A DNA stretch of 64,000 nucleotides from Bacillales bacterium UBA4691 (lineage in GTDB: Bacteria; Bacillota_I; Bacilli_A; RFN20; CAG-826), in assembly GCA_002404865.1 (NCBI GenBank), contig DHKP01000009.1, forward strand, positions 64,806 to 128,805, in the 5' to 3' direction. Of this stretch, positions 1 to 64,000 are shown piece by piece (position 1 is the first letter of the stretch; each line of letters starts with the position of its first letter). The notes below the pieces were generated by a model that was given only the letters and a program-made list of their open reading frames with translations, was not told the DNA's origin and did no database searches. The translations under genes and the position numbers were made by a program.

Positions 1-51
1 GGAACGTTTTTTTCTTTTTAGGAAATTTTTCTCATTATGAAAGAAATGCCT

Positions 52-936
52 CTATTTCGTTTTCTTTAACGTGTGGGTAATAATCGTCGTATATCCTTCG
101 TTTTCAAGCTTACGAGAAGCGTCTTTAATGGCTTTCATATTTTTGCTTAACGCAAAACAAGCACTTCCTGATCCCGTCATCATCGAGGCGAGGAGCCCAA
201 ACGATTTTAACTCGTTTACAACATGCTCCACTTCGGGGAGGAGCTTCTTCGCGGGTTCATACAAATCGTTTTGCATTGACTTGGATAAAAGGTCTAAATC
301 ACCGTTTTCTAATGCTTTTTTTACGTTATTTGTTTCATCGATTTCATGCCGGAATTCAAAGGAATCGGCTTCGCCATAAACCGCTTTGGTGCTAAGGCCT
401 TGCTTTGGCTTAATAAGCAAACAGATGTATTGTTCTTTCAATGGAAAGGGGCTGATTTTCTCGCCGATCCCAGACACGATCGCAGGTTCGTTATAGAAAA
501 AGAACGGAACATCCGCGCCGATGGATAAGGCGATTCTTTCAAGGGTCTCATTGGATGCGTTCAAACGCAAAATGCGGTTAACGCCTTGAATAATCGCTGC
601 CGCGTTGCTGCTCCCTCCGCCTAAGCCTGCTGCATAAGGGATTTCTTTATGAATCGCAATGTTGAATTGATCTTTAAAATGAAATTCTTCGCGCATTGCG
701 TTAAGTGCCTTCATGCAAAGATTATGACGGTTATTGCGCAGCCCGATATCGTCACAAGTGATAAAAGAGTCAGGGGAATTAGGTGTTTTGCATAATTCGA
801 TAACGTCATGCAATTCAAGCGGCAAGAACACCATTTCCAATTGATGATAGCCATCGTCTTGCTTCCCTAAAATATGAAGCGAGACATTAATCTTGGCGTG
901 AGAATGGATAACCAAAGAACTTGGAGCAAACAGCAT
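52..936 (-). CDS. ispE: 4-diphosphocytidyl-2-C-methyl-D-erythritol kinase (GHMP kinase family)
   Basis: 294-aa ORF. It has N-terminal KINVSLHILGK..DGYH and the GHMP motif AAGLGGGSSNAAA. It lies downstream of tatD-rnmV-rsmA, as in the Bacillus yabD-rnmV-ksgA...ispE neighbourhood. Confidence 0.85.
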   Translation of the reverse strand: MLFAPSSLVIHSHAKINVSLHILGKQDDGYHQLEMVFLPLELHDVIELCKTPNSPDSFITCDDIGLRNNRHNLCMKALNAMREEFHFKDQFNIAIHKEIPYAAGLGGGSSNAAAIIQGVNRILRLNASNETLERIALSIGADVPFFFYNEPAIVSGIGEKISPFPLKEQYICLLIKPKQGLSTKAVYGEADSFEFRHEIDETNNVKKALENGDLDLLSKSMQNDLYEPAKKLLPEVEHVVNELKSFGLLASMMTGSGSACFALSKNMKAIKDASRKLENEGYTTIITHTLKKTK

Positions 937-967
937 AGTGCGAGATTGATAATACTAGTAATTTTTG

Positions 968-1771
968 TCAGTGCAATATCGACAATAATTTTAAGTAACT
1001 ATTTAAGTCAATTTCTTCAGGGCGCTTGCTAGGTAAAATCCCACATTGCGATAAAGCGTCCTTTGCTTTTTCTTCGTCTTTTAAGTAAAAAGAAAGATTG
1101 TTCAATATCGTTTTGCGGCGATGCAAGAAAAGCGCGGAAGCGAAAGAATATAGAGCGTTAGCCAATTCGATAGAGGCGCCTTCTTTAAACGTTAAGGTGA
1201 AAACCAAGGAATCGACATGTGGGGATGGGGTGAAAGAAGTTCTAGGAACGACAAATTCCTTTTTGATGATACTTCGATACGCGATTAATAGAGATAATGG
1301 CCCATATCCTTCTTGTTTAGGCAAAGATGATAAACGCGAAAATACTTCTTTTTGCACCATTATTGTAGAGATTTTACAACTTGAAGCGTTTAGAAGAACT
1401 CTCTCTAAAAGAGAAGAAGTGATGTAATAAGGGAGATTTCCGATAATTTTTGTAAACGGCGACATATCGTATTTCAACGCGTTTGCTTGATAAATAGACA
1501 CATTGGTAAAACCTTCAAAATCGTTTTTTAATTTCGTAATGAGTCCTTCATCGATATCAATCAATGTCGTAGGAACGTTATGCATCGCTAAATAGAAGGA
1601 GAGCGAACCTGCCCCACTGCCGATTTCTAATACGCGATCATCATGATCGACCTTTAATAAATCAACGATTCGTTTAGAAACATTTTTATCGATTAGAAAG
1701 TTTTGCCCTACTTCGTGCTTAGCTAATAATTTATATTCAGCGATGGTTTCAAAATAGCGATTCTCATCCAT
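968..1771 (-). CDS. rsmA: 16S rRNA (adenine1518/1519-N6)-dimethyltransferase
   Basis: 267-aa ORF with GQNFL, the SAM motif VLEIGSGAGSLS and GNLPYYITS, which are KsgA/RsmA signatures. It overlaps rnmV by 8 nt. Confidence 0.9.
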   Translation of the reverse strand: MDENRYFETIAEYKLLAKHEVGQNFLIDKNVSKRIVDLLKVDHDDRVLEIGSGAGSLSFYLAMHNVPTTLIDIDEGLITKLKNDFEGFTNVSIYQANALKYDMSPFTKIIGNLPYYITSSLLERVLLNASSCKISTIMVQKEVFSRLSSLPKQEGYGPLSLLIAYRSIIKKEFVVPRTSFTPSPHVDSLVFTLTFKEGASIELANALYSFASALFLHRRKTILNNLSFYLKDEEKAKDALSQCGILPSKRPEEIDLNSYLKLLSILH

Positions 1772-2297
1772 GTAACGCTTCCTCCAAATCTTTTTTCGTG
1801 AGTCCTAAGGCATTAGCCCGTTTTAGTAGCGACTTCCCATTCGTGAACCCAAGATGAAATTTGGCACTGATTTTTTCACGGTTTCTTGTCGCTTCATCGC
1901 TTGATACTAGATGCAAATCAAATAAGTCTTGGTAAGTTAATGACGCTTTCCCTTCATAATGGGAGGGAACTAGATGACTAAGTGCTTCGAGGATTACGTC
2001 TTTACTAGATTCAGCGACTCCTACTTTATGGTGTTTGATCGCTTTTTCTTTTGGAATATACGCGTGAAGCAAGCCAGGAATGCTCTCGTCTAAAATATCG
2101 CGAATCCGTTTCCCTGGAGAATCAGGGTCAGTAAGAACCACAACATCACGTATTTTTATCGATTCTTTGATGAAGTTTATTGTTTCACGTGAAACTTCAG
2201 AGCCGTTGGTGATAACAATATCAGCGTCAAGAAAAGACTCGATTAAATCTTTGTCGGTCTTTCCTTCTACAACAAGTAGCGCAGGGTATCTATTCAT
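1764..2297 (-). CDS. rnmV: Ribonuclease M5 (Toprim domain, 5S rRNA maturation)
   Basis: 177-aa ORF with LVVEGKTDKDLIESF and VLTDPDSPGKRIR Toprim motifs. It sits between tatD and rsmA, as in Bacilli. Confidence 0.85.
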   Translation of the reverse strand: MNRYPALLVVEGKTDKDLIESFLDADIVITNGSEVSRETINFIKESIKIRDVVVLTDPDSPGKRIRDILDESIPGLLHAYIPKEKAIKHHKVGVAESSKDVILEALSHLVPSHYEGKASLTYQDLFDLHLVSSDEATRNREKISAKFHLGFTNGKSLLKRANALGLTKKDLEEALHG

Positions 2298-3076
2298 TGT
2301 TTTGGCTCCACGTGAAACAAAGAAGCGACATTATCACGAATCGCTTCCGTTATTTCTTCTACGCTTAATTGTTTCAAAAACGCGATTTGATTGACGATTT
2401 CTTTAACGTAAGCGGGGTGATTTTCTTTTCCGCGGTATGGCACTGGGGATAAGTATGGCGAATCGGTTTCGCTTAATATTCTATCAAGCGGACAGAGGAT
2501 TACATTTTCTTTCGGCACTACGGCGTTTTTGTAGGTTATTGGCCCATCAAATCCGAAATAGAGGCCTAATTTAGTGAATTCATGAAGGAGTTCGCTAGAG
2601 CCGCTATAGCAATGCAAAACCGCATGATGGATGAGCGGATGCTCTTTTAGCAAAAGCAAGGTTTCTTCGCTCGCATCACGAGAATGAATGCTGACAGGCA
2701 AGGAAAGTTCGTTTGCCAAAGCAATTTGTTTGATGAACCATTCTTTTTGCAAATCATGGTTCATTTTTTCTTTATTCCAATGATAGTCGAGGCCAATTTC
2801 GCCAATCGCAACAACTTTTTTGTCCTTGGCGAGTTCTTTTATTTCAAGCAAAGAGCTTTCTTTTTCTTCTTCGATATTTTCAGGATGGATTCCAACCGCT
2901 GCGTAAACGTTGGGGAATTCGTGTGTGATCATAACGGCTTTGCGGCTGCTTTCTAAATTCCAGCCCGGGACAATAAAAAGATTTACCCCCTCTTTCATAG
3001 CTTCTTCAATGATTTCTTTCCTATGAGGGAAAAGAGAATCGTCATTGATGTGGCAATGCGTATCAATGTAGGTCAT
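2294..3076 (-). CDS. tatD: TatD-family metal-dependent DNase/hydrolase
   Basis: 260-aa ORF with IDTHCHIND at the N-terminus, GEIGLDYHW, and SIHSRDA..LHCYSG..ETDSPYL motifs. Confidence 0.85.
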   Translation of the reverse strand: MTYIDTHCHINDDSLFPHRKEIIEEAMKEGVNLFIVPGWNLESSRKAVMITHEFPNVYAAVGIHPENIEEEKESSLLEIKELAKDKKVVAIGEIGLDYHWNKEKMNHDLQKEWFIKQIALANELSLPVSIHSRDASEETLLLLKEHPLIHHAVLHCYSGSSELLHEFTKLGLYFGFDGPITYKNAVVPKENVILCPLDRILSETDSPYLSPVPYRGKENHPAYVKEIVNQIAFLKQLSVEEITEAIRDNVASLFHVEPKQ

Positions 3077-4401
3077 TTTCCAACGCAGAAGCGCGAGAAA
3101 ATCTCATCGGTGAGATCTGTCGTGACTTCTTCCCCCAATAACTCTCTAGCCGCATTATAAGAGGCGGATAAATTCACGGAAATCAGATCGATTGGCAATT
3201 TTGCCGCGCAATCGCTTTCCGCTTCTGAAAGGCATTTATCAATTTTTCTAAGTAAGCCTAATTCTCTTACGTTGCTTAAAGAAGGGTTTACGTAAGCTTC
3301 GCTAGAAACGCCTAGTGTCTCGTATATTTTATCGAGTAAGGGCTGGATTTTGCCTTCAAGGGCTGAAATATAAAGCGCGCCTTCTTTCTTCTCTTTGACC
3401 AAATCGCTTTTGTTATAAACCAAAATCGTTTTCTTGTCTTTCGCGTAATCAAGAATCTTTTCGTCCACTTCTTGCAGTCCTTTCGTTGCATCAAGAAGGA
3501 GAATAACTAAGTCTGCTTCTTCAATCATCTTTTGGCTTTTGACCATACCAAGCGCTTCCAAAGCATCTCCTTCTTCGCGAATTCCAGCGGTATCTAATAG
3601 ATGGAGCGGAATTCCCTGAAGATTGAGTTCCCCCTCTACGACATCGCGCGTTGTGCCAGGGATATTGCTAACAATCGCTTTATCTTCATGAAGAAGCGCG
3701 TTTAATAAACTTGATTTGCCGACATTTGGCTCACCAACCAAGGCGACTTTCACGCCTTGTCGAATGATGATGCCTTCTTCTCCGCCCGCGATAAGCTTTT
3801 GCACTTCTTCCCGAATCGGCTTAATGGCTTTTGCGATAGTATCAACGTTCGCTTCTTCGATGTCTTCGTATTCTGGATAATCAATATTAACTTCCACTAG
3901 AGCAAGAAGATCCGCCAAAGACTTTTTCAAAGGAGCAATCAAAGAACTAGTCTTCCCGAGCAAGGACATCAAAGAAAGATTTTTCGCTTCTTTTGTCGTG
4001 GCATTGATAAGGTCATTCACGGATTCGGCTTCCACAAGATCCATTTTGCCGTTATAAAAAGCACGCATGGAGAACTCGCCGCGCGTAGCGTAATTCGCCC
4101 CACGTTTTAAATAACAGCCGATGATTTGATTGGCGATGAGGACGCTGCCGTGACAAGTGATTTCCACAACATTTTCCCCAGTCATCGTATGAGGGGCTGG
4201 ATAAGCAATAAGAACGACGGAATCGATAATCTCATCGCCTTCATGAATATTGCCAAGGAAAACGGACCTCTTTTCGAGGCCCGATATCTTGTGGGTAAAA
4301 ATTTCATCTGTGATACTAAAGGCTTCGTCACCACTAACACGAATTAAATGCAAAGCACATTTAAGAGGGGCAGTGGCTAGCGCGACAATCACGTTCCCCA
4401 T
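3073..4401 (-). CDS. mnmE: tRNA uridine-5-carboxymethylaminomethyl modification GTPase MnmE
   Basis: 442-aa ORF with G1 motif GEPNVGKSSLLNAL, DTAGIRE, NKSDL and the C-terminal CVGK tetrapeptide. Confidence 0.9.
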   Translation of the reverse strand: MGNVIVALATAPLKCALHLIRVSGDEAFSITDEIFTHKISGLEKRSVFLGNIHEGDEIIDSVVLIAYPAPHTMTGENVVEITCHGSVLIANQIIGCYLKRGANYATRGEFSMRAFYNGKMDLVEAESVNDLINATTKEAKNLSLMSLLGKTSSLIAPLKKSLADLLALVEVNIDYPEYEDIEEANVDTIAKAIKPIREEVQKLIAGGEEGIIIRQGVKVALVGEPNVGKSSLLNALLHEDKAIVSNIPGTTRDVVEGELNLQGIPLHLLDTAGIREEGDALEALGMVKSQKMIEEADLVILLLDATKGLQEVDEKILDYAKDKKTILVYNKSDLVKEKKEGALYISALEGKIQPLLDKIYETLGVSSEAYVNPSLSNVRELGLLRKIDKCLSEAESDCAAKLPIDLISVNLSASYNAARELLGEEVTTDLTDEIFSRFCVGK

Positions 4402-4411
4402 AATGTAAGGA

Positions 4412-5656
4412 CTATTCCTTTCTTAGCTTTCCAGAGACTGCGTGAATCCGAATGCTTCCGCCTTTGGTTCTCACTAAGCTTTTTGCGTATGTGATAGCTT
4501 CTTCTTGCGTCTCAAAAAGTTTTATTGCTCTTTCCCCGGCCGCTAACTTGACTTGCCATTTTCCGTTTTGTTGTTTGCTAACATGGTAAACGCGGGGGAG
4601 AGAACGTGTAGGAGTGTCTTCTCCACGCTCTTTTATAGAAGATAGTTCTTTCTTCGTTTTAAGAATGATTACTTTTTTGACGTTCTTTTTATTAGGCGTT
4701 TGTATTGCTTCTTCGTTATTAGAAGGGGCAATAGGAGCGGAGATGGCTGGTTCTTCTTTTGTTTCTTCTACCTTTTCAGTCGTGACAGTATCCTCTTTTT
4801 TCTCCTCTAGGGTGTCGGCTTTCTCGATTTTTGGTTCTTCCACCGTTTCCTTTTCCGTTTCGATTTCAGGAGTATTCGCTTCTTCTTCATCTTCGTCAAT
4901 CACAGGGTCCTTTGTTTGAGGAACGGCAAATTTGCGGATAAAGTTTCGATTGGCAAGTAAAAACATCGTCGATAACAAAATCGCAACAACACCAATACCA
5001 ATAATAATGAGGGTCTTTTGTAGAGAGAAAGTGCTAAATAAGAAAGGCTCAAATAGGAAAATATCAGGGAATGAAGCGTTCCCTGGCGCGACGAAAACAT
5101 AATCGAACAAAGCGATGAATCCAAAGTAGAGAACCCCTGGAATCAAGCCAAAGAAAGAATTACGGAATTTGATTTTTGGCTCAAGCTCGAAGAATAAATA
5201 ATCAAAAACAACAAGAAGAGGTGCAATAGCAGTAAAGAATAGAGGACCGCGATAATCAATGAGAATTTGAACAAAATAGGCGCGATCTATAGAGGAAAAC
5301 CCAAGAGATTGGATTCCAAGAACAAAAGCGTCGACTAAAAAATAGTTAATCACAGCCAAAAATGATAGGCCGGCGGAAAGCATCTTTAAAACACCAACGA
5401 ATTTCGAAGTTGGTTTATCGGTCGTGATACTTACAATATGGGAAAATGCGGTAATCAAAGCAACCAAAGCGGCAAATAACCCCGCAATAACCCCAAATTC
5501 AAACAAATAATCTAACGGTTTGAGATTAGCAAAAAAATCTTTACTCGCTCCTTGAAGCGGCAAAAAGCCCAATATCATATTGAGCGAAGCAAACCCAATC
5601 GCGCCGATGATTAAGAAATTCAAGATTAGCGAGAACACATATTTCCCTTTTTTCAT
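4412..5656 (-). CDS. Multi-pass membrane protein with an acidic linker and a C-terminal DUF2188-like domain
   Basis: The track ORF runs to 5698. The ATG at 5656 (MKKGKYVF) is preferred because GGAGGGA lies 6-7 nt upstream. The protein has about 8 hydrophobic segments, an E/K/T-rich low-complexity linker, and a C-terminal YHVSKQQNGKWQVKLAGGERAIKLFETQEEAITYAK.. region matching the DUF2188 pattern from memory. Confidence 0.6.
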   Translation of the reverse strand: MKKGKYVFSLILNFLIIGAIGFASLNMILGFLPLQGASKDFFANLKPLDYLFEFGVIAGLFAALVALITAFSHIVSITTDKPTSKFVGVLKMLSAGLSFLAVINYFLVDAFVLGIQSLGFSSIDRAYFVQILIDYRGPLFFTAIAPLLVVFDYLFFELEPKIKFRNSFFGLIPGVLYFGFIALFDYVFVAPGNASFPDIFLFEPFLFSTFSLQKTLIIIGIGVVAILLSTMFLLANRNFIRKFAVPQTKDPVIDEDEEEANTPEIETEKETVEEPKIEKADTLEEKKEDTVTTEKVEETKEEPAISAPIAPSNNEEAIQTPNKKNVKKVIILKTKKELSSIKERGEDTPTRSLPRVYHVSKQQNGKWQVKLAAGERAIKLFETQEEAITYAKSLVRTKGGSIRIHAVSGKLRKE

Positions 5657-5759
5657 AATGTAATCCCTCCTATATAGAAAGATAGCTGCTCTTTCCAAAT
5701 GACAAGATAAGTATAATCCCTACGTATTAATAAGATATATAAAAAACAAAAAAATTAGT

Positions 5760-5875
5760 GCTAAGAATAACGATTTTACATTTCAGGTTGAATAGAAAAT
5801 TTAAAAACCTATTTATTTATCGTATGTTTTTTCGTTTTGTAAAACGCTAAGAATTATTCTTAAATATTTCAGGTT
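5760..5875. repeat. Two 30-nt imperfect direct repeats, GCTAAGAAT-N12-ATTTCAGGTT
   Basis: The copies are at 5760-5789 and 5846-5875. They share identical 9-nt and 10-nt arms around a divergent 11-12-nt core. They lie 100-220 nt upstream of the minus-strand membrane gene that starts at 5656. Confidence 0.5.
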
Positions 5876-5944
5876 ATGGTTTCGCTAAAGAATTTAACTG
5901 CTTTGTGGTAGATAATTCAAATTAATTTGCTCGGATTTTTCATT

Positions 5945-5976
5945 GAAAAAAGAGGTGCGATTTTGCACCTCTTTTC
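5945..5976 (-). terminator. Intrinsic terminator after jag (bidirectional hairpin)
   Basis: AGAGGTGC (5951-5958) pairs with GCACCTCT (5965-5972) around a 6-nt loop. An A-run on the plus strand gives a U-run on the minus strand, and a T-run follows on the plus strand. Confidence 0.75.
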
Positions 5977-5978
5977 CG

Positions 5979-6578
5979 TTATTCTACGTAACGAATTGCT
6001 ACGGCTCGTTCAGCACCTTCGCCACTACTCTCGGTTTTGATATGTTCCATACCATTTAAGGCATTATGGATGACACGTCTTTCATCAGGAGTCATTGGAT
6101 CAAGTTGAACATCGACGTGACTCTTGAGAACTTGATTCGCGGTGCGTTTTGCCAAATAAGTAAGACGGGAATATTTATCTTCTTTATAACCGCCGACATC
6201 AAGGAGAATCCTATAACGGTGGCGGAAATGGTTTGAGACGGCCAAGCGGTCTAATTCATTAAGTGCTTGAAGAGTCCGCCCGTTTTTGCCAATCAACACC
6301 GGATTGCGTTTGCTATCAATGGAAACATGAATAATATCATCTTCAATCGCGCTGGTTGCGCTAGCTTCAATCCCCATCGCGTTCAACGCATCAATGAGGT
6401 ATTGTTTCGCAAATTCCGCCGCATCTTCGATTGTATAAACAACAATCGTGGCTTTTTTAGAGAATAGCCCTTTCTTCTCTTCGATTACTTTATAAATGAG
6501 ACGCTCCGCTGGAATGCCTAATTCAAGGCTAGCGGCTTGCAAACATTCTTCAATTGCTTTTCCTGAATATTCCTTCAT
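5979..6578 (-). CDS. jag: KhpB/Jag RNA-binding protein (Jag_N, KH, R3H)
   Basis: 199-aa ORF with a KH-like region (IGKNGRTLQALN) and an R3H-like C-terminus (ERRVIHNAL). It lies immediately downstream of yidC, which is conserved yidC-jag synteny. Confidence 0.85.
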   Translation of the reverse strand: MKEYSGKAIEECLQAASLELGIPAERLIYKVIEEKKGLFSKKATIVVYTIEDAAEFAKQYLIDALNAMGIEASATSAIEDDIIHVSIDSKRNPVLIGKNGRTLQALNELDRLAVSNHFRHRYRILLDVGGYKEDKYSRLTYLAKRTANQVLKSHVDVQLDPMTPDERRVIHNALNGMEHIKTESSGEGAERAVAIRYVE

Positions 6579-6590
6579 GTGTTTTTACCT

Positions 6591-8204
6591 CTAATTTTTC
6601 TTCTTTTTTGCTCTTGCTATGAAAAGTTGAGTCAATGCAGTTTGCCCCATGGAAATAATGGCGCCGATCGCCCAATAAACACCCATAGCGGCAGGCAATA
6701 GGAAGCCGGTGATGATGGTGAATATAAGCATACCATAGCTAATCCACTTCATTTGACTTGTGGTTTTGTCTTGTGCTGGGTTTTTCGAAAGCTTAGGCAT
6801 ATTTTTCTGTCTACGCTTGTTGATCCATTGAGGTAGCATCATCGCAAAGAATTGCGTTGCAGCCATGATAATGAACAAAACCAAGGCCGACCACCAGCCG
6901 GTTGTGTTGAGATACCAAGTCCCGGTTGTGTTGAAAAGAACGTCTTTGATGCTATCGGAAAGACGGAGATTCAAAAACGAACCGCTAGAAAGAACCGCGC
7001 TGCCTTGCAAGGCATTCCAAACCGCAATGAAAACAGGGAATTGGATAAACAAGAACAAAATAGAGGAGAAGGGGGAAACTTTATTTCTTCGATATAGTGC
7101 CATTTGCTCTTGCTGCATTCTGGCCCTTTCGGAAGTATTGGTATTGCTATTAGGATATTTGGCCTGAATCTTCGTGAGCTCTGGTTGCAACATCTGAATT
7201 TTTTGTTGATCCATTGTGCTCTTAAAGGTGATGAGCATCAAAACTGCGCGAACAATTAACGTTACAAAGATGATAGACCAAATTTGACCCACACCCGTTA
7301 AATTCGGATCCATGCCGAAGGCGAATGTATCAACCATCCAAGCAACCGGGTAAACGATGAGACCTTCTAAGAAGCCTTTGCTCCAAGCATCACCATAGCT
7401 CTTGGCACCGATTTTAACTTCCCAGTTACTTTGATTACCGTAATGGCCATATTCGCCATCGCGGGTAGCAACGCAGCTACGATAGGAATTAAGTTTTGTC
7501 TCAATTTGGGACTGATAAAGGCGCGTAAATTCAGCAGTTGGGCATTTCTCGTTCCCCAAGGTGACGCGGAGTTCATTGGTCCACATATTCCAGTTGTACC
7601 AAAATGTTTCTTCGCCTTTTTCGTTTTTACCTAAGAATTTCTCATAGCCGAACGCTCGAAGAATCCCTGGGTTATATTCCGCTTCCGAATTTTCTTCGCC
7701 ATCGCTATCGTTGACCGTAAAAGCGTTAACGTCTTTTGCGGTTAATTGGCTGCGGCTAGTAATGGTTTTCTCGTTTACGACGTATTTGCTGTCGATAGCG
7801 GACTTCACCGCGTTTTCGAGAACTTTTTTATCCATCTCGATGAAGAATTCTTGCGAAGGAATCGCATAATTGTTCGTTTTTGCTTGAGCTAAAACGTTCT
7901 TTACCAAGAAGGTGCTCTTTTTCGCGGTAAAATTCCCGTCTTGATCAACGGGAACGTATTCGTAAAGAATGTCATTGTCGTCAAATACTTGTTTTGCGAC
8001 ACCTTTGTAATCTTCAGGGATTTCGTCTTTGTTGCAATAAACCGTTACGCCTTGCTCATAAGGATAGGCGATATTCGCTTTATCCGCTGTAGAACAAAAA
8101 GTGTTGCAGCCAGTCAACAAAACAGCTGCACCAACAAGGCCAAGTCCCCCGATTAATTTAATTTTATTATCTCGTTTCAATGCCTGTATCTCCGATCTTG
8201 CCAA
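6591..8204 (-). CDS. yidC: YidC/Oxa1-family membrane insertase with a lipobox and a long N-terminal extracytoplasmic domain
   Basis: 537-aa ORF. The signal peptide plus lipobox is LLTGC. The conserved C-terminal core reads PILVTLIVR..QPE..KYP..MMALYRRNKVSP..FIQFPVFIA. The start overlaps the rnpA 3' end by 38 nt. Confidence 0.85.
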   Translation of the reverse strand: MARSEIQALKRDNKIKLIGGLGLVGAAVLLTGCNTFCSTADKANIAYPYEQGVTVYCNKDEIPEDYKGVAKQVFDDNDILYEYVPVDQDGNFTAKKSTFLVKNVLAQAKTNNYAIPSQEFFIEMDKKVLENAVKSAIDSKYVVNEKTITSRSQLTAKDVNAFTVNDSDGEENSEAEYNPGILRAFGYEKFLGKNEKGEETFWYNWNMWTNELRVTLGNEKCPTAEFTRLYQSQIETKLNSYRSCVATRDGEYGHYGNQSNWEVKIGAKSYGDAWSKGFLEGLIVYPVAWMVDTFAFGMDPNLTGVGQIWSIIFVTLIVRAVLMLITFKSTMDQQKIQMLQPELTKIQAKYPNSNTNTSERARMQQEQMALYRRNKVSPFSSILFLFIQFPVFIAVWNALQGSAVLSSGSFLNLRLSDSIKDVLFNTTGTWYLNTTGWWSALVLFIIMAATQFFAMMLPQWINKRRQKNMPKLSKNPAQDKTTSQMKWISYGMLIFTIITGFLLPAAMGVYWAIGAIISMGQTALTQLFIARAKKKKN

Positions 8205-8520
8205 GAGTATCTATGAGTTCTTCCCTATTAGAAACGAACTCATCCGTTTTATACGATACCCGAACGATAATTACAATATCGTAAGGGAGGTTGAGGGACA
8301 AATCAGAGCCAATCATCGCCCGAATTTGTCGTTTGATGCGATTTCTTGTCACGGCATTGCCATTCTTTTTGCTAACGGTAATGCCAACGCGAGTCAAAAG
8401 CGTTTCTTTTTTGTGGTAATAAACAACAAAGTGTTTGCTTTTGACGGCACGGGATTCATGAATGATGGAATCGAATTCTTGGTGTTTTCTCACTCGATTG
8501 ATGCGTTTCATAAAGCCCAT
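8167..8520 (-). CDS. rnpA: Ribonuclease P protein component
   Basis: 117-aa basic ORF with the RNR motif (AVTRNRIKRQIR), directly downstream of rpmH. Confidence 0.9.
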   Translation of the reverse strand: MGFMKRINRVRKHQEFDSIIHESRAVKSKHFVVYYHKKETLLTRVGITVSKKNGNAVTRNRIKRQIRAMIGSDLSLNLPYDIVIIVRVSYKTDEFVSNREELIDTLGKIGDTGIETR

Positions 8521-8549
8521 TAAAACAGAAAAAGGCCTATCAAAAGGTC

Positions 8550-8684
8550 TTAATCAGCGATTTTTGCGCGGCCTTTGGCTCTACGACGAGCGAGAACCTG
8601 ACGGCCATTATGGGTTGCCATTCTGGCGCGGAAGCCGGCTTTGTTACTGTGCTTCACTTTAGAAGGCTGATAGGTTTTTTTCAT
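8550..8684 (-). CDS. rpmH: 50S ribosomal protein L34
   Basis: This gene is below the ORF-track cutoff. Hand translation of the minus strand gives [44 protein letters not shown] (44 aa + TAA). A GGAGGAAAA RBS lies upstream (complement of 8691-8699). Confidence 0.95.
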
Positions 8685-8854
8685 ACGCTTTTCCTCCGAG
8701 TTTTACGTGCGTGCGGTATAGATTATAGGTATTTCGACTATCCTAAGCAACGAAAAACAGGCGAAAGAGTCCTAATCACTACACATAAATATAATACGCG
8801 CGCGCAAAAAGCGGGTATAAGCAATGCGCCATTTTTCTATGAAAAAGTGTTGTT

Positions 8855-9075
8855 GATATTTTTTCCACATTTTGTGTATAACGTAAAATAAGTCCGATAA
8901 TACCTATATTAATTTTGAAATAGTAAATGTGATGAAAACCCTTACAATTTGTAGTTTTCCACATTCTTGAATATTAGCGAAGTTTTCCACAAGTTTTCCA
9001 CATTGTGGGGAGGTGGAAAACTGCTTTTATCCCATGAAATCAAAGGTTATTTCCTTTTAAAATGTGGAAAAAATA
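8855..9075. promoter_or_regulatory. oriC part 1: DnaA-box cluster upstream of dnaA
   Basis: Perfect TTTTCCACA copies are at 8861-8869, 8955-8963, 8983-8991 and 8994-9002. An inverted TGTGGAAAA is at 9063-9071. Near-copies are TGTGTATAA at 8873-8881 and GGTGGAAAA at 9012-9020. This is the rpmH-dnaA intergenic location, and the coding strand switches here. Confidence 0.85.
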
Positions 9076-9136
9076 ATTTCTTTTCTTTTTTCGTGTTTTT
9101 CCTTAGGGAATGTGCTAAATTTTTCGCGGTCGAATT

Positions 9137-10492
9137 ATGGAAAAAACAATCAGTGAAATTGCCGCTTTATGGTCGCGGATTCTCAATCAGATTCGCGAAG
9201 AAATGGGGAAAGAGAATAGCGAAGTGTTCGATAATTTTTTCAAAGACACTTACATCTCCAAGATGGATGGGAGGAAATTCATTGTTGTCGCCAATTCAGA
9301 CGTTGCCACGCAGCTGCTTAACACAACTTTCAAAGAAAAGGTTAATTCCGTCATAAGAAGGGTTACGGAGAGCAACTACGAAGTACATTTTGTGTCTCAG
9401 CCGGAAGTGGAAGAAAAAGCGGTTGAAGATAAACCGAGCTTTTTCTCTTCTAGCAAGCTAAACCCATCTTATACCTTTAAAAATTTCGTCGTTGGACAAA
9501 GTAATCGCGAAGCTTATCAAGCTTCTTTGATGATAAGCAAAAACCCAGGCGAACTCTATAATCCTTTATTGATATACAGCAATAGCGGATTAGGCAAAAC
9601 CCATCTTCTCCACGCGATAGGGAACGCAATAAAGGAATCTTCCCCTTTTAAGCGCGTTCTTTACGTGACAACGCAAGATTTCTTCGAAGAATACGTTAAT
9701 TACGTCAAAGGAAATCACGGCGACGAAAATCTAAAAACGTTCTTCAAAAATTCCGTCGATGTGCTTCTTGTCGACGATATCCAAATGCTAGTGGGGAAAA
9801 GGAAAACCGAGGAGATGTTCTTCAGCATTTTCCAAACTCTCTACCAAATGAATAAACAAATCGTCATCACTAGCGATCAGCACCCCTCCAAGTTAGATGG
9901 TCTTGACGAGCGCTTGAAAAGCCGTTTCACTCAAGGGCTCCCTTTATCAATCAACCCGCCAGACAAAGACACCTGCGAAGCGGTTTTGCGTATGAGAATC
10001 GAAGCGAACGGCTTAGACGTGAACCAATTCGAGCCGGAAGTCATTTCTTACTTCGCATCGAAATTTTCCACAAACATTCGCGAACTTGAAGGTGCTTTAA
10101 ATCGACTTATCTTCTATGTCGTGAACGTCCGTCCCTCTCAGCACATCACCATCGAACTCGCGATGGATTCGATAAGAGGGCTTATTGACGTAAAAAGCGA
10201 TGAAACAAGTTTGTCAATCGCTAAAATAATCGATGTTGTCGCTGATTATTATAACTTATCGCCTGTTCAATTAATCGGAAAAATCCGGACAAACCAAATC
10301 GCCCTAGCTAGACACATCGCAATGTATCTATGTCGAACCTTGCTAGATGCCCAATACGTTAAAATCGGAGAGGCGTTCGGGGGTAAAGACCACGCAACCG
10401 TGATGAGCGCCATCGCAAAAGTGGGAAAAATGTTGAAAACTGACCCAAGCTTAAGCGATGCCATAACCGAGATAGAAGGAAGACTGAAATAG
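9137..10492 (+). CDS. dnaA: Chromosomal replication initiator protein DnaA
   Basis: 451-aa ORF with the AAA+ Walker A GLGKTHLLHAIGN, LLVDDIQ, and a C-terminal DNA-binding helix (ARHIAMYL..GGKDHATVMSA). Confidence 0.97.
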   Translation: MEKTISEIAALWSRILNQIREEMGKENSEVFDNFFKDTYISKMDGRKFIVVANSDVATQLLNTTFKEKVNSVIRRVTESNYEVHFVSQPEVEEKAVEDKPSFFSSSKLNPSYTFKNFVVGQSNREAYQASLMISKNPGELYNPLLIYSNSGLGKTHLLHAIGNAIKESSPFKRVLYVTTQDFFEEYVNYVKGNHGDENLKTFFKNSVDVLLVDDIQMLVGKRKTEEMFFSIFQTLYQMNKQIVITSDQHPSKLDGLDERLKSRFTQGLPLSINPPDKDTCEAVLRMRIEANGLDVNQFEPEVISYFASKFSTNIRELEGALNRLIFYVVNVRPSQHITIELAMDSIRGLIDVKSDETSLSIAKIIDVVADYYNLSPVQLIGKIRTNQIALARHIAMYLCRTLLDAQYVKIGEAFGGKDHATVMSAIAKVGKMLKTDPSLSDAITEIEGRLK

Positions 10493-10569
10493 CGATAACG
10501 TCTAACGCTATTAGATGAATATGACTCGTGCTAAGATATCCTAGAATGCGGAAAAAGCGAAAAAAAACA

Positions 10570-10645
10570 TCGAGTTTTCCACAAATCCACATCCGCTTAT
10601 TATTATTAATATCTTTAATAAAAAAATAATAAAAACAATTAAGGA
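10570..10645. promoter_or_regulatory. oriC part 2: DnaA box plus AT-rich candidate unwinding element between dnaA and dnaN
   Basis: TTTTCCACA lies at 10575-10583, followed by AATCCACAT. A nearly pure A/T stretch then runs about 10597-10640 (TTATTATTATTAATATCTTTAATAAAAAAATAATAAAAACAATTAA). Confidence 0.7.
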
Positions 10646-10653
10646 GGAACCAC

Positions 10654-11772
10654 ATGCGTTTCACGATTAATAGGAACGAATTCTTGAAAGGGCTCACTAC
10701 CGCCAGTAGAGCAATCGGCAGCAAATCCACTAACCCCGCACTTTTATGTTTTAAGCTCGAAGTCACAAATAAAGGGTTGGAGATCACAAGTTCCAATAGC
10801 GATATTGCCATCTGGACGCTTTTGCCAGTGATGAAAGGCGATAAAGAAATCCTTAGAGACCTGATCCCGGGTACGGTGTTGGTGAATGCCTATACCTTAG
10901 TGGAATTCACCCGTAAAGGCGAAGGCGATGAACTTTCCTTAGAGGTGATTGATAACACTGCGAGAATCACCGTTGGGAAATTATCCGCTAACCTTGTTTG
11001 CATGAACGGAGACGAATACCCAAACATTTCCTTTGAGCAAGTCGCTATGCCGTTTTCCATCCCTTGTTCCAGTTTGATACAATTAGTCGACCAAACCTCT
11101 TTTGCGGCTTTAACAAAGGAAACGCGACCGATTCTTACCGCAATCAATCTTCGCGCGGAAAACGGCAAATTGATTGCCACTGCGACGGATAGCGCTCGTC
11201 TTTCCCGCAAATTCGTCGACGTTGATCCCGAATTCCGCTTCAGTTCCAATATCCCGGCAAAAACCCTTGTTGATGTCACGAAACTCCTTGACCCCGCTGG
11301 CAATGTCGAAATTTCCGCGTCAAATGAAAAGATTACGTTCAGTTTCAACAACGTGATCGTTTCTAGTCGCCTGATCGGAGAGACTTACCCGGTTTCGAAT
11401 TCCATCATTCCAACGAATTTCAACTACTACTTGGAAGTGAATTCGCAACAGCTTCTTTCTGCCGTTGACCGCGTTAGCATCCTTTCGCAAAACGTTGTCC
11501 CGGTGGTGAAGCTCTCTATGAATGAAGAAACGGTTTCTGTTTCTACCGCAAATCAGCAAACGGGATATGGCGAAGAAAAACTCAGCACCTACACCTATGA
11601 TGGCGATTCTTTGGAGATTGCCTTCAACGCAGTCTTTGTGACCGAAGCGGTAAAGGCCCTTGGGTGCGAAGACGTTCAGTTTTCTTTCATTGGCGAAATG
11701 AAGCCCTTTGTCATTAAAAACCCCAAAGATGATTCCGTCGTGGAACTCATCACGCCCATGAGGACAAGATGA
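10654..11772 (+). CDS. dnaN: DNA polymerase III beta sliding clamp
   Basis: 372-aa ORF with the MRFTINRNEFLKGL start typical of DnaN. It has the three-domain length, dnaA-dnaN synteny and a TGA stop. Confidence 0.95.
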   Translation: MRFTINRNEFLKGLTTASRAIGSKSTNPALLCFKLEVTNKGLEITSSNSDIAIWTLLPVMKGDKEILRDLIPGTVLVNAYTLVEFTRKGEGDELSLEVIDNTARITVGKLSANLVCMNGDEYPNISFEQVAMPFSIPCSSLIQLVDQTSFAALTKETRPILTAINLRAENGKLIATATDSARLSRKFVDVDPEFRFSSNIPAKTLVDVTKLLDPAGNVEISASNEKITFSFNNVIVSSRLIGETYPVSNSIIPTNFNYYLEVNSQQLLSAVDRVSILSQNVVPVVKLSMNEETVSVSTANQQTGYGEEKLSTYTYDGDSLEIAFNAVFVTEAVKALGCEDVQFSFIGEMKPFVIKNPKDDSVVELITPMRTR

Positions 11773-11801
11773 GGCAAAAAAACGAAAATAGAAATCGGAA
11801 G

Positions 11802-11830
11802 AAGGGATGACGAAAGTCATTCCTTTTTTT
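11802..11830 (+). terminator. Intrinsic terminator after dnaN
   Basis: A 10-bp stem pairs AAGGGATGAC with GTCATTCCTT (one G-U pair) around a GAAA tetraloop, followed by T7. Confidence 0.75.
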
Positions 11831-11854
11831 ACTACGAAGTAGTAAAATTTTTTC

Positions 11855-12097
11855 ATGGGTAAAAACGATAAAAACAATCAAACAAATCAAGTGGTTACCA
11901 TTTTCGGCGACTACATCACTTTGGGGCAACTTCTTAAGTTCGTCCACATCGTTGACGAAGGAGGGATGGCGAAAACTTATCTTTTGACCCACAAGGTTCT
12001 TGTTAACGAAGAGGCGGAGTTTCGACGCGGAAGAAAGCTTCGACCCGGGGACAAAGTCACGCTTGACGAAGGGAGCTTCCTCATCGAACGCAAATGA
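11855..12097 (+). CDS. yaaA: S4-domain RNA-binding protein YaaA
   Basis: 80-aa ORF with the ITLGQLLK..GGMAK..V.VNEE.E.RRGRKLRPGD pattern. It sits between dnaN and recF, as in Bacillus. Confidence 0.85.
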   Translation: MGKNDKNNQTNQVVTIFGDYITLGQLLKFVHIVDEGGMAKTYLLTHKVLVNEEAEFRRGRKLRPGDKVTLDEGSFLIERK

Positions 12098-13179
12098 TTC
12101 TTTCTCGTATTGAACTTCGCGACTGGCGCTCTTATTCCTCTTTGAATCTCACCTTTGACAAAGGGTTAAACATCATCGAAGGAAAAAACGGAGAAGGCAA
12201 AACCAATATCGCTGAGGCAATTCATTATTTGTCTTTCGCTCACAGTTGGAGAGTGGATGATGATACGCGTCTATTGCGGTTTGGAGCATCGAATTCTCTT
12301 ATCCGTGCTTATGTGAGCGAAGGTGAGCTGAAGCGACTGATCGAAATTCGTTTGTCAAAAGACGGAAAGCGAATCTTGCTCAATGAAAAGCCACTTCGGA
12401 AATTGAGTGAACTTTCTTCACTTACGAACGTCTTACTCTTCTCTCCCATCGATACGGGATTATTCGTTGGCTCTCCTGGAAACCGCAGGAGTTTCCTAGA
12501 CACAAGTATCGCGAAAACCGACTCCGCTTATCTCTCTTTAATCGGGACGTACCGCCACTTGCTTGCCGAACGGAACGCTTCATTAAAAGCTGAAAAGCGT
12601 AACCTCGACTATCTGGAAGTCCTTGTAGAGAGACTTCTAGAAGTAGAGAAGCCGATCATCGAGAAGCGATTAGCTTACGTCAATTCCCTAAACGAGCACC
12701 TTTCACCCTTGGCGAGTCGCCTATTTGGCTCTCATCGCGCCGTGAAGGTGGTCTATCGCCCTTTCTTAGAGATGAACGATAACTTTATCGAAGAAGGAAA
12801 AAAAGCCTATAAGAAGAGCCTAGAAAGCGACCTCATCCACAAAAGCACATCCTTAGGGGTGCATCGAGAAGACTTCGTTTGCTATCTCGATGGCAAAGAC
12901 ATTGGCGTTTATGGCTCACAAGGCGAGAACCGTCTAGCTGCCATCGCCTTAAAACTATGCCCCTACTTCCTTATCTCTCAGCCGAACAAAAAACCGATCG
13001 CGGTCTTAGATGACATTTATAGCGAACTTGATTCATTTCACGCAAAGAATCTCTCGACATTATTACTCACATTGAATCAAACCTTCGTGACTGCGACAAA
13101 ACTCAATATACCCGGGGCCTCCTATATCGAGGTTACCGATCATAAAGCCTATAGGAGGAAAAGCGAATATGGCGAATGA
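12094..13179 (+). CDS. recF: DNA replication and repair protein RecF
   Basis: 361-aa ORF with Walker A GKNGEGKTNIAEAI, the signature SQGENR and LLDDIYSELD. It has a 4-nt overlap with yaaA and a TGA stop. Confidence 0.93.
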   Translation: MILSRIELRDWRSYSSLNLTFDKGLNIIEGKNGEGKTNIAEAIHYLSFAHSWRVDDDTRLLRFGASNSLIRAYVSEGELKRLIEIRLSKDGKRILLNEKPLRKLSELSSLTNVLLFSPIDTGLFVGSPGNRRSFLDTSIAKTDSAYLSLIGTYRHLLAERNASLKAEKRNLDYLEVLVERLLEVEKPIIEKRLAYVNSLNEHLSPLASRLFGSHRAVKVVYRPFLEMNDNFIEEGKKAYKKSLESDLIHKSTSLGVHREDFVCYLDGKDIGVYGSQGENRLAAIALKLCPYFLISQPNKKPIAVLDDIYSELDSFHAKNLSTLLLTLNQTFVTATKLNIPGASYIEVTDHKAYRRKSEYGE

Positions 13180-15247
13180 AGAAAAAGATACGTTCGATGA
13201 AGCGGCAAAAGACGCTGGTATCAGTAAAGCCTCTCTCGAGGAAGAAGAAAAGAACACTTATACCGCTCTCGACGTCAAAGACGAGAAAGGCCTAGAAAAA
13301 GCGGATGCGAGCTATACCGCAGATAACATTCAGGTTCTCGAAGGACTAGAGGCCGTTAGAAAACGTCCAGGCATGTATATCGGTACGACAGCCGGAGCTG
13401 GCCTCCATCACCTTGTTTGGGAAATCGTCGATAATTCGATCGACGAAGCACTTGCTGGATATTGTACCCATATTGAAGTGACCATCAATAAAGGCGATAG
13501 CATTACCGTGACCGATAATGGACGCGGCATTCCTGTCGATATCGTTAAAAAATCTGGATTATCCGGCGTTGAGACTGCCTACACCATCCTTCACGCGGGC
13601 GGCAAATTCGGAGAAGGCGGCGGTTATAAAGTCTCTGGCGGTTTACACGGCGTTGGCGCGTCGGTCGTTAACGCTCTTTCCAGTTGGTGCGAGGTTGTCG
13701 TTCATAAAAACGGCGGTATCTACAAAGTCCGCTTCGAAGATGGCGGGCACATTAAAGATCGCCTTACCAAAATTGGAACTTGTTCCGAAGAAGAGCACGG
13801 CACAAGCGTCACTTTCTTGCCTGATCCAACCATTTTCACCGAAACCACTCACTATAATTACGAGACCATCAAGAATCACCTTCGTCAGATGGCTTTCCTT
13901 AATGGTGGCGTCAAAATCACTTTGACGGATAACCGTGGCGAAACACCAGTAAGCGAGGTTTTCCTCTATAACGGCGGTATCAAAGAATACGTCGCTTTCA
14001 TCAATAGCGCGAAACTTCCAATCAATAACGAAGTTATCTATTGCCAAGGGGCGGAAGAAGTCACCTTCAATGATGGCAATAAAGAAAGGATTTACGCTGA
14101 AATCGCTATGCAGTGGGCGGATAGCTATAGTAACGACGGCGTCTATTCTTTTTGCAACAACATTTCCACAAAAGAAGGCGGAACGCATGTTGAAGGCTTT
14201 AATCTCGCTTTAAATCGCACGATTAATGACTATGCCCGCCAATTCAAATTCCTTGATGAAAAAGATCCGAATTTCACCACCGATGATTGCCGCGAAGGTT
14301 TGACTTGCGTTATTTCCGTAAAACATCCTAATCCGCAATACGAAGGGCAAACCAAAACGAAATTAGGCAATAGCGAAGTTCGCAAAATCGTTTCTACGAT
14401 CGTTGGTCAACAGCTAAAAGAATATCTCCTTGAGCATCCAGAACAAGCCAAGCTCATTTTAGAGAAAGTGCGTATCGCTTCTCGTTCTCGTATGGCGGCA
14501 CAAGTTGCGCGCGAAAAAACCCGCAAATCCCCGCTCGATATCACTACCCTCCCCGGAAAATTAGCTGATTGCTCAAGTAAAGACCCCACGCTTTGCGAGC
14601 TTTATATCGTTGAGGGTAATTCCGCAGGCGGCAGCGCTAAAAACGGCCGCGACCGTGAAACGCAAGCCATTCTTCCGTTAAGAGGAAAAATCCTTAATGT
14701 TGAAAAAGCCCGCGAAGAGCGAATCTTCAAAAACGCGGAAATCGGAAATATGATCACCGCGATCGGTGGCGGAATTCGCGAGAATTTTGATATTAGCAAA
14801 ATTCGTTATCATAAAATCGTCATCATGACCGATGCTGATGTCGATGGTGACCACATCCGCATTCTTTTGCTTACTTTCTTCTACCGCTTCATGCGTCCTC
14901 TTATCGATGGCGGTTATGTTTATATTGCGCAACCTCCGCTTTATAAAATCGACTACAAAGGACAGGCTTATTACGCTTATAACGACGAACAGCTTGAAGT
15001 GCTTAAAAAGCAGCTTCAACTCAAATCAGGCTATCCATTCCAACGCTATAAAGGACTTGGTGAAATGGATGCAGAGCAGCTATGGGAAACCACAATGGAC
15101 CCGAAGGTACGCAAGATGATTCGTATCACCGTCGATGATGCCGCTAATGCCGAAAGAGCATTCTCCGAACTTATGGGCGATGACGTTATGCCGCGTAAAG
15201 CGTTCATTGAGAAAAACGCAAAATTCGTGCAAAACCTAGATATTTAA
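13169..15247 (+). CDS. gyrB: DNA gyrase subunit B
   Basis: 692-aa ORF with LEGLEAVRKRPGMYIG, the GHKL ATPase, the Toprim motif EGNSAGGSAK and PLRGKILNVE. It carries an N-terminal acidic extension of about 45 aa. Confidence 0.97.
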   Translation: MANEEKDTFDEAAKDAGISKASLEEEEKNTYTALDVKDEKGLEKADASYTADNIQVLEGLEAVRKRPGMYIGTTAGAGLHHLVWEIVDNSIDEALAGYCTHIEVTINKGDSITVTDNGRGIPVDIVKKSGLSGVETAYTILHAGGKFGEGGGYKVSGGLHGVGASVVNALSSWCEVVVHKNGGIYKVRFEDGGHIKDRLTKIGTCSEEEHGTSVTFLPDPTIFTETTHYNYETIKNHLRQMAFLNGGVKITLTDNRGETPVSEVFLYNGGIKEYVAFINSAKLPINNEVIYCQGAEEVTFNDGNKERIYAEIAMQWADSYSNDGVYSFCNNISTKEGGTHVEGFNLALNRTINDYARQFKFLDEKDPNFTTDDCREGLTCVISVKHPNPQYEGQTKTKLGNSEVRKIVSTIVGQQLKEYLLEHPEQAKLILEKVRIASRSRMAAQVAREKTRKSPLDITTLPGKLADCSSKDPTLCELYIVEGNSAGGSAKNGRDRETQAILPLRGKILNVEKAREERIFKNAEIGNMITAIGGGIRENFDISKIRYHKIVIMTDADVDGDHIRILLLTFFYRFMRPLIDGGYVYIAQPPLYKIDYKGQAYYAYNDEQLEVLKKQLQLKSGYPFQRYKGLGEMDAEQLWETTMDPKVRKMIRITVDDAANAERAFSELMGDDVMPRKAFIEKNAKFVQNLDI

Positions 15248-15265
15248 TCTTTTGGAGGCGAAAAA

Positions 15266-18034
15266 ATGGACAACGAAGAAAAGAAAAACGAAGAGATTAA
15301 AGAAAACCCCTCCTCTAACGATGATGATGCGGCCATTATGGCTTCCGTCGATAATCGTTATCACGATAAAATCGACACTTCCGCAACCGCCGGCATTGTG
15401 CCGGGGCTTGTTGACCGCGAGGTCACTAGCGAAGTAGAAACCGCCTTCCTTAGTTACTCGATGTCGGTTATTGTTTCGCGTGCAATTCCCGATGTTCGCG
15501 ATGGCTTAAAACCGGTCCAGCGCCGTATTATTTATGGCATGGACGAAGCGGGCATGCAGCCTGGCAAGCCATATAAAAAGAGCGCTCGTATCGTTGGAGA
15601 TGTCATGGGTAAATATCACCCACACGGCGATTCGGCTTTATACGGCACCCTCGTTCGTATGGCTCAGCCCTTTTCGATGCGTTATACCCTTGTTGATGGG
15701 CATGGTAACTTCGGTGACATCGATGGCGATGAAGCCGCCGCGATGCGTTATACCGAAGCGAGAATGAACCGCCTTTCGGTAGAAATGGTGCGTGACATTA
15801 ACGAAAACACTGTTGATTTCGTGGATAATTACGATGGCACGGAAAAAGAACCTTCCGTTCTCCCATCCCGTTTCCCAAACCTTATCGTCAATGGCTCTGA
15901 GGGCATCGCTGTTGGTATGGCCACGAATATGGCCCCTCATAACCTCACTGAAGCGATTAATGCGGTTGTTGCGATTGCGAAAAACCCATCTCTTACCCCG
16001 CTAGAGATTATGCAAAATTATCTCCATGGACCTGATTTTCCTACCGGCGGGACGATTTTAGGCCGCCAAGGGATTTTGGAAGCTTACGAAACCGGAACCG
16101 GCACCGTTACGATTCGTAGCAAATACCATATCGAAGAGCAAGATAATGGCAAATCCCGCATCATCGTTACGGAAATCCCTTACCAAGTGAACAAAAGCGC
16201 GATGATCACCGCGATGGCGGGGCTTGTCCGCGATAAAGTTCTTGATGGTATCACCGATATCCGCGACGAATCCAATAAAGAAGGCATTCGTATTGTCATC
16301 GAAGTCCGTAGAGACTGCGTTCCGGAAGTGATTGCCAATAACCTTTTAAAACACACACAACTTCAAATCAATTTCGGAATTATCAACCTTTGCCTTGTTG
16401 ACGGCGCGCCAAAAATCCTCCCCATTACCGATTTATTAAACAATTATGTCGATTTCCAAGTTTCGGTTTTGACTCGCCGCACCAAATATCGCCTAACTCG
16501 TGATAGTGCCCGCGATCATATCGTCACAGGCCTTATCTTGGCCCATGATAATATCGACGAAGTCATTCATATCATCCGCGATTCCAAAACGGATGACGAA
16601 TCTTCTAAGCGTTTAGGCGAAAGATTCGGTTTCACCGATGACCAAACGCAAGCGATTTTAGCAATGACCCTTCGCAAGCTCCAAGGCATGGAGCAAGACA
16701 AACTCCAGGCTGAGCACGCCCAATTAACGGCAAATATTGCTGAATACAACCGTCTTCTCTCTAGTCGCGATAACATCATCGACTTACTCATCAAAGAACT
16801 TGAAGACATCAAGAATCGTTTTGGCGATAAGCGTCTTACCGATATCAGCGATGAAGCCGCCAATATCGATAACGAAGACCTTCTTCCAAAAGAGGATATC
16901 GTTGTTCTTCTTACCAAAAACGGCTATATCAAGAGAATGAGTGAAGACACATTCCGCACCCAAAATCGTGGCGGACGTGGTGTTAAAGGCATTACGACAG
17001 GTAGTAATGACCATGTCGCCTTAATGGTTTATGCCCACACTCACACCGATATCTTGTTCTTCTCTAGTTATGGCACGGTTTATCGCTTACGCGGATATCA
17101 AATCCCGGATGCCGCTAGAGATGGAAAAGGCATCCCCGCCATTAATTTATTGAATCTCGATCAAGAAGAAAAAATCGTCGCCATTGTTCCTTGCGATGAT
17201 TACCCAGAAGACAATTATCTCTTCTTCTGCACGGTAAACGGCGTTGTAAAGAGAGTTTCTTTAAAACTATTCGAATCCATCCATAGCAACGGCAAACGCG
17301 CTCTCGGGCTCAAAGATGGCGACATGCTGCTTGATGTAAAGAGAACCGATGGTCACGCCATTATTTCTTTGGCCTCTAATAACGGGAAGGTTTGCTCCTT
17401 TAATGAAGATGAGGTCCGTGCGATGGGGCGCGATGCTTCTGGCGTAAAAGGCATGAATTTAGACGATGGCTCGCACCTTGTTGGAATTACTAGCTCCTTA
17501 GAAGGCGACCGTATCCTTGTTCTTTCTAAACAAGGCCAAGGAAAGATTAGCTATGCAAAAGACACCGATATCCCGCAAGAAGACGGAAGCGTTCGTCATT
17601 ACGATGGATATCGTCTTACTTCTAGAGGCGCAAAAGGCGTCATCTCGCTTAAAGTCACCGATAAAGGCGGCGAACTCTATGCGATGAAAGCGGTACGTGG
17701 CGATGAAGATTTGATGGTTGTCACCAACAAAGGCATCGTCATCCGTATGCCGATTGACCAAATCAAGGTCGCGGGTAGAAATACTCAAGGCGTCAAGATT
17801 CTTGCTTTAGAAAAAGGTCAATATGTCGCTTCTATTGCCATTTTGCCTCATGCCGATGAATCCGTAGAAGAAGTAGCGGATAATACTGACGATGAAATCA
17901 ACCCTGCTTTAGTCAAAGAAAATGAAGAATCCGTCGAAGCGAAAGAAAAGGTTGTTACTCCAGATGACGTCGATGAAATTGATGAAGACGCATCTAGTGA
18001 AGACGATATCTCTTCCGGCAAAGACGACTTATAA
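15266..18034 (+). CDS. gyrA: DNA gyrase subunit A
   Basis: 922-aa ORF with [10 protein letters not shown], the active-site region [13 protein letters not shown]-type [10 protein letters not shown] and beta-pinwheel repeats. Both the N-terminal extension and the C-terminal tail are acidic. Confidence 0.97.
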
Positions 18035-18048
18035 TCATCCGCTTAAAT

Positions 18049-19065
18049 ATGAAGCCGTTCATCTATTCTAACGAAAAAGAAGAATGCGCTTTCGAGGGCG
18101 TTCGCTTGAGAAAAAACCTCAAGGGCGCCCTTGAACTCGCTAAAGTGAGCTATGTTTCCAATTTTTTCGCCGCCCCCGATATTTTTCATACTTTCTCCCC
18201 TATCAAAGAAGACGTCATTAAAGAAGCAAAAGAAAGCGGGGCTAAAATTGTAACGAGTGTTTTTTATGCTTCTCACGATCCACTCTATACGTTTTTAGAA
18301 AAAACGAAAAACGGTTATGAAATCAGCAAATTAGGTCAAAAGACCCTACTTGCTAGCGATATGATTTTTGTTCCTAATGCTGAGTGTGAGCAATACTTGC
18401 TTGCGCTCGGATTAGAAATGCCTATTATCGTTTTAACCCCTGGGATAAATCTTTCTCGATTTGATGGAATCGATGAATTAGAAAAAGAAGTTTTCGGGAG
18501 ATACGCTGGCTTGCAAAAAGAGCAAAAATACGTTATTTCATCAGGGGATTACAAGGATATTGAAGGATTAAAACGATTGAGTTATCTTGCAAAAATCCAT
18601 CCGAATTTGCGTTTTTTCTTTTTTGGGAGCAATGACAGAGGCATTTCTAGTTACCATTATCGGAAGCGTCTTTCTAAACTATATGGCCAAAACATTTCTT
18701 TCTATGGGCTCGTGGAGGATGACGTCTATCGGAGTGCGATGAGCGGAGCGCTTGCCTATTTGTCTTTGGGTTCTCTACCTGATTATTTAGGCGTTTTAGA
18801 TGCAATGAGCTCAAAAACGCCGGTTTATGAAATTACGCGTCCAATTTTTGGCAATTTGGCGAAAAACGGTAAGACTGGCTGGGTACATGCCGAAATCGAA
18901 AATCTCGACCAATGTTTTAGCTTAATGTGCCAAAGGGAGGAAAACCCGACTATAATCGAAGCGTATGAATTTGCTAAATCCAATTCTTTGCGAAAACTTG
19001 GAGAAGAATTAATACGCAATTACGAGACTTTATTAAATTCAAAGGAGAATAATTCAAATGATTGA
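18049..19065 (+). CDS. Glycosyltransferase-like protein (GT-B / GT4-like fold suspected)
   Basis: 338-aa ORF. Its architecture and C-terminal half (..FFFGSNDRG...FYGLVEDDVY....LDAMSSKTPVY) resemble GT1/GT4 enzymes, but the usual EX7E-type acidic residues are not obvious. Confidence 0.45.
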   Translation: MKPFIYSNEKEECAFEGVRLRKNLKGALELAKVSYVSNFFAAPDIFHTFSPIKEDVIKEAKESGAKIVTSVFYASHDPLYTFLEKTKNGYEISKLGQKTLLASDMIFVPNAECEQYLLALGLEMPIIVLTPGINLSRFDGIDELEKEVFGRYAGLQKEQKYVISSGDYKDIEGLKRLSYLAKIHPNLRFFFFGSNDRGISSYHYRKRLSKLYGQNISFYGLVEDDVYRSAMSGALAYLSLGSLPDYLGVLDAMSSKTPVYEITRPIFGNLAKNGKTGWVHAEIENLDQCFSLMCQREENPTIIEAYEFAKSNSLRKLGEELIRNYETLLNSKENNSND

Positions 19066-20344
19066 TGCAAAACTAATTGAAGAAAAGCCTGAATATGTTA
19101 AGGAAGCTCTATCGAAGAAAGGCTGGGATTTTGATCCTGCCCCACTTCTTGCTTTGTTTGAGACTCGTCGCGCCTTATTGAAAGAAGTCGAAACCAATAA
19201 AGCGGAGCAAAATAAATTGAGCGCAACAGTGCCTTCACTAAAAAAAGCAGGTGGCGATGTGCAAACGGTTTTCAAAAAAGTCAAAGAACTTGCCGCTTTG
19301 AACAAAGACAAAGAGACTGAACTTAGCAAAGTCGAAGCCGAAATTAAATCGCAAATCGAAGTCCTTCCAAATATGCCTGACCCCGATTTACTCGCGGGCG
19401 GAAAGGAAAATAACCACCCGATTTATCATTTTGGGAAAAAGCCAACGTTTGATTCTTTTAAACCGAAAGACCACGTGGAACTTGCCGAATCCCTTGGCTT
19501 AATCGATTATAAGCGTGCCGCAAAAATCTCTGGTTCTGGCACTTGGATCTATACTGGCTTAGGAGCGCAACTCGAATGGGCCCTTCTCAACTATTTTATT
19601 TCTACGCATTTGGCCGATGGCTATACGATGATTCTCCCTCCTCACATTCTTAACGAAGACAGTGGATATACGGCTGGACAATTCCCAAAATTCAGGGAAG
19701 ATGTTTTCTGGCTTGAAGGAACGAATCCGAAAAAATTCCTCCTTCCCACCGCAGAAACCGCTTTGGTGAATCTGCACCGTAACGAGGTTTTATCTATCGA
19801 TGACCTCCCAAAGAAATATTTCGCCTATACCCCTTGCTACCGCAAAGAAGCGGGAAGCTATCGTACCGAAGAAAGAGGTATGATTCGTGGCTACCAATTT
19901 GACAAAGTCGAAATGGTTCAATACACCACCGACGACGGCAGTGATGAAGCTTTCGAAGAACTCGTGAAGAAAGCGAAAGCCTTGCTTGAAGGGCTTGGCC
20001 TATGCTATCAGCTTGATAAACTTGCCGCTGGCGATTGCAGCCACTCCATGGCAAGAACTTACGATATCGAAGTGTGGATTCCTTCCATGCACATCTATAA
20101 AGAGGTATCAAGCGTTTCTAACGCTCGCGATTATCAAGCTAGACGTGGCATGATTCGCTACAAAGACCACAATGGCAAGATGCACTTCTGCCATACGCTT
20201 AATGGCTCTGGTTTAGCGACCTCCCGCGTCTTCCCGGCTTTGCTTGAACAAAATCAACAAGCGGATGGCTCTGTTGTTGTCCCTGAGAAGCTCCGTCCAT
20301 TCATGGGTGGGATTTCCGTATTAAAACCAGTCGAGAAAAAATAA
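19058..20344 (+). CDS. serS: Seryl-tRNA synthetase
   Basis: 428-aa ORF with an N-terminal coiled-coil arm and class II motifs (YFAYTPCYRKEAGS, GSGLATSRVFPALLE). Confidence 0.95.
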   Translation: MIDAKLIEEKPEYVKEALSKKGWDFDPAPLLALFETRRALLKEVETNKAEQNKLSATVPSLKKAGGDVQTVFKKVKELAALNKDKETELSKVEAEIKSQIEVLPNMPDPDLLAGGKENNHPIYHFGKKPTFDSFKPKDHVELAESLGLIDYKRAAKISGSGTWIYTGLGAQLEWALLNYFISTHLADGYTMILPPHILNEDSGYTAGQFPKFREDVFWLEGTNPKKFLLPTAETALVNLHRNEVLSIDDLPKKYFAYTPCYRKEAGSYRTEERGMIRGYQFDKVEMVQYTTDDGSDEAFEELVKKAKALLEGLGLCYQLDKLAAGDCSHSMARTYDIEVWIPSMHIYKEVSSVSNARDYQARRGMIRYKDHNGKMHFCHTLNGSGLATSRVFPALLEQNQQADGSVVVPEKLRPFMGGISVLKPVEKK

Positions 20345-20365
20345 AGAAACATATATAATATCTAA

Positions 20366-20444
20366 GCCATCGCGAGGAGAAGATGTCGAACCAGGTCAGG
20401 ACGGGAACGTAGCAGCCTTAAGCCATCATCCCCTGTGCGATGGT
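20366..20444 (+). ncRNA. ffs: Small (4.5S-type) signal recognition particle RNA
   Basis: The domain IV core ACCAGGUCAGGACGGGAACGUAGCAGCC matches the E. coli 4.5S core ACCAGGUCAGGUCCGGAAGGAAGCAGCC, including the GGAA tetraloop and the AGG/AGCA loops. The terminal helix pairs GCCAUCGC (20366-20373) with GCGAUGG (20437-20443), followed by U5. Confidence 0.85.
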
Positions 20445-20487
20445 TTTTCTTTCCTTATTTCGCTTGCTTTGCTTTAGAATAAAATAT

Positions 20488-20952
20488 ATGAATTTGAAAA
20501 AAACACCTGAGGAATACATGGATATTGCTTTAGAGGAAGCGAAATTGGCTTTAGAGGAAGGCGAAGTTCCGATTGGGGCAATCGTCGTGAAAAACGGTGA
20601 CATCATCGGTAGAGGCCATAATCGACGAGAAACAAAAAACGATATTTCTTCCCATGCCGAAATTGAAGCGATAAAGGATGCGGAGAAGCATTTAGCGAAT
20701 TGGACATTAGAAGGCGCCTCTATTTTTGTCACGGTTGAGCCTTGCTTAATGTGCTCCGGGGCGATTAAGCAAGCGCGTCTATTCGCTTTGTATTATGGGG
20801 CAAGTGATCCTAGGATGGGCGCCGTAAAAAGTCATTATTTCGTATTTGATGAAGAAGTAAAAGATTCTAACCCCTTGGTGTATAACGGAATTCGCGAAAA
20901 AGAATGCGCGTCATTATTAAAGGAATTCTTCTTAAAACGAAGGAATAAATAA
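20488..20952 (+). CDS. tadA: tRNA-specific adenosine deaminase
   Basis: It has the HAEIEAI and PCLMCSGAI zinc-deaminase motifs. The track ORF starts at 20440 inside ffs, so the ATG at 20488 (MNLKKTPEEYM) is preferred. Confidence 0.9.
   Translation: MNLKKTPEEYMDIALEEAKLALEEGEVPIGAIVVKNGDIIGRGHNRRETKNDISSHAEIEAIKDAEKHLANWTLEGASIFVTVEPCLMCSGAIKQARLFALYYGASDPRMGAVKSHYFVFDEEVKDSNPLVYNGIREKECASLLKEFFLKRRNK
20890..20908. repeat. 19-nt direct repeat, copy 1 (inside the tadA 3' end)
   Basis: ATTCGCGAAAAAGAATGCG is identical to 21283-21301. A partial third copy, GAAAAGAATGCGC, is at 20955-20967. Confidence 0.8.
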
Positions 20953-21282
20953 CGGAAAAGAATGCGCTTTTCGTCTTTAGGAGTTTGTAGAGAATAAAAA
21001 TCCCATATTTAGTAGGCAAACACTGGCTTTTATGTGGTTTGTTTTTCGAATAAATTGGTGTGCATCAGTTCCTGCACCACGAATTGGCAAACTAAATGCA
21101 ACTTTATAAGTGAAAACTGCGTTTAGCTCAAAAAAAGTAACGGCGAAAAAATCAATAACGAAATCAAAACAGCTGAGTGTACACCGTTTTATTCAAATTA
21201 TTTGCTTAAAAAAACGCGATGATTGCCGCATAATTTACCCTTTTGTTAATGTTTTGTTCCTAAAAACGAGGTGTATGGTAGG

Positions 21283-21301
21283 ATTCGCGAAAAAGAATGC
21301 G
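21283..21301. repeat. 19-nt direct repeat, copy 2 (intergenic, upstream of the ABC transporter)
   Basis: ATTCGCGAAAAAGAATGCG is identical to 20890-20908. Confidence 0.8.
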
Positions 21302-21369
21302 ATTTTTCTTTTGCAAAATGCGGTTTTTGTTCGTGAAACCTTCCTTCTATCTATGATAGACTTTTTCAT

Positions 21370-24309
21370 ATGCTAGAATTAATTCACATCAAAAAAGATT
21401 ATTACGTTGATAAAAAACCCTATACCGCTTTAAAAGATATCTCTCTTGCTTTTACCGACAAAGGATTCGTATCCATATTGGGGCCTTCAGGGTGTGGTAA
21501 AACCACGATGCTCAACATCATCGGCGGGCTTGATCACTACACCGAAGGCGATCTTCTCATCGATAATAAGAGCACCAAAGATTTCAAAGATGCCGAATGG
21601 GATGCATATCGTAACGAACGGGTCGGGTTCGTTTTCCAATCTTACAATCTCATCCCTCACCAAACGATTCTTTCCAATGTTGAAACCGGCTTAATGCTCA
21701 ATGGCGTTAATCACGCGGAAAGAGATGAGCGGGCTTTGAAAGCCCTCGAGAACGTTGGGTTAAAAGAGATGGCTAAGAAAAAGCCAAACCAATTGTCGGG
21801 CGGGCAAATGCAGCGTGTTGCTTTAGCGCGTGCCCTTGTGAACAACCCGAAAATCGTTTTGGCAGACGAGCCAACCGGCGCTTTAGATTCCGTTACTTCC
21901 AAGCAAGTGATGGAGCTTCTAAAAGAAGCGAGCAAAACTCGCCTCGTGATTATGGTGACCCATAACCAAGAACTTGCTTATGAATATAGCGACCGCATCA
22001 TTCGAATGAAAGACGGCGCGATTGAAAGCGATTCTTCCCCCGTTCCAATAAAAACCGCGACAAACTCCATCAAAGAAATCAATAAAAAAACATCTATGAG
22101 TTTTATGACCGCCTTGAAATCGTCGTGGTCAAATGTACGTACCAAGAAAGGAAGAACTATTTTAACTGCGATTGCCTCTTCTATCGGTATCATTGGTGTC
22201 GCTCTCGTTTTGGCGGTGAGCAATGGCTTCTCCGTTTACGTCGATAAAGTCGAAACCGCGGTTGCGGGCACCGTCCCGATATCGATTTCGCCAATCACCT
22301 ATAGCTACAAGCAAATCGAAAACAAGAATGAATACGAGCAATATCCTGATGAACAAGAAGTCAAAGTGTACGATTCCACTAGCACCTACTCGACCATTCA
22401 TAAAAATAATTTCACGGCAGATTATCGCGATTATATTTCTAAAACCATCGATAAAGGGCTAGCGAGCTCCATTCTCTATAACAAAGAGAATTTCTCTTTC
22501 AACCTAATGACGGATGACCCTGCTGGACATGGCGTTATTGAAGTCGATCAATACGCCTCTGCTGGCATGACGGGTAGTGCTATCGGAAGCGTTACGGGCT
22601 TACCAACCACTATTTTCCATGAATTATATGGCCCTACCAAAGAAATATCAAAATGGTATGACTGCATCGCCGGGAAAATGCCTTCTAGGAAAGACGAAAT
22701 CGTTTTAATCACCGATAGCTATAATCGCGTGGAGAAAAAGACATTGACGGAATTGGGGATACTTTCCTCCGTAGATGATAAAAAAACAATTTCTTTTGAC
22801 GATATCCTTTATAACGAAAACACCGGAAAAGGTAAAATTTATAAAGCCTACCGCAATTCGGATATCTATAAGGATGTTCCCTTTCATTCTGACGATGGTA
22901 GGCAAGTCGATTCTTATGAAATTACGGGTTATACCTTGGAAAAGGGAATCTATCAAGTTACTGTCAAAGACGCAAAAGCGACAATTCGCTATTTTGAATA
23001 TAAGCCAAAAGGCGACACTGTTTTTAATGACGATGAGAAATATAACCCGGTGAAGTTAAAAGTCGTCGGCGTGCTTCGCCCCAAAAAGGACGCCTATATT
23101 TCTTTAATGCCATCTTCCTTAGGCTATATCAGTGAATTAAAAGATTATCTTGCCGATGATGGGAGAAGCGCGAGCTACGAGCCAAACGAAGAGCTTAGGA
23201 AAAGACTAACGGAAACCCATCATAATTTGGAGCTCGCCGCTAGAGGTAACGTTTGCTTTATTCGCAATATCGATCCCACTACGGGAAAACCGACAAAAGA
23301 CGACGGAATAGTTAAATTAAATACTTTCTTTGAAAAATATAGCAAAGCATTGAATCTTTCTAATATCATTCAAAACAAAGGCGAAATGACCGATCAAGAG
23401 AAAAGCACACTCGCCCTTATGGTTAGCGAATTCCCTTCCGAAATGGAAAAATGTTTTAACTATTATAATTATTATGGCATTTCAAACGATAAAGGAGGAA
23501 CTTCTCTTTCTTATTGGACGGGGTCCAGTTATAGCTTTTTAAAGAATTGCAAAAAAGTTGGCGCCGATATGCTTCAAAGCCAAGTGAGCCTTCCTTCAAC
23601 TAGCGAAGATGTCGAATCTTCAGGTTTGGCCCTCGTTTTAAAATTGACCGATAATAGTTTCTGGAATGACATCAATAATCCAAGCCGTAGTACGTGGTGT
23701 GCGATGGACTTTTTGGCTTTAGAAAAAGGTTTCTCACTCATCACTTCAATTTTGATATTCCCCGCTGCCTTAACGACAAAAAAAGAATTAACATCGTATC
23801 TAGACAAATATAACGAGGGGAAAGTAGATAGCGAACAAATCGCTTATAACGACGTGATGAGCACTTTCACCGATTCATTAGGGACGATGATCCAAATGAT
23901 TAGCGTCGTTCTCATCGTATTCGCTTCTATTTCGCTTGTTGTCAGTTCCATCATGACCGGAATCATTACTTATGTTTCTGTCGTAGAAAGAACGAAAGAA
24001 ATCGGGATTCTGCGAGCGTGTGGAGCACGGAAAAAAGACGTTGGCCGCCTTTTCCAGGCTGAATGTGTCATTATTGGTGCGATGGCTGGGGTTATCGGGG
24101 TAGGCGTTTCTTGGATCGCTTGTTTCCCCATCAGTGCGATTATCGATCATCTATTCCCTGGCAATGGTTTAAATTCGATTGCCTCACTCTCTCCTTGGCA
24201 CGGCCTTATGCTTATCGCCATTGCCATCGTCTTGGCTTTTATTTCGGGTTTAATCCCCGCTAGAATCGCTGCTAAAAAAGATCCGGTTACAGCTTTAAGG
24301 ACGGAATAA
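21370..24309 (+). CDS. Fused ABC transporter ATP-binding/permease protein (MacB/FtsX-like) with a very large extracytoplasmic domain
   Basis: 979-aa ORF. The N-terminal region has Walker [10 protein letters not shown], the signature [15 protein letters not shown] and Walker [11 protein letters not shown]. The C-terminus has an FtsX-type four-helix bundle ([15 protein letters not shown]...). Confidence 0.85.
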
Positions 24310-24311
24310 AT

Positions 24312-26828
24312 ATGACAAAAGAAAAACTGCTCGCGGAGATAGAGAATGCTCCAAAATTTCACCCTGATTACCACACTGGCCTTACCTTAGAGCAAGTGGA
24401 AAGCCGTCTTGATGCGGGTTTGATTAACAAAACGCCGAAAAAAGTCACAAAATCTTATTGGAAAATCTTCACGGATAATTTCTTTTCTTTCTTTAATTCC
24501 GTGCTGTTTGGCATCGCGATCCTCATGCTTATCGCGGGAATATACGAAATCAAATATTATGCATTTCTTGTTGTTCTCTCATGCAACATCGTCATTGGTT
24601 TAATCACCGATATCCATGCTAGAAGGCTCGTGGATAAATTACGATTGGTTACCGATCCTCGCGTAACCGTTGTGCGCGATGGGGTAGAAAAAGAAATACC
24701 GGTCGACCAACTTGTTTATGAAGATGTTGTCATTCTTACACCTGGCGAACAAATCTGCGCAGACGCGATTGTTCTAGAAGGGGAGATGAAGGCTGATGAA
24801 TCTTTAATCACCGGCGAATCTGTCGCCGTAGCTAAAACGGTTGGAAGCCAAATCTATAGCGGCTCTTATGTTAAAAGCGGCAAGGTTTATGCTTGTGTCA
24901 ATCGCGTTGGGAATACCAATTACGCAGAAGACATTCAAAGCAAAGCAAAAGAATTCCGTCGCCCAAAAAGCGAATTAAAGCGTTCTTGCATCAAGATTTT
25001 CTGGGTGACAGGATCCCTTTCCATCATTATGGGGCTTGCTGAGCTTGCCACTTATTTGTTTCAGTGTGCCAATATGGTCCATGGCTTTGAGGGCGGATTT
25101 ACCCCCGCTAATTTCCGTGATTTCGCAAAAATGATGGGTGGATCAATGGTTGCGATGATTCCGAGCGGATTATATCTACTTGTGTCGCTTGCTTTAGCGA
25201 CAGGGGTCATTGCTCTTACCCGTAAACGCATGAACGTGCAAGAACTCTATTGTATCGAGATGCTCGCGCGTGTCGATGTGCTTTGCTTTGATAAAACAGG
25301 AACCTTGACAGACGGATCGATTCGCGTGCATGACGTCCATGTTTTCGATAAAAACTATTCCAAAGAAGAAATCGGTAAGATTCTCTCCTCTTTGGTGAAC
25401 GCAACGCATGATGAAAATAGTACCGCGAAAGCAATTTCATCCTATTTTGGGAACGCAACATACGAAGCCGTTTCCTCCATCCCTTTTGACTCCGATTACA
25501 AATATAGCGCCGCGACATTCCCTAAAAAAGGGACTTATATCATGGGAGCGTATGGCTTCGTTGACCAATGTCCTAATCTTGATGGCGCAAAAGCAATAGA
25601 TGATTTATCTAAACACGGATTTCGCGTCATTGCTCTTTATCACAACCAAAAAGAGATAGAAAACGGAAAAATTCCTAGCAAAAACAACTTAATTGCTGCG
25701 ATTTCCTTTTCTGATCACATTAAAAGCGACGCCAAAGAAAACATTGAATGGTTCCGTAAAAATGGCGTTAGCATCAAAGTCATTAGTGGCGACAACCCAA
25801 TCACGGTTTCCCAAATCGCGAAAGAAGTTGGCGTCCCTAACGCTAGTCAATATATTTCTATGGACCAAGTGAAGGATGAAGATATCCCTGCTTTAGTGGA
25901 TACCTATAGCGTTTTCGGTCGCGTGAAACCAGAGCAAAAAGCCCTTTTAGTTGAAGCTTTGCAAAAAGAAGGGCATAAAGTTGCGATGACTGGTGATGGG
26001 GTTAATGACATTATTGCCCTTAAAAAAGCCGATTGCTCGATTGCGATGGCTAGTGGCTCCAGTGCCGCAAGGAACGTCGCCCATATTGTCAGTATGGATA
26101 ATAATTTCTCTAAGTTGCCTGACGTTGTAGGAGAAGGAAGGCGCGTCATTAATAATTTGCAAAGAAGCGCCTCTTTGTTTTTAGGAAAGACGACATTCGC
26201 GGTTGTATTGAGCTTCGTGTTTTTGATTTTGAGCTGGTTTGGTTTGCCACAAGAAAAAACCGGTTATCCATTCAGTACGACGAATCTATTCATTTGGGAA
26301 CTATGCACGATCGGAGGGGGAGGGTTCTTCTTAGCGTTACAGCCATCGCATGAGCGCTTATCTGGCTCCTTTATGAAGAATGTTTTGGCCACCGCAATTC
26401 CATCTGGCTTAGTTGAAATTCTATGCGTCGCGATTTTATTCATCGCCTATTCGATCGAGCCTAATTTCGTTTCTTATGAGGCAGCGGTTGCATGTTCGAC
26501 GATCATGTTTACTTTGGTGAGCTATCTAATTTTATTCCGCATCTCTCTCCCGATGGACCGTTACCGCTTATTTGTTTTTATCCTTTTATTCGTGGGAGGA
26601 GGCGCCTTGTTCTTATTGGATTGGGCATTGCCAGCAAAAACATTCCCCGATGGAAGAATAGAAAGCTTCGTCCTTGGGTTAAATTATTCTGTTTTCAATT
26701 GGAGACTTGCCTTATTCATGACTTGCCAATTCGTCGCGCTCGCTGTAATTTATTACCTCCTAGATTGGGTGATACGTAAGAAAGTTACGCATATTGATAT
26801 TCTAAAAAGAAAGAAGGAAGAATTATGA
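24312..26828 (+). CDS. Cation-transporting P-type ATPase (P2/P3-like, HAD superfamily)
   Basis: 838-aa ORF with TGES, the phosphorylation site CFDKTGTLT and the hinge MTGDGVNDIIALKKAD. Confidence 0.9.
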   Translation: MTKEKLLAEIENAPKFHPDYHTGLTLEQVESRLDAGLINKTPKKVTKSYWKIFTDNFFSFFNSVLFGIAILMLIAGIYEIKYYAFLVVLSCNIVIGLITDIHARRLVDKLRLVTDPRVTVVRDGVEKEIPVDQLVYEDVVILTPGEQICADAIVLEGEMKADESLITGESVAVAKTVGSQIYSGSYVKSGKVYACVNRVGNTNYAEDIQSKAKEFRRPKSELKRSCIKIFWVTGSLSIIMGLAELATYLFQCANMVHGFEGGFTPANFRDFAKMMGGSMVAMIPSGLYLLVSLALATGVIALTRKRMNVQELYCIEMLARVDVLCFDKTGTLTDGSIRVHDVHVFDKNYSKEEIGKILSSLVNATHDENSTAKAISSYFGNATYEAVSSIPFDSDYKYSAATFPKKGTYIMGAYGFVDQCPNLDGAKAIDDLSKHGFRVIALYHNQKEIENGKIPSKNNLIAAISFSDHIKSDAKENIEWFRKNGVSIKVISGDNPITVSQIAKEVGVPNASQYISMDQVKDEDIPALVDTYSVFGRVKPEQKALLVEALQKEGHKVAMTGDGVNDIIALKKADCSIAMASGSSAARNVAHIVSMDNNFSKLPDVVGEGRRVINNLQRSASLFLGKTTFAVVLSFVFLILSWFGLPQEKTGYPFSTTNLFIWELCTIGGGGFFLALQPSHERLSGSFMKNVLATAIPSGLVEILCVAILFIAYSIEPNFVSYEAAVACSTIMFTLVSYLILFRISLPMDRYRLFVFILLFVGGGALFLLDWALPAKTFPDGRIESFVLGLNYSVFNWRLALFMTCQFVALAVIYYLLDWVIRKKVTHIDILKRKKEEL

Positions 26829-27727
26829 AAATCAATCCCGAAGTTGCTAGCGCCTTAAAAGAAGGGAAGCCAGTCGTTGCTTTAGAAAGCACGATCATTT
26901 CCCATGGCATGCCTTATCCAAAGAACGTGGAGACCGCCATGCTTGTGGAAAAGACAGTGCGCGAAAATGGCGCAGTGCCCGCTACAATGGGGATTATCGA
27001 AGGTGAACCAATTGTTGGGATGACACCTCTAGAAATTGAAGAATTTGGCAAACGCAAAGGAATCGCGAAAGTATCTAAACGCGACCTCCCTATCGTTATG
27101 GCTCGTAAAGAATGGGGCGCCACTACCGTTAGCGCCACGATTCTATTGGCCAAAAAAGCCGGCATTGAAATCTTTGTCACTGGCGGGATCGGCGGGGTTC
27201 ACCGCGGGGCAGAAACGACATTCGACGTATCTCGCGACCTCTATGAGCTTGCAAGCGAACCCGTTACCGTCATTTGCTCTGGCGCCAAAGCGATTCTCGA
27301 TATCCCGAAGACGCTCGAAGTATTGGAAACCCAAGGCGTTTCCGTTCTCTCTTATAAATCCAAAGACTTCGCAAACTTCTATTGCGTGGATTCCGGATAC
27401 GCCGCGGACGCTTCGTTCTCTACTCCTATAGAAGCCGCTAAAATCATTAAAGCAAAACGTGATTTTGGTTTATCTGGCGGCATCTTGATTTCTAATCCAG
27501 TTCCAGCGGAGGATGCTTTATCGCATGAATATATCGATGGGATTATCGCTAACGCCATTAAAGAAGCAGATGAAAAAGGCATTAAAGGGAAAGACGTCAC
27601 TCCGTTCCTTCTCGCGCGTATTGTTGAGCTCACGGGTGGAAAATCGCTAGAAACCAATATTCACCTTGTCGTTAATAACGCGGTGCTTGGCGCGAAAATC
27701 GCTTGCGAATACGCGAAATTAAAATAA
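26825..27727 (+). CDS. psuG: Pseudouridine-5'-phosphate glycosidase
   Basis: 300-aa ORF with VVALESTIISHGMPYP, GGIGGVHRG and KAILDIPKTLE, which are typical of the PsuG/IndA family. Confidence 0.88.
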   Translation: MKINPEVASALKEGKPVVALESTIISHGMPYPKNVETAMLVEKTVRENGAVPATMGIIEGEPIVGMTPLEIEEFGKRKGIAKVSKRDLPIVMARKEWGATTVSATILLAKKAGIEIFVTGGIGGVHRGAETTFDVSRDLYELASEPVTVICSGAKAILDIPKTLEVLETQGVSVLSYKSKDFANFYCVDSGYAADASFSTPIEAAKIIKAKRDFGLSGGILISNPVPAEDALSHEYIDGIIANAIKEADEKGIKGKDVTPFLLARIVELTGGKSLETNIHLVVNNAVLGAKIACEYAKLK

Positions 27728-27729
27728 CT

Positions 27730-28287
27730 ATGACAACCGAAGCCAAATTCAAAAGAGCTTTGAGAGAAATGATGCTAAGTGAACCGCTTAGCGAAATCAA
27801 CGTAACGACACTTTGCAAGGTTTGTGGGTGTCATCGCCAAACGTTTTATTATCATTATCAAGATATTTATGACCTTCTTGCGGCGATTTTTCTCAATGAA
27901 GACATTGAAGGGCTCTCGCGAGCAAAAGACGCATCTGAGATACTTACTTGCGTTTTGAATTACTGCAAAGAGAATTTTGTCTTCCTTCGGAGTGCCTATA
28001 ATAGTGCCGCTAGTGACCTCGTTGATGATTTTTGCTATAGCAAAGTCGCAACAAGACTACTATTCGTTTTCACCAAAAACGGAAAAGGCGAATTAAGCAA
28101 AAACGGATATCGGTCTTTGGCGCGTCGATTCTCTAGAATCGTCTCCGACGAATTTGGCTATTGGTTTAAAAACACGACCGTCACCCCCACTCGCTTTGAA
28201 AAAGCAATGCGACATTTTATCGATAATTCCGTCGCAATTCTTCTTCCTGCCCTAGAAAAGCTTTCAAAAGAGGAAAATAAAAAGTAA
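27730..28287 (+). CDS. TetR/AcrR-family transcriptional regulator (DhaS-like)
   Basis: The HTH is INVTTLCKVCGCHRQTFYYHYQDIYDLL. The ATG at 27730, just after the psuG stop, is preferred to the track start at 27703. Confidence 0.8.
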   Translation: MTTEAKFKRALREMMLSEPLSEINVTTLCKVCGCHRQTFYYHYQDIYDLLAAIFLNEDIEGLSRAKDASEILTCVLNYCKENFVFLRSAYNSAASDLVDDFCYSKVATRLLFVFTKNGKGELSKNGYRSLARRFSRIVSDEFGYWFKNTTVTPTRFEKAMRHFIDNSVAILLPALEKLSKEENKK

Positions 28288-28493
28288 AAGCACTCTCTAT
28301 TTTTTTATTATTAATGGAAAAAGAGGAAACGAAACAGCTATAATTATCAACGTTTCCTTGGTTCGGCAATTTGTTCGATCGGTAAAAGAAAACCATTAAC
28401 GAGAAAACTATGAAATTGAGACACACGTGTGGTTGGTCTCATCATGCCACAAACTCGTTATGGTTAAAGATTTACTTAGTAAGAGGGAGATTT

Positions 28494-29696
28494 ATGAAAA
28501 AGAATGATACTTTTGGGTATTTAGCCTATGCGCTTATGCTTGCTTTAGCGGTTTGCGTTGGTTTTTTTATCCTTCGCCCAGATTTTGCAAGCGGTGCCTC
28601 ATATTTAACGATGAACGTATTCCTACTTGTGTTTTTGTCCATTTTGGTTGGCATAGTCCTTACTTCTTTACTTTTAGAACTAGGGCATCTACTTGGTGCA
28701 AAAATGGGTCATTATGAAGTTACGGCCTGGATTTGTTTAGGCATCGGCCTTAAGAAAGATAAAGACGATAAAAACAAATTCTTTTTAGGTAGTTTTGATG
28801 GGCTGACCGGCGAAACGATTGTTGCCCCGAAAGACACTAAAAAGAGCAATCCTAGGATTTCTATCTACATGGCCTTGCTTTTTATACTCATCGAAATCGC
28901 TGCAATATCTGGCTTGCTTGTCTTTGGTTTAGCAAAAATTAAAGTAGGCGAAACAGGTTATTATTGGATCAAACCCGCAAGCGAAGTCGTTTTAACAATC
29001 ATTGGTATGATCCTTCTTTACGATATCTTTCCCGCACCTCTTGATGCAAAAAACGATGGCTACTTAATGACTATCCTTAATAGCAAAATCAACGTTATCG
29101 CTTATAACGAAATGCTTCTCGCTACGGATAAATTAACTCGCGGACTCCCAGTTGGAGATTTGCCCGTTTATGATGAAGTCACCGATTTCACTTATTCCGT
29201 CAATGATGTAACTCTTTATGAGGATTTAAATAAAGGCGATTATGAAGCTGCCCTGAATATCCTTGAAAAAACGCTTGCTTCAAAAGATAAAGTGTCCACT
29301 TCTCTATATCGCACTGCCGAAGCGCAAAAGATTGCTATCCTTCTTGATACAAAGCCTTTAGAAGAAGCTAAAGCGTATTACATCGCTCTTCCTCTTGAAG
29401 TCAAAAAGCATCTTTCAGCCCTTAATAGCGCACCTGCCATCCGCGCCTATGTCCTCGCAAACGGGATGATTGAAGAATCGATCGGCGAAACCGAAGCGGG
29501 GCTTAATAAAGTCCATGATGTTTTCCGTAAGCTCCCGAAAGAAAAGAAAGCAGTCGAAAAGAAATTATTGAAACTTGCGATGGAAAAAATCTTAACCGCC
29601 CATCCAGATTGGGACTTCAGCGATTACGGATATACATTAGAGAAAAAAGATGAAAATGTCGATGTAACAAATGAAAAGAAAGATGACACCAACTAA
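28494..29696 (+). CDS. Membrane protein with a helical (TPR-like?) cytoplasmic C-terminal domain
   Basis: The ATG at 28494 is preceded by AGAGGGAGA. The protein has 5-6 hydrophobic segments followed by a soluble helical half. No family was recognised. Confidence 0.6.
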   Translation: MKKNDTFGYLAYALMLALAVCVGFFILRPDFASGASYLTMNVFLLVFLSILVGIVLTSLLLELGHLLGAKMGHYEVTAWICLGIGLKKDKDDKNKFFLGSFDGLTGETIVAPKDTKKSNPRISIYMALLFILIEIAAISGLLVFGLAKIKVGETGYYWIKPASEVVLTIIGMILLYDIFPAPLDAKNDGYLMTILNSKINVIAYNEMLLATDKLTRGLPVGDLPVYDEVTDFTYSVNDVTLYEDLNKGDYEAALNILEKTLASKDKVSTSLYRTAEAQKIAILLDTKPLEEAKAYYIALPLEVKKHLSALNSAPAIRAYVLANGMIEESIGETEAGLNKVHDVFRKLPKEKKAVEKKLLKLAMEKILTAHPDWDFSDYGYTLEKKDENVDVTNEKKDDTN

Positions 29697-29717
29697 TCAA
29701 TAAGTAAATCTAGAATT

Positions 29718-29741
29718 GAGGGCTAATCGCCCTCTTTTTTA
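29718..29741 (+). terminator. Intrinsic terminator
   Basis: GAGGGC (29718-29723) pairs with GCCCTC (29729-29734), followed by T6. Confidence 0.7.
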
Positions 29742-29961
29742 TTTTTTATCGGTAAAGATAAAAAATAATTTATTAAATTTCAAAATATTTCTTGAAAAAC
29801 ATTTTGAAGTTTTTCAATCTATTTGTTTGCATTAATCTTGGTTTTTTAGGTGCCTTTTCAATAAGAAATAAATAAAAATTAAATAATTTAAATAAATAGT
29901 GTAATTTCAAAAGCCCCCATTATAATGGCGAAATTCCTGTTGCTAATGGAGGTATAAACTC

Positions 29962-31776
29962 GTGAAAAAACAATTCATATTCCCGCTGGTTTTGCTTCTA
30001 GCATTTCCGTTACTAAGTTGTGAAGGAAACACTTCTAGCGGCACTTCTACATTGTCTCCTACTGGTGAAGATACTTCTTTAACGGATACTTCTCTCTCTT
30101 CTGAGGACTCTACAAGCAAAGAAAACCACGCAACTGATCTTACTGTTAGTTTGTTCGACCAATTACCCACAAAGGCTATTGACGATAAAAACGTCTATCT
30201 TCTTTATGCCCAGCATTCATTTGCGTTAGGGCTTGCTATCGTCCCTACCGATGCCGATGAGAAAGATATTGAAGTGACTTTTCCTAGAGATGTTACTCAA
30301 AACACAATCGCATATCAAAACGGACAATTGGTTACTGGGAATCAAGCAAAAGAAACTCCTTTTGAGATTGCCATTTCCATCAAAGGAACTGATATTAAGA
30401 AAACATACACGATTCTAGTTGCAAGCGTAGAAAACTACGTATTAATGCGACTTGAAAATAAATTCAGCGTTACTGAGGAGGCAGAAGCGAAAGTGGCGAC
30501 AAAAGCCACGCTCGATCACTATGCTTACAATGGAAAAAATTTCTATTCCATGGCAAAAGAGGAAGTGAATTATTATCTAAACGAGGTCACTCAAAATACA
30601 TCTTCTTCAATAGCGATTAGAAAAGTAACGGATGACGCTTTTTATTCCGTGTCTTTGAATTCTAACGGCGGGATTGAAACATACAAAAAAGAGATATTTG
30701 AAGAAGGCTTCACCAAAGAAAGCGTGCAAAATTCAGTTAATTATTTCTTATTCCACGATTATGAAGGTGGAGATAATGACACCGAAATTTATGGCTTGGT
30801 CAACACTATCAAAGAGAAAATTCTCACTAGTGATTCGTTTCTTGGCGGAAGTGCCTACAAGGCAAACTGGGAAATAATGGAAGACACTCCCTCTGCCTTC
30901 TCTTTGGTCGCTTCTGATTCTTCCTCAAATCAAGGAAATCGCTCTCTTTCGTTGAATTTCGATGCTCAAGATAGGATTACGGAACTTACGTATTTAAATA
31001 GCGAGAGCAACAAATTAGTCATCACTATGGAATATGGTGAAGGGAAAACGAGTGGTGAGGATTCATTTGTCCCTTCTTCTTATTATTTCGATAGTTACGA
31101 AGCGACCTTAGTAAGTAAGAAAACAGATTCCTATGGTGATGAGGAAACCGTAGAGGTAACGAAAGAAAACGATACTTACGTTCTTGATATGCAGAAAGAA
31201 TATTTTTTGAACATTAATAGTTTTGCCCCTGCCCAAGCATCTATTCTTGTAGACCCGATTGAAATCGAAAAAATAACTGATGAATCCACATCTGGCGTTT
31301 TAACTCCAGTTAAGGATGATAATGGTAAGATTACCAGTATCAAAGCCACCAACGCCGGCACATGCAAAATCGTTTTGAAGGCAACGGCGAAGATTGCTAG
31401 TAAAGAAATTTTAGTCAAAGTAAAAACGGATTTCATTCCTATGGTGAGCATCGCAATTACTTATCCGAAAGAACTTGCTAATAATAGCGAAGAAAAGCCG
31501 TTAGAAATAAAGCAAGGCGAAACTAAAACTTTTAAAGTGACCGTGTTAGGTGCTGATAATAAGAAACACAAATATACATTGACCGCGTCAGAAGAAGATA
31601 AAAAGTATTGCACTTTGACAACTGCTCCGAGTGCGATTGGGACTTCCAAGGTTAAACTAACTGAAGACGCTCCTATTGATAGAATAATTAAAGTTACTAT
31701 CAGTTCAGAAGGCCTTGATATAAATGGCGAGCACCTTGTTACTTATCTTTACGTTAAAGTAGTCGCCGCAGCTTAA
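29962..31776 (+). CDS. Surface lipoprotein, paralog family member 1 (C-terminal Ig-like/Big_2-like repeats)
   Basis: The GTG start at 29962 has GGAGG 9 nt upstream. The signal peptide plus lipobox is PLLSC, followed by an S/T/E-rich linker. The N-terminal module (HATDLTVSLFDQ...PFEIAISIKGTDI) is homologous to the module in the 36364 gene. Confidence 0.8.
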   Translation: MKKQFIFPLVLLLAFPLLSCEGNTSSGTSTLSPTGEDTSLTDTSLSSEDSTSKENHATDLTVSLFDQLPTKAIDDKNVYLLYAQHSFALGLAIVPTDADEKDIEVTFPRDVTQNTIAYQNGQLVTGNQAKETPFEIAISIKGTDIKKTYTILVASVENYVLMRLENKFSVTEEAEAKVATKATLDHYAYNGKNFYSMAKEEVNYYLNEVTQNTSSSIAIRKVTDDAFYSVSLNSNGGIETYKKEIFEEGFTKESVQNSVNYFLFHDYEGGDNDTEIYGLVNTIKEKILTSDSFLGGSAYKANWEIMEDTPSAFSLVASDSSSNQGNRSLSLNFDAQDRITELTYLNSESNKLVITMEYGEGKTSGEDSFVPSSYYFDSYEATLVSKKTDSYGDEETVEVTKENDTYVLDMQKEYFLNINSFAPAQASILVDPIEIEKITDESTSGVLTPVKDDNGKITSIKATNAGTCKIVLKATAKIASKEILVKVKTDFIPMVSIAITYPKELANNSEEKPLEIKQGETKTFKVTVLGADNKKHKYTLTASEEDKKYCTLTTAPSAIGTSKVKLTEDAPIDRIIKVTISSEGLDINGEHLVTYLYVKVVAAA

Positions 31777-31794
31777 AGAAGCAGTGTTCGCACT

Positions 31795-31839
31795 AGTGAA
31801 AGTGATCGATTTCTATGATTGATACACTTTCACTTTTTA
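31795..31839 (+). terminator. Candidate intrinsic terminator (long-loop hairpin)
   Basis: AGTGAAAGTG (31795-31804) pairs with CACTTTCACT (31825-31834), followed by T5. The 20-nt loop weakens the call. Confidence 0.45.
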
Positions 31840-32064
31840 AGTCATAAATTAGATTGAGTGCTGATTCATTAAATCTCAATTTTACTGAAAATAAGTTGAA
31901 TAAAAAATAGAGAAAACTCATCAAAAACAACGCAAAAACAAGATATTTTTAATGATTTTTGTAATATTTTTTCAGCATCAAAATTAAGAAGAAAACTTTG
32001 GAAATAATAATTGACAATCCATACAAATTCATTAAATTGTGCAAAATGATCTAGGAGAAAAAGG

Positions 32065-34035
32065 ATGAAAATGAAGAGAAAAGGAATGCTACTAATACTT
32101 GCCGCATTGAGCTTAGTCGCGTGCGATCAAGAACAAGGCTCTAAAGTAGAAAGCAAGGGAGAAGGAACCACTGATACCTCTACTATCGGAGATTCAAGTA
32201 AAGGGGATAGTAGCGTGGAAACCCCTGCTGATGACGATGACGACGATTATGGAGGAAGCGAAGAAAAAGACCCCGTCACCGAGGAACCAACCGCAAATCC
32301 GAACGACAAAACCCGCAGTGAAATGATGGCCTTCTTAGAGGGAACTCTCTTAAAGGAGACCACGACACAATCTAAATTTTCATACAACTTTACTCGCTCT
32401 AACGTTCCTTATAACGAAGGTACCATTTTTGATACAGCCGAATCTTTTACCGAAAATATTCTCTTGAATGGCGTAGCGGTTTCTGAAGGCGTTAAAAAAT
32501 CAAAAAAAACTACTGCTGAAGGCAAAATCACAGAAGATCTTTCTGTCAATTATCTTAAGAAATTCGACGCCGATGATACTTACTATTACCAAGTGAAAGA
32601 TTACGATTCCGACACTACGAAATATGGGTTTACCGATGAAGCAAAACGGTTAGAAAAAATCACTCTTGCCGGGGCTGATTTATACCGCGCTCAAGGTGAT
32701 TTCATTTCTGCTTATGCGATCGATTTAATTGATTATCTTTTCTCCCCTTACTCGACAAGTCTTTCTTCTCTTCCTTCTTTCAAAGAAAGTGAAGACGGGG
32801 ATAAAAAAACATACACCGCTAAAGCGTCTGTCAGCAATAGCGGGGCTGATTCCGCCGGCAGTTATAAAGAAAGTTACTATTATGAAATGAAGCTTACCTT
32901 CGATGGAGAAGACAAGCTCACCGGCATCACGGGTAAAAAATCATGGCAATACCGTCTTGACGATAGTACTTCTACTACGCCAGACAAATACCAATATGAC
33001 GATTATTCCTATCAAGCCGAATATGGCGAACGCGCGGCTACTGCTTCAAAAGACCTTAATGTGAAGGATTATTTCATTACCGATTTTACCGGTATCAAAC
33101 TTCGGACTTTCAAAAACGCAAAATACGAAGATATCGACCCAACGAGTGCTGAACGCGGCATTTATATTAGTAGTGCCTCTGCAACCGGCTACGCCCCTTC
33201 AAAAGCCGCAGACACGCATTTAATCCCGGTAAGTTCCAGTAACGAAAGCGTCATTCGCCTCGATAAGACTTGCAATAATTTCTTTATTGAGCGTGTTTAC
33301 GGAACGGCTACATTGACCTTCAAATCCGTCACGGGTGTTACCAAAACTATCGAAGTAACAACAAAAGAAGGCAAAGAAGCGCCATATAACCTCAATTTGG
33401 ACCCTGTTTCACGTAGCAAATTCCTTAGGAATTCCCAAGACTACGGTTCAGAACGTTTTATGTATATCGGCCGTGAATACGCAGGACTCAAAATCAAAGT
33501 GCTCGATAATAAAAAATACGATGATCAAATCGATACGGTATCGAGCAACGAAGAAGTCGCAACAATCCAAGAAACTTCCTCTAACGTTGGGAGTTCGTTT
33601 ACTTCGCGTATCTATTCTGTCACCCCAAAGAAAGAAGGCAAAGTGACGTTATCTTGGTATGCCGCCCTCAACCACGATGTAAAAAGAGAATTCACTTTTA
33701 CGGTCAAAAAAGGATTGACCGCCGAAGAACTCAAACAAACCCTTATCAATAGCACTTGGACTTTCACTGATCAAGCGGAAGCACAAACACTTGAATTAAG
33801 TTTCACGGACAAAAAGGCCACTATGAAAAACATTCTCGCGAATGAGACTATTGTTGCTACATCATCCTATTCTCTTGAGGATTACAAAATAACGTTTGAT
33901 GGTTGGTATGATGGCGATGGAGAACAAGCCCTTGGATATGGCAAAGGGGAGATGTCCATTGCTGGCGATAACATTCGCTTCTTCGATACGGAAGGTAGCG
34001 CAATCACTGGCGATCTCTTTACTAAGAGGGCGTAA
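32065..34035 (+). CDS. Surface lipoprotein, family member 2
   Basis: 656-aa ORF with signal peptide plus lipobox SLVAC and an acidic S/T/D/E linker. It shares the YY..V.DY.. beta-rich module style with its neighbours. Confidence 0.75.
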   Translation: MKMKRKGMLLILAALSLVACDQEQGSKVESKGEGTTDTSTIGDSSKGDSSVETPADDDDDDYGGSEEKDPVTEEPTANPNDKTRSEMMAFLEGTLLKETTTQSKFSYNFTRSNVPYNEGTIFDTAESFTENILLNGVAVSEGVKKSKKTTAEGKITEDLSVNYLKKFDADDTYYYQVKDYDSDTTKYGFTDEAKRLEKITLAGADLYRAQGDFISAYAIDLIDYLFSPYSTSLSSLPSFKESEDGDKKTYTAKASVSNSGADSAGSYKESYYYEMKLTFDGEDKLTGITGKKSWQYRLDDSTSTTPDKYQYDDYSYQAEYGERAATASKDLNVKDYFITDFTGIKLRTFKNAKYEDIDPTSAERGIYISSASATGYAPSKAADTHLIPVSSSNESVIRLDKTCNNFFIERVYGTATLTFKSVTGVTKTIEVTTKEGKEAPYNLNLDPVSRSKFLRNSQDYGSERFMYIGREYAGLKIKVLDNKKYDDQIDTVSSNEEVATIQETSSNVGSSFTSRIYSVTPKKEGKVTLSWYAALNHDVKREFTFTVKKGLTAEELKQTLINSTWTFTDQAEAQTLELSFTDKKATMKNILANETIVATSSYSLEDYKITFDGWYDGDGEQALGYGKGEMSIAGDNIRFFDTEGSAITGDLFTKRA

Positions 34036-34037
34036 TT

Positions 34038-35747
34038 ATGAAAAAAGTATTGATTCCATTTTTACTTGGTTCTTTATTTGCGCTTGCCTCTTGCTCCCCT
34101 GACGAAGATATTACGAAAAAAGGCCCAGTCGAGCTTTCTATAAACGCTATCACTCACGATGTATACGAAGGTAGAAAATTGACACTTGCGTGTTCAAAAA
34201 AAGCAGGCGTCACTTTCTCTTCTTCAAACACGGAAGTGGCGACCGTGGATGAAAAAGGCGTTGTGAAGGCCGTTTCCAAAGGAAAGGCAACTATTCAAGC
34301 AAAAGACGCGGACGGAAGCGAAGCGAAGTTTGAAATCAACGTCTCTAGTTTGCCAACGGATTTGAAAGGCATGTTTGCTGCGGCAAAAACGTATAATTTT
34401 ACGATTCCTTATTCTGATTCTTCCTATGCTTATTTAGATGCATATAACGTTGTTAGAGTTCCAGCAACTAGTATCTTACCAGGTGCGTCCACTACCACTG
34501 CCCCATTAACTGGTATCCTTCAAAACGGGGAACAAGGCCTAGCGAGTTTTAGCTTTGAGAATAACGCAATCATTATCGGCGATTTTTATGGATTAGGGAA
34601 GGTTAAATCCGCACTTGATGTTTATGGTGACTCCTTTACTCCTTTCTTCACCCGTACTTCTGATTGGTCTCCTGTTTCTGAAGGGGATGACACGAGCTTT
34701 AAAACAACAAAGCAAAGTTTGATTAATTCTTTTGCTTCTATGATGGGAATGGATTACTACATCTCCTACATTGATAGCGTTAATCTCACAGTCGATTATT
34801 CTAAGATGTCACTTTATTATTCAACGACATTGTCTAATGAAACATATGGTTTCTATATTAATCGAATTGGTATTACCGCTAACACGAAGATAGAACCTTA
34901 TATTGCTGCCCCGACTCCATTAAAAGCACGTCAAGATTGGGATGAAACAGACCAAGAAAAGATTAAAAAGAACTTTGATATCGCTAAAATCCCTTTTTTA
35001 GAGGGAAGCGGATATTCTCTTTCCTTGCAAGCTTATGAGAACAAACTCTCTATTAGCGATTATAACGGTGGCGATTTAAGTGAATCATACGTTAAAAAGT
35101 TAACCGAACTTGGCTGGGTGGATGAAGGCAAAAAAGATTCCCATATGGGATATGATGAGCAATCGCTTGTTTATAATTTGCCAAAGGAAAGCAAATATGA
35201 TGGCGAGCAAAAATACACCGCATCAATCACTTATTTGCCAAAAGATATCTTAAACGGAAAAGACGTAGACGCCTTCCCGAATGGGAAGTTTGAAGTTGTT
35301 TTCACTTTCAATAAAAAGTCATACACTGACACGAGCGAAAACGAAGATAATCTCAATGCTTATCTTAAGGACAAAGGGGAAGGGAAATTCCCTGCAATCG
35401 CACTTAATGGTTTAGCGAATAAAGTAGAATTCGAAGATGTTCTTGATCTAAATAATGATTCCGTAAAGATTGGCATCGAGCAAGGGTTATTGACCGAAGA
35501 TGATTACTATACATTCGCTTGCTATGTAACACTCACTATCAAAAACGAAAGCGATGCGAATACCATTTTAAATGAATACGTATCCTTATTAAAGAAGCAA
35601 GGGCTCCTTTATTCGGAAGAATATTCTTCCCCTGCCAAAGGCTACTTCGTCTATCTAAAAGATCGCCTTGAGTTTAGTGCTAGAATTGGAAGAGAAGATG
35701 ATAACAAAACCTATTCAAAGAAGTTGACTTTCTTCTTCGGATTTTAA
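34038..35747 (+). CDS. Surface lipoprotein with an N-terminal Big_2-like Ig domain
   Basis: 569-aa ORF with lipobox ALASC. It has a Big_2-like segment, LTLACSKKAGVTFSSSNTEVATVDEKGVVKAVSKGKATIQAKD. The start lies 3 nt after the previous stop. Confidence 0.75.
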   Translation: MKKVLIPFLLGSLFALASCSPDEDITKKGPVELSINAITHDVYEGRKLTLACSKKAGVTFSSSNTEVATVDEKGVVKAVSKGKATIQAKDADGSEAKFEINVSSLPTDLKGMFAAAKTYNFTIPYSDSSYAYLDAYNVVRVPATSILPGASTTTAPLTGILQNGEQGLASFSFENNAIIIGDFYGLGKVKSALDVYGDSFTPFFTRTSDWSPVSEGDDTSFKTTKQSLINSFASMMGMDYYISYIDSVNLTVDYSKMSLYYSTTLSNETYGFYINRIGITANTKIEPYIAAPTPLKARQDWDETDQEKIKKNFDIAKIPFLEGSGYSLSLQAYENKLSISDYNGGDLSESYVKKLTELGWVDEGKKDSHMGYDEQSLVYNLPKESKYDGEQKYTASITYLPKDILNGKDVDAFPNGKFEVVFTFNKKSYTDTSENEDNLNAYLKDKGEGKFPAIALNGLANKVEFEDVLDLNNDSVKIGIEQGLLTEDDYYTFACYVTLTIKNESDANTILNEYVSLLKKQGLLYSEEYSSPAKGYFVYLKDRLEFSARIGREDDNKTYSKKLTFFFGF

Positions 35748-35772
35748 TTGTTGAAACGTCTTTATAAATATG

Positions 35773-35815
35773 GAGCTGTTGAAAAAGAAGAAAGATAATT
35801 CGACAGCTCTTTTTA
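35773..35815 (+). terminator. Intrinsic terminator after the third lipoprotein gene
   Basis: GAGCTGT (35773-35779) pairs with ACAGCTC (35803-35809), followed by T5. Confidence 0.6.
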
Positions 35816-35928
35816 TTTGACTAGGGAATTTTGTTTGGAACCAAATCCAAGTGAAAACGGTCCGATTGGTAGCCTCTTATTTTCTAGCGACCTTATAGAC
35901 GAAATCGCCTATTAGTCGCAGATTTCTT

Positions 35929-36300
35929 TTGGGACGATGGAATCGCGGTCACGCTCAGACGTTTCATGCCAATAGACTTCATGTATTCCCTGGCTACGTC
36001 CTCTTTGGTGATCTCATGTGCGAACTCGCGCCTTCCGATACTCACTCTTTTGTTTGGCGGGTAGAACGTCTTTGCTCTTTTTTAAAATTGCTTTCAATAG
36101 CTAAATTTAGAGTCAGAAGCACATACCTATTGTCACTCCCTATTTCTTTCCGAGCATCTTCCTTCTCTCCTGCCTTTTCCGGTCAGCCGGGGGATTCCCC
36201 TGGCCACAACCGGATTTCCGGCTGACACCGAATGTTGCAATTAACTTAGTGCGGAAGGCCTATAAAGACCAGCGCGGAAAATTTGGAATGTTACCTAAAA
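35929..36300. other. GC-rich non-coding segment with nested GC hairpins (structured RNA or foreign gene remnant; unidentified)
   Basis: A hand count of line 36181-36240 gives 37/60 G+C, against 23/60 in the adjacent lipoprotein gene line 36781-36840. GTCAGCCGG (36182-36190) pairs with CCGGCTGAC (36218-36226). This stem encloses GGGG-ATT-CCCC (36190-36200) and CCGG-ATTT-CCGG (36210-36221). No convincing ORF is present. Confidence 0.5.
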
Positions 36301-36303
36301 AAC

Positions 36304-36342
36304 TTGAAAAAAACGCGGGGGGGGGGTTAAAATTTTTATAAG
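36304..36342 (+). promoter_or_regulatory. Promoter-like TTGAAA / TATAAG pair split by the G10 tract
   Basis: TTGAAA is at 36304-36309 and TATAAG at 36337-36342. The spacer is 27 nt with the G10 tract and exactly 17 nt without it. AGGAG at 36352-36356 and the ATG at 36364 follow. Confidence 0.45.
36317..36326. repeat. Homopolymeric G10 tract
   Basis: Ten consecutive G residues were counted directly. This is the longest homopolymer G/C run I saw in the window, and it lies 38 nt upstream of a lipoprotein start codon. Confidence 0.95.
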
Positions 36343-36363
36343 TTAAAAAATAGGAGTTATCTA

Positions 36364-39273
36364 ATGAAAAAACATAAAATTATTCCAATTTTGGCATTGC
36401 TTGCTTTGCCGCTTTTTAGCTGCAAAGCCGACTTATCACCTTCCTCTACGGAAGACCCTTCTTCCACTACAAATACTAGTGAAGGTGGCTCTACTAATAG
36501 TGAATCAAGCGAAGACTCTAGTGGATCTTCTTCTACTTCGACTGGCGAATCTAGCACCGAGTCATCTAACCCAACTCAAAAAGACGATCACGCAACAGGA
36601 TTGAGCGTTGCGCTTTTTGAGAAAGCACCAAAAATTCCTGCTCCTGGAAGCAAACAAAAAGATGTCTGCGTTTTCTATCCTGATGCCGAATTCGATTTAG
36701 GCGTTGTAGTGACTCCTAACAACGCCCTTGAGAAGAATGTTATTGTCACAATTCCAAAAGCGAATCAAGATGAAATTAGTTATGAAAATGGGAAACTTAT
36801 AACGAAGAGCGTTTGCTCCACCGTTCCATTTGAAATCGTTGTTTCTATCGAAGACACAGATATTGCGCTAACTCAAAAAGTCGCTGTTTTTGAAAGATCG
36901 AATTATTTAACGATTTTTCTGAGCGATTATCTTCTTGCAACAGAAAAAGGGGAAAGTGAATCCGCTTTAAACGCCTCTCTCTATATTTTAGGTAGTGATG
37001 GCGTTACCCAAGATCAAGGCTATGAAGCAACTTATTTTGAAAATGAAATTATTGAAACAACTAAACAAAACGACACGATTACCTCTAAATCGACCAGAAG
37101 AATTAAAGATGGATATTATTATGATGTAACTTATGAAAAGGACGGAACGACGATTGATTTGAACACTAGTAGCAAAACTCCAATCGGAGATGGCGACAAT
37201 CAAATCGAAGAAGAGGTCGCTTTAGACCGCGTAAACCACTTTCGATTTACCAATTATCAAAACAGTTTCGTGGAAGCAATTACTACTTACATATTAGCAT
37301 ACGGGAGCGGTCGTTTTATTAATGGCGACAAATTTCAAAACGTGCTTCGATTCAACATCCTAGAGGAAGAAAGTTCGCGTTTTCTTGTTGATATTGTTGG
37401 AAAGAACCAAAGCCAAGACGATAAGAGCGAATATTATAATGTTAAATTCGATATTCATTTCGATTCGCTTAAGAGAATCACTTCTTTTAAGTGTCAAACA
37501 ATTTACGCTGAAAACGAAGATTTAAGCCTGATTGACAAAGTTCCAACCGCGGAAAATTCTCGAACACAAGTTTTCAATATTGCTTATGTCGATAAAAAGA
37601 TACCAAATCCGAACGAGGACGATTTTAGTCATGTCGAACTTGAAAAGCCTGCTTTAGAGAAAGTAAAAAACAAATTTTTAGAAATCGCGGAACAGCTTGA
37701 TGAAGCCGAAGGAGAAAGGCTCTCATATTCCCGATTACGCATTATTTCTCCCAATGTATATGAAGAAACTAATGAAGCGAGATATTACAAGAATGAAACC
37801 ATTTTAGATTCGTCTTTAGTTACTCATAGCGGTGAAACTACAAGCAAGAGCCAATCAAGAACCGCCACAACAATCCGCGACAATAAGCTTTATTCCTTGA
37901 GCTACAATTCTGAAAACAATAAGTATGCGGTTATTTCGAGTTCGGAAATCGGAACTGCTGAAGGTCAAACTAGCGAAGCTGATGCTACTTATCAAGCTAA
38001 TCACGCCCATTTTAATCAAAACACCATTGGCCTTAAAGGCGCTTTTGAAACCTATTTTATGATTACGATGGGCTTAAATGATGAAGAGACGTTAGGGGGA
38101 GTTACTTATCAAAATATCAAAACTGAGATTACTAGTAACTACGATGATCGTTTCGAGTGCTCTATTTATTTCTCAATTTCTTCTTCTAATGCGGGAACTA
38201 CAGAAACCCATTGGGGCGCTGCAACTGCTAGCATCGGCTTTTCATCCGGAGATGTAAATCGTGCGAATTTAAATGTCGATATTTACACTTCAAATCCATT
38301 TGATAGTCATGGGGATTTGAATCAGGCAGTCACTCCAGATAGAAGAGAGACCATTGAAATGGCTCTCTCTTATTACGCCAATAATACGAAAATCGATAAT
38401 CCGAATCCAATTACTTTTGGTGAATCCGAACCTGAATCCCCATCCCCATCAGAGACTTCTGAAACTGTCGCAGAGAGAATGAGCCAAATTCTTATTGATT
38501 TGAACCAAGCGGAAGCTACAAGAGCTAAGAACGCTAGGTTTAAATTTTCTGTAATAGAATTAGGGGAACAAGAAAAGCCGGAGCGCGAAGAGGAGTGCGA
38601 AATCAATTATTATAAAAACGAAACCATAGTTTCTGACACGTCTAATTCTTATAGTGATGACGGGAAGAGCTATACTCATTCTACAGAAACAGTCACAACA
38701 ATTCGTGATGGCTATTTGTATGAATTGCAGTATGACTTTGGTAAAAATACCTATAATCTTGCTTCTAAAACTGAAATCGGTAGTGATAAGGAAGCTCAGA
38801 GCGAGGCGATTAGTGAAGCCAATCACGCAAAGAACCCTGTTTCTGATGCCAATCTTTTTGATGATCTTTTTGAACAAGGCTTTGCGCTGGGACTAGTGGA
38901 TCAGACGGTTCCAAATGTTGGCGATTTCCAAAATATTCAAACAACGATTCACGAGAAATCCGCCACTTCTTTAAGCTTTACTTGCAATTACGCTGAGTCT
39001 GTTACTTACGGCGAAACAACCACCGAGGTTTGGTTCACATCTACAGTGAATTTGTCTTTTGAACAATCAAAAGATTCGGAGGATTATCTATTAGTGGGCG
39101 CTACTTTGGTAAGGTACATGTTTACGACAAACCCATTTGATGAGAACGGCAAAATGCTCCAAAACGTCACGCCTAATTATCGTGAGGATTATTCCCTGTA
39201 CATTGAATATTATGAAAATAATGAAAAAGAGGCAAACCCAAAGCCAATAGACGTGGCGCAATTCGCTAAATAA
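36364..39273 (+). CDS. Large surface lipoprotein, family member 4, with an internal tandem duplication of about 260 aa
   Basis: 969-aa ORF with lipobox PLFSC and an S/T/E linker. The N-terminal module is homologous to the 29962 gene. Two C-terminal units share YYKNETI..TTIRD..Y.L.Y....N.Y...S.EIG......SEA....ANHA...TNPFD..G...Q.VTP. Confidence 0.8.
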   Translation: MKKHKIIPILALLALPLFSCKADLSPSSTEDPSSTTNTSEGGSTNSESSEDSSGSSSTSTGESSTESSNPTQKDDHATGLSVALFEKAPKIPAPGSKQKDVCVFYPDAEFDLGVVVTPNNALEKNVIVTIPKANQDEISYENGKLITKSVCSTVPFEIVVSIEDTDIALTQKVAVFERSNYLTIFLSDYLLATEKGESESALNASLYILGSDGVTQDQGYEATYFENEIIETTKQNDTITSKSTRRIKDGYYYDVTYEKDGTTIDLNTSSKTPIGDGDNQIEEEVALDRVNHFRFTNYQNSFVEAITTYILAYGSGRFINGDKFQNVLRFNILEEESSRFLVDIVGKNQSQDDKSEYYNVKFDIHFDSLKRITSFKCQTIYAENEDLSLIDKVPTAENSRTQVFNIAYVDKKIPNPNEDDFSHVELEKPALEKVKNKFLEIAEQLDEAEGERLSYSRLRIISPNVYEETNEARYYKNETILDSSLVTHSGETTSKSQSRTATTIRDNKLYSLSYNSENNKYAVISSSEIGTAEGQTSEADATYQANHAHFNQNTIGLKGAFETYFMITMGLNDEETLGGVTYQNIKTEITSNYDDRFECSIYFSISSSNAGTTETHWGAATASIGFSSGDVNRANLNVDIYTSNPFDSHGDLNQAVTPDRRETIEMALSYYANNTKIDNPNPITFGESEPESPSPSETSETVAERMSQILIDLNQAEATRAKNARFKFSVIELGEQEKPEREEECEINYYKNETIVSDTSNSYSDDGKSYTHSTETVTTIRDGYLYELQYDFGKNTYNLASKTEIGSDKEAQSEAISEANHAKNPVSDANLFDDLFEQGFALGLVDQTVPNVGDFQNIQTTIHEKSATSLSFTCNYAESVTYGETTTEVWFTSTVNLSFEQSKDSEDYLLVGATLVRYMFTTNPFDENGKMLQNVTPNYREDYSLYIEYYENNEKEANPKPIDVAQFAK

Positions 39274-39283
39274 TAGAAACAAA

Positions 39284-39323
39284 AACGAAAGGGCAGGGTA
39301 ATCTTAGTAACCTTGCCCTTTTA
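39284..39323. terminator. Bidirectional intrinsic terminator between convergent genes
   Basis: AAGGGCAGGG (39289-39298) pairs with CCTTGCCCTT (39311-39320). An A-run lies on one side and a T-run on the other. Confidence 0.7.
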
Positions 39324-39331
39324 ATATGGCT

Positions 39332-39958
39332 TTAGTGTTTCCACATGAGTTTGTAGAAGCCGCTAGAAAGAAGCTTTTTTGCAGTTTTGCTAGGGAAATT
39401 AGATAATATGTTGATAGCCTCAACCGCAGATAAACGGTTTTCACGAACGTAGTTAGCCAAGATGACATTGTTTCTTTTTAGTTCTTCTTCACTCGCGTAA
39501 CCTAGATAAGTTAAAAAAGAAACGAGTTGCACGTTAGATGCATTCACCTTGACATAAGGCTTTCGCAAAATAATTCGTCTCCCGAATTGAAAAACGGCTT
39601 TTTTACCACTCGTGGCCTTATTTGTGACGATTTCTAAGCCTGTTTCTAATAGCGGGAGTCCTTTTATTTCACGGACGAAATTATCGCCATAATAGAAGCC
39701 GATAGTATCATGACTAGATCCGATGTAACGGAAAACAATGGATTTGTTTTTAAGCTCTTCTTCGCTTAGTTTGCCACTATCGATAACGTAGACCCCGTAC
39801 CCAAGCCGCTTTACTTTTTCTTTTTTCGCTAGTCTCGACATTTCTTCTTTTAAGGCGTCAGGCGTTAATGAACGGACAACACGATTGGCCATCGTTAAAT
39901 TAAATAAGGTATCTATTCCTATGTTTTCTTTTAGTTGGGAATAAAAAGATTTGTTCAT
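39332..39958 (-). CDS. AbiEi-antitoxin-like / DUF6088-like wHTH protein (orphan)
   Basis: The N-terminal region ends in KVKRLGYGVYVI, which fits the (R/K)hxxGhY signature of AbiEi_4-type wHTH domains recalled from memory. The internal ATG (MNKSFY) at 39958 is preferred. No nucleotidyltransferase partner is adjacent. Confidence 0.4.
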   Translation of the reverse strand: MNKSFYSQLKENIGIDTLFNLTMANRVVRSLTPDALKEEMSRLAKKEKVKRLGYGVYVIDSGKLSEEELKNKSIVFRYIGSSHDTIGFYYGDNFVREIKGLPLLETGLEIVTNKATSGKKAVFQFGRRIILRKPYVKVNASNVQLVSFLTYLGYASEEELKRNNVILANYVRENRLSAVEAINILSNFPSKTAKKLLSSGFYKLMWKH

Positions 39959-40039
39959 TGCTAAATATTCTAGCAACTTTAAAAAAGTTAAACAAGTAAC
40001 ATTTTGATATTTACTAATTAATGCTTCTCATAAAGCAAT

Positions 40040-40066
40040 AAAAAAGACCTAAGTTTCCCTAGGTCT
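40040..40066 (-). terminator. Intrinsic terminator after pmbA
   Basis: AGACCTA (40045-40051) pairs with TAGGTCT (40060-40066). A6 on the plus strand gives a U-run on the minus-strand transcript. Confidence 0.6.
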
Positions 40067-40084
40067 GATTTTTGTTATTAGGCT

Positions 40085-41407
40085 TTATTTTCCACCGATA
40101 GACATCTTCTTAATTAAGACATCTGGGCTAGCGATGGAATTAAGACGAAGCACGACATTATTATCAATATCTTTGATATCACCTAACATTGTTAAGAGGT
40201 TTCCCGAGATTGTAATGAGATTTAATGGAGTTGTTAATTTGCCGTTTTCGATCATGAATCCCTGTGCTTGGCAAGAGAAGTCGCCGCTTTGGGCATTCAT
40301 GCCCGTTCCTAAGCCTGCAATTTCAGTGATATAGACGCCTTTCTCAATAGGGGCAATCATCTCCTTGAATGTTTTCTTGCCTCCTTTAATGACGATATTA
40401 TTGTATCCGATTCCGATCTTTCCGCCTTGCCACTGCCCGTTTCCGGTAGAAACGACATTATCTTTTTTCGCGGTTTCACGGTTATAGAAATAGTTTTTGA
40501 GAACCCCGTTTTTCACGATATCTTTCTCAATTGTTGCAACGCCTTCATCATCGAAATAAGAGAAGAATACGTTCTTTTGAAGCGGCTTTTCTTTGATTGT
40601 GAGTTTGCTAGAGGCAACTTTTTCCCCTAGTTTTCCAATCAAGAAGGAGCTTTGCTTTTGCACTTCTTCTGCGGATGCGCTGCTTAAGAAATAATTCACC
40701 AAATCACCAAAGATATCATTTGATAATACCGTTGGATATTTATCGCTTTCGCAAGGGACTCCACCGAATTTTGATAGGGCCTTTGAGGCAACACTTTGAA
40801 TAAACTCATCCTCATGAAACGCGGCTAAATCGTTTCCAAAGAAGATGTCATATCCGGTTTTCGTTTCTTCGTTTACTTTTGCAACAACCCCAGCAACAAT
40901 CACGAAATAGTTCGATTTTTGCTTTAGTTTTAAGCCATAGGAATTATAGAATTCACTGCTGGATTCGCTTTCGTCATATTCAACGGAGGAAACGTCATCG
41001 ATACGTTTATCATAAGCGAATAATTTATTCTCGATATCTTTGATTAAAGCAATTTTGTCTTCGATTTTAATTTGGGACAAAGCAGCGTTATAGACATTCT
41101 TTCTATGATATTTTTCGCTACCTTTGAATAATTCGGCCTTATCTTCTTTTTCGTTTAATGAGGCAGCATCGATAATGCCGTTGATCAAAAATTCAAAAGT
41201 CCCTTTTCCGATTTCTTCGGTTCTGCAGCTACCGAACTTTCCCTCATAGATACCGCATGCCATGATGCTTTGCGATTCATTGATCGAATAATTATCGATT
41301 TCGCGATGGAACAAAGAAACAGAGGTCGATTTGCTTTTTGAAATTTGGATTTGGGCGCTTTCAAGGCCTTTTTCTTTCGCTAATAAGAAGAATTCTTTGA
41401 TATTCAT
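40085..41407 (-). CDS. pmbA: PmbA/TldE metalloprotease-family protein
   Basis: 440-aa ORF of the TldD/PmbA family with typical length and C-terminal pattern. It is paired with tldD through a 4-nt overlap. Confidence 0.8.
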   Translation of the reverse strand: MNIKEFFLLAKEKGLESAQIQISKSKSTSVSLFHREIDNYSINESQSIMACGIYEGKFGSCRTEEIGKGTFEFLINGIIDAASLNEKEDKAELFKGSEKYHRKNVYNAALSQIKIEDKIALIKDIENKLFAYDKRIDDVSSVEYDESESSSEFYNSYGLKLKQKSNYFVIVAGVVAKVNEETKTGYDIFFGNDLAAFHEDEFIQSVASKALSKFGGVPCESDKYPTVLSNDIFGDLVNYFLSSASAEEVQKQSSFLIGKLGEKVASSKLTIKEKPLQKNVFFSYFDDEGVATIEKDIVKNGVLKNYFYNRETAKKDNVVSTGNGQWQGGKIGIGYNNIVIKGGKKTFKEMIAPIEKGVYITEIAGLGTGMNAQSGDFSCQAQGFMIENGKLTTPLNLITISGNLLTMLGDIKDIDNNVVLRLNSIASPDVLIKKMSIGGK

Positions 41408-42810
41408 TCGAGTTTTCCCCCTCTTCCGCCTACGGTGATTTCTTTGATACGGATGGTTGGCTGACCAACATTGACTGGGACCATACCACTACTTGCGCCA
41501 CACATCCCTTGCCCTAAATCGACGTCATTACCAACGCGGTCGATATTCATTAATACTTCTTTGCCACTTCCGATTAGGGTGCACCCTTTCACAGGTTCAC
41601 ACACTTTGCCATCACGAATGATATAGGCTTCACTCGCGGAGAAATTGAATTCACCGGTTGTGGGTTCAACGCTTCCGCCTCCGAAGTTTGTGACATAAAT
41701 GCCAAGCTTTGTATCTTTAATGATGTCTTCTGGCTTATCTTTACCCGCTGCAATGTAGGTATTGCTCATTCTGGAAACAGGCTCATAACGGTAATTTTGC
41801 CTTCTGCTTGTGCCGTTTGCTTCCATATTGAGCCTTCTTCCATTTAATTTATCGATCATAAAGCCAACGCAGATACCATCTTTGATCAATTGGTTTTTCT
41901 GCGTAACGTGGCCTTCGCTATCGATATTGTTCGAACCCCATTCGTTTGGCATCGTACCATCGTCATAAGCACTAACGATAGGCGAAGCGATTTGCTTGCC
42001 TAAAGAATCCGAGAAAACGGATAAGTGCTTCGCTGTCGCGGCTGCTTCTAGGCTATGGCCACACGCTTCATGGAAAACGACTCCGCCCCATCCGTTACTA
42101 ATAACAACTGGGAATCGCCCACTTGGGCATTCTTTGGCAGAAAGTAGCATAATCGCTTTCTCACCGGCGTTTTTGCAAATGCCTTTATAATCTAAGGTAT
42201 TCACGAAATAATCCCATCCAGCCGATTTTCCTGGGCCAGAGAAATAAGATTCGATTTTGCCATTATCGGAAGCCACTGCGATGACAAGCATTCTGCCTCG
42301 CTCTTCAACGTTATGGAATTGCTTCCCAATCGGTCCTTCTGCATTGAATAGCTCGAATTCGCGATAACTATCTGAGAAAGCGTTCTGGATTCTCACTAGA
42401 CGAGCATCAACATCTTTTGTCGCTTTGTAGCATTCTTTTAAATAAGCGACTTTCTCTTTTGCAGGGACGTCTTTAATGTGATCAGTAATCTTATTGATTA
42501 CTTTCACATGCTGCTTTTCTATTTTTGTAACAGTGAAACGTCGTTCTCCGGTAAATGAAGCGGCAAGGCGATGGGCTAAAGATAATAAACTCTTCGCACT
42601 GATGTCGCTACTATAGCCATATACGCTTCTTAATTCATTTAAAATACGGATGCCAACGCCAAAACCATCGTTCTTCGATACGCTCTCAACTTTGCCGTTT
42701 TCTAGGCTAACACTATTAGAAAGCGTCCTTTCGAGATAGATTTCAGCATAGTCTCCGCCAGTCGCTAAACATTCGTTTAGGACTTTTAGGGCTAGATTTT
42801 TAGAAATCAT
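41404..42810 (-). CDS. tldD: TldD metalloprotease
   Basis: It has the HEACGHSLE (HExxxH) motif. The ATG at 42810 (MISKNLAL) is preceded by GGAGGAAGAG and is preferred to the track start at 42849. Confidence 0.85.
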   Translation of the reverse strand: MISKNLALKVLNECLATGGDYAEIYLERTLSNSVSLENGKVESVSKNDGFGVGIRILNELRSVYGYSSDISAKSLLSLAHRLAASFTGERRFTVTKIEKQHVKVINKITDHIKDVPAKEKVAYLKECYKATKDVDARLVRIQNAFSDSYREFELFNAEGPIGKQFHNVEERGRMLVIAVASDNGKIESYFSGPGKSAGWDYFVNTLDYKGICKNAGEKAIMLLSAKECPSGRFPVVISNGWGGVVFHEACGHSLEAAATAKHLSVFSDSLGKQIASPIVSAYDDGTMPNEWGSNNIDSEGHVTQKNQLIKDGICVGFMIDKLNGRRLNMEANGTSRRQNYRYEPVSRMSNTYIAAGKDKPEDIIKDTKLGIYVTNFGGGSVEPTTGEFNFSASEAYIIRDGKVCEPVKGCTLIGSGKEVLMNIDRVGNDVDLGQGMCGASSGMVPVNVGQPTIRIKEITVGGRGGKLE

Positions 42811-43000
42811 ATAGCTCTTCCTCCTGATTAACCATGGCGATACTACCACATATTATCGATACTTTCACTTTCAATTCTATGAATAACTATCAATTAAAGT
42901 AAAGCAGTATAGTATCATTTGATAATAGTAATAAAACACCAAAGAAAGCTTTTGTCGTGAAGGAAAAGAAAAGTGATATATTTAGGATAGAGGTTCTTCT

Positions 43001-43603
43001 ATGCCAAAACTATTTTATCAAGGTCATGCTTCGATTCGAATCACCACTGATGAAGGGAAAAACATTTTCATCGATCCATATGCAGGGGAAGGGTATAAAA
43101 CCCCTGCGGACTTGGTTCTCATTACTCATGAGCATTATGACCATAATGCGATTCATTTAATCACGTTGACCCCTAGAACCATCGTCATCCGCGCAAAAGA
43201 CGCTTTAGAAAACGGTGTTTATCATGAATTTGATGAATATGGCGTTCATATTAAGGCAGTTCCCGCATATAACTCTCACCATAAAAAAGAAGAATGCGTT
43301 GGGTATTTATTAACGGTGGATGGAGTAAAAATCTACCATGCGGGGGATACGGACTATATTCCCGAAATGAAAGATTTAGTAAAAGAAAATATCGATTACG
43401 CCTTACTTCCAATCGATGGCTATTATACGATGTCTCCGCAGGATGCCTCTAACGCCTCTATTACGATGAAAGTCAAACATATCATCCCGATTCATATGCA
43501 TCCAGGAATGGATTTTGATATGAAACAGTGCATGAAAGTAACTGCTCCGATGGCGATGCTAGTTCGTCCGAATGACTTAATCGAACTTAAACACGAGGAA
43601 TAA
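43001..43603 (+). CDS. Metallo-beta-lactamase-fold hydrolase (UPF0173-like)
   Basis: 200-aa ORF with the ITHEHYDH zinc motif and a later HAGDT. Confidence 0.75.
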   Translation: MPKLFYQGHASIRITTDEGKNIFIDPYAGEGYKTPADLVLITHEHYDHNAIHLITLTPRTIVIRAKDALENGVYHEFDEYGVHIKAVPAYNSHHKKEECVGYLLTVDGVKIYHAGDTDYIPEMKDLVKENIDYALLPIDGYYTMSPQDASNASITMKVKHIIPIHMHPGMDFDMKQCMKVTAPMAMLVRPNDLIELKHEE

Positions 43604-43605
43604 AC

Positions 43606-44049
43606 ATGAAGACGATAAATAAATTGCTTTGGTATTTCCTATATTACGCCTCCTCGACTTTATTCGTGTATTTTGTGTTTCACGCGGGGATGGGGTTCAT
43701 TAATCTAGACCCTTCGAATTTGACAATAGATTACGTTGGCAAAAACGCCTTTCTCCCATTCCTATATTCCTCTTTACTTTTAGTTATTATGACAGTAACT
43801 CAAACTCGAATTTTGAAGCAAAACGAGAAAAGAGAAGAATTCATTTATGGATGCTTCAATTTGATATTTTCCTTATTAGAAACCGCGTTAGGGATTATTC
43901 TTTTGAGTCTAGGGGCAAGTAAGAATTCTCTTCCGTTAAATGTCAGTGCATCCATGATTTTAGGACTTGGAATTATTGAATTAGGATACTCAATTTTCCT
44001 CTTGATTGGACAAGCAAAGAGAGTAGAAGAAAAAGACGTCAATTCTTGA
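43606..44049 (+). CDS. Small integral membrane protein
   Basis: 147-aa ORF with four hydrophobic segments, starting 3 nt after the previous stop. No family was recognised. Confidence 0.55.
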   Translation: MKTINKLLWYFLYYASSTLFVYFVFHAGMGFINLDPSNLTIDYVGKNAFLPFLYSSLLLVIMTVTQTRILKQNEKREEFIYGCFNLIFSLLETALGIILLSLGASKNSLPLNVSASMILGLGIIELGYSIFLLIGQAKRVEEKDVNS

Positions 44050-44899
44050 AAAAATCTTCCAAAGCCCCAAAAGGATTATCTGACCATTTTGTTATAGCGA
44101 TAGTAGAGAGATATTCTTTGGGTGTTTTATGATAATAACGGTGAAACAATTCCGTAAAATAGCTTGGGGAAGAAAACCCTACTTTTCTAGCAATGTCTTT
44201 GATAGGGGTAGAGGATTCTTTTTCTAGCAATTTTGAAGCTGCATCAAGCCTCTTTTTCAACAAATATTGCGTTGGAGAATCGTGAATCGTATTTTGAAAA
44301 ACACGTAAACAAGCCCGTTCACTTAAGGAGGAAGCACTAGCGATTTCTTTTAATGTAAGTGGCTTTTCGTAGTTTTGATTGATGTAAGAAATCATCTTCA
44401 TAATTTGGCCGTCTTTTTTCTTATATTGATTCTTTTTCGTTTCTTTCCGTTTCATTTGTCTAAGGGCGATTAGAAACATTGTCAAAGCACATTGTTTCGA
44501 TGTTAACGAATAGAATTCATCTTTTTTAGCAGTTGAATCTTTGATGCTATTCATGGAAGAAACCATCTCTTTGCCTAATGAGGTAGTAATCGGAAATAGT
44601 AAACTTGAAGCGTAATGACGAGAACAAAAGCTAAGTGCGGGTTGATTATTGTCTAATCCTAATTCGTCTATAGAAAAAGCCAGTGTCTCTAATTCTAAAT
44701 CACCCTCTCCATTTATTTGATAAATTGATCTTTCAAATAAAAATGCAACATCACCTTTCTTCAAGGCGATGAGCTCTTTACCTGTGCGGATATTGATATC
44801 ACCTTTTTTATCTAAAATCACTAAGAAATTAGGCGTAGAAATCCACTCCGTTCCTTTCGGAGAATCTTCTGTAATTTTAATTGTGTCAAACTTAATCAT
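44039..44899 (-). CDS. AraC-family transcriptional regulator
   Basis: 286-aa ORF with a C-terminal double HTH (LTLKEIASASSLSERACLRVF ... IKDIARKVGFSSPSYFTELFHRYYHKTPKEY). Confidence 0.85.
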   Translation of the reverse strand: MIKFDTIKITEDSPKGTEWISTPNFLVILDKKGDINIRTGKELIALKKGDVAFLFERSIYQINGEGDLELETLAFSIDELGLDNNQPALSFCSRHYASSLLFPITTSLGKEMVSSMNSIKDSTAKKDEFYSLTSKQCALTMFLIALRQMKRKETKKNQYKKKDGQIMKMISYINQNYEKPLTLKEIASASSLSERACLRVFQNTIHDSPTQYLLKKRLDAASKLLEKESSTPIKDIARKVGFSSPSYFTELFHRYYHKTPKEYLSTIAITKWSDNPFGALEDFFKN

Positions 44900-45319
44900 A
44901 TGGCGGCTTTGTTATAGTCATTTTAACTCATTTCCTAGTATTTTTCGACGATTAATTTGCTTTAAATGTCGCTTTTACTTTACTTCCAAAAGCGAAGGAC
45001 TATTCACCTTATCTTTAGTTCTATTTTAGATATAGCTAATAAGGTGGAAACCGCTCGCCTTTTTGTTTATGAATCAACGATGATATAAATTAGTCGCTTT
45101 CATTTATCGTCGGAAAGTAGCGTGACCCGCCTTCGCTTTTTAGATAGGCGTACAAAATTGTACTTATGCTCTCTTTTATTTAGCTAGACCAGATGCTCTA
45201 ATTCGAATATAGAAAGCACATTAGAACATGGGATTCTATTCTTTTTAAAATCTCTATTCAAACGTAGAAAACTATCTAAAAAATAGGTAGAACGATATTA
45301 TTAAAAAGAAAGGTGGTTT

Positions 45320-46142
45320 ATGAATAAAATTACGATTAAGAACATTGAAATCAGTATCACAGGGATTGGAGATGATGATTTCATTAGTTTGACCGATATG
45401 GTTAGAGCAAAAAATCCAAAAGAGCCAAAGGACGTTGTGAAAAAACTGGATGAGATTAAGGTCTTCTCTTGAATTTCTTGGTATTTGGGAAACTTTGAAC
45501 AACCCAAACTTTAACCGGGTCGAATTCGACCCCCTATTAGCGGAGTTTGGTAAAAACTCGTTTACTATGTCTCCCACTAGGTGAATTAGTGCATTTAATG
45601 CGATTGGGATTAGAACAAAACCAACTAAAAATGGTGGCACCTTTGCTCATCGCGATATTGCTTTCGAGTTTGCTTCATGGATTTCTGCTGAAGTAAAACT
45701 ATATATCATCAAAGAATTCCAAAGATTAAAAATTCAGGAGCCAGAACAACTTGAATGGCATGGCAAAAGACTACTGACAAAACTGAATTATTTGATTCAA
45801 ACGGATACTACGAAAGAATTTTTGGTGCCTGTTGAATTATCGAACGAACAAAAAAGTTATATTTACGCGAATGAAGCAGATTTATTGAACGTTGCCTTAT
45901 TTGGAAAAACCGCCAGGCAGTGGAGAGATGAAAATATAGACAAAAAAGGAAATGTTAGAGATTACGCCAATACGATAGAGTTAGCAATTTTGAGTAATCT
46001 CGAATACCTAAATTCGATGCTGATATCTCAAAAAGTGTCTCAGAAAGAAAGACTCATACTTCTTAATAAAGAAGCGAATAGAGAAAAAGAATTATTCAAC
46101 AAGAACAGTATTAAACCTATACATAGAATAGAAAAGAAGTAA
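45320..46142 (+). pseudogene. KilA-N domain protein pseudogene (one frameshift and one in-frame TGA)
   Basis: The three reading-frame pieces join into MNKITIKNIEISITG..DDFISLTDM..KNWMRLRSSLEFLGIWETLNNPNFNRVEFD..FTMSPTR*ISAFNAIGI..GGTFAHRDIAFEFASWISAEVKLYIIKEFQRLK... There is a frameshift in the A6 run at 45440-45445 and a TGA at 45582-45584, where homologs have Trp. Confidence 0.8.
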
Positions 46143-46180
46143 CGACTCGAAATCGATGGGGTTAAACCAATCAATTTGAT

Positions 46181-47101
46181 ATGGCAAGAAAGGAAAAAAA
46201 TATGGCGTATAAAGTATTGGGGGATAGAATCAAAAAGATTCGTTTGGATAACAAGATGTCTCAGCAAGAATTCGCAGAGGCCTTGGGCTACACCCATAAA
46301 TCAATGATCAACAAGATTGAAAGCGGATTAACCGACATGTCTTTTGATAAAATCATTAAGTTAATTCTAGAATTTAAAGTAAACGCGAATGAATTCTTAG
46401 ATTTATCTGATCAAGAAACTGAAGATTTGATGTCGATGGCGGATAAGGCGGATAAGCCAGACTGGAGAAGGATCCATCCCCTCAAATCAAAAGACGAAAG
46501 CGTGGTTTATGTTAAGCCGACATTAATCAGCTGCCCAAACATCAAAGTAGGGGAATATACATATTTTGATGGTCAAAACTTTCAAAATCATGTCACCCAT
46601 CATTATGACTTTATTGGTGACAAGTTAATTATCGGCAAGTTCTGCCAAATCGGTAGAGGGGTTGAGTTCATTATGAATGGCGCTAATCATCAAATGAATA
46701 GCGCCTCCACCTATCCCTTTTATATATTCAAAGGCTGGAAACAAGACCCACCTTTAAAGGTAGATTTACCGTATAAAGGGGATACGGTTATTGGGAATGA
46801 TGTATGGATTGGCCAAAACGTCACATTCTTACCCGGAGTCCATGTGGGCGATGGATGCATTATTGGCGCTAATGCTGTGGTGGCTTCTGACATCTCTCCC
46901 TATTCAGTGGTGGTAGGCAATCCCGCTAAAGCAATTAGAAAACGCTTTGATGATGAAATGATTACACTTTTAGAAAAACTAGAGTGGTGGAACAAAACGC
47001 CAAATCAAATTCAAAAGATACTCCCTATCCTTTCTAGCGGTGACATTGAATATGCTAGGGATGAAATCAAACGCATCATAGGCGGAGACGAGACTTTGTA
47101 A
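46181..47101 (+). CDS. XRE-family HTH domain fused to a Vat-type xenobiotic (streptogramin A-like) O-acetyltransferase
   Basis: Residues 9-70 are an HTH_3 domain (LGDRIKKIRLDNKMSQQEFAEALGYTHKSMINKIESG). Residues from about 95 to 306 align by eye with VatD: VGEYTYFDG, IGKFCQIGRGVEFIMNGANHQMNSASTYPF, KGDTVIGNDVWIGQNV, VVVGNPAKAIRKRFD and LEWWN. Confidence 0.8.
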   Translation: MARKEKNMAYKVLGDRIKKIRLDNKMSQQEFAEALGYTHKSMINKIESGLTDMSFDKIIKLILEFKVNANEFLDLSDQETEDLMSMADKADKPDWRRIHPLKSKDESVVYVKPTLISCPNIKVGEYTYFDGQNFQNHVTHHYDFIGDKLIIGKFCQIGRGVEFIMNGANHQMNSASTYPFYIFKGWKQDPPLKVDLPYKGDTVIGNDVWIGQNVTFLPGVHVGDGCIIGANAVVASDISPYSVVVGNPAKAIRKRFDDEMITLLEKLEWWNKTPNQIQKILPILSSGDIEYARDEIKRIIGGDETL

Positions 47102-47269
47102 GAACGCCTTTTCACTTTAACGCAATATGTTTTGTGCGTTAGTTGCTTTGTACTGCTTTTGAAAACAAAAATATTTGAAGAATTTTATTGTTCGTCGGCT
47201 GTCTCAAATCGGATTAGCGACTTCTTTTGTGCAAAGCTAGCAAATGCGATATCTTTTTATAGAGGCACC

Positions 47270-47946
47270 ACTATAGGGATTCAAAAAGGTAGGTTAGATT
47301 TCAAATATGCTAAGAAAGGGCGCTTTTATCGAGTGCTGCTTGTCCCGACTCATACGAAACTGAATGACCTTGGCTGTATATTCGTCGAGGCGCTTAAAGG
47401 AGTAATGGAGCACTGTTTCTGATTCAAAAAGGAAAGACACATCGTTTGAACCAGCTGCTTTTTTGACAATTCTGTTTACATGAATTTTATACCATCGAAG
47501 ATTTAGGTGAAAAATTTGTTTTCATTTATGATACGGGCGAAGGCTGGGATTTTGATTGCAAGGTGTATAAAAAGAGTGTCTTTTTAGATACGAAAGATAC
47601 TACGGTTCTTCTTGAAGGCGCTGGTCAAGGCATCTACTAGGATAATATCGGCACTCTCTATGCTTATCTATAAGGGGACATTCCTCACGATTTTAATGAT
47701 GAAGATGATGAACACGGCATTTATAAGCCATGGAACGTTTTTGTTGATAAATATAGTGAATTCGACGACCCCTTAGATATTGAAAAAGAAAATGGTGCCT
47801 TGAATGATGTAGTTGGTCGCACGATAAAGAAATACGCAAAGAACGAAAAAAGATTTATTAAAGAAAATGGAATGAACATGTTGGATTATAAAGAAAAGCC
47901 CAAAAGAAGACCTCGTCAGCACGATTTTTTGACATTTGACGCATAA
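47270..47946 (+). pseudogene. pRiA4b ORF-3-like (PF07929-type) pseudogene
   Basis: The frame-1 fragment is FYRVLLVPTHTKLNDLGCIFVEALKGVMEHCF (IWRRI.VP...tL.dLH.vIq pattern). Later fragments, FIYDTGEGWDFDCKVYK..LLEGAGQGIY*DNIGTLYAYL*GDIP, are broken by frameshifts and two stops. Confidence 0.6.
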
Positions 47947-47970
47947 TTCCTCGTTCCGTAAACCCTTTTT

Positions 47971-47986
47971 GCAATAGAGCGCAATT
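47971..47986. repeat. 16-nt direct repeat GCAATAGAGCGCAATT, copy 1 (just 3' of the AlbA_2 gene)
   Basis: It is identical to 49490-49505, and together the two copies bracket the 47991-49442 gene. Confidence 0.8.
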
Positions 47987-47990
47987 GAAT

Positions 47991-49442
47991 TTATGCCCAA
48001 TAAGGAATATAAGCGGAGTCTTTTTTATCCGATCCATTTGTCTTTTTGATAATTCCTTCTGAAACTGCTTGGAAAAGAAGGCGACTGATTTGATATTTCG
48101 CTCTCTCGCCTAAGCCGAATCGCTCACGAATCGAAGAATTGGTTGCTAGGGTCGATGATAGATAAGCCAAAACAACATGATCATATATCGCCTTTTGTTT
48201 TTCACTTGTGAGCAATTGATCAAAACTTTTCGCAAAGAATAGTATCACCCTGACTCCACTTGGCGTCTGTTCAACCTTCATTGGGGGAAGGTGTTCTTTT
48301 TCTAATGAGGCGACGATTTTGTCGAATCCGCTTCCGGCCGTATCTCCAATGTTGATACGTCTCAAAAATGAAGCCATTTTTTCATTACGTGGTTTTGGTG
48401 AAGAATCAATTAGACGATCGAGAGGTACATCGAGACTCCCAGGGTTAGAAAATTCGACGCGATTGGGAAAAACTTCGACTAAGGGCCCACCTGTGGAAAG
48501 CAAGTCCTGGTGGATGAGCGCATTTCCTAGCGCCTCACGAATAGCAATAGGGGGGAGAGAGTATTGATTGTGCCTTATTCCTTGAATGAACGTGTCCGCT
48601 TTTTGAATGAGAGCCATGATTTGAGCGAACGCTTTCTCAAATGAGGAAACATATCCTTCGTTGAATTCGTATTTCCCCATGGTTTCAAGCCGGTCAATGG
48701 TGTTGTAGCGGACGATGCGGATTAATTTGTTTTCTAAACCCGCAAACGAAAAAAGATTTTCCCCGAATAGTAATGCCCCATATGCGGTAATGGAATAAAA
48801 TTCCTTTTCTCGCTCGAGGATGAATCCTTCTCTAGTGAAAGAAGAGAGCCACTCTTCTTCTCTATTGGGAAGCGGGACGTTCAAGGATGAATAATAAGAC
48901 TTCATCATCAGTTCTTCTTCTACTTGTTGCTTGCTTAATTCCGACAAAACAACCCTTTTCTCCGGGCTGGTATCTTCAAGTTTTTGCCATAACTCTTTTT
49001 CAAGAAGCGGATATTCCTTGATATTCTTTTTGTTTGTTCCAACTCGGCAATAGGCTTGCTTCTTAAATGTCGTCGCGAAATGCGTCGCTGCCGGAATTCT
49101 AAGAACGAGTACGTGATGTCCCTCAATTTCTAGCTCGTAATCCTCTAATGCAAACGAAGGTGTCAACAGGTTTTTCCAGTATGCCAATATTTCTTGGCCA
49201 CCTTTTTTCCAGTTTTTAAAAGATAACGTAGTTCCAACAAATTGATGCGTTTTATCACTCACTCCCCAAATTAAGTACCCAAACGGGACTCCATTAAGAA
49301 GAGCCATGTTCGATAAAGCGGAGATATATTCGCCCATTTCATCAGGGTCTCCATTATTTTCTTTAAATTCGATATAAGGGGATTCTCCTTCCGCTTTAAC
49401 GATGCCTTGAACGATGTATGTTATAGAGAAAATGTCTTGCAT
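47991..49442 (-). CDS. AlbA_2 (Schlafen-like divergent AAA) + HATPase_c_4 putative DNA-binding/ATP-binding regulator
   Basis: The ATG at 49442 (MQDIFS) has GGAGGC upstream. The N-terminus GESPYIEFKEN......EYISALSNM is AlbA_2-like. The central IREALGNALIHQDL is the HATPase_c_4/RecG-C-terminal-like signature. Confidence 0.7.
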   Translation of the reverse strand: MQDIFSITYIVQGIVKAEGESPYIEFKENNGDPDEMGEYISALSNMALLNGVPFGYLIWGVSDKTHQFVGTTLSFKNWKKGGQEILAYWKNLLTPSFALEDYELEIEGHHVLVLRIPAATHFATTFKKQAYCRVGTNKKNIKEYPLLEKELWQKLEDTSPEKRVVLSELSKQQVEEELMMKSYYSSLNVPLPNREEEWLSSFTREGFILEREKEFYSITAYGALLFGENLFSFAGLENKLIRIVRYNTIDRLETMGKYEFNEGYVSSFEKAFAQIMALIQKADTFIQGIRHNQYSLPPIAIREALGNALIHQDLLSTGGPLVEVFPNRVEFSNPGSLDVPLDRLIDSSPKPRNEKMASFLRRINIGDTAGSGFDKIVASLEKEHLPPMKVEQTPSGVRVILFFAKSFDQLLTSEKQKAIYDHVVLAYLSSTLATNSSIRERFGLGERAKYQISRLLFQAVSEGIIKKTNGSDKKDSAYIPYWA

Positions 49443-49477
49443 CTTGTTGCCTCCGATGATGACAATTTTAATCGAAA

Positions 49478-49514
49478 CGCAATAATAGCGCAATAGAGCG
49501 CAATTAAGCGCAAT
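49478..49514. promoter_or_regulatory. Helically phased array of four CGCAAT motifs upstream of the AlbA_2 gene
   Basis: CGCAAT starts at 49478, 49489, 49499 and 49509 (11, 10 and 10 nt apart). A further copy is at 49575-49580. GCGCAATTAAAAAA occurs twice. The array includes copy 2 of the 16-nt direct repeat (49490-49505). Confidence 0.55.
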
Positions 49515-49874
49515 TAAAAAACATTCGATAAATAGCCAATTTCCAATTTTTACCTGCTAGATTTTGCAAACGTGCGCAATTAAAAAATGAGTTTCTATGA
49601 TGAAAACATTTTCCCAAAAGAGATGCTTATGTCTAGAGTAAGTAGGCCGCTATTGCTAGTTCCATGCGAACTACGAAATGAAAAAACAAAGGTTTAGCAA
49701 AAAAGAAACTTGTCTTTTTAAAGCGTGAATTCATTGTTCTAGACGGAGAGATCCCACTAGTCGATAGGGGAGTTTCTTCCTCATTTTTAGATTGCAACCC
49801 TTAAGGGTTTTTCGTATTATATTCCGCGTATCTCTCTGTGCGGCAATGACCGTACGGCGAAAGGAGTAAAGAAT

Positions 49875-50102
49875 ATGAAGAAAGACATCCATCCAGAGTA
49901 TCATGAGTGCACCGTCACCTGCGTCAGCTGTGGCGCAACATTCAAGACCGGATCCACTTTGAAAGAAATCAAAGTTGATACCTGCTCTAATTGCCACCCA
50001 TTCTACACTGGTAAGCAACGTTTCGTCGCTGCTGATGGCCGCGTTGACAAGTTCAATAAAAAACTTCAAAAAGCGCAGCAAGCCAAAGCCGAAACCAAAT
50101 AA
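49875..50102 (+). CDS. rpmE: 50S ribosomal protein L31 (Zn-ribbon type A)
   Basis: 75-aa ORF starting MKKDIHPEY, with two CxxC pairs (CVSC, CSNC) and HPFYTGKQ. Confidence 0.93.
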
Positions 50103-50129
50103 CACGTTATCATTAATCATGATAAAATT

Positions 50130-50157
50130 AAGCCGCGTAAATCGCGGCTTTCTTTTT
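50130..50157 (+). terminator. Intrinsic terminator after rpmE
   Basis: AAGCCGCG (50130-50137) pairs with CGCGGCTT (50143-50150), followed by TTTCTTTTT. Confidence 0.8.
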
Positions 50158-50167
50158 GGAGCATCTT

Positions 50168-51775
50168 ATGAGCAAGAAATTTTACATCACGACCCCTATT
50201 TATTACCCAAGCGCTCGCCCTCATTTAGGACACGCTTATTGCACAACCATTTGCGATATCATCGCTAGGGGAAAAAGAATGCGTGGCTTTGACACGTATT
50301 TCCTTACTGGTCTAGATGAACACGGCGAAAAGATTCAAAAGAACGCCGAGGCAGCAGGAATCACGCCACAACAATTTGTGGATAATGTGGCGAAGACTTT
50401 CACAAATCTTTGGTCGCTTCTTCACATCTCAAATGACGACTTTATCAGAACGACTCAGCCACGCCACTATTTGACGGTCCAAAAGATTTTCCAAAAGATG
50501 CAAGAAGATAATGACGTTTATCTTTCTAGCTATAGTGGATGGTACTGCGTTCACGAAGAGACCTACTGGACGGAAACGCAAGTCGGGGAGAATCATATTT
50601 GCCCTGAATGCGGGCGTCCAGTTGAGAAAAAAGAAGAGCCAGCTTATTTCTTTAAATGTTCAAAATATGTTGATGACTTACTTTCTTTTTATGATTCCAA
50701 CCCGAAATTCATCACGCCCGAAGGCCGCAAAGCGGAAATGGTGAATAACTTCATTAAGCCTGGCTTAACGGACTTATGCGTGTCTCGCACGACCTTCACT
50801 TGGGGAATCCCGGTACTTGGGAGCGAGAATCATGTTGTTTATGTTTGGCTTGACGCTTTAACTAACTACATCACCGCGTTAGGCTATCTTCAAAGTGATG
50901 ATAGCAAGTTCCAAAAATTCTGGAACGATCCTGAAACAGAGATTGTTCACGTGATTGGTGCCGATATCACTCGTTTCCACACGATTTATTGGCCGATGTT
51001 CCTTAAAGCCCTTCATTTGCGTGAACCAAATCGAGTGTTTGTGCATGGTCTTCTTATGATGAAGGACGGCAAAATGAGCAAGAGCAAAGGGAATGTTGTC
51101 TATGTTGAACCTCTTGTCGAACGATATGGCGTTGATGCGGTGCGTTATTTCTTGGTGAGAAACGTCATCTTCGGAATGGATGGGAAATTCACTCCAGAAG
51201 ATTTCGTGGAGGCCATTAATGTTGATTTGGCCAATAACCTTGGGAATCTTCTCAATCGTACGGTTTCCATGATTGAGAAATATTACGATGGAGTCGTTCC
51301 AAATTATGAAGGAGATGTCACGGATTTAGATAAGGACCTTCATGAAGCGGCTTTAAAGACGATCGCCACGTATGAAATATTGTCCGACGACCTTAAAGTC
51401 ACTGAAGCCTATGCCTCGGTGATGGAGCTTGTGAGCAAAGCGAATAAATACATTCAAGATAGCGCTCCCTGGGCTTTAGCGAAAGATCCATCGAAAAAGA
51501 AAGAACTCGCTAGCTGCATGAATCATCTTGCCAATGTTATTTTCTTAGCGGGTATGCTTTTGTCCCCGATCCTTGTGACGAAATCCGCGAAAATCTTTGA
51601 TCAATTGGGAGTTCCTTCCGAGTTACGCAACTACGAATCCGCGAAGAAATTCGGCATTATCTCAGGCACGACAGTGGAGAAAGGGGAACAATTATTCCCT
51701 CGTCTAAACGAAGCGGAAGAAATCGAATACATTAAAGGCTTGATGGCCGCTCCAAAAGAAAAGGCCGCTGCCTAA
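50168..51775 (+). CDS. metG: Methionyl-tRNA synthetase (short form, no C-terminal EMAP-like domain)
   Basis: It has HLGHAY (HIGH), KMSKS and a zinc knuckle (CPECGRP). The ATG at 50168 with GGAG 6 nt upstream is preferred to the TTG at 50156. Confidence 0.93.
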   Translation: MSKKFYITTPIYYPSARPHLGHAYCTTICDIIARGKRMRGFDTYFLTGLDEHGEKIQKNAEAAGITPQQFVDNVAKTFTNLWSLLHISNDDFIRTTQPRHYLTVQKIFQKMQEDNDVYLSSYSGWYCVHEETYWTETQVGENHICPECGRPVEKKEEPAYFFKCSKYVDDLLSFYDSNPKFITPEGRKAEMVNNFIKPGLTDLCVSRTTFTWGIPVLGSENHVVYVWLDALTNYITALGYLQSDDSKFQKFWNDPETEIVHVIGADITRFHTIYWPMFLKALHLREPNRVFVHGLLMMKDGKMSKSKGNVVYVEPLVERYGVDAVRYFLVRNVIFGMDGKFTPEDFVEAINVDLANNLGNLLNRTVSMIEKYYDGVVPNYEGDVTDLDKDLHEAALKTIATYEILSDDLKVTEAYASVMELVSKANKYIQDSAPWALAKDPSKKKELASCMNHLANVIFLAGMLLSPILVTKSAKIFDQLGVPSELRNYESAKKFGIISGTTVEKGEQLFPRLNEAEEIEYIKGLMAAPKEKAAA

Positions 51776-53148
51776 TGAAAAAGAACTCATTCCAAAAGAA
51801 AATCCTTCATGGGGAATGCGTTGACCTTTCTTATGAAGCCAAAGGCGTTTTTAAAAGTGGGGGAGACGTTGTTTTCGTTAATGACATGTTCCCAGGAGAA
51901 ATAGGGGACATCGAAGTCGATTATCGACGAAACGGAGAGTTTTTTGGTCATGTTAAAAAGCTAACCAAGAAATCGCCGGATAGAGAAGATGTCCGCTGCC
52001 CTTATTTTTATCAGTGCGGCGGCTGCCAATTTCAAGATTACGCATACCCCTCTCAGCTTATTTTCAAACAAAACAAGGTAAAAGAGCAATTTCGGAAAAT
52101 TGCTCATATGGACGTAAGCCCATTATCAACCATCGGAATGGATAACCCGGTTGCGTATCGCAATAAAGTCCAACCTCTTTTAGGCCAAGATGATCGCGGC
52201 AATATTTATTCTGGTTTTTATAAAGCGGGCACTCATGTCATCGTTCCGATTGATAAATGTCTCATTGAGGATGAGCGCGCTACCAAGGTGCTTATGAGCG
52301 CTCGTAAACTCATGAAAAGCTTTCATATCCAACCATACGATGAAGATAGCGGATATGGCATTATGCGCCACATTCTTGTTAAGACATCTCATTATTACCC
52401 AGAGGTTATGGTTGTGCTAATAACAGCGGTGGATTCTTTCGTAGGCCGAAATAATTTCATTCATGCTTTAATTAAAGAATGCCCTAGTATCACCACAGTT
52501 GTCCAAAACATCAATTCCCGCCATACATCTGTTGTATTAGGTGAAAAGACAAGGATTTTGCACGGAAAAGGCTATATTCAAGACACATTATGCGGAATTC
52601 ATTTCAGAATATCTGCAAAATCCTTTTATCAAACCAACCCCATCATGACGGAAATCCTCTACAAAACCGCGATGGATTTCGCGAAATTGACAAAAAACGA
52701 CGTGGTATTTGATGCGTATTCCGGCATCGGTACGATCGGGTTAATCGCCGCAAAAGACGTAAAAAAAGTAATTTCTGTTGAGATTGTCCCCGAAGCCGTA
52801 AAAGACGCGAAAGAAAACGCCAAATATAATCACATCGATAATTTCTATGCCTACGCGGACGACGCTTCTTCTTTTATTTATAAGATGGTCCGCAATCATG
52901 ACCACATTGACGTCCTTTTCATGGATCCACCTAGGAAAGGAAGCGATGAGAAATTCCTTAAAGCGGTTCTTACCATCAAACCATCTCGCATTGTGTATAT
53001 TTCTTGCGATCCATCTTCTTTGGCTAGAGACGCTTTGTATTTGTCCAAAGAATACGAAATTCAAAAGATTCAACCTGTTGACATGTTCCCCCAAACATTC
53101 CATGTTGAGACTGTGGTGTTGCTTAGTCGAAAAAACGGCGAAAAATAG
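51775..53148 (+). CDS. rlmD: 23S rRNA (uracil-5-)-methyltransferase, RlmD/RumA family (TRAM + 4Fe-4S + SAM MTase)
   Basis: 457-aa ORF with the Cys cluster CPYFYQCGGCQFQ, DAYSGIGTIG, DPPRKG and the catalytic region YISCDPSSLARD. Confidence 0.88.
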   Translation: MKKNSFQKKILHGECVDLSYEAKGVFKSGGDVVFVNDMFPGEIGDIEVDYRRNGEFFGHVKKLTKKSPDREDVRCPYFYQCGGCQFQDYAYPSQLIFKQNKVKEQFRKIAHMDVSPLSTIGMDNPVAYRNKVQPLLGQDDRGNIYSGFYKAGTHVIVPIDKCLIEDERATKVLMSARKLMKSFHIQPYDEDSGYGIMRHILVKTSHYYPEVMVVLITAVDSFVGRNNFIHALIKECPSITTVVQNINSRHTSVVLGEKTRILHGKGYIQDTLCGIHFRISAKSFYQTNPIMTEILYKTAMDFAKLTKNDVVFDAYSGIGTIGLIAAKDVKKVISVEIVPEAVKDAKENAKYNHIDNFYAYADDASSFIYKMVRNHDHIDVLFMDPPRKGSDEKFLKAVLTIKPSRIVYISCDPSSLARDALYLSKEYEIQKIQPVDMFPQTFHVETVVLLSRKNGEK

Positions 53149-53170
53149 CCAAAAATCGCAAAAATTTGAT

Positions 53171-53212
53171 GGGTTTCATTCTTCTCGAAAATGAGTGAAA
53201 TCCATTTTTTTT
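53171..53212 (+). terminator. Intrinsic terminator after rlmD
   Basis: GGGTTTCATTC (53171-53181) pairs with GAGTGAAATCC (53193-53203) as 11 bp including 2 G-U pairs, followed by T8 (53205-53212). Confidence 0.7.
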
Positions 53213-53631
53213 GTCGAGAAAACCGCCCAAAACCCGGTAAAGCGGTAAAAATAAGGCCTTTACTCGCATGGGGAAATGGGTCGACGCTCAAAATGAACAC
53301 TCATCCTACGTCGTATCGACATGGGAATAGGTGGCCTATACCTGTACACGATGGAAGGAATAGGTCAAAAATCCCGTATTTATCGGCTTTTTAGGAAAAT
53401 CACGATTTCTCGATTTTTTGCGTTTTCGGAGTACGTTGCAACCACACACCCAACCTAGTGACCAGAATTTCGACCGAAAAACGGCTAAAAACGGGGGTAT
53501 AGTTTGATGAAAATGCCAAAAACCGAAAAAGTCATTGCCTTCTCTTTGAAAATAGACCAAGAAAAATTGGGATCAGGTAAAAATAAGAGGACATTTTTGA
53601 TGCGATTCTTATCCTTTTGTTTCATTGAAAG

Positions 53632-53661
53632 TTGACTCAAAAAGTGCTATATTTATATCAT
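53632..53661 (+). promoter_or_regulatory. Candidate sigma-70-type promoter of the island operon
   Basis: TTGACT (53632-53637) and TATCAT (53656-53661) are separated by an 18-nt spacer. AGGAGA at 53675-53680 and the ATG at 53688 follow. Confidence 0.45.
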
Positions 53662-53687
53662 AAGCGACGGAAATAGGAGAGCATTGT

Positions 53688-53879
53688 ATGACTTACTCTG
53701 AGGCAATCAAGAAATTGCGTAATAGATTGATACTTACACAAACTGAATTTGGCGAATTGCTCGGCGTTTCTTTTGCCACGGTCAATCGTTGGGAAGCAGG
53801 TAGGTTTAAACCAACGACAAAATTGAAAAGAAAGCTTGCACCTTATTTTGAAAAGTATGGAATAGAGGTTGATGAATAA
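53688..53879 (+). CDS. XRE-family HTH protein (controller-like first gene of the operon)
   Basis: 63-aa ORF with the HTH_3 pattern LRNRLILTQTEFGELLGVSFATVNRWEAGRFKP. Its stop overlaps the next start (TAATG). Confidence 0.8.
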   Translation: MTYSEAIKKLRNRLILTQTEFGELLGVSFATVNRWEAGRFKPTTKLKRKLAPYFEKYGIEVDE

Positions 53880-54871
53880 TGACCGAAAACGATATTAATA
53901 TTAAGAGCCTTTATTCATTTTGTCCTGAACTTATTGATATTCTTTTGCACGACAACACAACGAAAAAGAACATCATTTGGGCTACCGATCACTATAAGAA
54001 CAAAGGACTTGGCTATTCCGTTACCGACGAGATAAAGCCTTGCCATTTGACAGGGAAAGTAAGAGCTATTAGGCCAAGAATCGAAAAGAGCAAGGCCGAG
54101 CAAACAAAGAGAAGCAAAGACAATGCAGAGGTTTTCACCCCGTCTTGGATTGTTAACAAGCAAAATAATTTGGTTGATAACGCATGGTTTGGCAAAGAAG
54201 ACGTATTTAATATCGAAAATCCTGATAATTCTTGGATGCCAACCGAGAAAGTTATCTTCGATGGAGGAGACAAGTCCTGGATTGATTATGTCAATGACAT
54301 TCGTTTGGAAGTTTGCTGTGGCGAAGCGCCATACCTTGCATCGAGATATGACACAGTCTCGGGTGAGAAAATCGAAAATAAAAATAGAATAGGCCTCCTT
54401 GATAGAAAATTCAGGGTTATAAATGAGAACGCGACAACTGACGATGAGTGGCTTGATTATGCCATAAGGGCAATCAAGTCTATTTATGGCTATGAATTCC
54501 AGGGTGATAACCTTTTAATCGCACGCGAGAATATCTTATTGGATTTCGTTGACTACTATTTTGAAAGATTTAAGAAATTTCCTGATAAGGATTTGCTAAT
54601 CAGCGTTGCAACAATCATAAGCTGGAATCTTTGGCAAATGGACGGCCTTAAATACGTCGTCCCATTTTCTTGTCATAACGAAGTTGAAAAAGTAGTTCAG
54701 CTTAGTTTATTTGATGAGCCTGAAGAACCCAAGTTAGATATTTGCCCTGGCTGCAAAGCGAATGACCCCAAGAAGCATAATGGCAAGAGATGCTACATCA
54801 TGGATTGGGAAAAGAATAAGAAGATCAAATTTGTGTCATTGATGTGGAGGAATGGCGAATATGTTGGCTGA
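53879..54871 (+). CDS. Methyltransferase-like protein lacking the catalytic (D/N/S)PP(Y/F/W) motif
   Basis: 330-aa ORF with AEVFTPSWIV (motif X of gamma-class N6A MTases) and a degenerate motif-I-like LEVCCGEAPYL. No NPPY-type tetrapeptide occurs anywhere. The C-terminus is Cys-rich (SCHNE...CPGC...KRC). Confidence 0.55.
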   Translation: MTENDINIKSLYSFCPELIDILLHDNTTKKNIIWATDHYKNKGLGYSVTDEIKPCHLTGKVRAIRPRIEKSKAEQTKRSKDNAEVFTPSWIVNKQNNLVDNAWFGKEDVFNIENPDNSWMPTEKVIFDGGDKSWIDYVNDIRLEVCCGEAPYLASRYDTVSGEKIENKNRIGLLDRKFRVINENATTDDEWLDYAIRAIKSIYGYEFQGDNLLIARENILLDFVDYYFERFKKFPDKDLLISVATIISWNLWQMDGLKYVVPFSCHNEVEKVVQLSLFDEPEEPKLDICPGCKANDPKKHNGKRCYIMDWEKNKKIKFVSLMWRNGEYVG

Positions 54872-56576
54872 GAATGAAAAAAACGACGCTTTAGAAGCGG
54901 AAGGGAAATATAAAACCCAAGTTGAATCTGCAACCGACTACATTGAGAACTTCGATATTCTCGAAACAATCACCAATGTTGGAAACGATGAAGTGTTCAC
55001 TCCAAGAAAGACTTGCGACATGATTTTAGATTCTCTTCCGGAAGAGGTCTGGCACAATCCGGATTACAAATGGTTGAATCCGGCCACAAAAAACGGAATT
55101 TTCGAGAGAGAAATTGCAATAAGGTTGGATAATGGCCTGAAAGACATCATTCCAGATATCGAGCAAAGAAGAAAACATATTCTTCAAAACATGATCTATT
55201 CTATTGGCCAAACTAGATTTACTGCTAACGTTGCTAGAAGAACGGTTTATTACTGTTCCCAAGCCAATAGAAAATGTGACGGAATCAAAGCTAAAGATGG
55301 TCACTACGTCAATGGTTATGCGATTGGCAACGGAAGCTGGTTCGACAATGAAGAAGGCAACATCAAAACCCCAAATATCAACCATACGTTTGTAGATGAA
55401 AAAGGAAGACTGATGCCTAATTCTTGCTCCGATGAAGAAAAGAAAAAATATAGATGCAAATATTGTGGAATCAACGGCGGATCTGCTTATAACGACGCCC
55501 ATCAGCGTGAGACATATGCTTATGAATTCATCCATTTTAGCGGGGACGAATTATTAAAGCATTTGCAGGATAGATTCTTTGGAGGTAATAGGAAAATGAA
55601 ATTCGACATCATAATTGGCAATCCGCCTTATCAGCTGAGCACTAATCAAGGTGGCACTCAAGCGACACCGATTTATCAAAATTTTGTGAAGCAGGCGGTT
55701 GGCTTAAATCCGAAATATATAAGCATGATCATCCCTTCTAAATGGTTCGCTGGTGGAATGTCAACGCTAGATGAGTTAAGAGCGTATATGATGTCGTGCA
55801 ATAAAATTAAATCGATGACCGATTTCTCGAATGCAAAAGAATGTTTTCCTACTAATAGCGTTGGAGGCGGAGTTTGTTATTTTCTATGGGACCGTGATTA
55901 TGATGGGCCATGCACTTTCACCAACGTGATTAATGGAAAAGCTCAAACGGAAATTAGAGAATTAAACGAGTTCCCCGTTTTAGTTAGATTAAATAAGGCG
56001 GTTTCAATCCTTAAAAAGATAAAGACACTGAACGAAGAAAACATGGTTGATTCTGGAAGCCCATTAATGCCTTTTGGACTTTCATCTGATGCCCGAGGAG
56101 AAAAAAGTCAAAGTAAAGAGAATTCAATTAAATTATATGCAAGCAATGGAATTACATTTATTTCAGAACATCAAATCAAAAAAGGTCAAGATTTGCTTAA
56201 CAAATATAAAGTTTTGGTTGGGATTCTAGGAGCTGAGCACGCTTTGGAACCTGACAAGGATGGTAAGTTTAGAATAATTACATCCTCTTTGAAAGTTATA
56301 GGGCCTCAAGAAGCTTGCACACACTCGTATTTTACTATTGGAAAATTCGATAATTTAGGGGAAGCCCAAAATTTATGCAATTATCTAAAAACAAAATTTG
56401 CTCGTTTCTTAATTTTACTAGCTATGACATCAACACATCTTTCTAGGAACGTTTTGCTCTTTTTGCCTAAACAAAATTTTGATTCAGTTTGGACTGATCA
56501 AAAACTTTATAAAAAATATGGTTTTAGTGTGGATGAAATCAATCTTATTGAGGAAACAATGAAGGAGATGAAGTAA
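54852..56576 (+). CDS. Eco57I-type (gamma-class) N6-adenine DNA methyltransferase
   Basis: 574-aa ORF that overlaps the previous gene by 20 nt. It has DEVFTP (motif X), WLNPATKNGIF (divergent motif I) and IIIGNPPYQ (NPPY encoded at 55620-55631). A Cys cluster includes RCKYCG. The C-terminal WTDQKLYKKYGFSVDEINLIEE tail is as I recall for this MTase family. Confidence 0.8.
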   Translation: MANMLAENEKNDALEAEGKYKTQVESATDYIENFDILETITNVGNDEVFTPRKTCDMILDSLPEEVWHNPDYKWLNPATKNGIFEREIAIRLDNGLKDIIPDIEQRRKHILQNMIYSIGQTRFTANVARRTVYYCSQANRKCDGIKAKDGHYVNGYAIGNGSWFDNEEGNIKTPNINHTFVDEKGRLMPNSCSDEEKKKYRCKYCGINGGSAYNDAHQRETYAYEFIHFSGDELLKHLQDRFFGGNRKMKFDIIIGNPPYQLSTNQGGTQATPIYQNFVKQAVGLNPKYISMIIPSKWFAGGMSTLDELRAYMMSCNKIKSMTDFSNAKECFPTNSVGGGVCYFLWDRDYDGPCTFTNVINGKAQTEIRELNEFPVLVRLNKAVSILKKIKTLNEENMVDSGSPLMPFGLSSDARGEKSQSKENSIKLYASNGITFISEHQIKKGQDLLNKYKVLVGILGAEHALEPDKDGKFRIITSSLKVIGPQEACTHSYFTIGKFDNLGEAQNLCNYLKTKFARFLILLAMTSTHLSRNVLLFLPKQNFDSVWTDQKLYKKYGFSVDEINLIEETMKEMK

Positions 56577-56577
56577 C

Positions 56578-59500
56578 ATGGAAGAAATTTTAGTTACAAA
56601 ATCTCCCGATATTAATCAAACGGATACAATTCAGTATCACGAAAACAAAACAATCTTTAGTTTGGATGACAAAAACAATACCGACGGTTCACTGATTCTC
56701 ATTTATATGTATTTGTTGCCTAGATTCCAAACGCATGGAATCAAGGTAGGCATGACCAAATGCAGAATCGGAGAGACTTTTTGGCATGCAATTAAATCTA
56801 GGATACACGATCAGCAACACGAATTAGCGCTTACCGATGATCAATATCAAAAATACGGATTGGAAAGAGAGATCGTCTATTGGGGCATTTGCCTCGATGC
56901 AAAAAACGATTCCTTTAAAGATTATTCCGTCCATAACGAAATCAAAAAGACAAACGCTGGGATTGTGGAGAAGGAGCAGGAGTGGTTCACGAATGTTCCG
57001 ACCGACGAGCTCATCGGCATCTTCAATTCATTGAGACACACGGATGAAAACAAAGAAATATATACTCCAAGGAAAGAGCAGCAGGAATGCATCGACGCCA
57101 TGAGCGAGTATTTTGCCGAGAACCCAAACGGCCGATTCCTTTTGAACTGCAAAATGAGATTCGGCAAATCGTTCACGACCTACAAGTACTGCGAAGACCA
57201 TAATCTAGAGAGAATATTGATCCTTACCTTCGTACCAGCTGTTGAATCTTCTTGGCGTGAAGACTTAAGACATATTAAGAAAAGCTACAGGTATTTCACC
57301 GACGATAACCTAAGAAGAAGCGACTTCATGCTGGGTTTTATTCAAGATCCTTACGTCTTGTTCCTTTCGCTTCAAAATTACTTGGGCAAAGAAAAGAACG
57401 CAGATGTCAAAGCCAAGATTCAGCAATTGCAGAACATCGATTGGGACTTGGTCATCCTCGACGAATACCATTTCGGCGCATGGAACCAAAGAACACAAGG
57501 AACCCTGAAAGTCAAAGAGGAAAAGAGCGAAGACCTCGATAGCAACTACCAAGAGCAATTGAAGAAGACTGGCGACATCATCCAGAAATTCAATATCAAG
57601 ACTAGACAGACCATTTGCTTGTCCGGAACCCCGTTTAAGGCGTTGGCCAGGGGCGAGTTCACGGACAAATCCTCTTTCACGTACTCCTTTTTCGATGAGC
57701 AGAGAAACAAATATCCTAATAGCGACAAAGGCGATTTCTCTGTCGTGAATCCAAGTTACGCCGCCTTTCCAGACATTAAGATATTCGGATACAACATGTC
57801 CAGGCTTTTCGGCAATCTGACGGCTTCCGTTTTCTCAGAAGATAGATTGCTCACAAAAAAATATTTCTCTTTGAACAAATTCTTCGAAACAAGGCAGGAG
57901 AACAACCCGAATGAGCCATGCACGTTCATTTACGAGGATGAGATCAAGAAATGGCTTGAGATCATAAAGGGACGTTCCACTTTTGGAGATAAGTTTCCTT
58001 ATTCCAACCCACAGATGCTTCAAAACAATGTTCATACATTGTGGCTCATGCCGACAGTCAAATCGTGCAAGGCGATGGAAAAGCTTTTGAAGTCGGATGA
58101 ATACTTTTCCAGATATCAGATTATCAATCTATCTCAGGATGGCGTGGGTGCCGGAAACGACGCTTACGAATATTTGATGAACGGCATCACCGAATCCGAG
58201 AACACCAATAAGCTCGGGTCGATTGCGATAACGGTCAATAAGCTGACCATTGGTGTTACGGTTAAGAAATGGTCCAGCGTGTTCGTGCTGAAGGATTTGG
58301 CCAGCCCTGAGCAGTATTTTCAGGCAATTTTCAGAATACAGACACCATATGTTGTGAATGGGGTAATTGAGAAGAAAGATGGATACGTCTACGATTTTAA
58401 TATCGATAGGGCCAGTGCCTTGCTTTTGAAGTACGCCGAGCAATCGGAGAATGAGCAGACGACAAAACTTCAGATTGCGAAGCTGATTGTTAAATACATG
58501 CCGATTTTTGTGAATGGCGACATGTCTGACCCGATCTCAGAACAAGTGTTCTACGAGTTGGCGCAATATGGCGATTCCAGTGGGATTCCTTTGTCGAGGA
58601 AAATCACAGACACTACCAAAACCACTAGAATGCTCGACGAAGAGACGATGGCTGAGATGCTCAACGACAAAGAGGTCAGTGACATCATCAAGAGGGTTTT
58701 CGCGCATGCAAAATTCGGGAAAACGAAGACAAGGACTGTCCCGGCCAAGCCTGAAGATGGCTTTGATACGAAAATAGCGCAGGAAGGCAGGAACAAAGGC
58801 TACGAGCTTGGTCAGCAAGACTATCAAAATTATGTTGACTATGACGATAATCAAGTCCAAACGGAATTTGAAAAAGCCCTTTTCGATTACATCAAAGAAT
58901 ACTGCCCGAAGGATTATGATCAGGCAAAAGCCGCTTGGTATGCCAATGGGTTCAAAAAAGGTTACGAAGCTGGCGTCAACGCCCCCATCAAAAAAGAGCA
59001 ATGTGGCCACGACGACGGTGTTAAGTTCGTTGATGTGATAAAGAAAAGATTTAGCAAGGACATCAAATATACCAGCAACACTAGAGTGATGATTGATAAT
59101 TTTGTAAAAGCCTATTTGAACGACACAAAGAATATCCCTGTTAAATATAGAGGCATGCTTTACAGAAGATGGTATTGCGATTCTTTTAGAAGAGCCGTGA
59201 AAACCAATCTAACACCTGTTGTCGACCCAAAAAACGGCGAGACGATTGAAGATGCCGATAATGTATTGAAGCATTTACTCGCAAGATTGTTTGAATTCTT
59301 ATATATCAGCGTATACCGCGAGACCACCTTTATGGAAATCTTCAATAATGCCGATCCTAATGTTTTCTTAGAAGCGGTTGGCATCACTAAAAAAGATTTC
59401 GAAATACTCAACAAATACAAAGTCTTCCAAGAGGATGTTTTAAATAACTACATACATGATTTCTTCGTGAATGAATCTTTAGGAAGTAAGTTGGACTTAA

Positions 59501-59877
59501 AGGATGAGGAAGTCCAAAAACAATATAGAAATAGTTTTGATTGGTTTGGATTCGGACTCGAAAGTGACGATGCCACGCAAGAAGAAATATTGGAAAACAA
59601 AGATGTCAACTCTATGAAAAATGATTTTATAGAAAAAACGGTAATAAATGTTGATTCTGAAAATCCTGAAGAAGAACCACGAGAGGATGAAGATGCCAAC
59701 CAATCGGAACCCACTTTGCTCGACAAAATCAAAGACCTTCTTTCTACAAAACAAATGAAGTCTTCGAAGATTGCCTTAGAATTGGGTGTTTCTAAAAAGG
59801 AAATCAACCAAGTTTTATACGCTCATAGTGATATTTTTGTTAAAGATTTATTTTTCAATTGGAAGTTAAAAAGATAA
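56578..59877 (+). CDS. GIY-YIG/T5orf172-like nuclease + SF2 (ResIII/SNF2-like) helicase + C-terminal Z-alpha-like winged helix protein
   Basis: 1099-aa ORF starting 1 nt after the MTase stop. Residues 38-150 read LILIYMY..GIKVGMT..KSRI..VHNEI..EQEWF (T5orf172 pattern). Helicase motifs are RFGKSFT (194-200), LDEYH (294-298), LSGTP (348-352) and QAIFRIQTP. An acidic stretch follows. The final 56 aa read ..SSKIALELGVSKKEINQVLY...NWKL. Confidence 0.75.
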   Translation: MEEILVTKSPDINQTDTIQYHENKTIFSLDDKNNTDGSLILIYMYLLPRFQTHGIKVGMTKCRIGETFWHAIKSRIHDQQHELALTDDQYQKYGLEREIVYWGICLDAKNDSFKDYSVHNEIKKTNAGIVEKEQEWFTNVPTDELIGIFNSLRHTDENKEIYTPRKEQQECIDAMSEYFAENPNGRFLLNCKMRFGKSFTTYKYCEDHNLERILILTFVPAVESSWREDLRHIKKSYRYFTDDNLRRSDFMLGFIQDPYVLFLSLQNYLGKEKNADVKAKIQQLQNIDWDLVILDEYHFGAWNQRTQGTLKVKEEKSEDLDSNYQEQLKKTGDIIQKFNIKTRQTICLSGTPFKALARGEFTDKSSFTYSFFDEQRNKYPNSDKGDFSVVNPSYAAFPDIKIFGYNMSRLFGNLTASVFSEDRLLTKKYFSLNKFFETRQENNPNEPCTFIYEDEIKKWLEIIKGRSTFGDKFPYSNPQMLQNNVHTLWLMPTVKSCKAMEKLLKSDEYFSRYQIINLSQDGVGAGNDAYEYLMNGITESENTNKLGSIAITVNKLTIGVTVKKWSSVFVLKDLASPEQYFQAIFRIQTPYVVNGVIEKKDGYVYDFNIDRASALLLKYAEQSENEQTTKLQIAKLIVKYMPIFVNGDMSDPISEQVFYELAQYGDSSGIPLSRKITDTTKTTRMLDEETMAEMLNDKEVSDIIKRVFAHAKFGKTKTRTVPAKPEDGFDTKIAQEGRNKGYELGQQDYQNYVDYDDNQVQTEFEKALFDYIKEYCPKDYDQAKAAWYANGFKKGYEAGVNAPIKKEQCGHDDGVKFVDVIKKRFSKDIKYTSNTRVMIDNFVKAYLNDTKNIPVKYRGMLYRRWYCDSFRRAVKTNLTPVVDPKNGETIEDADNVLKHLLARLFEFLYISVYRETTFMEIFNNADPNVFLEAVGITKKDFEILNKYKVFQEDVLNNYIHDFFVNESLGSKLDLKDEEVQKQYRNSFDWFGFGLESDDATQEEILENKDVNSMKNDFIEKTVINVDSENPEEEPREDEDANQSEPTLLDKIKDLLSTKQMKSSKIALELGVSKKEINQVLYAHSDIFVKDLFFNWKLKR

Positions 59878-59885
59878 ATTTTAAT

Positions 59886-60833
59886 ATGGATAAAAAGATT
59901 AGATGCATAAATGAGTTTTATAAAACAAAGATCTATAAAGGACCAAAGTATCTATATAAATATAGACCCTTTGACGAACATACTTTTGATATGCTCGAAA
60001 ATGATTATCTATATCTTTGCAAAGCTAAAAATCTTGACGATCCTACTGAGTGCGCAGCAACCATTGATTTTAATAAATTCTATGATCTAGAAACTAACAA
60101 CGTTAAGAGAGAATGCGTCCAATTTATTATTGAAAAGCTTAGGCCGTATACAAGCGAAGAAAATTATCAAATGATTCTAACTATTATGGGCTCCATGATG
60201 AATAGGAACGGAACCATAAGGCCTAATTATTTGCTCGATTGTCAATCACAACTGCAAGCTCTTTTACCAGAAGACTATGATGTCGCACCATTTATAAACT
60301 GGATTGTAGGCATACCTGAAAAATTGGATTCCCCTGAAATCAAGCCTCAAATTTATACGTTGATCAAAGCAATGTACAACGCGAGGGAGGAGCTTGGAAT
60401 TTGTTCTTTAAGTGCAAATAAAAATGATGAAACAATGTGGAAAGAATACGCTGCTAATGGGATGGGATATTGTGTCGAGTACGATATGACTGATTATGAT
60501 TATCTTAACCTTTTGTTTCCTGTGATATATGTTTCTGAAAACGAGAGAGAAACCGACATAACAACAAAGATTCTTCTATCGTTTATTGAGAATATGATTG
60601 AAGGTTTCTCTCACGGAACTATTGAAGCCGATGTTTCCCAATGTATAACACTCTTTCTTACGAAATACGACAAATGGAAATATCAAAATGAATGGCGATT
60701 GCTTGGAGATGCGGCTTCAAAGCTAAAGGCACCAAAAATCAATGCAATTTATCTTGGAAAGCGAGTATCCAAAACTAATCTCAATGCAATGAATAATTTC
60801 TCTAAAGGTAAATTCAAAATGATTAAAGATTAG
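59886..60833 (+). CDS. DUF2971-like protein
   Basis: It has the signature YLYKYRPFDEHTFDMLENDYLYLCKAKNLDDPTEC (LYKYR.f....l..l....lw.s....fNDP.E pattern). The ATG at 59886, 9 nt after the upstream stop, is preferred to the track start at 59859. Confidence 0.65.
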   Translation: MDKKIRCINEFYKTKIYKGPKYLYKYRPFDEHTFDMLENDYLYLCKAKNLDDPTECAATIDFNKFYDLETNNVKRECVQFIIEKLRPYTSEENYQMILTIMGSMMNRNGTIRPNYLLDCQSQLQALLPEDYDVAPFINWIVGIPEKLDSPEIKPQIYTLIKAMYNAREELGICSLSANKNDETMWKEYAANGMGYCVEYDMTDYDYLNLLFPVIYVSENERETDITTKILLSFIENMIEGFSHGTIEADVSQCITLFLTKYDKWKYQNEWRLLGDAASKLKAPKINAIYLGKRVSKTNLNAMNNFSKGKFKMIKD

Positions 60834-60836
60834 GAG

Positions 60837-62870
60837 GTGAAACAATTGGATGACATTATAGAAGAAATAAAAAAGAGCTGTCCATTTAAGACGGAAGCAG
60901 AACTATTTGACTATTTAAAAACAACGTTAACAGGATACGATTTAATCGATTTATTAGAAAAGCTGAGTTGCCTCAGGTTTTTCTCACTTACCAGTTTTTT
61001 GACGTATTCTGAAACTGAAAGAAACGGGGTAAGGAAAATATTTGATGAAGGCTTTTCTTTCCTCGTTCCATTTTTGTTTTGCTTTAAAATAGAAGAAGGC
61101 GATGAAAAAATTAGATATGACAAAATCAAATCGATTTGTCAAAATATTTCCTATTTTTTATTTGTGACACGGATGAACAAACGTGGGAATGACAAAATTG
61201 ATTATATCCAAAATAATTTAACGGATTTGTTCGCTGATTTTAAAGCTATTCCTGTGGGTTGTATATTAGAGTGTGAAGACGATTTAATGATTCAAAAATA
61301 CGATGTCACATCTTCGGACTTGCTCAAAGAATTACTAATAGTTTTTCCAAAAAGAATTTTCAGCCCTAAAACAAAAATTCAAGCTTTCGAGCCAAGTTAT
61401 TTTATCGATAATTTTTCTTCAATAATAGATACAAGTGGTTTCATTATTAGCAAAGATTGCAAGTCATATAATTTATGTAACGATTTATCCGCTGGGCTAG
61501 GAACTTTAGGAATAGGAAGCTTTAATGTTTCCAATCCTTTATCTACTATTAATTTATCTCGCAAGCTTTTTATAAAAAAGAACGGTATATTGTATAACTT
61601 GAATGATGATTTGATATGCGGAAGATTAAATAGATCGGTTGAATCATTGTTTTCTTCACAGAAAGAAAAAGACGAGTGGAGAATTAAATATAAGGAAAAA
61701 ACCGAATCTATAGTCAAGGAAGTTTTTGAAAAATATTTAATTGGTGGGGTTTATTACGAAAACAATTTTTATAAAGGAAAAAATGGGAATTTTTGCGAAA
61801 ACGATGGCATGTTTGTTTACCATGATTTTGCGATTTGCATAGAAATAAAAGGGAATAAATTTAATCCTGATCCAGTAAGCGAAAACTCTGAAAAAGTAGA
61901 GGATTCTTATAAAAATGTTTTAAGTAAAGCTAAGGCACAAGTTATAAGAATTAGAGAAGAGATTGAGCAACAACAAAACTTTACAATCTATGATTCCAAA
62001 AGGAAGCCCATATTTCATTTCGATAACCTTAATACAAAAAACATCATAGGGATTTGCATCTATTTTGAGGATATAGGGACTTATCTTGCCGATTTTGCCA
62101 AAGAGCCGGAGCGGATAATTCATATTTCGTTTTATGACCTATTGATGGTATTTGAATACCTGGAAAACCCGCTATTAATTATCAAATATTTATTTGAGCG
62201 CAGCGGACCTATTAAAAATGAGAAAATATATCTAAACGATGAAATGATGTTTTTAAGCCTCTTTAGGGATTGCATACATTTGAACTCATATATTAATGAT
62301 CAAAACATTTATAAACAGCAAAATATAGGCAATATATTTTTTCCAAACGACGAATTCGGAATGGAAATTGAACTGTATTTTATGGGTGGTAGATCAAAAC
62401 CCCCAATTATGATTAATGAGTTTGTAAATCGAATCGTTAGCACAGACGATTACTCGGCGATTGATGACAACTTATTTACTGGATTGTTCACTATTCTTTG
62501 TGAGTCAAAAGAAAAATGGGAAGCCATAGAGATAAAATTTAAGGAAAAGAATAATTCAAAATCAAGGATGCCGATTGTTTTGTCCTATTTTAATAAAACT
62601 GGTAGTGCTTTTGCTTTGATGTTTATTTCGCGAGGGCACAATCCTTATCAAAAAAGACAAAGTATAGCATTTGCAAAAAGATATTTTGAATATCGTGAAC
62701 AGGTGGGCACTATTTACCTTATTTCGGTAGGTAAAGATTATAGCAATTACTTAAAGATAAATAAACAGGACGAATTTTTAAAAGACATTGATGATAAAAG
62801 CCTGCTATCTGATATCCGCTTTAGTATCGTCAGTCACACTCAATTTTTTGATGATGAGATAGTGAATTAA
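60837..62870 (+). CDS. Large uncharacterised protein with a central PD-(D/E)xK-like motif
   Basis: 677-aa ORF. The GTG at 60837 abuts GGAGG with no spacer, so the TTG at 60846 may be the real start. The candidate nuclease core is ENDGMFVYHDFAICIEIKGNK (about nt 61796-61852). The gene is very AT-rich and no other family was recognised. Confidence 0.55.
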   Translation: MKQLDDIIEEIKKSCPFKTEAELFDYLKTTLTGYDLIDLLEKLSCLRFFSLTSFLTYSETERNGVRKIFDEGFSFLVPFLFCFKIEEGDEKIRYDKIKSICQNISYFLFVTRMNKRGNDKIDYIQNNLTDLFADFKAIPVGCILECEDDLMIQKYDVTSSDLLKELLIVFPKRIFSPKTKIQAFEPSYFIDNFSSIIDTSGFIISKDCKSYNLCNDLSAGLGTLGIGSFNVSNPLSTINLSRKLFIKKNGILYNLNDDLICGRLNRSVESLFSSQKEKDEWRIKYKEKTESIVKEVFEKYLIGGVYYENNFYKGKNGNFCENDGMFVYHDFAICIEIKGNKFNPDPVSENSEKVEDSYKNVLSKAKAQVIRIREEIEQQQNFTIYDSKRKPIFHFDNLNTKNIIGICIYFEDIGTYLADFAKEPERIIHISFYDLLMVFEYLENPLLIIKYLFERSGPIKNEKIYLNDEMMFLSLFRDCIHLNSYINDQNIYKQQNIGNIFFPNDEFGMEIELYFMGGRSKPPIMINEFVNRIVSTDDYSAIDDNLFTGLFTILCESKEKWEAIEIKFKEKNNSKSRMPIVLSYFNKTGSAFALMFISRGHNPYQKRQSIAFAKRYFEYREQVGTIYLISVGKDYSNYLKINKQDEFLKDIDDKSLLSDIRFSIVSHTQFFDDEIVN

Positions 62871-63040
62871 AGCAAATTGATAACGCTGATTAAATCACAA
62901 TAGTTGCATTGCAACAATTTACAAATTTTCCTTAAGGTTGCTAGACTTACATCGTCGTTGCTTTTCATCAAATCATAATCTTCAGAGCTTATACCAGATT
63001 TGGATATGAGCTCTTTTTTCGTCATGTCTTTTTCTTTCAT
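62867..63040 (-). CDS. Small XRE-family HTH protein
   Basis: This gene is below the track cutoff. Hand translation gives MKEKDMTKKELISKSGISSEDYDLMKSNDDVSLATLRKICKLLQCNYCDLISVINLL (57 aa). Its start overlaps the upstream gene's stop (ATGA at 63037-63040). It converges on the 677-aa gene with a 4-nt overlap of their stops. Confidence 0.75.
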   Translation of the reverse strand: MKEKDMTKKELISKSGISSEDYDLMKSNDDVSLATLRKICKLLQCNYCDLISVINLL

Positions 63041-63561
63041 GAGAGACCATAAACCATCATAAGATGTATATCCAAAATCCTCGTTATTTTGCTTAATATC
63101 ATCGCAAAAGGCCTTTTTTTCCTTCTGATTATGCGTTGGATGTGGTCGTTTAAAAGCGCGGTGACGTCTTTGGTGATGTAGCCTTTTCTAACAGTCAAAC
63201 CAATGGCTCTAAAGTCTTCTATCATGCACATTTTCGCTTTGCCGTCTAGCTCGCAATACTCAATGGCGTCCTCTAAGCCTTCCTGACAGATGAGTGAAGG
63301 GCTGAGGGACAAAGCATCGCGATAGGAGATGTCTTTGCCGCTTTTCGGGTTCATGAGCTTTCTTGCGTACTCCCCTTTTTGGATAGCTTCGACAATTCCG
63401 GCTTTTTCGTTCTCGAAATCCTTGATGAACCATGTCCATATCGTCTCATAGACCATGGCTGCGTTGATCCTTTCCCCAGGTGAGGCAATCCTCAGAATCG
63501 CATTGTAGAGATTCTTCTCCAAGATTTCGAAAATGGATCCGATGGTGGCGCTTGCTTTCAT
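63037..63561 (-). CDS. Hypothetical protein (GC-richer, foreign-looking), translationally coupled to the small HTH
   Basis: The ATG at 63561 (MKASATIG) is preceded by AAGGGGGAA and is preferred to the track start at 63624. No family was recognised. Confidence 0.5.
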   Translation of the reverse strand: MKASATIGSIFEILEKNLYNAILRIASPGERINAAMVYETIWTWFIKDFENEKAGIVEAIQKGEYARKLMNPKSGKDISYRDALSLSPSLICQEGLEDAIEYCELDGKAKMCMIEDFRAIGLTVRKGYITKDVTALLNDHIQRIIRRKKRPFAMILSKITRILDIHLMMVYGLS

Positions 63562-63762
63562 AATTCCGTTCCCCCTTTGAAGCACGGCCGAAATCAGTCC
63601 CGTCTGATCTCGTTTCAAAAACAAGCTCTAATGCAATGACATTGCGGAACGATAGTGATCCGTGATGGATGTTTCCTCAATTTTAACATGAATGGCACGA
63701 TTTCCGAATTGCAAGGAGTCTAAAGCTTTGGAAACAGCCCATCGAAAAGGGAGGACACGCTT

Positions 63763-63924
63763 ATGTGGGAGGAGATAAGAACGCCCGAAGGGAAGCTCCT
63801 TTTCCGAATCAACCGGAAAGAGAAGCTCGTGGAGGGCAAGAAAGGCGATTGGATCGTGACAGCCAGCTTAATCGGAAAGGAGGTGAAAGTGGAAAGAAAA
63901 GGCGGACAAAAGAAAACGAATTAG
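63763..63924 (+). CDS. Small hypothetical protein (53 aa)
   Basis: Hand translation gives MWEEIRTPEGKLLFRINRKEKLVEGKKGDWIVTASLIGKEVKVERKGGQKKTN. A strong RBS, AAAGGGAGG, lies 7 nt upstream. Local GC is high. Confidence 0.4.
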   Translation: MWEEIRTPEGKLLFRINRKEKLVEGKKGDWIVTASLIGKEVKVERKGGQKKTN

Positions 63925-64000
63925 CAGACACAGTCTAAGACAAAGAAGCAAACCCCAGATGAACAAGATGAACACGGATTTACGTCTTCCAAGGAAAGAG

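Follow-up and report, generated by a model that had tools for sequence, protein, structure and literature searches.

A putative split Type ISP/III-like restriction-modification trio and a separate DUF2971/NERD-like nuclease pair in a probable composite defense island

Gene content and organization of the locus

The locus lies in a window (the whole stretch of DNA that was analyzed) of 64,000 nucleotides and consists of six co-directional open reading frames, g1 to g6 (Table 1), found where the sequence-only reading of this DNA had placed them. Genes g1 and g2 overlap by 1 nt (TAATG), g2 and g3 overlap by 20 nt, and g3 and g4 are separated by 1 nt. The gap between g4 and g5 is 8 nt if g5 starts at the ATG at 59886, and the resulting 315-aa product is identical to a protein already on record. 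The gap between g5 and g6 is 3 nt with a GTG start (60837) or 12 nt with a TTG start (60846). An AGGAGG lies 8 nt ahead of the TTG, and the recorded 674-aa call P0121, which is 100% identical to g6, begins at this TTG. No convincing internal terminator was detected within the six-gene cassette.

Table 1. Features of the six-gene locus (genes from the open reading frame listing)
Feature	Position (nt)	Strand	Residues	Description
Candidate operon promoter	53625..53661	+		Two overlapping sigma-70-like matches, ~30-60 nt 5' of g1
g1	53688-53879	+	63 aa	XRE-family HTH
g2	53879-54871	+	330 aa	Methyltransferase-fold protein without NPPY
g3	54852-56576	+	574 aa	Eco57I-type N6-adenine methyltransferase
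g3 target-recognition domain (TRD)	55872-56573	+	~341-574	C-terminal half of g3
g4	56578-59877	+	1099 aa	Nuclease-motor subunit
g4 T5orf172/GIY-YIG domain	56692-57036	+	~39-153	
g4 SF2 dsDNA-translocase-type ATPase	57070-58377	+	~165-600	GKS196, DEYH295, SGTP349, Q582/R586
g4 helical region		+	~600-1000	
g4 acidic linker + wHTH	59710-59874	+	~1045-1099	
g5	59859/59886-60833	+	324/315 aa	DUF2971
g6	60837/60846-62870	+	677/674 aa	NERD-like PD-(D/E)xK nuclease

Two earlier statements about the setting of the cassette hold only in part. It had been placed directly after the rlmD terminator; there is a hairpin (~53170-53213) following the end of rlmD at 53148, but g1 starts ~475 nt farther on. It had also been described as AT-rich, which is clearly the case for g5 and g6 (GC of 0.34 and 0.31) but not for g1 to g4 (0.37 to 0.41, versus 0.405 for the whole window). 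The drop in GC is confined to g5-g6, with the break at the g4/g5 boundary. The two matches that make up the candidate promoter each agree with 10/12 consensus positions in a consensus scan, which is a pattern match only, and promoter-like sites in the region as a whole are in no excess compared with shuffled sequence.

Domain content of g1, g3, and g4

The domain assignments previously proposed for all six proteins were each borne out by Pfam, PADLOC, alignment, or structure-model evidence. The XRE HTH protein g1 matches Pfam HTH_3 (E=1.5e-10) and has weak PADLOC matches to Control_protein (E=0.0039) and mad1 (E=0.0074). Homologs of g1 precede the g2-g3-g4 triad in about a dozen loci, and an HTH protein 75% identical to g1 heads the type I restriction-modification (RM) operon in loci L042-44. 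No g1 operator was identified. The g1 protein is probably a C-protein-like transcriptional controller of the operon, which would repress or time operon expression in the manner of a C protein.

The NPPY N6-adenine methyltransferase g3 matches Pfam Eco57I (E=2e-26). It is of the gamma class, with motif X at residue 47 and NPPY at residue 257, and the NPPY motif is kept across homologs. We take residue 76 to be a motif I like that of M.TaqI. Over residues 1-240, g3 shares 75-92% identity with relatives (83-92% with the closest), while the TRD is only 31-43% identical in 6 of the 7 relatives compared. In L005 the converse is found: residues 441-574 are 75% identical, yet g4 is only 66% identical. 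Because the N-terminal part of g3 is conserved and its C-terminal half is divergent, with L005 as the converse case, we conclude that systems which are otherwise close have swapped TRDs. Through this exchangeable domain, g3 would recognize a specific, probably asymmetric, site and would lay m6A on host DNA.

The sequence-only reading had described g4 as a GIY-YIG/T5orf172-like domain followed by an SF2 helicase and a wHTH, and this architecture stands. In profile searches T5orf172 was below threshold on g4 itself and, with full-length profile coverage, in 6 of 14 g4 homologs. It exceeded the threshold in two plasmid homologs, one from Variovorax (E=1.8e-7) and one from Corynebacterium; in tblastn these align to g4 from residues 42 and 57 onward, inside the T5orf172 domain. 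The motor is of the ResIII type, and g4 homologs carry PF04851 ResIII. The catalytic-type residues Y43, Y45, R75, H119, E135, N139, K197, D295, and E296 are invariant; these include GIY-YIG-type Tyr, Arg, His, Glu, and Asn, and there is no variation at the Walker A, DExH, motif III, or motif VI residues either. This invariance was scored in full-length alignment with homologs down to 65% identity and, for the N-terminal nuclease-domain residues, down to 42%. The AF2 model of g4 is of moderate confidence only (mean pLDDT 64, pTM 0.45; N-terminal domain 76-87, wHTH ~83), and its Foldseek matches are an Snf2 core (E=2e-6), the Type ISP enzymes LlaBIII (4xqk, E=4e-6) and LlaGI (5ffj), and SauUSI. 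As the restriction subunit, g4 would be loaded at unmethylated sites through association with g3, its SF2 dsDNA-translocase motor would move along DNA at the expense of ATP, and its N-terminal domain is predicted to cut DNA.

A constant, putative third subunit without NPPY

The second methyltransferase-like gene, which had been noted to lack NPPY, is g2. It had no match in Pfam, and it matches the PADLOC MTase_II model PDLC03390, a REBASE-derived type II methyltransferase model, with E=1.7e-114. The protein has neither NPPY nor a TRD, and there is a Cys-rich segment at its C terminus. A member of the g2 family lies directly 5' of g3 in 30/30 loci (11 long forms and 19 short forms of ~215 aa). 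Long and short forms alike keep FTP of motif X, LExxxG of motif I, and, at the first NPPY position, Asn250 without exception, and Glu206 of motif II is nearly invariant; most members of either form have a Trp 1-2 residues past Asn250. The family as a whole comprises at least 7989 clusters. The family profile aligns with HsdM 3ufb across motifs X and I. The g2 protein is a predicted SAM-binding methyltransferase-fold protein and the constant third subunit of the triad. Most likely it would form a complex with g3 and serve there as a second-strand methylase or else as a pseudo-methylase or SAM-sensing partner. Should its motif IV be unorthodox but fully functional in methylation, the label "pseudo-methylase" would be wrong.

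Linkage, fusion, and distribution of the triad

We sampled 38 genomes with a homolog of the 1099-aa g4, one locus each, at species level. Wherever the locus includes upstream DNA, g3 is directly 5' of g4, and the linkage of g2, g3, and g4 is obligatory. The triad is also found on plasmids of Proteobacteria and Actinobacteria; record-table coordinates for plasmids of Variovorax, Mycolicibacterium, Rhizobium, and Legionella give the same g2-g3-g4 order with overlapping stops and starts. RefSeq names the plasmid g2 proteins "type III restriction endonuclease subunit M" or "N-6 DNA methylase," the g3 proteins "Eco57I ... methylase," and the g4 proteins "GIY-YIG nuclease family protein." In Pediococcus plasmid pRS5, g4 and g3 are fused in a 1417-aa T5orf172-ResIII-Eco57I protein with a g2 homolog ahead of it, and in L059 a 1345-aa fusion comes after a g2 homolog that shares 64% identity with g2. 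The g2 homologs 5' of the triad or fusion were also recovered by hhalign (Pediococcus, 99.8%; Variovorax, 96.9%). A single PADLOC type IIG model, PDLC03626, matches g4 at its positions 159-600 and g3 at its C-terminal positions 999-1359.

These results support the RM-like logic of methyltransferase plus helicase-nuclease that had been proposed, with a nuclease that is N-terminal and of the GIY-YIG type. The possibility that genes 2 to 4 are a standard, catalogued type III or type IIG system is borne out only as far as partial REBASE-derived matches (g2 to a type II methyltransferase, g3 and g4 to parts of a type IIG enzyme); the system as a whole is not a standard one. We found no published description of an HTH + g2 + g3 + g4 system and no literature on an experimental test of any triad member. 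Genes g1 to g4 are a widespread, uncharacterized RM-like trio with a regulator.

Comparison with named systems

The triad shares with the Type ISP enzymes LlaGI and LlaBIII the order of N-terminal nuclease, SF2 dsDNA-translocase motor, linker, gamma-class N6-adenine methyltransferase, and C-terminal TRD, an order that is literal in the fused relatives (pRS5 and L059) and in model PDLC03626. However, a Type ISP enzyme is one chain, whereas the triad is split into g4 (nuclease-motor) and g3 (methyltransferase-TRD) with the methyltransferase gene first; the Type ISP nuclease is Mrr-type PD-(D/E)xK rather than T5orf172/GIY-YIG; and Type ISP has no counterpart to g2. No sequence similarity to the LlaBIII or LlaGI chains was detectable. 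The likeness to Type III systems (EcoP15I Mod/Res) consists of a Mod-like gene followed by a separate Res-like gene, a ResIII-type SF2 ATPase, and the type III label that RefSeq gives to one g2 homolog; defense-island surveys list T5orf172 fused to ResIII among RM-type families. In contrast, Type III Mod is of the beta class (PF01555) with an internal TRD, the Type III nuclease is a C-terminal PD-(D/E)xK domain, and the triad has a third subunit.

By domain set, the nearest studied analogue is DnmA-YeeB-YeeC of Bacillus subtilis, with homologs in Vibrio crassostreae, which combines an Eco57I/MmeI-related asymmetric-site N6-adenine methylase, an SF2 helicase, and a T5orf172 protein in a low-GC defense-island setting (PMC9973331). 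We liken g4 to YeeB and YeeC by domain set. In that system the helicase and the T5orf172 protein are separate, with C-terminal domains, whereas g4 has T5orf172 fused N-terminally to the helicase; DnmA is a large MmeI-like methylase, while g3 has no MmeI_Mtase match; and there is no equivalent of g2. The B. subtilis system methylates GACGAG and showed no restriction of plasmids or protection against three phages (PMC9973331), which raises the question of whether g1-g4 is an epigenetic or relic cluster, with g3 as an orphan methylase and g4 idle or in another DNA-transaction role, a reading already put forward for the B. subtilis cluster. We consider this improbable given that the motor and nuclease residues of g4 are invariant over the ranges given above, the triad is strictly conserved across phyla and constantly inside defense islands, and TRD swapping in g3 is typical of selection for new specificities. 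In addition, deletion of the dnmA or yeeB homolog of V. crassostreae raised phage sensitivity (PMC9973331). We favor a split Type ISP/III-like, ATP-dependent RM-like system with a T5orf172 (GIY-YIG) nuclease, an interpretation that, jointly with the two-module reading of the island given below, we regard as likely.

One system or two modules

That this is a defense locus is supported, and the reported absence of BREX, DISARM, Druantia, Zorya, Hachiman, and Gabija signatures agrees with the lack of any match to their PADLOC models. The suggestion that all six genes form a single undescribed anti-phage system, with g5 and g6 serving the methylase-helicase core as obligate effectors or sensors, is a different matter. 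The tight co-directional packing without a convincing internal terminator is in its favor, as are the fact that a g6 relative ends the fused-triad operon of L059 and the recurrence of the six-gene order in L049 and L062 (83-92% identity in five genes, 59-63% in g3). However, among the 38 g4-family loci g5 follows g4 in one (L028) and g6 in none, so that genes 5 and 6 have no conserved linkage to genes 2 to 4. The slot after g4 is otherwise occupied by unrelated defense genes (PDC-S57, Lamassu, Mokosh-like, and GmrSD). L028 has g1-g5 and lacks g6, while the g5-g6 pair is present without g1-g4 in L063 (85-87% identity, beside an AIPR/MzaE-like gene) and in L056/L069. The GC break at the g4/g5 boundary also argues against a single system. 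L049 and L062 are both closely related to the window, so the order that they have in common with it may be inherited. At this distance common ancestry cannot be told apart from selection for the full set, and g5-g6 may therefore be co-transcribed or functionally coupled with g1-g4. An obligate six-gene system is thus very improbable. The modular independence of g5 and g6 is observed directly, and it is likely that the cassette is a composite defense island of two independently mobile modules, A (g1-g4) and B (g5-g6). Module A would be an HTH-controlled, three-protein, ATP-dependent RM-like system with a possible anti-phage effect. Module B would have been added separately, and g5 and g6 can each occur alone.

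The putative nuclease g6

No match to g6 was found in Pfam, NCBIfam, PADLOC, or PDB sequences. The PD-(D/E)xK-like core that had been recognized in it is represented by the invariant residues D323...E336-x-K338. Its close relatives form 16 clusters, the family numbers 596 at E<=1e-3 (profile search of 1.84 billion representatives), and remote relatives have a sub-threshold NERD match and a C-terminal SEC-C motif. Foldseek with the AF2 model (pLDDT 84.8, pTM 0.86) returned nothing at E<1e-3; most of the named weak matches are, from reading the entries, PD-(D/E)xK nucleases (VC1899, Upx, R2 RLE, HamA, Can2, McrC, and Cas4). The g6 protein is a putative NERD-like PD-(D/E)xK nuclease of novel architecture without a catalogue entry.

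Relatives of g6 are found in further islands, among them ones with type I RM or BREX. Two unrelated type I operons have such a relative as their final co-directional gene, behind hsdR (L042-44, with a 4-nt overlap, and L048, with a 78-nt gap); other relatives follow brxL in L057 and L058 or end the fused-triad operon of L059, just as g6 follows the triad and g5 in the window. It is an unstudied nuclease that recurs as the last gene in methylation-based defense operons, where it would most likely degrade DNA as an auxiliary or back-up effector. This position matches the auxiliary-nuclease pattern at BREX-type loci, where such back-up nucleases are a recurrent theme (PMC12839542). Examples of auxiliary nucleases at BREX and RM loci are the PglW NERD domain and GmrSD/BrxU beside BREX; in the same way g6, NERD-like and of the PD-(D/E)xK kind, recurs directly beside BREX, type I RM, and triad operons. 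Compared with them, g6 is a stand-alone ~675-aa protein with no significant PDB fold match and no PADLOC, Pfam, or NCBIfam model, and its coupling to neighbors is only putative. A rival reading makes g6, alone or together with g5, a second layer that is functionally tied to the methylation-based system upstream of it, either as a latent nuclease freed when an RM/BREX-type system is blocked (e.g., by DNA-mimic anti-restriction proteins) or as a type IV-like enzyme against modified phages. The terminal positions listed above and the g1-like HTH protein at the head of the L042 operon are consistent with such coupling. We find it doubtful, however: relatives also stand alone amid unrelated defense genes (L039, L045, and L064), no sensor domain was recognized in the g6 model, and adjacency to RM genes may be due to chance because these are the commonest neighbors in any defense island.

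The DUF2971 protein g5

The DUF2971-like call for g5 is supported by Pfam (28.6 bits versus a cut-off of 22), and g5 also matches PADLOC PDC-S31 (E=8.8e-32). Only in L028, L049, and L062, the nearest relatives, does it come 3' of g4. The single-gene system Aristaios, a DUF2971 protein predicted to adopt an ADP-ribosyltransferase fold, has been validated by experiment as an antiphage defense (PMC11381338). Both the DUF2971 and PDC-S31 matches of g5 and its size (315 aa, compared with 316 aa for Aristaios) suggest that g5 is a separate single-gene-type defense module of the PDC-S31/Aristaios kind. A DUF2971 gene from a lactococcal plasmid bears a weak likeness to g5 (32% identity over 40% of g5). 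While Aristaios is a single gene, g5 often has g6 as its partner, though there are exceptions.

Layout of the locus

Six genes of the window, g1 to g6, encode an HTH protein, a methyltransferase-like protein, an Eco57I methyltransferase, a predicted nuclease-motor protein, a DUF2971 protein and a putative NERD-like nuclease, respectively. They are listed below with their surroundings and with features of loci from other genomes (L0xx) that carry relatives. The ORF listing bears out the six + strand ORFs and the junctions described in the sequence-only reading: g1 and g2 share TAATG, g2 and g3 overlap by 20 nt, and g3 and g4 are 1 nt apart. The gap between g4 and g5 is 8 nt with the ATG start of g5, whose exact 315-aa product is on record, and the gap between g5 and g6 is 3 to 12 nt, depending on the g6 start. 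A TTG codon preceded 8 nt upstream by AGGAGG is the g6 start used in a recorded 674-aa protein (P0121) that is 100% identical.

Positions of features in the window and in loci of other genomes
Sequence	Positions	Strand	Feature
Window	44000-46500		Segment of low GC
Window	50156-51775		metG, upstream of g1 to g6
Window	51775-53148		rlmD, upstream of g1 to g6
Window	53213-53687		Non-coding DNA between rlmD hairpin and g1
Window	53688-62870	+	g1 to g6
Window	59577-59877	+	g4 linker and wHTH (residues ~1000-1099)
Window	59886	+	g5 start (ATG)
Window	60846	+	g6 start (TTG)
Window	63037-63624	-	195-aa ORF
L008	13328-13999		PDC-S57 gene after g4 homolog
L015	13305-13997		PDC-S57 gene after g4 homolog
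L020/L021	13795-14490		PDC-S57 gene after g4 homolog
L023	3-89		End of rlmD
L042-L044, L068	463-654		HTH gene heading type I operon
L046	5921-6880		319-aa protein preceding g6 homolog
L060 (Lactococcus pUCCL637D)	5164-8524		Remote g6 relative

The cassette had been placed directly after the rlmD terminator, but g1 begins ~475 nt past a terminator-like hairpin. The intervening ~475 nt are non-coding and A-rich, contain repeated CGAAAAA/AAAAACGG words, and have no Rfam match and no tRNA. Across the locus, no tRNA, Rfam family or long flanking repeats mark the boundaries of a mobile element. The description of the cassette as AT-rich holds for g5 (GC 0.34) and g6 (GC 0.31) and fails for g1 to g4 (GC 0.37 to 0.41; window 0.405).

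A three-gene core is conserved across genomes

When the g4 alignment was scanned against one genome per species, 38 loci were found, mostly in gut and rumen MAGs of Bacilli, Mollicutes, Erysipelotrichaceae and Clostridia. A g3 gene lies directly upstream of g4 in all of these loci where upstream DNA is present, and the gene preceding g3 belongs to the g2 family in 30 of 30 loci (a 330-aa homolog in 11 and a protein of ~215 aa in 19). A g1-type HTH is found in about a dozen. A g5 gene comes next after g4 in a single locus (L028, which lacks g6), and g6 follows g4 in 0 of 38, which speaks against the proposal that the six genes are one system. Tight packing of defence genes, this shows, is no evidence of a single system. 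The slot after g4 is filled elsewhere by T5orf172-RAMA proteins (PDC-S57), Lamassu LmuA/LmuB, a Mokosh-like helicase or a GmrSD-type enzyme. In four loci, T5orf172 plus RAMA/DUF4357 proteins (PDC-S57) are encoded 1 to 15 nt after g4 homologs that themselves already have a T5orf172-like domain. In another locus (L023), a triad (short g2, g3 and a g4 of 1251 aa) begins shortly past the end of rlmD and is followed by a Mokosh-like gene; the site next to rlmD is shared with the window, and the cargo differs.

The triad g2-g3-g4 is also found on plasmids, of which 81 records were matched by tblastn with g4. According to record-table coordinates, plasmids of Variovorax, Mycolicibacterium, Rhizobium and Legionella keep the g2-g3-g4 order, with overlapping stops and starts, and the small first gene of the Variovorax plasmid is a g2 relative (hhalign 96.9%, E=1.9e-10). 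Bacillota, Actinomycetota and three proteobacterial classes all have triad homologs. In Pediococcus pentosaceus plasmid pRS5, a g2 relative (99.8%, E=1.6e-29) is followed by a single 1417-aa fusion with the domain order T5orf172, ResIII, Eco57I, and a second fusion, of 1345 aa (L059), lies behind a protein that is 64% identical to g2. The fact that g4 and g3 are fused into one protein in relatives is strong evidence that they act together, and the presence of g2 even where the two are fused supports g2 as a genuine third component. We conclude that g2, g3 and g4, together with the HTH, make up an ATP-dependent RM-like core that is widespread, unstudied and catalogued only piecemeal.

The triad is poorly annotated, in that g2 has no Pfam model and RefSeq gene names are inconsistent. 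The first gene is labeled "hypothetical," "type III restriction endonuclease subunit M" or "N-6 DNA methylase," the second [quoted passage not shown] and the third "GIY-YIG nuclease family protein" or "DEAD/DEAH box helicase." We found no experimental study of the triad in the literature, and no paper joining T5orf172 with Eco57I or describing a GIY-YIG variant of Type ISP.

Components of the triad and the HTH protein

The g3 protein matches a sole Pfam family, Eco57I-type methylase (PF07669, E=2e-26), with motif X at residue 47 and NPPY at residue 257; residue 76 we take to be a TaqI-like motif I, presumably present in both fused enzymes as well. Residues 1 to 240 are 75 to 92% identical to those of relatives (83 to 92% in the closest), and over residues 341 to 574 six of the seven relatives in the comparison are only 31 to 43% identical. 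The g3 of L005 is 75% identical over residues 441 to 574, though the g4 of that locus is only 66% identical. To judge from these alignments, the C-terminal variability is the pattern expected of TRD exchange in RM systems selected for new specificities.

The N-terminal ~155 residues of g4 correspond to a region in which 6 of 14 homologs match T5orf172 below threshold, with the whole profile spanned. Two plasmid homologs match above threshold (Variovorax, E=1.8e-7; Corynebacterium, 23 bits), and their tblastn alignments start at g4 residues 42 and 57, inside the T5orf172 domain. On g4 itself the T5orf172 match is below threshold. Because a direct profile alignment between the N-terminus of g4 and genuine T5orf172 proteins is weak (motifs in register, low probability; E=0.0046, 7.6%), the T5orf172 assignment rests on these above-threshold homologs. 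Invariant residues of nuclease type are Y43, Y45, R75, H119, E135 and N139, and those of the motor are GKS196, DEYH295, SGTP349, Q582 and R586; g4 homologs carry PF04851 (ResIII). In the AlphaFold model (pLDDT 64 overall, 76 to 87 in the N-terminal domain and ~83 in the wHTH), the C-terminal wHTH has three helices and two strands and is preceded by a helical region. No PDB relative of g4 was found by phmmer. Foldseek returned Snf2-type translocase cores, SauUSI and the Type ISP enzymes LlaBIII (E=4e-6) and LlaGI (E=5.6e-5), with TM-scores to LlaBIII and LlaGI of only about 0.15 on this model of pLDDT 64. An acidic disordered linker and the wHTH are both absent from about one-third of g4 homologs, whose ORFs are 992 to 1006 aa, and we therefore regard them as an optional appendage.

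The g2 protein has no Pfam or NCBIfam match, and it matches the REBASE-derived PADLOC model "MTase_II" end to end (E=1.7e-114). The family is large, with at least 7,989 proteins at E<=1e-5 among 8,000 candidates and no Pfam annotation. Its long (330-aa) and short (~215-aa) classes align across the whole methyltransferase core. Invariant in both are F-T-P (motif X), L-E-x-x-x-G (motif I) and an Asn at the NPPY position; the Glu of motif II is nearly invariant, and most members of both classes have a Trp 1 to 2 residues past the Asn. The profile of the family can be aligned to HsdM across motifs X and I. A split methylase, with SAM bound by g2 and only catalysis supplied by g3 or the fusion, was rejected on the grounds that g3 and both fusions carry motifs X, I and NPPY. 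The sequence of g2 is compatible with three roles: it could methylate the second strand by means of an unorthodox N-x(1-2)-W motif, serve g3 as a pseudo-methylase partner, or sense SAM.

The first gene of the operon, g1, encodes an XRE HTH protein (PF01381 [HTH_3], E=1.5e-10) with a weak match to the PADLOC Control_protein model (E=0.0039). Controller (C) proteins of RM systems are small HTH proteins that are encoded first in the operon and bind palindromic C-boxes in their own promoter. No operator repeat was found. Assignment of g1 as RptR or another specific regulator was dropped, as the PDB search gave generic XRE matches only. An HTH protein that is 75% identical to g1 heads an hsdM-hsdS-hsdR operon ending in a g6 homolog (L042-L044, L068); since a g1-like HTH fronts a type I operon too, one regulator family heads different RM types.

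Comparison with known systems

Type III enzymes carry out ATP-dependent cleavage at two inversely oriented unmethylated sites, with methylation of one strand (hemimethylation). Type III Mod is a beta-class methylase (PF01555) with an internal TRD, whereas g3 is of gamma class, with the motif order X-I-NPPY and a C-terminal variable region. Type III Res has an N-terminal SF2 motor and a C-terminal PD-(D/E)xK nuclease; g4 is also SF2, but its nuclease domain is N-terminal and T5orf172/GIY-YIG-like, and its C-terminus is helical plus wHTH, unlike the Res nuclease. Type ISP enzymes are single polypeptides in the order nuclease-motor-MTase-TRD, an arrangement that is split between g4 and g3 in the window and fused in pRS5 and L059. 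The N-terminal nuclease of Type ISP is a PD-(D/E)xK domain of the Mrr family, in contrast to the T5orf172-like domain of g4. Type IIG enzymes combine endonuclease and MTase in one chain with no ATP motor, and the fused PADLOC model "REase_MTase_IIG" (PDLC03626) is matched only partially, by g4 at 159 to 600 and by g3 at 999 to 1359 of its 1,359 positions. The part of g4 that matches is a helicase whose Walker A and DExH motifs are intact.

Among clusters that have been studied, DnmA-YeeB-YeeC is the nearest to combine these activities; it has an MmeI-like methylase and separate genes for an SF2 helicase and a T5orf172 protein. The triad is unlike it in that g3 has no MmeI_Mtase match, g4 joins T5orf172 and helicase in one protein, and g2 is extra. 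The Bacillus subtilis cluster methylates and did not restrict, and deletion of the dnmA or yeeB homolog in Vibrio crassostreae increased phage sensitivity (PMC9973331).

The sequence-only reading was right that the locus serves defence, that its logic is RM-like and that its nuclease is unusually placed, and wrong in taking the six genes for one system. A PADLOC scan of the six proteins matched no signature protein of BREX, DISARM, Druantia, Zorya, Hachiman or Gabija (such as PglZ, BrxC, DrmB, DruE, ZorA, HamA, GajA). MADS was likewise rejected, with only a weak mad1 match on the g1 HTH (E=0.0074) and none for mad2 to mad8. Pfam found no component of the BREX-related "BR" systems (DUF499 ATPase, DUF1156 MTase and Snf2 helicase) in the six proteins, and the type of MTase differs.

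From the anatomy and linkage observed for g1 to g4, we infer the following activities. The g3 protein would methylate adenine at a TRD-defined site, and g2 would bind SAM and act with g3. Recruited through g3, as the fusions suggest, g4 would translocate on ATP hydrolysis and cut with its GIY-YIG-type domain, and g1 would control transcription. Characterization of the triad would add to ATP-dependent restriction a mechanistic class with a GIY-YIG nuclease on a translocase and three subunits, one of them a non-canonical methyltransferase-fold protein, and it would improve defence-system annotation in gut metagenomes.

g5 and g6 belong to other families

The g5 protein matches DUF2971 (PF11185) with 28.6 bits (cut-off 22) and PADLOC PDC-S31 over residues 27 to 317 (E=8.8e-32), and by sequence it is a member of a known candidate/validated single-gene defence family (PDC-S31/Aristaios), whose proteins stand alone, are ~300 aa long and carry DUF2971. 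Aristaios, a lactococcal DUF2971 protein of 316 aa, is a validated single-gene system of abortive-infection type with a predicted ADP-ribosyltransferase fold (PMC11381338). DUF2971 genes are also found near triads in L005 and L018 and on many plasmids.

The g6 protein has no match in Pfam, NCBIfam, PADLOC or PDB sequences, and its close relatives form only 16 clusters. Of 1.84 billion representatives compared with the g6 profile, 596 reached E<=1e-3 and 25 reached E<=1e-30. Remote relatives (750 to 820 aa) have the central region in common, for which there is no PADLOC model, together with a sub-threshold NERD match (PF08378), which is confined to these remote proteins, and a C-terminal SEC-C motif. 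One of these, on the Lactococcus plasmid pUCCL637D (L060), is annotated "NERD domain-containing protein," and an IS30 insertion seems to have separated it from its SEC-C tail. D323, E336 and K338, which would fit the D...(D/E)xK core of a restriction-endonuclease-like fold, are invariant across 16 g6-family sequences. The AlphaFold model is confident (pLDDT 84.8, pTM 0.86); Foldseek gave no PDB match at E<1e-3 (all were at E>=1.2e-3). The weak matches named are VC1899, Upx, R2 endonuclease, HamA, Can2, McrC and Cas4, most of which, as read from the entries, would be PD-(D/E)xK nucleases. g6 represents an uncatalogued family of putative nucleases. No phage record has a g6 relative.

The contexts in which g6 is found are diverse. 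It follows the triad and g5 in the window, L049 and L062; g5 with an AIPR/MzaE-like gene and no triad in L063; and a DUF2971 gene (product 57% identical to g5), behind genes for SMEK_N and a Schlafen-type helicase, in L056 and L069. It also follows hsdR in two unrelated type I operons (L042-44, L048), one of which has a 4-nt overlap and is headed by the HTH 75% identical to g1, pglZ-brxL in L057 and L058, and the fused triad enzyme in L059. In L046, L067 and others it comes after a 319-aa protein and adjoins a type I locus that is phase-variable, and in L039, L045 and L064 it is alone in defence islands. The 319-aa protein, which has no family match, consistently precedes one g6 subfamily (L046; also L047, L065, L066, L067, L070), is 92 to 100% identical between contigs and stands where the window has DUF2971. 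A DUF2971 relative beside every g6 was rejected, as this protein and a 344-aa neighbor in L039 match no DUF2971 profile or family.

Based on these contexts, g6 is no component of the triad; time and again it is the last gene of a defence operon based on methylation. This placement matches a recently described theme, in which BREX-type loci have an auxiliary or back-up nuclease attached to them (PMC12839542). The association of g6 with methylation-based immunity is suggestive, and its placement may also reflect chance co-location within islands. We consider it rather unlikely, taken as a whole, that the triad is a distinct, very common ATP-dependent RM class, in which a translocating nuclease armed with GIY-YIG needs g2, a methyltransferase-fold protein lacking TRD and NPPY, as a regulatory or second-strand subunit, and that the g6 family is a new kind of back-up nuclease tied mechanistically to immunity based on methylation (type I RM, BREX, triad). 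If this were true, g6 would come into action once the primary system had been blocked or bypassed, and the operon of the window would be a two-layer defence. Whether nucleases appended to RM/BREX operons serve as back-up layers can be tested concretely on the g6 family.

Directly after g5-g6 in the window lies a 195-aa ORF on the opposite strand with no family match. It is kept after g5-g6 in L049, L062 and L063 (60 to 63% identical), the last of which lacks g1 to g4, and it may be an island edge marker or a further island gene. At a distance from the cassette, a segment of the window (44000-46500) falls to a GC of 0.33 to 0.36, below that of its neighboring genes.

Follow-up and report, generated by a model that had tools for sequence, protein, structure and literature searches.

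The 1099-aa protein encoded at 56578..59877, hereafter HEL, is quite likely the restriction subunit, that is, the motor and nuclease, of an ATP-dependent restriction-modification (R-M) system of an uncultured gut bacterium of Bacilli/Mollicutes type, as judged from its sequence and from its neighbours. The last 54 residues form a predicted winged helix that is very likely homologous to Zα domains. Together, a restriction subunit that carries an accessory Zα-like nucleic-acid grip is the explanation we consider reasonably probable. The features of the locus are as follows.

53688..53879, + strand: XRE-type HTH protein at the head of the operon (Pfam HTH_3, 1.5e-10)
53879..54871, + strand: 330-aa protein, second conserved partner of HEL (PADLOC 'MTase_II' model PDLC03390, 1.7e-114)
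54852..56576, + strand: Eco57I-type N6-adenine methyltransferase of 574 aa, partner of HEL (Pfam Eco57I, 2e-26)
56578..59877, + strand: whole open reading frame, putative restriction/translocase subunit HEL (1099 aa, ATG start; from the ORF list)
56701..57027, + strand: T5orf172/GIY-YIG-superfamily nuclease-like domain, residues ~42-150 (profile and homologue matches)
57055..58527, + strand: SF2 helicase-like motor, residues ~160-650 (motifs, PADLOC alignment, Pfam ResIII in orthologues)
58528..59556, + strand: conserved C-terminal region, residues ~651-993 (high conservation)
59557..59712, + strand: acidic variable linker, residues 994-1045 (net charge -15 in HEL)
59713..59874, + strand: Zα-like winged helix, residues 1046-1099, the last 54 aa (AF2 model, profile and fold searches)

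HEL lies in a methyltransferase operon

The original prediction described 56578-59877 as a helicase with a T5orf172/GIY-YIG-like N-terminus and a Zα-like C-terminus, and the open reading frame and all of the quoted motifs were confirmed from the ORF list and the motif positions. The operon runs in the order XRE regulator, 330-aa methyltransferase-like protein, Eco57I-type methylase and HEL, with gene ends that overlap or abut; the stop of the XRE gene overlaps the start of the gene for the 330-aa partner. Promoter-like sites are found at 53625-53661, upstream of the XRE gene, whose product is likely a C-protein-like controller. A tRNA or integration-site signal was considered and rejected, since the window, the whole 64-kb stretch of DNA that was analysed, has no tRNAs.

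Searches with HEL returned 852 homologues at E<=1e-5, and identity is at least 64% among the 120 listed. The PADLOC REase_MTase_IIG model matches HEL at 7e-30. NCBIfam gave no match. An Eco57I-type methylase gene is directly 5' of the HEL gene in 8/8 related loci that reach upstream, the 330-aa partner was found in 6/10 related genome loci, and a Variovorax plasmid carries the identical gene order. In the Pediococcus pentosaceus pRS5 enzyme WP_012660355.1 a HEL homologue and the methylase are joined, collinearly, in one polypeptide. HEL 42-967 aligns to 17-930 of this enzyme, and the product of the gene upstream of it is 40% identical to the 330-aa partner (E 4e-65). The operon with its two methyltransferases and the collinear fused enzyme are the evidence that points to HEL as a restriction subunit. 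The fusion of a sensor-like tail to a helicase-nuclease, suggested as an unusual effector design, appears to be the restriction subunit of an R-M operon and not a stand-alone effector.

Several known systems resemble HEL. Fused T5orf172-helicase-Eco57I methylase enzymes ('Type IIG' in PADLOC/REBASE-derived models) share its PADLOC model and the upstream 300-aa partner. Compared with the fused Pediococcus enzyme, the methylase of the HEL system has a gene of its own, which precedes that of HEL, and HEL has gained a 37-residue N-terminal extension and the Zα-like tail with its acidic linker. Type ISP (LlaGI/LlaBIII), Type I HsdR and Type III Res enzymes likewise combine a nuclease and an SF2 motor with an N6-adenine methylase, and the domain order of Type ISP and HsdR is nuclease, motor, connector, as in HEL (PMC4666363). 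In contrast to these enzymes, the predicted HEL nuclease is T5orf172/GIY-YIG-type and not Mrr/PD-(D/E)xK. DnmA(YeeA)-YeeB-YeeC clusters, which are found in defence islands, specify a methylase, an SF2 helicase and a T5orf172/GIY-YIG protein (PMC9973331). Compared by the activities encoded, they bring together the same three as the HEL operon, whereas their helicase and T5orf172 protein are separate and their methylase is MmeI-like. The cluster in B. subtilis showed no restriction activity and was reported inactive (PMC9973331), a point against restriction by HEL.

Nuclease-like domain, motor and probable connector

On profile and homologue matches, the N-terminus is a T5orf172 (GIY-YIG superfamily) domain in which a set of candidate catalytic residues is invariant. 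GIKVGMT occupies residues 54-60, VHNEI 118-122 and EWF 135-137. Invariance was assessed in 25 orthologues that share 57-86% identity with HEL; Y43, Y45, K56, G58, R75, E82, H119 and E135-W136-F137 are the same in all of them. Pfam T5orf172 (PF10544) matches HEL below threshold (E 0.089, 13.8 bits vs a cut-off of 20, model positions 3-98/101), and the matches in 17/24 orthologues are also weak and below threshold (best E 6.5e-4). An 834-aa Variovorax homologue scores 32 bits against the cut-off of 20 at its residues 16-119. A single continuous BLASTP alignment to this protein (E 2e-75) extends from HEL residue 42 through the domain into the motor, with HEL residues 42-146 aligned to Variovorax residues 16-113. 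The two proteins have IYxY, K[IV]G[YM]T, R..[ED]Q, FKD...H and EWF in common, and NCBI names homologues including the Variovorax protein 'GIY-YIG nuclease family protein'. The T5orf172 assignment, weak for HEL alone, is convincing because the Variovorax homologue passes the cut-off and aligns continuously. An N-terminus that fails to match GIY-YIG/T5orf172 profiles had been named as evidence against the prediction, and this outcome was not seen.

Other comparisons of the N-terminus gave less. With hhalign, the N-terminal alignment matched the single Variovorax domain weakly (pairwise E 0.015, probability 3%), with FKD..H and EWF lined up. The AF2 model (pLDDT 79, with weak confidence at residues 110-160) has BFVD fold matches enriched for T5orf172, MUG113 and GIY-YIG proteins at E 0.03-1.4. 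Foldseek against the PDB returned no GIY-YIG structure, only ribosomal-protein noise, the N-terminal profile found nothing among PDB sequences, and a PHROGs search found nothing useful.

The middle of HEL is, by its motifs, a divergent SF2 motor with all motifs intact. RFGKSFT (residues 194-200), LDEYH (294-298), LSGTP (348-352) and QAIFRIQTP (582-590) were all located within the ~165-650 region predicted to hold SF2 motifs, and G196-K197-S198, D295-E296-Y297-H298, S349-G350-T351 and Q582/R586/Q588/T589 are invariant in the 25 orthologues. Positions 159-600 of the PADLOC REase_MTase_IIG model align to HEL residues 165-599, and HEL orthologues carry a precomputed Pfam ResIII assignment. Against PDB sequences, whole HEL and the 25-member family profile gave no match beyond one that was spurious, so that no solved relative of the motor can be named; even with the family profile, HEL matched no solved restriction motor.

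Residues ~651-993 are collinear with the segment that joins motor to methylase in the fused Pediococcus enzyme and probably form a coupler or methylase-docking part. They have no match in Pfam or the PDB. A PD-(D/E)xK nuclease hidden in residues 650-993 was considered and rejected, as there was no profile match and no convincing motif.

Probable kinship of the tail with Zα domains

A single-sequence phmmer search of HEL against the PDB gave Zα at a marginal E of 0.6-1. Pfam z-alpha (PF02295) matched at E 0.04 with whole HEL and 6e-4 with the 62-aa tail (20.2 bits vs a cut-off of 21). The similarity becomes significant with a profile of 35 orthologous tails, 28/35 of which match Pfam z-alpha (best E 3.6e-6). 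Among PDB sequences the tail profile found almost only Zα domains (ADAR1, ORF112, PKZ, ZBP1, E3 and I73R; E from 4e-4). An exhaustive search of 1.84 billion proteins with a profile built only from helicase tails recovered Pfam-confirmed z-alpha+RHIM (ZBP1-like) proteins (P0172, E 1.7e-7; P0262, E 6.1e-5), Pfam-confirmed z-alpha+kinase (PKZ-like) proteins (E 3.6e-7 and 1.7e-5) and a single-domain 'PPLW' Zα (E 3.5e-7). Among the 150 best tail relatives, z-alpha is the Pfam family found most often, and hhalign paired the tail with true Zα at 98.4% probability. Both the HMMER and the hhalign alignments end before the wing. PHROGs gave only weak HTH matches to the tail, and a word-indexed homologue search with the tail profile gave only short fragments of the same family, from which nothing further was learnt about architectures. 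A cluster look-up yielded hardly any names.

The AF2 model of the tail (pLDDT 87) has the order α1-β1-α2-α3-β2-β3, in which β1 is a two-residue strand in the DSSP line. Its best Foldseek match is the ORF112 Zα 4wcg (TM 0.74/0.75, rmsd 1.5 Å, 55 columns, 34% identity). MarR/ArsR folds are interleaved with Zα at similar scores, and all E-values are >0.006. Because the domain is so small, Foldseek is unable to separate the two. A generic MarR/Lrp-type winged helix had been named as the outcome that would speak against a Zα-like tail; Zα was instead the top family in the Pfam, PDB-sequence and Foldseek tests, with the interleaving noted for the last.

KKEINQVLY is found at residues 1073-1081 and FFNWKL at 1092-1097. 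The ADAR1 helix KKEINRVLY was quoted correctly in the prediction and stands opposite KKEINQVLY in the PDB alignments. K1073 (nt 59794), N1077 (59806), Y1081 (59818) and W1095 (59860) are the equivalents of the Zα contact residues K169/N173/Y177/W195 of ADAR1. K1073 and W1095 are invariant in the 25 orthologues, N1077 is at least 90% conserved, and Y1081 is the majority residue, with F/N/T/H/C in some. Of 150 wider relatives, 141 have K/R, 142 have N and 118 have Y at these positions, and all 98 that align at the Trp have W. The ADAR1 wing prolines P192/P193, which contact the Z backbone, are replaced by Phe-Phe in the HEL wing (D-L-F-F-N-W), and in wider bacterial relatives position W-2 is aromatic. 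Wing prolines are not universal in Zα, since some Pfam-verified ZBP1-like domains also lack them. Of the Zα-specific residues, the Lys/Asn/Tyr/Trp set is conserved, with the Tyr variable among orthologues, and the wing prolines are absent.

Compared with the Zα domains (PF02295) of ADAR1, ZBP1/DAI, PKZ, vaccinia E3, CyHV-3 ORF112 and ASFV I73R, the tail has the same predicted order of helices and strands, the recognition-helix motif K-K-[ED]-[IV]-N-x-[IV]-L-Y and a Trp in the wing strand. It differs in being bacterial, in its place at the C-terminus of a predicted restriction motor, and in a recognition helix about one turn shorter. The wing is also shorter (F-F-N-W vs P-P-x-W), with 14 residues from Tyr to Trp, counted by eye, vs 18 in ADAR1.

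The linker that tethers the tail includes the acidic stretch ENPEEEPREDEDANQSE at residues 1028-1044. Across 90 orthologues the linker has a median length of 55 aa and a net charge of -11 (range -27 to -6), whereas the tail domain is basic (+3 to +8). The tail is absent in ~13% of the orthologues scored and was lost repeatedly, suggesting that it is accessory and tunes the enzyme rather than being essential. Its presence does not track that of the 330-aa partner, as no correlation was observed across 10 loci.

Possible roles of the tail

We propose that the methylase would locate an asymmetric site and mark it. Where the mark is missing, the motor would spend ATP moving or looping DNA and the GIY-YIG-type domain would cut. 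The tethered Zα-like domain would act as an accessory nucleic-acid grip that reads shape, not sequence. Its most likely target would be underwound or left-handed DNA, either behind the translocating motor or in invading DNA; behind helicases and polymerases the DNA is left negatively supercoiled, which favours Z-DNA (PMC11293857). Such a grip would help anchoring, processivity or cleavage licensing, and the acidic linker may mask it until DNA is engaged.

To our knowledge, the literature treats Zα domains as a feature of eukaryotes and large DNA viruses, and our literature search turned up no restriction enzyme or bacterial helicase reported to carry a Zα-type domain. Related Zα-like domains are fused elsewhere to UvrD, SNF2, AAA_11, TnsA-like and HIRAN domains, and some to sigma-70 regions. 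Some of the fusions are in defence-type loci; one adjoins BREX-type genes and another a second helicase. Bacterial winged helices were compared with Zα before, in sigma-54-type regulators ('Zα-like', PMC11298590) and in arsR-type folds ('Zα-related', PMC11293857). Where the HEL-tail family, which is joined to DNA motors and nucleases, keeps Asn and Tyr, the bacterial 'Zα-like' domains assayed to date carry Ser and Asn, and they failed to bind Z-DNA (PMC11298590).

True Z-form specificity of the HEL tail is less likely than not. A rather unlikely reading is that the tail is a working prokaryotic Zα, which would recognise DNA that is left-handed or strongly underwound (or Z-RNA) and couple this signal to restriction. 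It would then belong to a larger bacterial Zα clade, as yet undescribed, whose members have repeatedly been joined to motors and nucleases of defence (UvrD, SNF2, SF1-Vsr and TnsA-like, one of them beside BREX-type genes). It is quite possible, if short of an even chance, that the tail descends with Zα and is an ordinary non-specific B-DNA clamp that raises DNA affinity with no preference for left-handed or underwound DNA. The basic charge of the domain, the missing wing prolines, a wing that profile methods leave unaligned, the variable Tyr, the MarR/ArsR-type B-DNA binders interleaved with Zα in the fold search and the failure of the bacterial domains tested so far to bind Z-DNA (PMC11298590) all agree with a clamp. 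However, the most conserved positions across a wide family are the Asn (142/150) and Trp (98/98 aligned); a non-specific clamp would hardly account for this hallmark of Zα, and the failed bacterial cases lack exactly these residues.

An improbable reading is that the tail serves protein binding or regulation and does not read DNA during restriction; it might dock on the methylase, bind its own linker, repress the operon or act as a decoy for phage DNA-mimic anti-restriction proteins. Many orthologues do without the tail, sigma-70 regions are fused to some of its relatives, and the always-acidic linker could be a built-in pseudo-substrate; acidic D/E-rich tails that compete for Zα have been described (PMC6294567). 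Against this, fusion partners elsewhere are mostly DNA motors and nucleases and conservation falls on the residues of the nucleic-acid contact set; a role as operon repressor was rejected, as the operon is headed by its own dedicated XRE gene. Finally, the Zα resemblance could have arisen by chance or convergence within the huge winged-helix class, with the KKEINxVLY match to human ADAR1 a coincidence. The non-significant single-sequence scores, the weak Foldseek E-values and a domain of only ~54 aa would allow this, yet in 1.84e9 proteins a helicase-tail profile reaches ZBP1-like and PKZ-like proteins verified by Pfam, with E as low as ~1e-7, z-alpha is the leading Pfam family among the best relatives, and the hhalign probability is high. 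This reading is disfavoured and very improbable.

With this locus a split family of GIY-YIG-type restriction motors is documented, and no biochemical study of it was found in the literature. A bacterial family that keeps the full Lys/Asn/Tyr/Trp set on DNA-cutting enzymes or on DNA-twisting ones (four kinds of helicase), some in defence-type loci, hints that the Zα sensor fold is also used in bacterial defence. If the tail binds neither Z-form nor underwound DNA, it defines residues that are insufficient for Z-binding. If it binds Z-form or underwound DNA, it would offer a simple bacterial system for the reading of torsional stress or DNA shape in immunity, would provide new small Z-binding reagents and would bear on the origin of Z-nucleic-acid sensing. 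Were the tail a working prokaryotic Zα, Z-form sensing by ADAR1, ZBP1 and PKZ would join the innate-immune modules of animals that have roots, or a deep parallel, in the anti-phage defences of bacteria.

Operon context and family of the helicase

The helicase (1099 aa) is encoded on the + strand at 56578..59877 and begins with ATG. Opposite-strand ORFs within the gene, as given by the ORF listing of the window, reach at most 157 aa and none was taken as a gene. The original prediction divided the protein into a T5orf172/GIY-YIG-like module, an SF2 motor and a Zα-like C-terminus, and every motif it quoted was found: GIKVGMT (residues 54-60), VHNEI (118-122) and EWF (135-137) at the N-terminus; RFGKSFT (194-200), LDEYH (294-298), LSGTP (348-352) and QAIFRIQTP (582-590) in the motor; and an acidic run (1028-1044), KKEINQVLY (1073-1081) and FFNWKL (1092-1097) at the C-terminus. 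This domain reading stands, and the restriction-modification (R-M) operon around the gene had been missed.

Genes surrounding the helicase gene
53688-53879, + strand: XRE-type HTH gene, upstream of the helicase
53879-54871, + strand: 330-aa protein, PADLOC 'MTase_II' model (1.7e-114)
54852-56576, + strand: Eco57I-type methylase, 574 aa (Pfam, 2e-26)
59859-60833, + strand: DUF2971 gene, start overlapping the helicase stop; PADLOC candidate family PDC-S31 (8.8e-32), phrog_1762 (1.8e-33)
60837-62870, + strand: 677-aa protein, no family match
62867-63040, - strand: HTH_26 (Cro/C1-type) protein, 57 aa, overlapping the 195-aa gene
63037-63624, - strand: 195-aa protein, no family

The ends of the three upstream genes and the helicase gene overlap or abut. 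One fused 'Type IIG' model in PADLOC matches the helicase with its helicase part and the methylase with its methylase part. In 8/8 related genome loci that extend far enough upstream, the methylase gene immediately precedes the helicase gene, and the gene for the 330-aa partner is found in 6/10. A Variovorax plasmid has the identical order of hypothetical protein, Eco57I methylase and GIY-YIG/helicase protein. In Pediococcus pRS5, a 1417-aa protein joins the equivalent of helicase residues 42-967 to the methylase in one polypeptide, preceded by a 306-aa protein with 40% identity to the 330-aa partner. The operon partners, the Variovorax gene order and the fused Pediococcus enzyme therefore indicate that the helicase is the restriction subunit, a split representative of an R-M family that is widespread and uncharacterised. 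The DnmA-YeeB-YeeC system is a functionally similar trio of methylase, SF2 helicase and T5orf172 protein; it is reported to be inactive in B. subtilis, and deletions in a Vibrio to raise phage sensitivity (PMC9973331).

The 330-aa partner is a candidate methyltransferase. It had no match in Pfam or NCBIfam, and inspection by eye revealed FTP and CCGEAPY-type motifs and no (D/N)PP(Y/F) motif. It is retained beside both split and fused forms of the enzyme.

Downstream, the DUF2971 gene is probably separate defence cargo, since it adjoins the helicase gene in only 1/10 related loci (L006). The minus-strand pair (62867-63040 and 63037-63624) is convergent and may represent a small regulatory or toxin-antitoxin-like module at the island's edge.

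A search at E<=1e-5 returned 852 helicase homologues; the 120 listed are 64-93% identical to the helicase and almost all metagenomic. The 10 species-representative genome loci belong to MAGs of uncultured gut Bacilli, Mollicutes, Anaeroplasmataceae and Clostridia, together with one contig assigned to Gemmiger formicilis. Per-column identity in a 25-member alignment is 72%, and the motor and N-terminal motifs are all invariant. Annotated plasmids encode remote homologues (26-30% identity) under the name 'DEAD/DEAH box helicase', 'GIY-YIG nuclease family protein' or 'Eco57I restriction-modification methylase domain-containing protein'. Remote nuclease-motor homologues (24-30% identity) are also encoded by human-gut phage genomes (PV036449.1, MT835565.1, MT835780.1 and the Prevotella Lak megaphages), and in those records they carry no annotation.

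The N-terminal nuclease-like domain

The Pfam T5orf172 model matched the helicase alone at E 0.089, spanning nearly the whole model, and matched 17/24 orthologues (best E 6.5e-4). Residues 16-119 of the Variovorax homologue matched T5orf172 at 32 bits against a curated cut-off of 20, and MUG113 as well. A single BLASTP alignment between the two proteins (E 2e-75) runs from helicase residue 42 through the T5orf172 domain into the motor. The N-terminal domains compared have IYxY, K[IV]G[YM]T, R..[ED]Q, FKD...H and EWF in common. With these motifs and the continuous alignment to an above-cut-off domain, the predicted T5orf172/GIY-YIG-like module was accepted. The AF2 model (pLDDT 79) contains strands 39-46 and 55-62, helices 68-77 and 87-94, strand 96-105 and helix 117-125, elements that we take to form a GIY-YIG-like β-β-α-β-α core. 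A PDB structure search with this model gave no match; its best BFVD matches were enriched for T5orf172, MUG113 and GIY-YIG proteins, with weak E-values. Because Y43, Y45, R75, H119 and E135 are invariant, we infer that the domain is catalytically active.

Ahead of this domain lies a conserved extension (residues 1-37, nt 56578-56688), predicted as three short β-strands (pLDDT about 87-90). N13, D16 and N33 are invariant in it among aligned orthologues, and the Variovorax and Pediococcus homologues lack it.

Relationship of the C-terminal tail to Zα

A profile, A1, was built from 35 orthologous tails (the C-terminal winged helix, residues 1046-1099 in the helicase). Among PDB sequences, A1 matched ADAR1 Zα, ORF112, PKZ, ZBP1, E3 and I73R, with only a few stray matches besides. 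In Pfam, z-alpha matched 28/35 members (best E 3.6e-6) and no other family matched as many; the helicase tail itself reached 20.2 bits, the cut-off being 21. The AF2 tail model is confident (pLDDT 87), with its secondary structure in Zα order, and its best Foldseek match is the ORF112 Zα/Z-DNA complex (TM 0.74, rmsd 1.5 Å, 34% identity). As predicted, Zα is the leading family in the Pfam, PDB-sequence and Foldseek searches. MarR/ArsR folds are interleaved with the many Zα entries in the Foldseek list; therefore fold alone does not discriminate.

The strongest test was an exhaustive HMMER search of 1.84 billion representatives with A1, which gave 258 matches at E<=1e-3. Pfam-confirmed proteins among these include z-alpha+RHIM (ZBP1-like) proteins (E 1.7e-7 and 6.1e-5), proteins with two z-alpha domains and a kinase (PKZ-like; 3.6e-7 and 1.7e-5), one protein with multiple Zα domains, and 'PPLW' proteins with a single Zα. 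The commonest Pfam family in the best 150 of the 258 is z-alpha (38 members). Aligning the tail alignment to one of true Zα domains with hhalign gave 98.4% probability over 41 columns, from α1 to α3. Because of the profile, Pfam, exhaustive-search and hhalign results, homology of the tail to Zα is well supported.

The ADAR1 helix KKEINRVLY, as given in the original prediction, is right according to PDB alignments, and the claimed equivalents of the ADAR1 Asn, Tyr and wing Trp are present in the tail. ADAR1 K169 and W195 correspond to K1073 and W1095, both invariant among orthologues. N173 corresponds to N1077, kept in at least 90%, and Y177 to Y1081, the majority residue, with F/N/T/H/C variants. 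The best 150 wider relatives, whose counts are not fully independent because they were chosen by similarity to A1, have K/R in 141, N in 142, Y in 118 (H in 15) and W in 98/98 aligned. The near-identity to human ADAR1 is partly luck, given the shared motif K-K-[ED]-[IV]-N-x-[IV]-L-Y. The tail wing reads F-F-N-W whereas that of ADAR1 reads P-P-x-W, and the Tyr-to-Trp spacing, counted by eye, is 14 residues in the tail and 18 in ADAR1. Profile methods left the wing unaligned in comparisons of the tail with Zα; wing prolines are also missing from some Pfam-verified ZBP1-like domains.

Distribution and possible role of the tail

The linker before the tail is acidic in every case (median 55 aa, net charge -11) and the tail domain is basic (median +7). 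About 14/105 orthologues have no tail. Since their closest tail-bearing relatives are 74-99% identical, the tail has been lost recurrently, although frameshifts or assembly breaks may account for a few cases. The tail is missing at 5/10 genome loci, with no separate tail ORF nearby, and comparisons with the distant Variovorax and Pediococcus plasmid homologues did not reveal one. It is an accessory acquired within the gut clade of the helicase. One 1255-aa orthologue, P0118, has a 210-aa linker between core and Zα-like tail that looks like an inserted extra domain; its precomputed Pfam match is PF06094, which we take to be the GGACT/AIG2-like family.

In other prokaryote-type proteins a Zα-like domain occurs in one or two copies, mostly N-terminal. 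It is fused to UvrD-type helicases, an SNF2 helicase, a TnsA-like nuclease, HIRAN, sigma-70 regions and an AAA_11 helicase with a cluster mate named Vsr endonuclease. One unfused relative is encoded on a 283-kb contig, surrounded by housekeeping genes of bacterial type. At loci L016/L017 the gene for a UvrD helicase with tandem Zα-like domains precedes one for a 1065-aa DEAD helicase; at L018 a Zα-like domain fused to a TnsA-like nuclease is encoded beside PAPS-reductase and BrxC/PglY-type genes, an arrangement similar to a BREX-type locus. These are likely defence operons. The fusions and the few loci sampled suggest that bacteria have a Zα-like clade associated with DNA motors and nucleases.

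In the mechanism we propose, the methylase would recognise and mark the site, and the motor would translocate where DNA is unmarked, with cleavage by the GIY-YIG-type domain. Helicase residues 651-967 would link motor to methylase, as in the fused Pediococcus enzyme, and the tail, flexibly tethered by the acidic linker, would be a grip on nucleic acid that senses shape. Negative supercoils left by motors favour Z-DNA, so it would be plausible for a translocase to carry a Zα-type reader. This effect of motors is described in published work that also proposes ArsR-type 'Zα-related' folds (PMC11293857). Neither Asn nor Tyr is present in the bacterial 'Zα-like' domains of sigma-54-type regulators, which fail to bind Z-DNA (PMC11298590), whereas the tail has equivalents of both. 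A literature search of incomplete coverage turned up no account of a restriction enzyme or bacterial helicase with a Zα-type domain, and prior description is possible. The helicase is best read as the restriction subunit of an R-M system, bearing a Zα-family winged helix as an accessory. That this could lead to something more important is credible but unproven.
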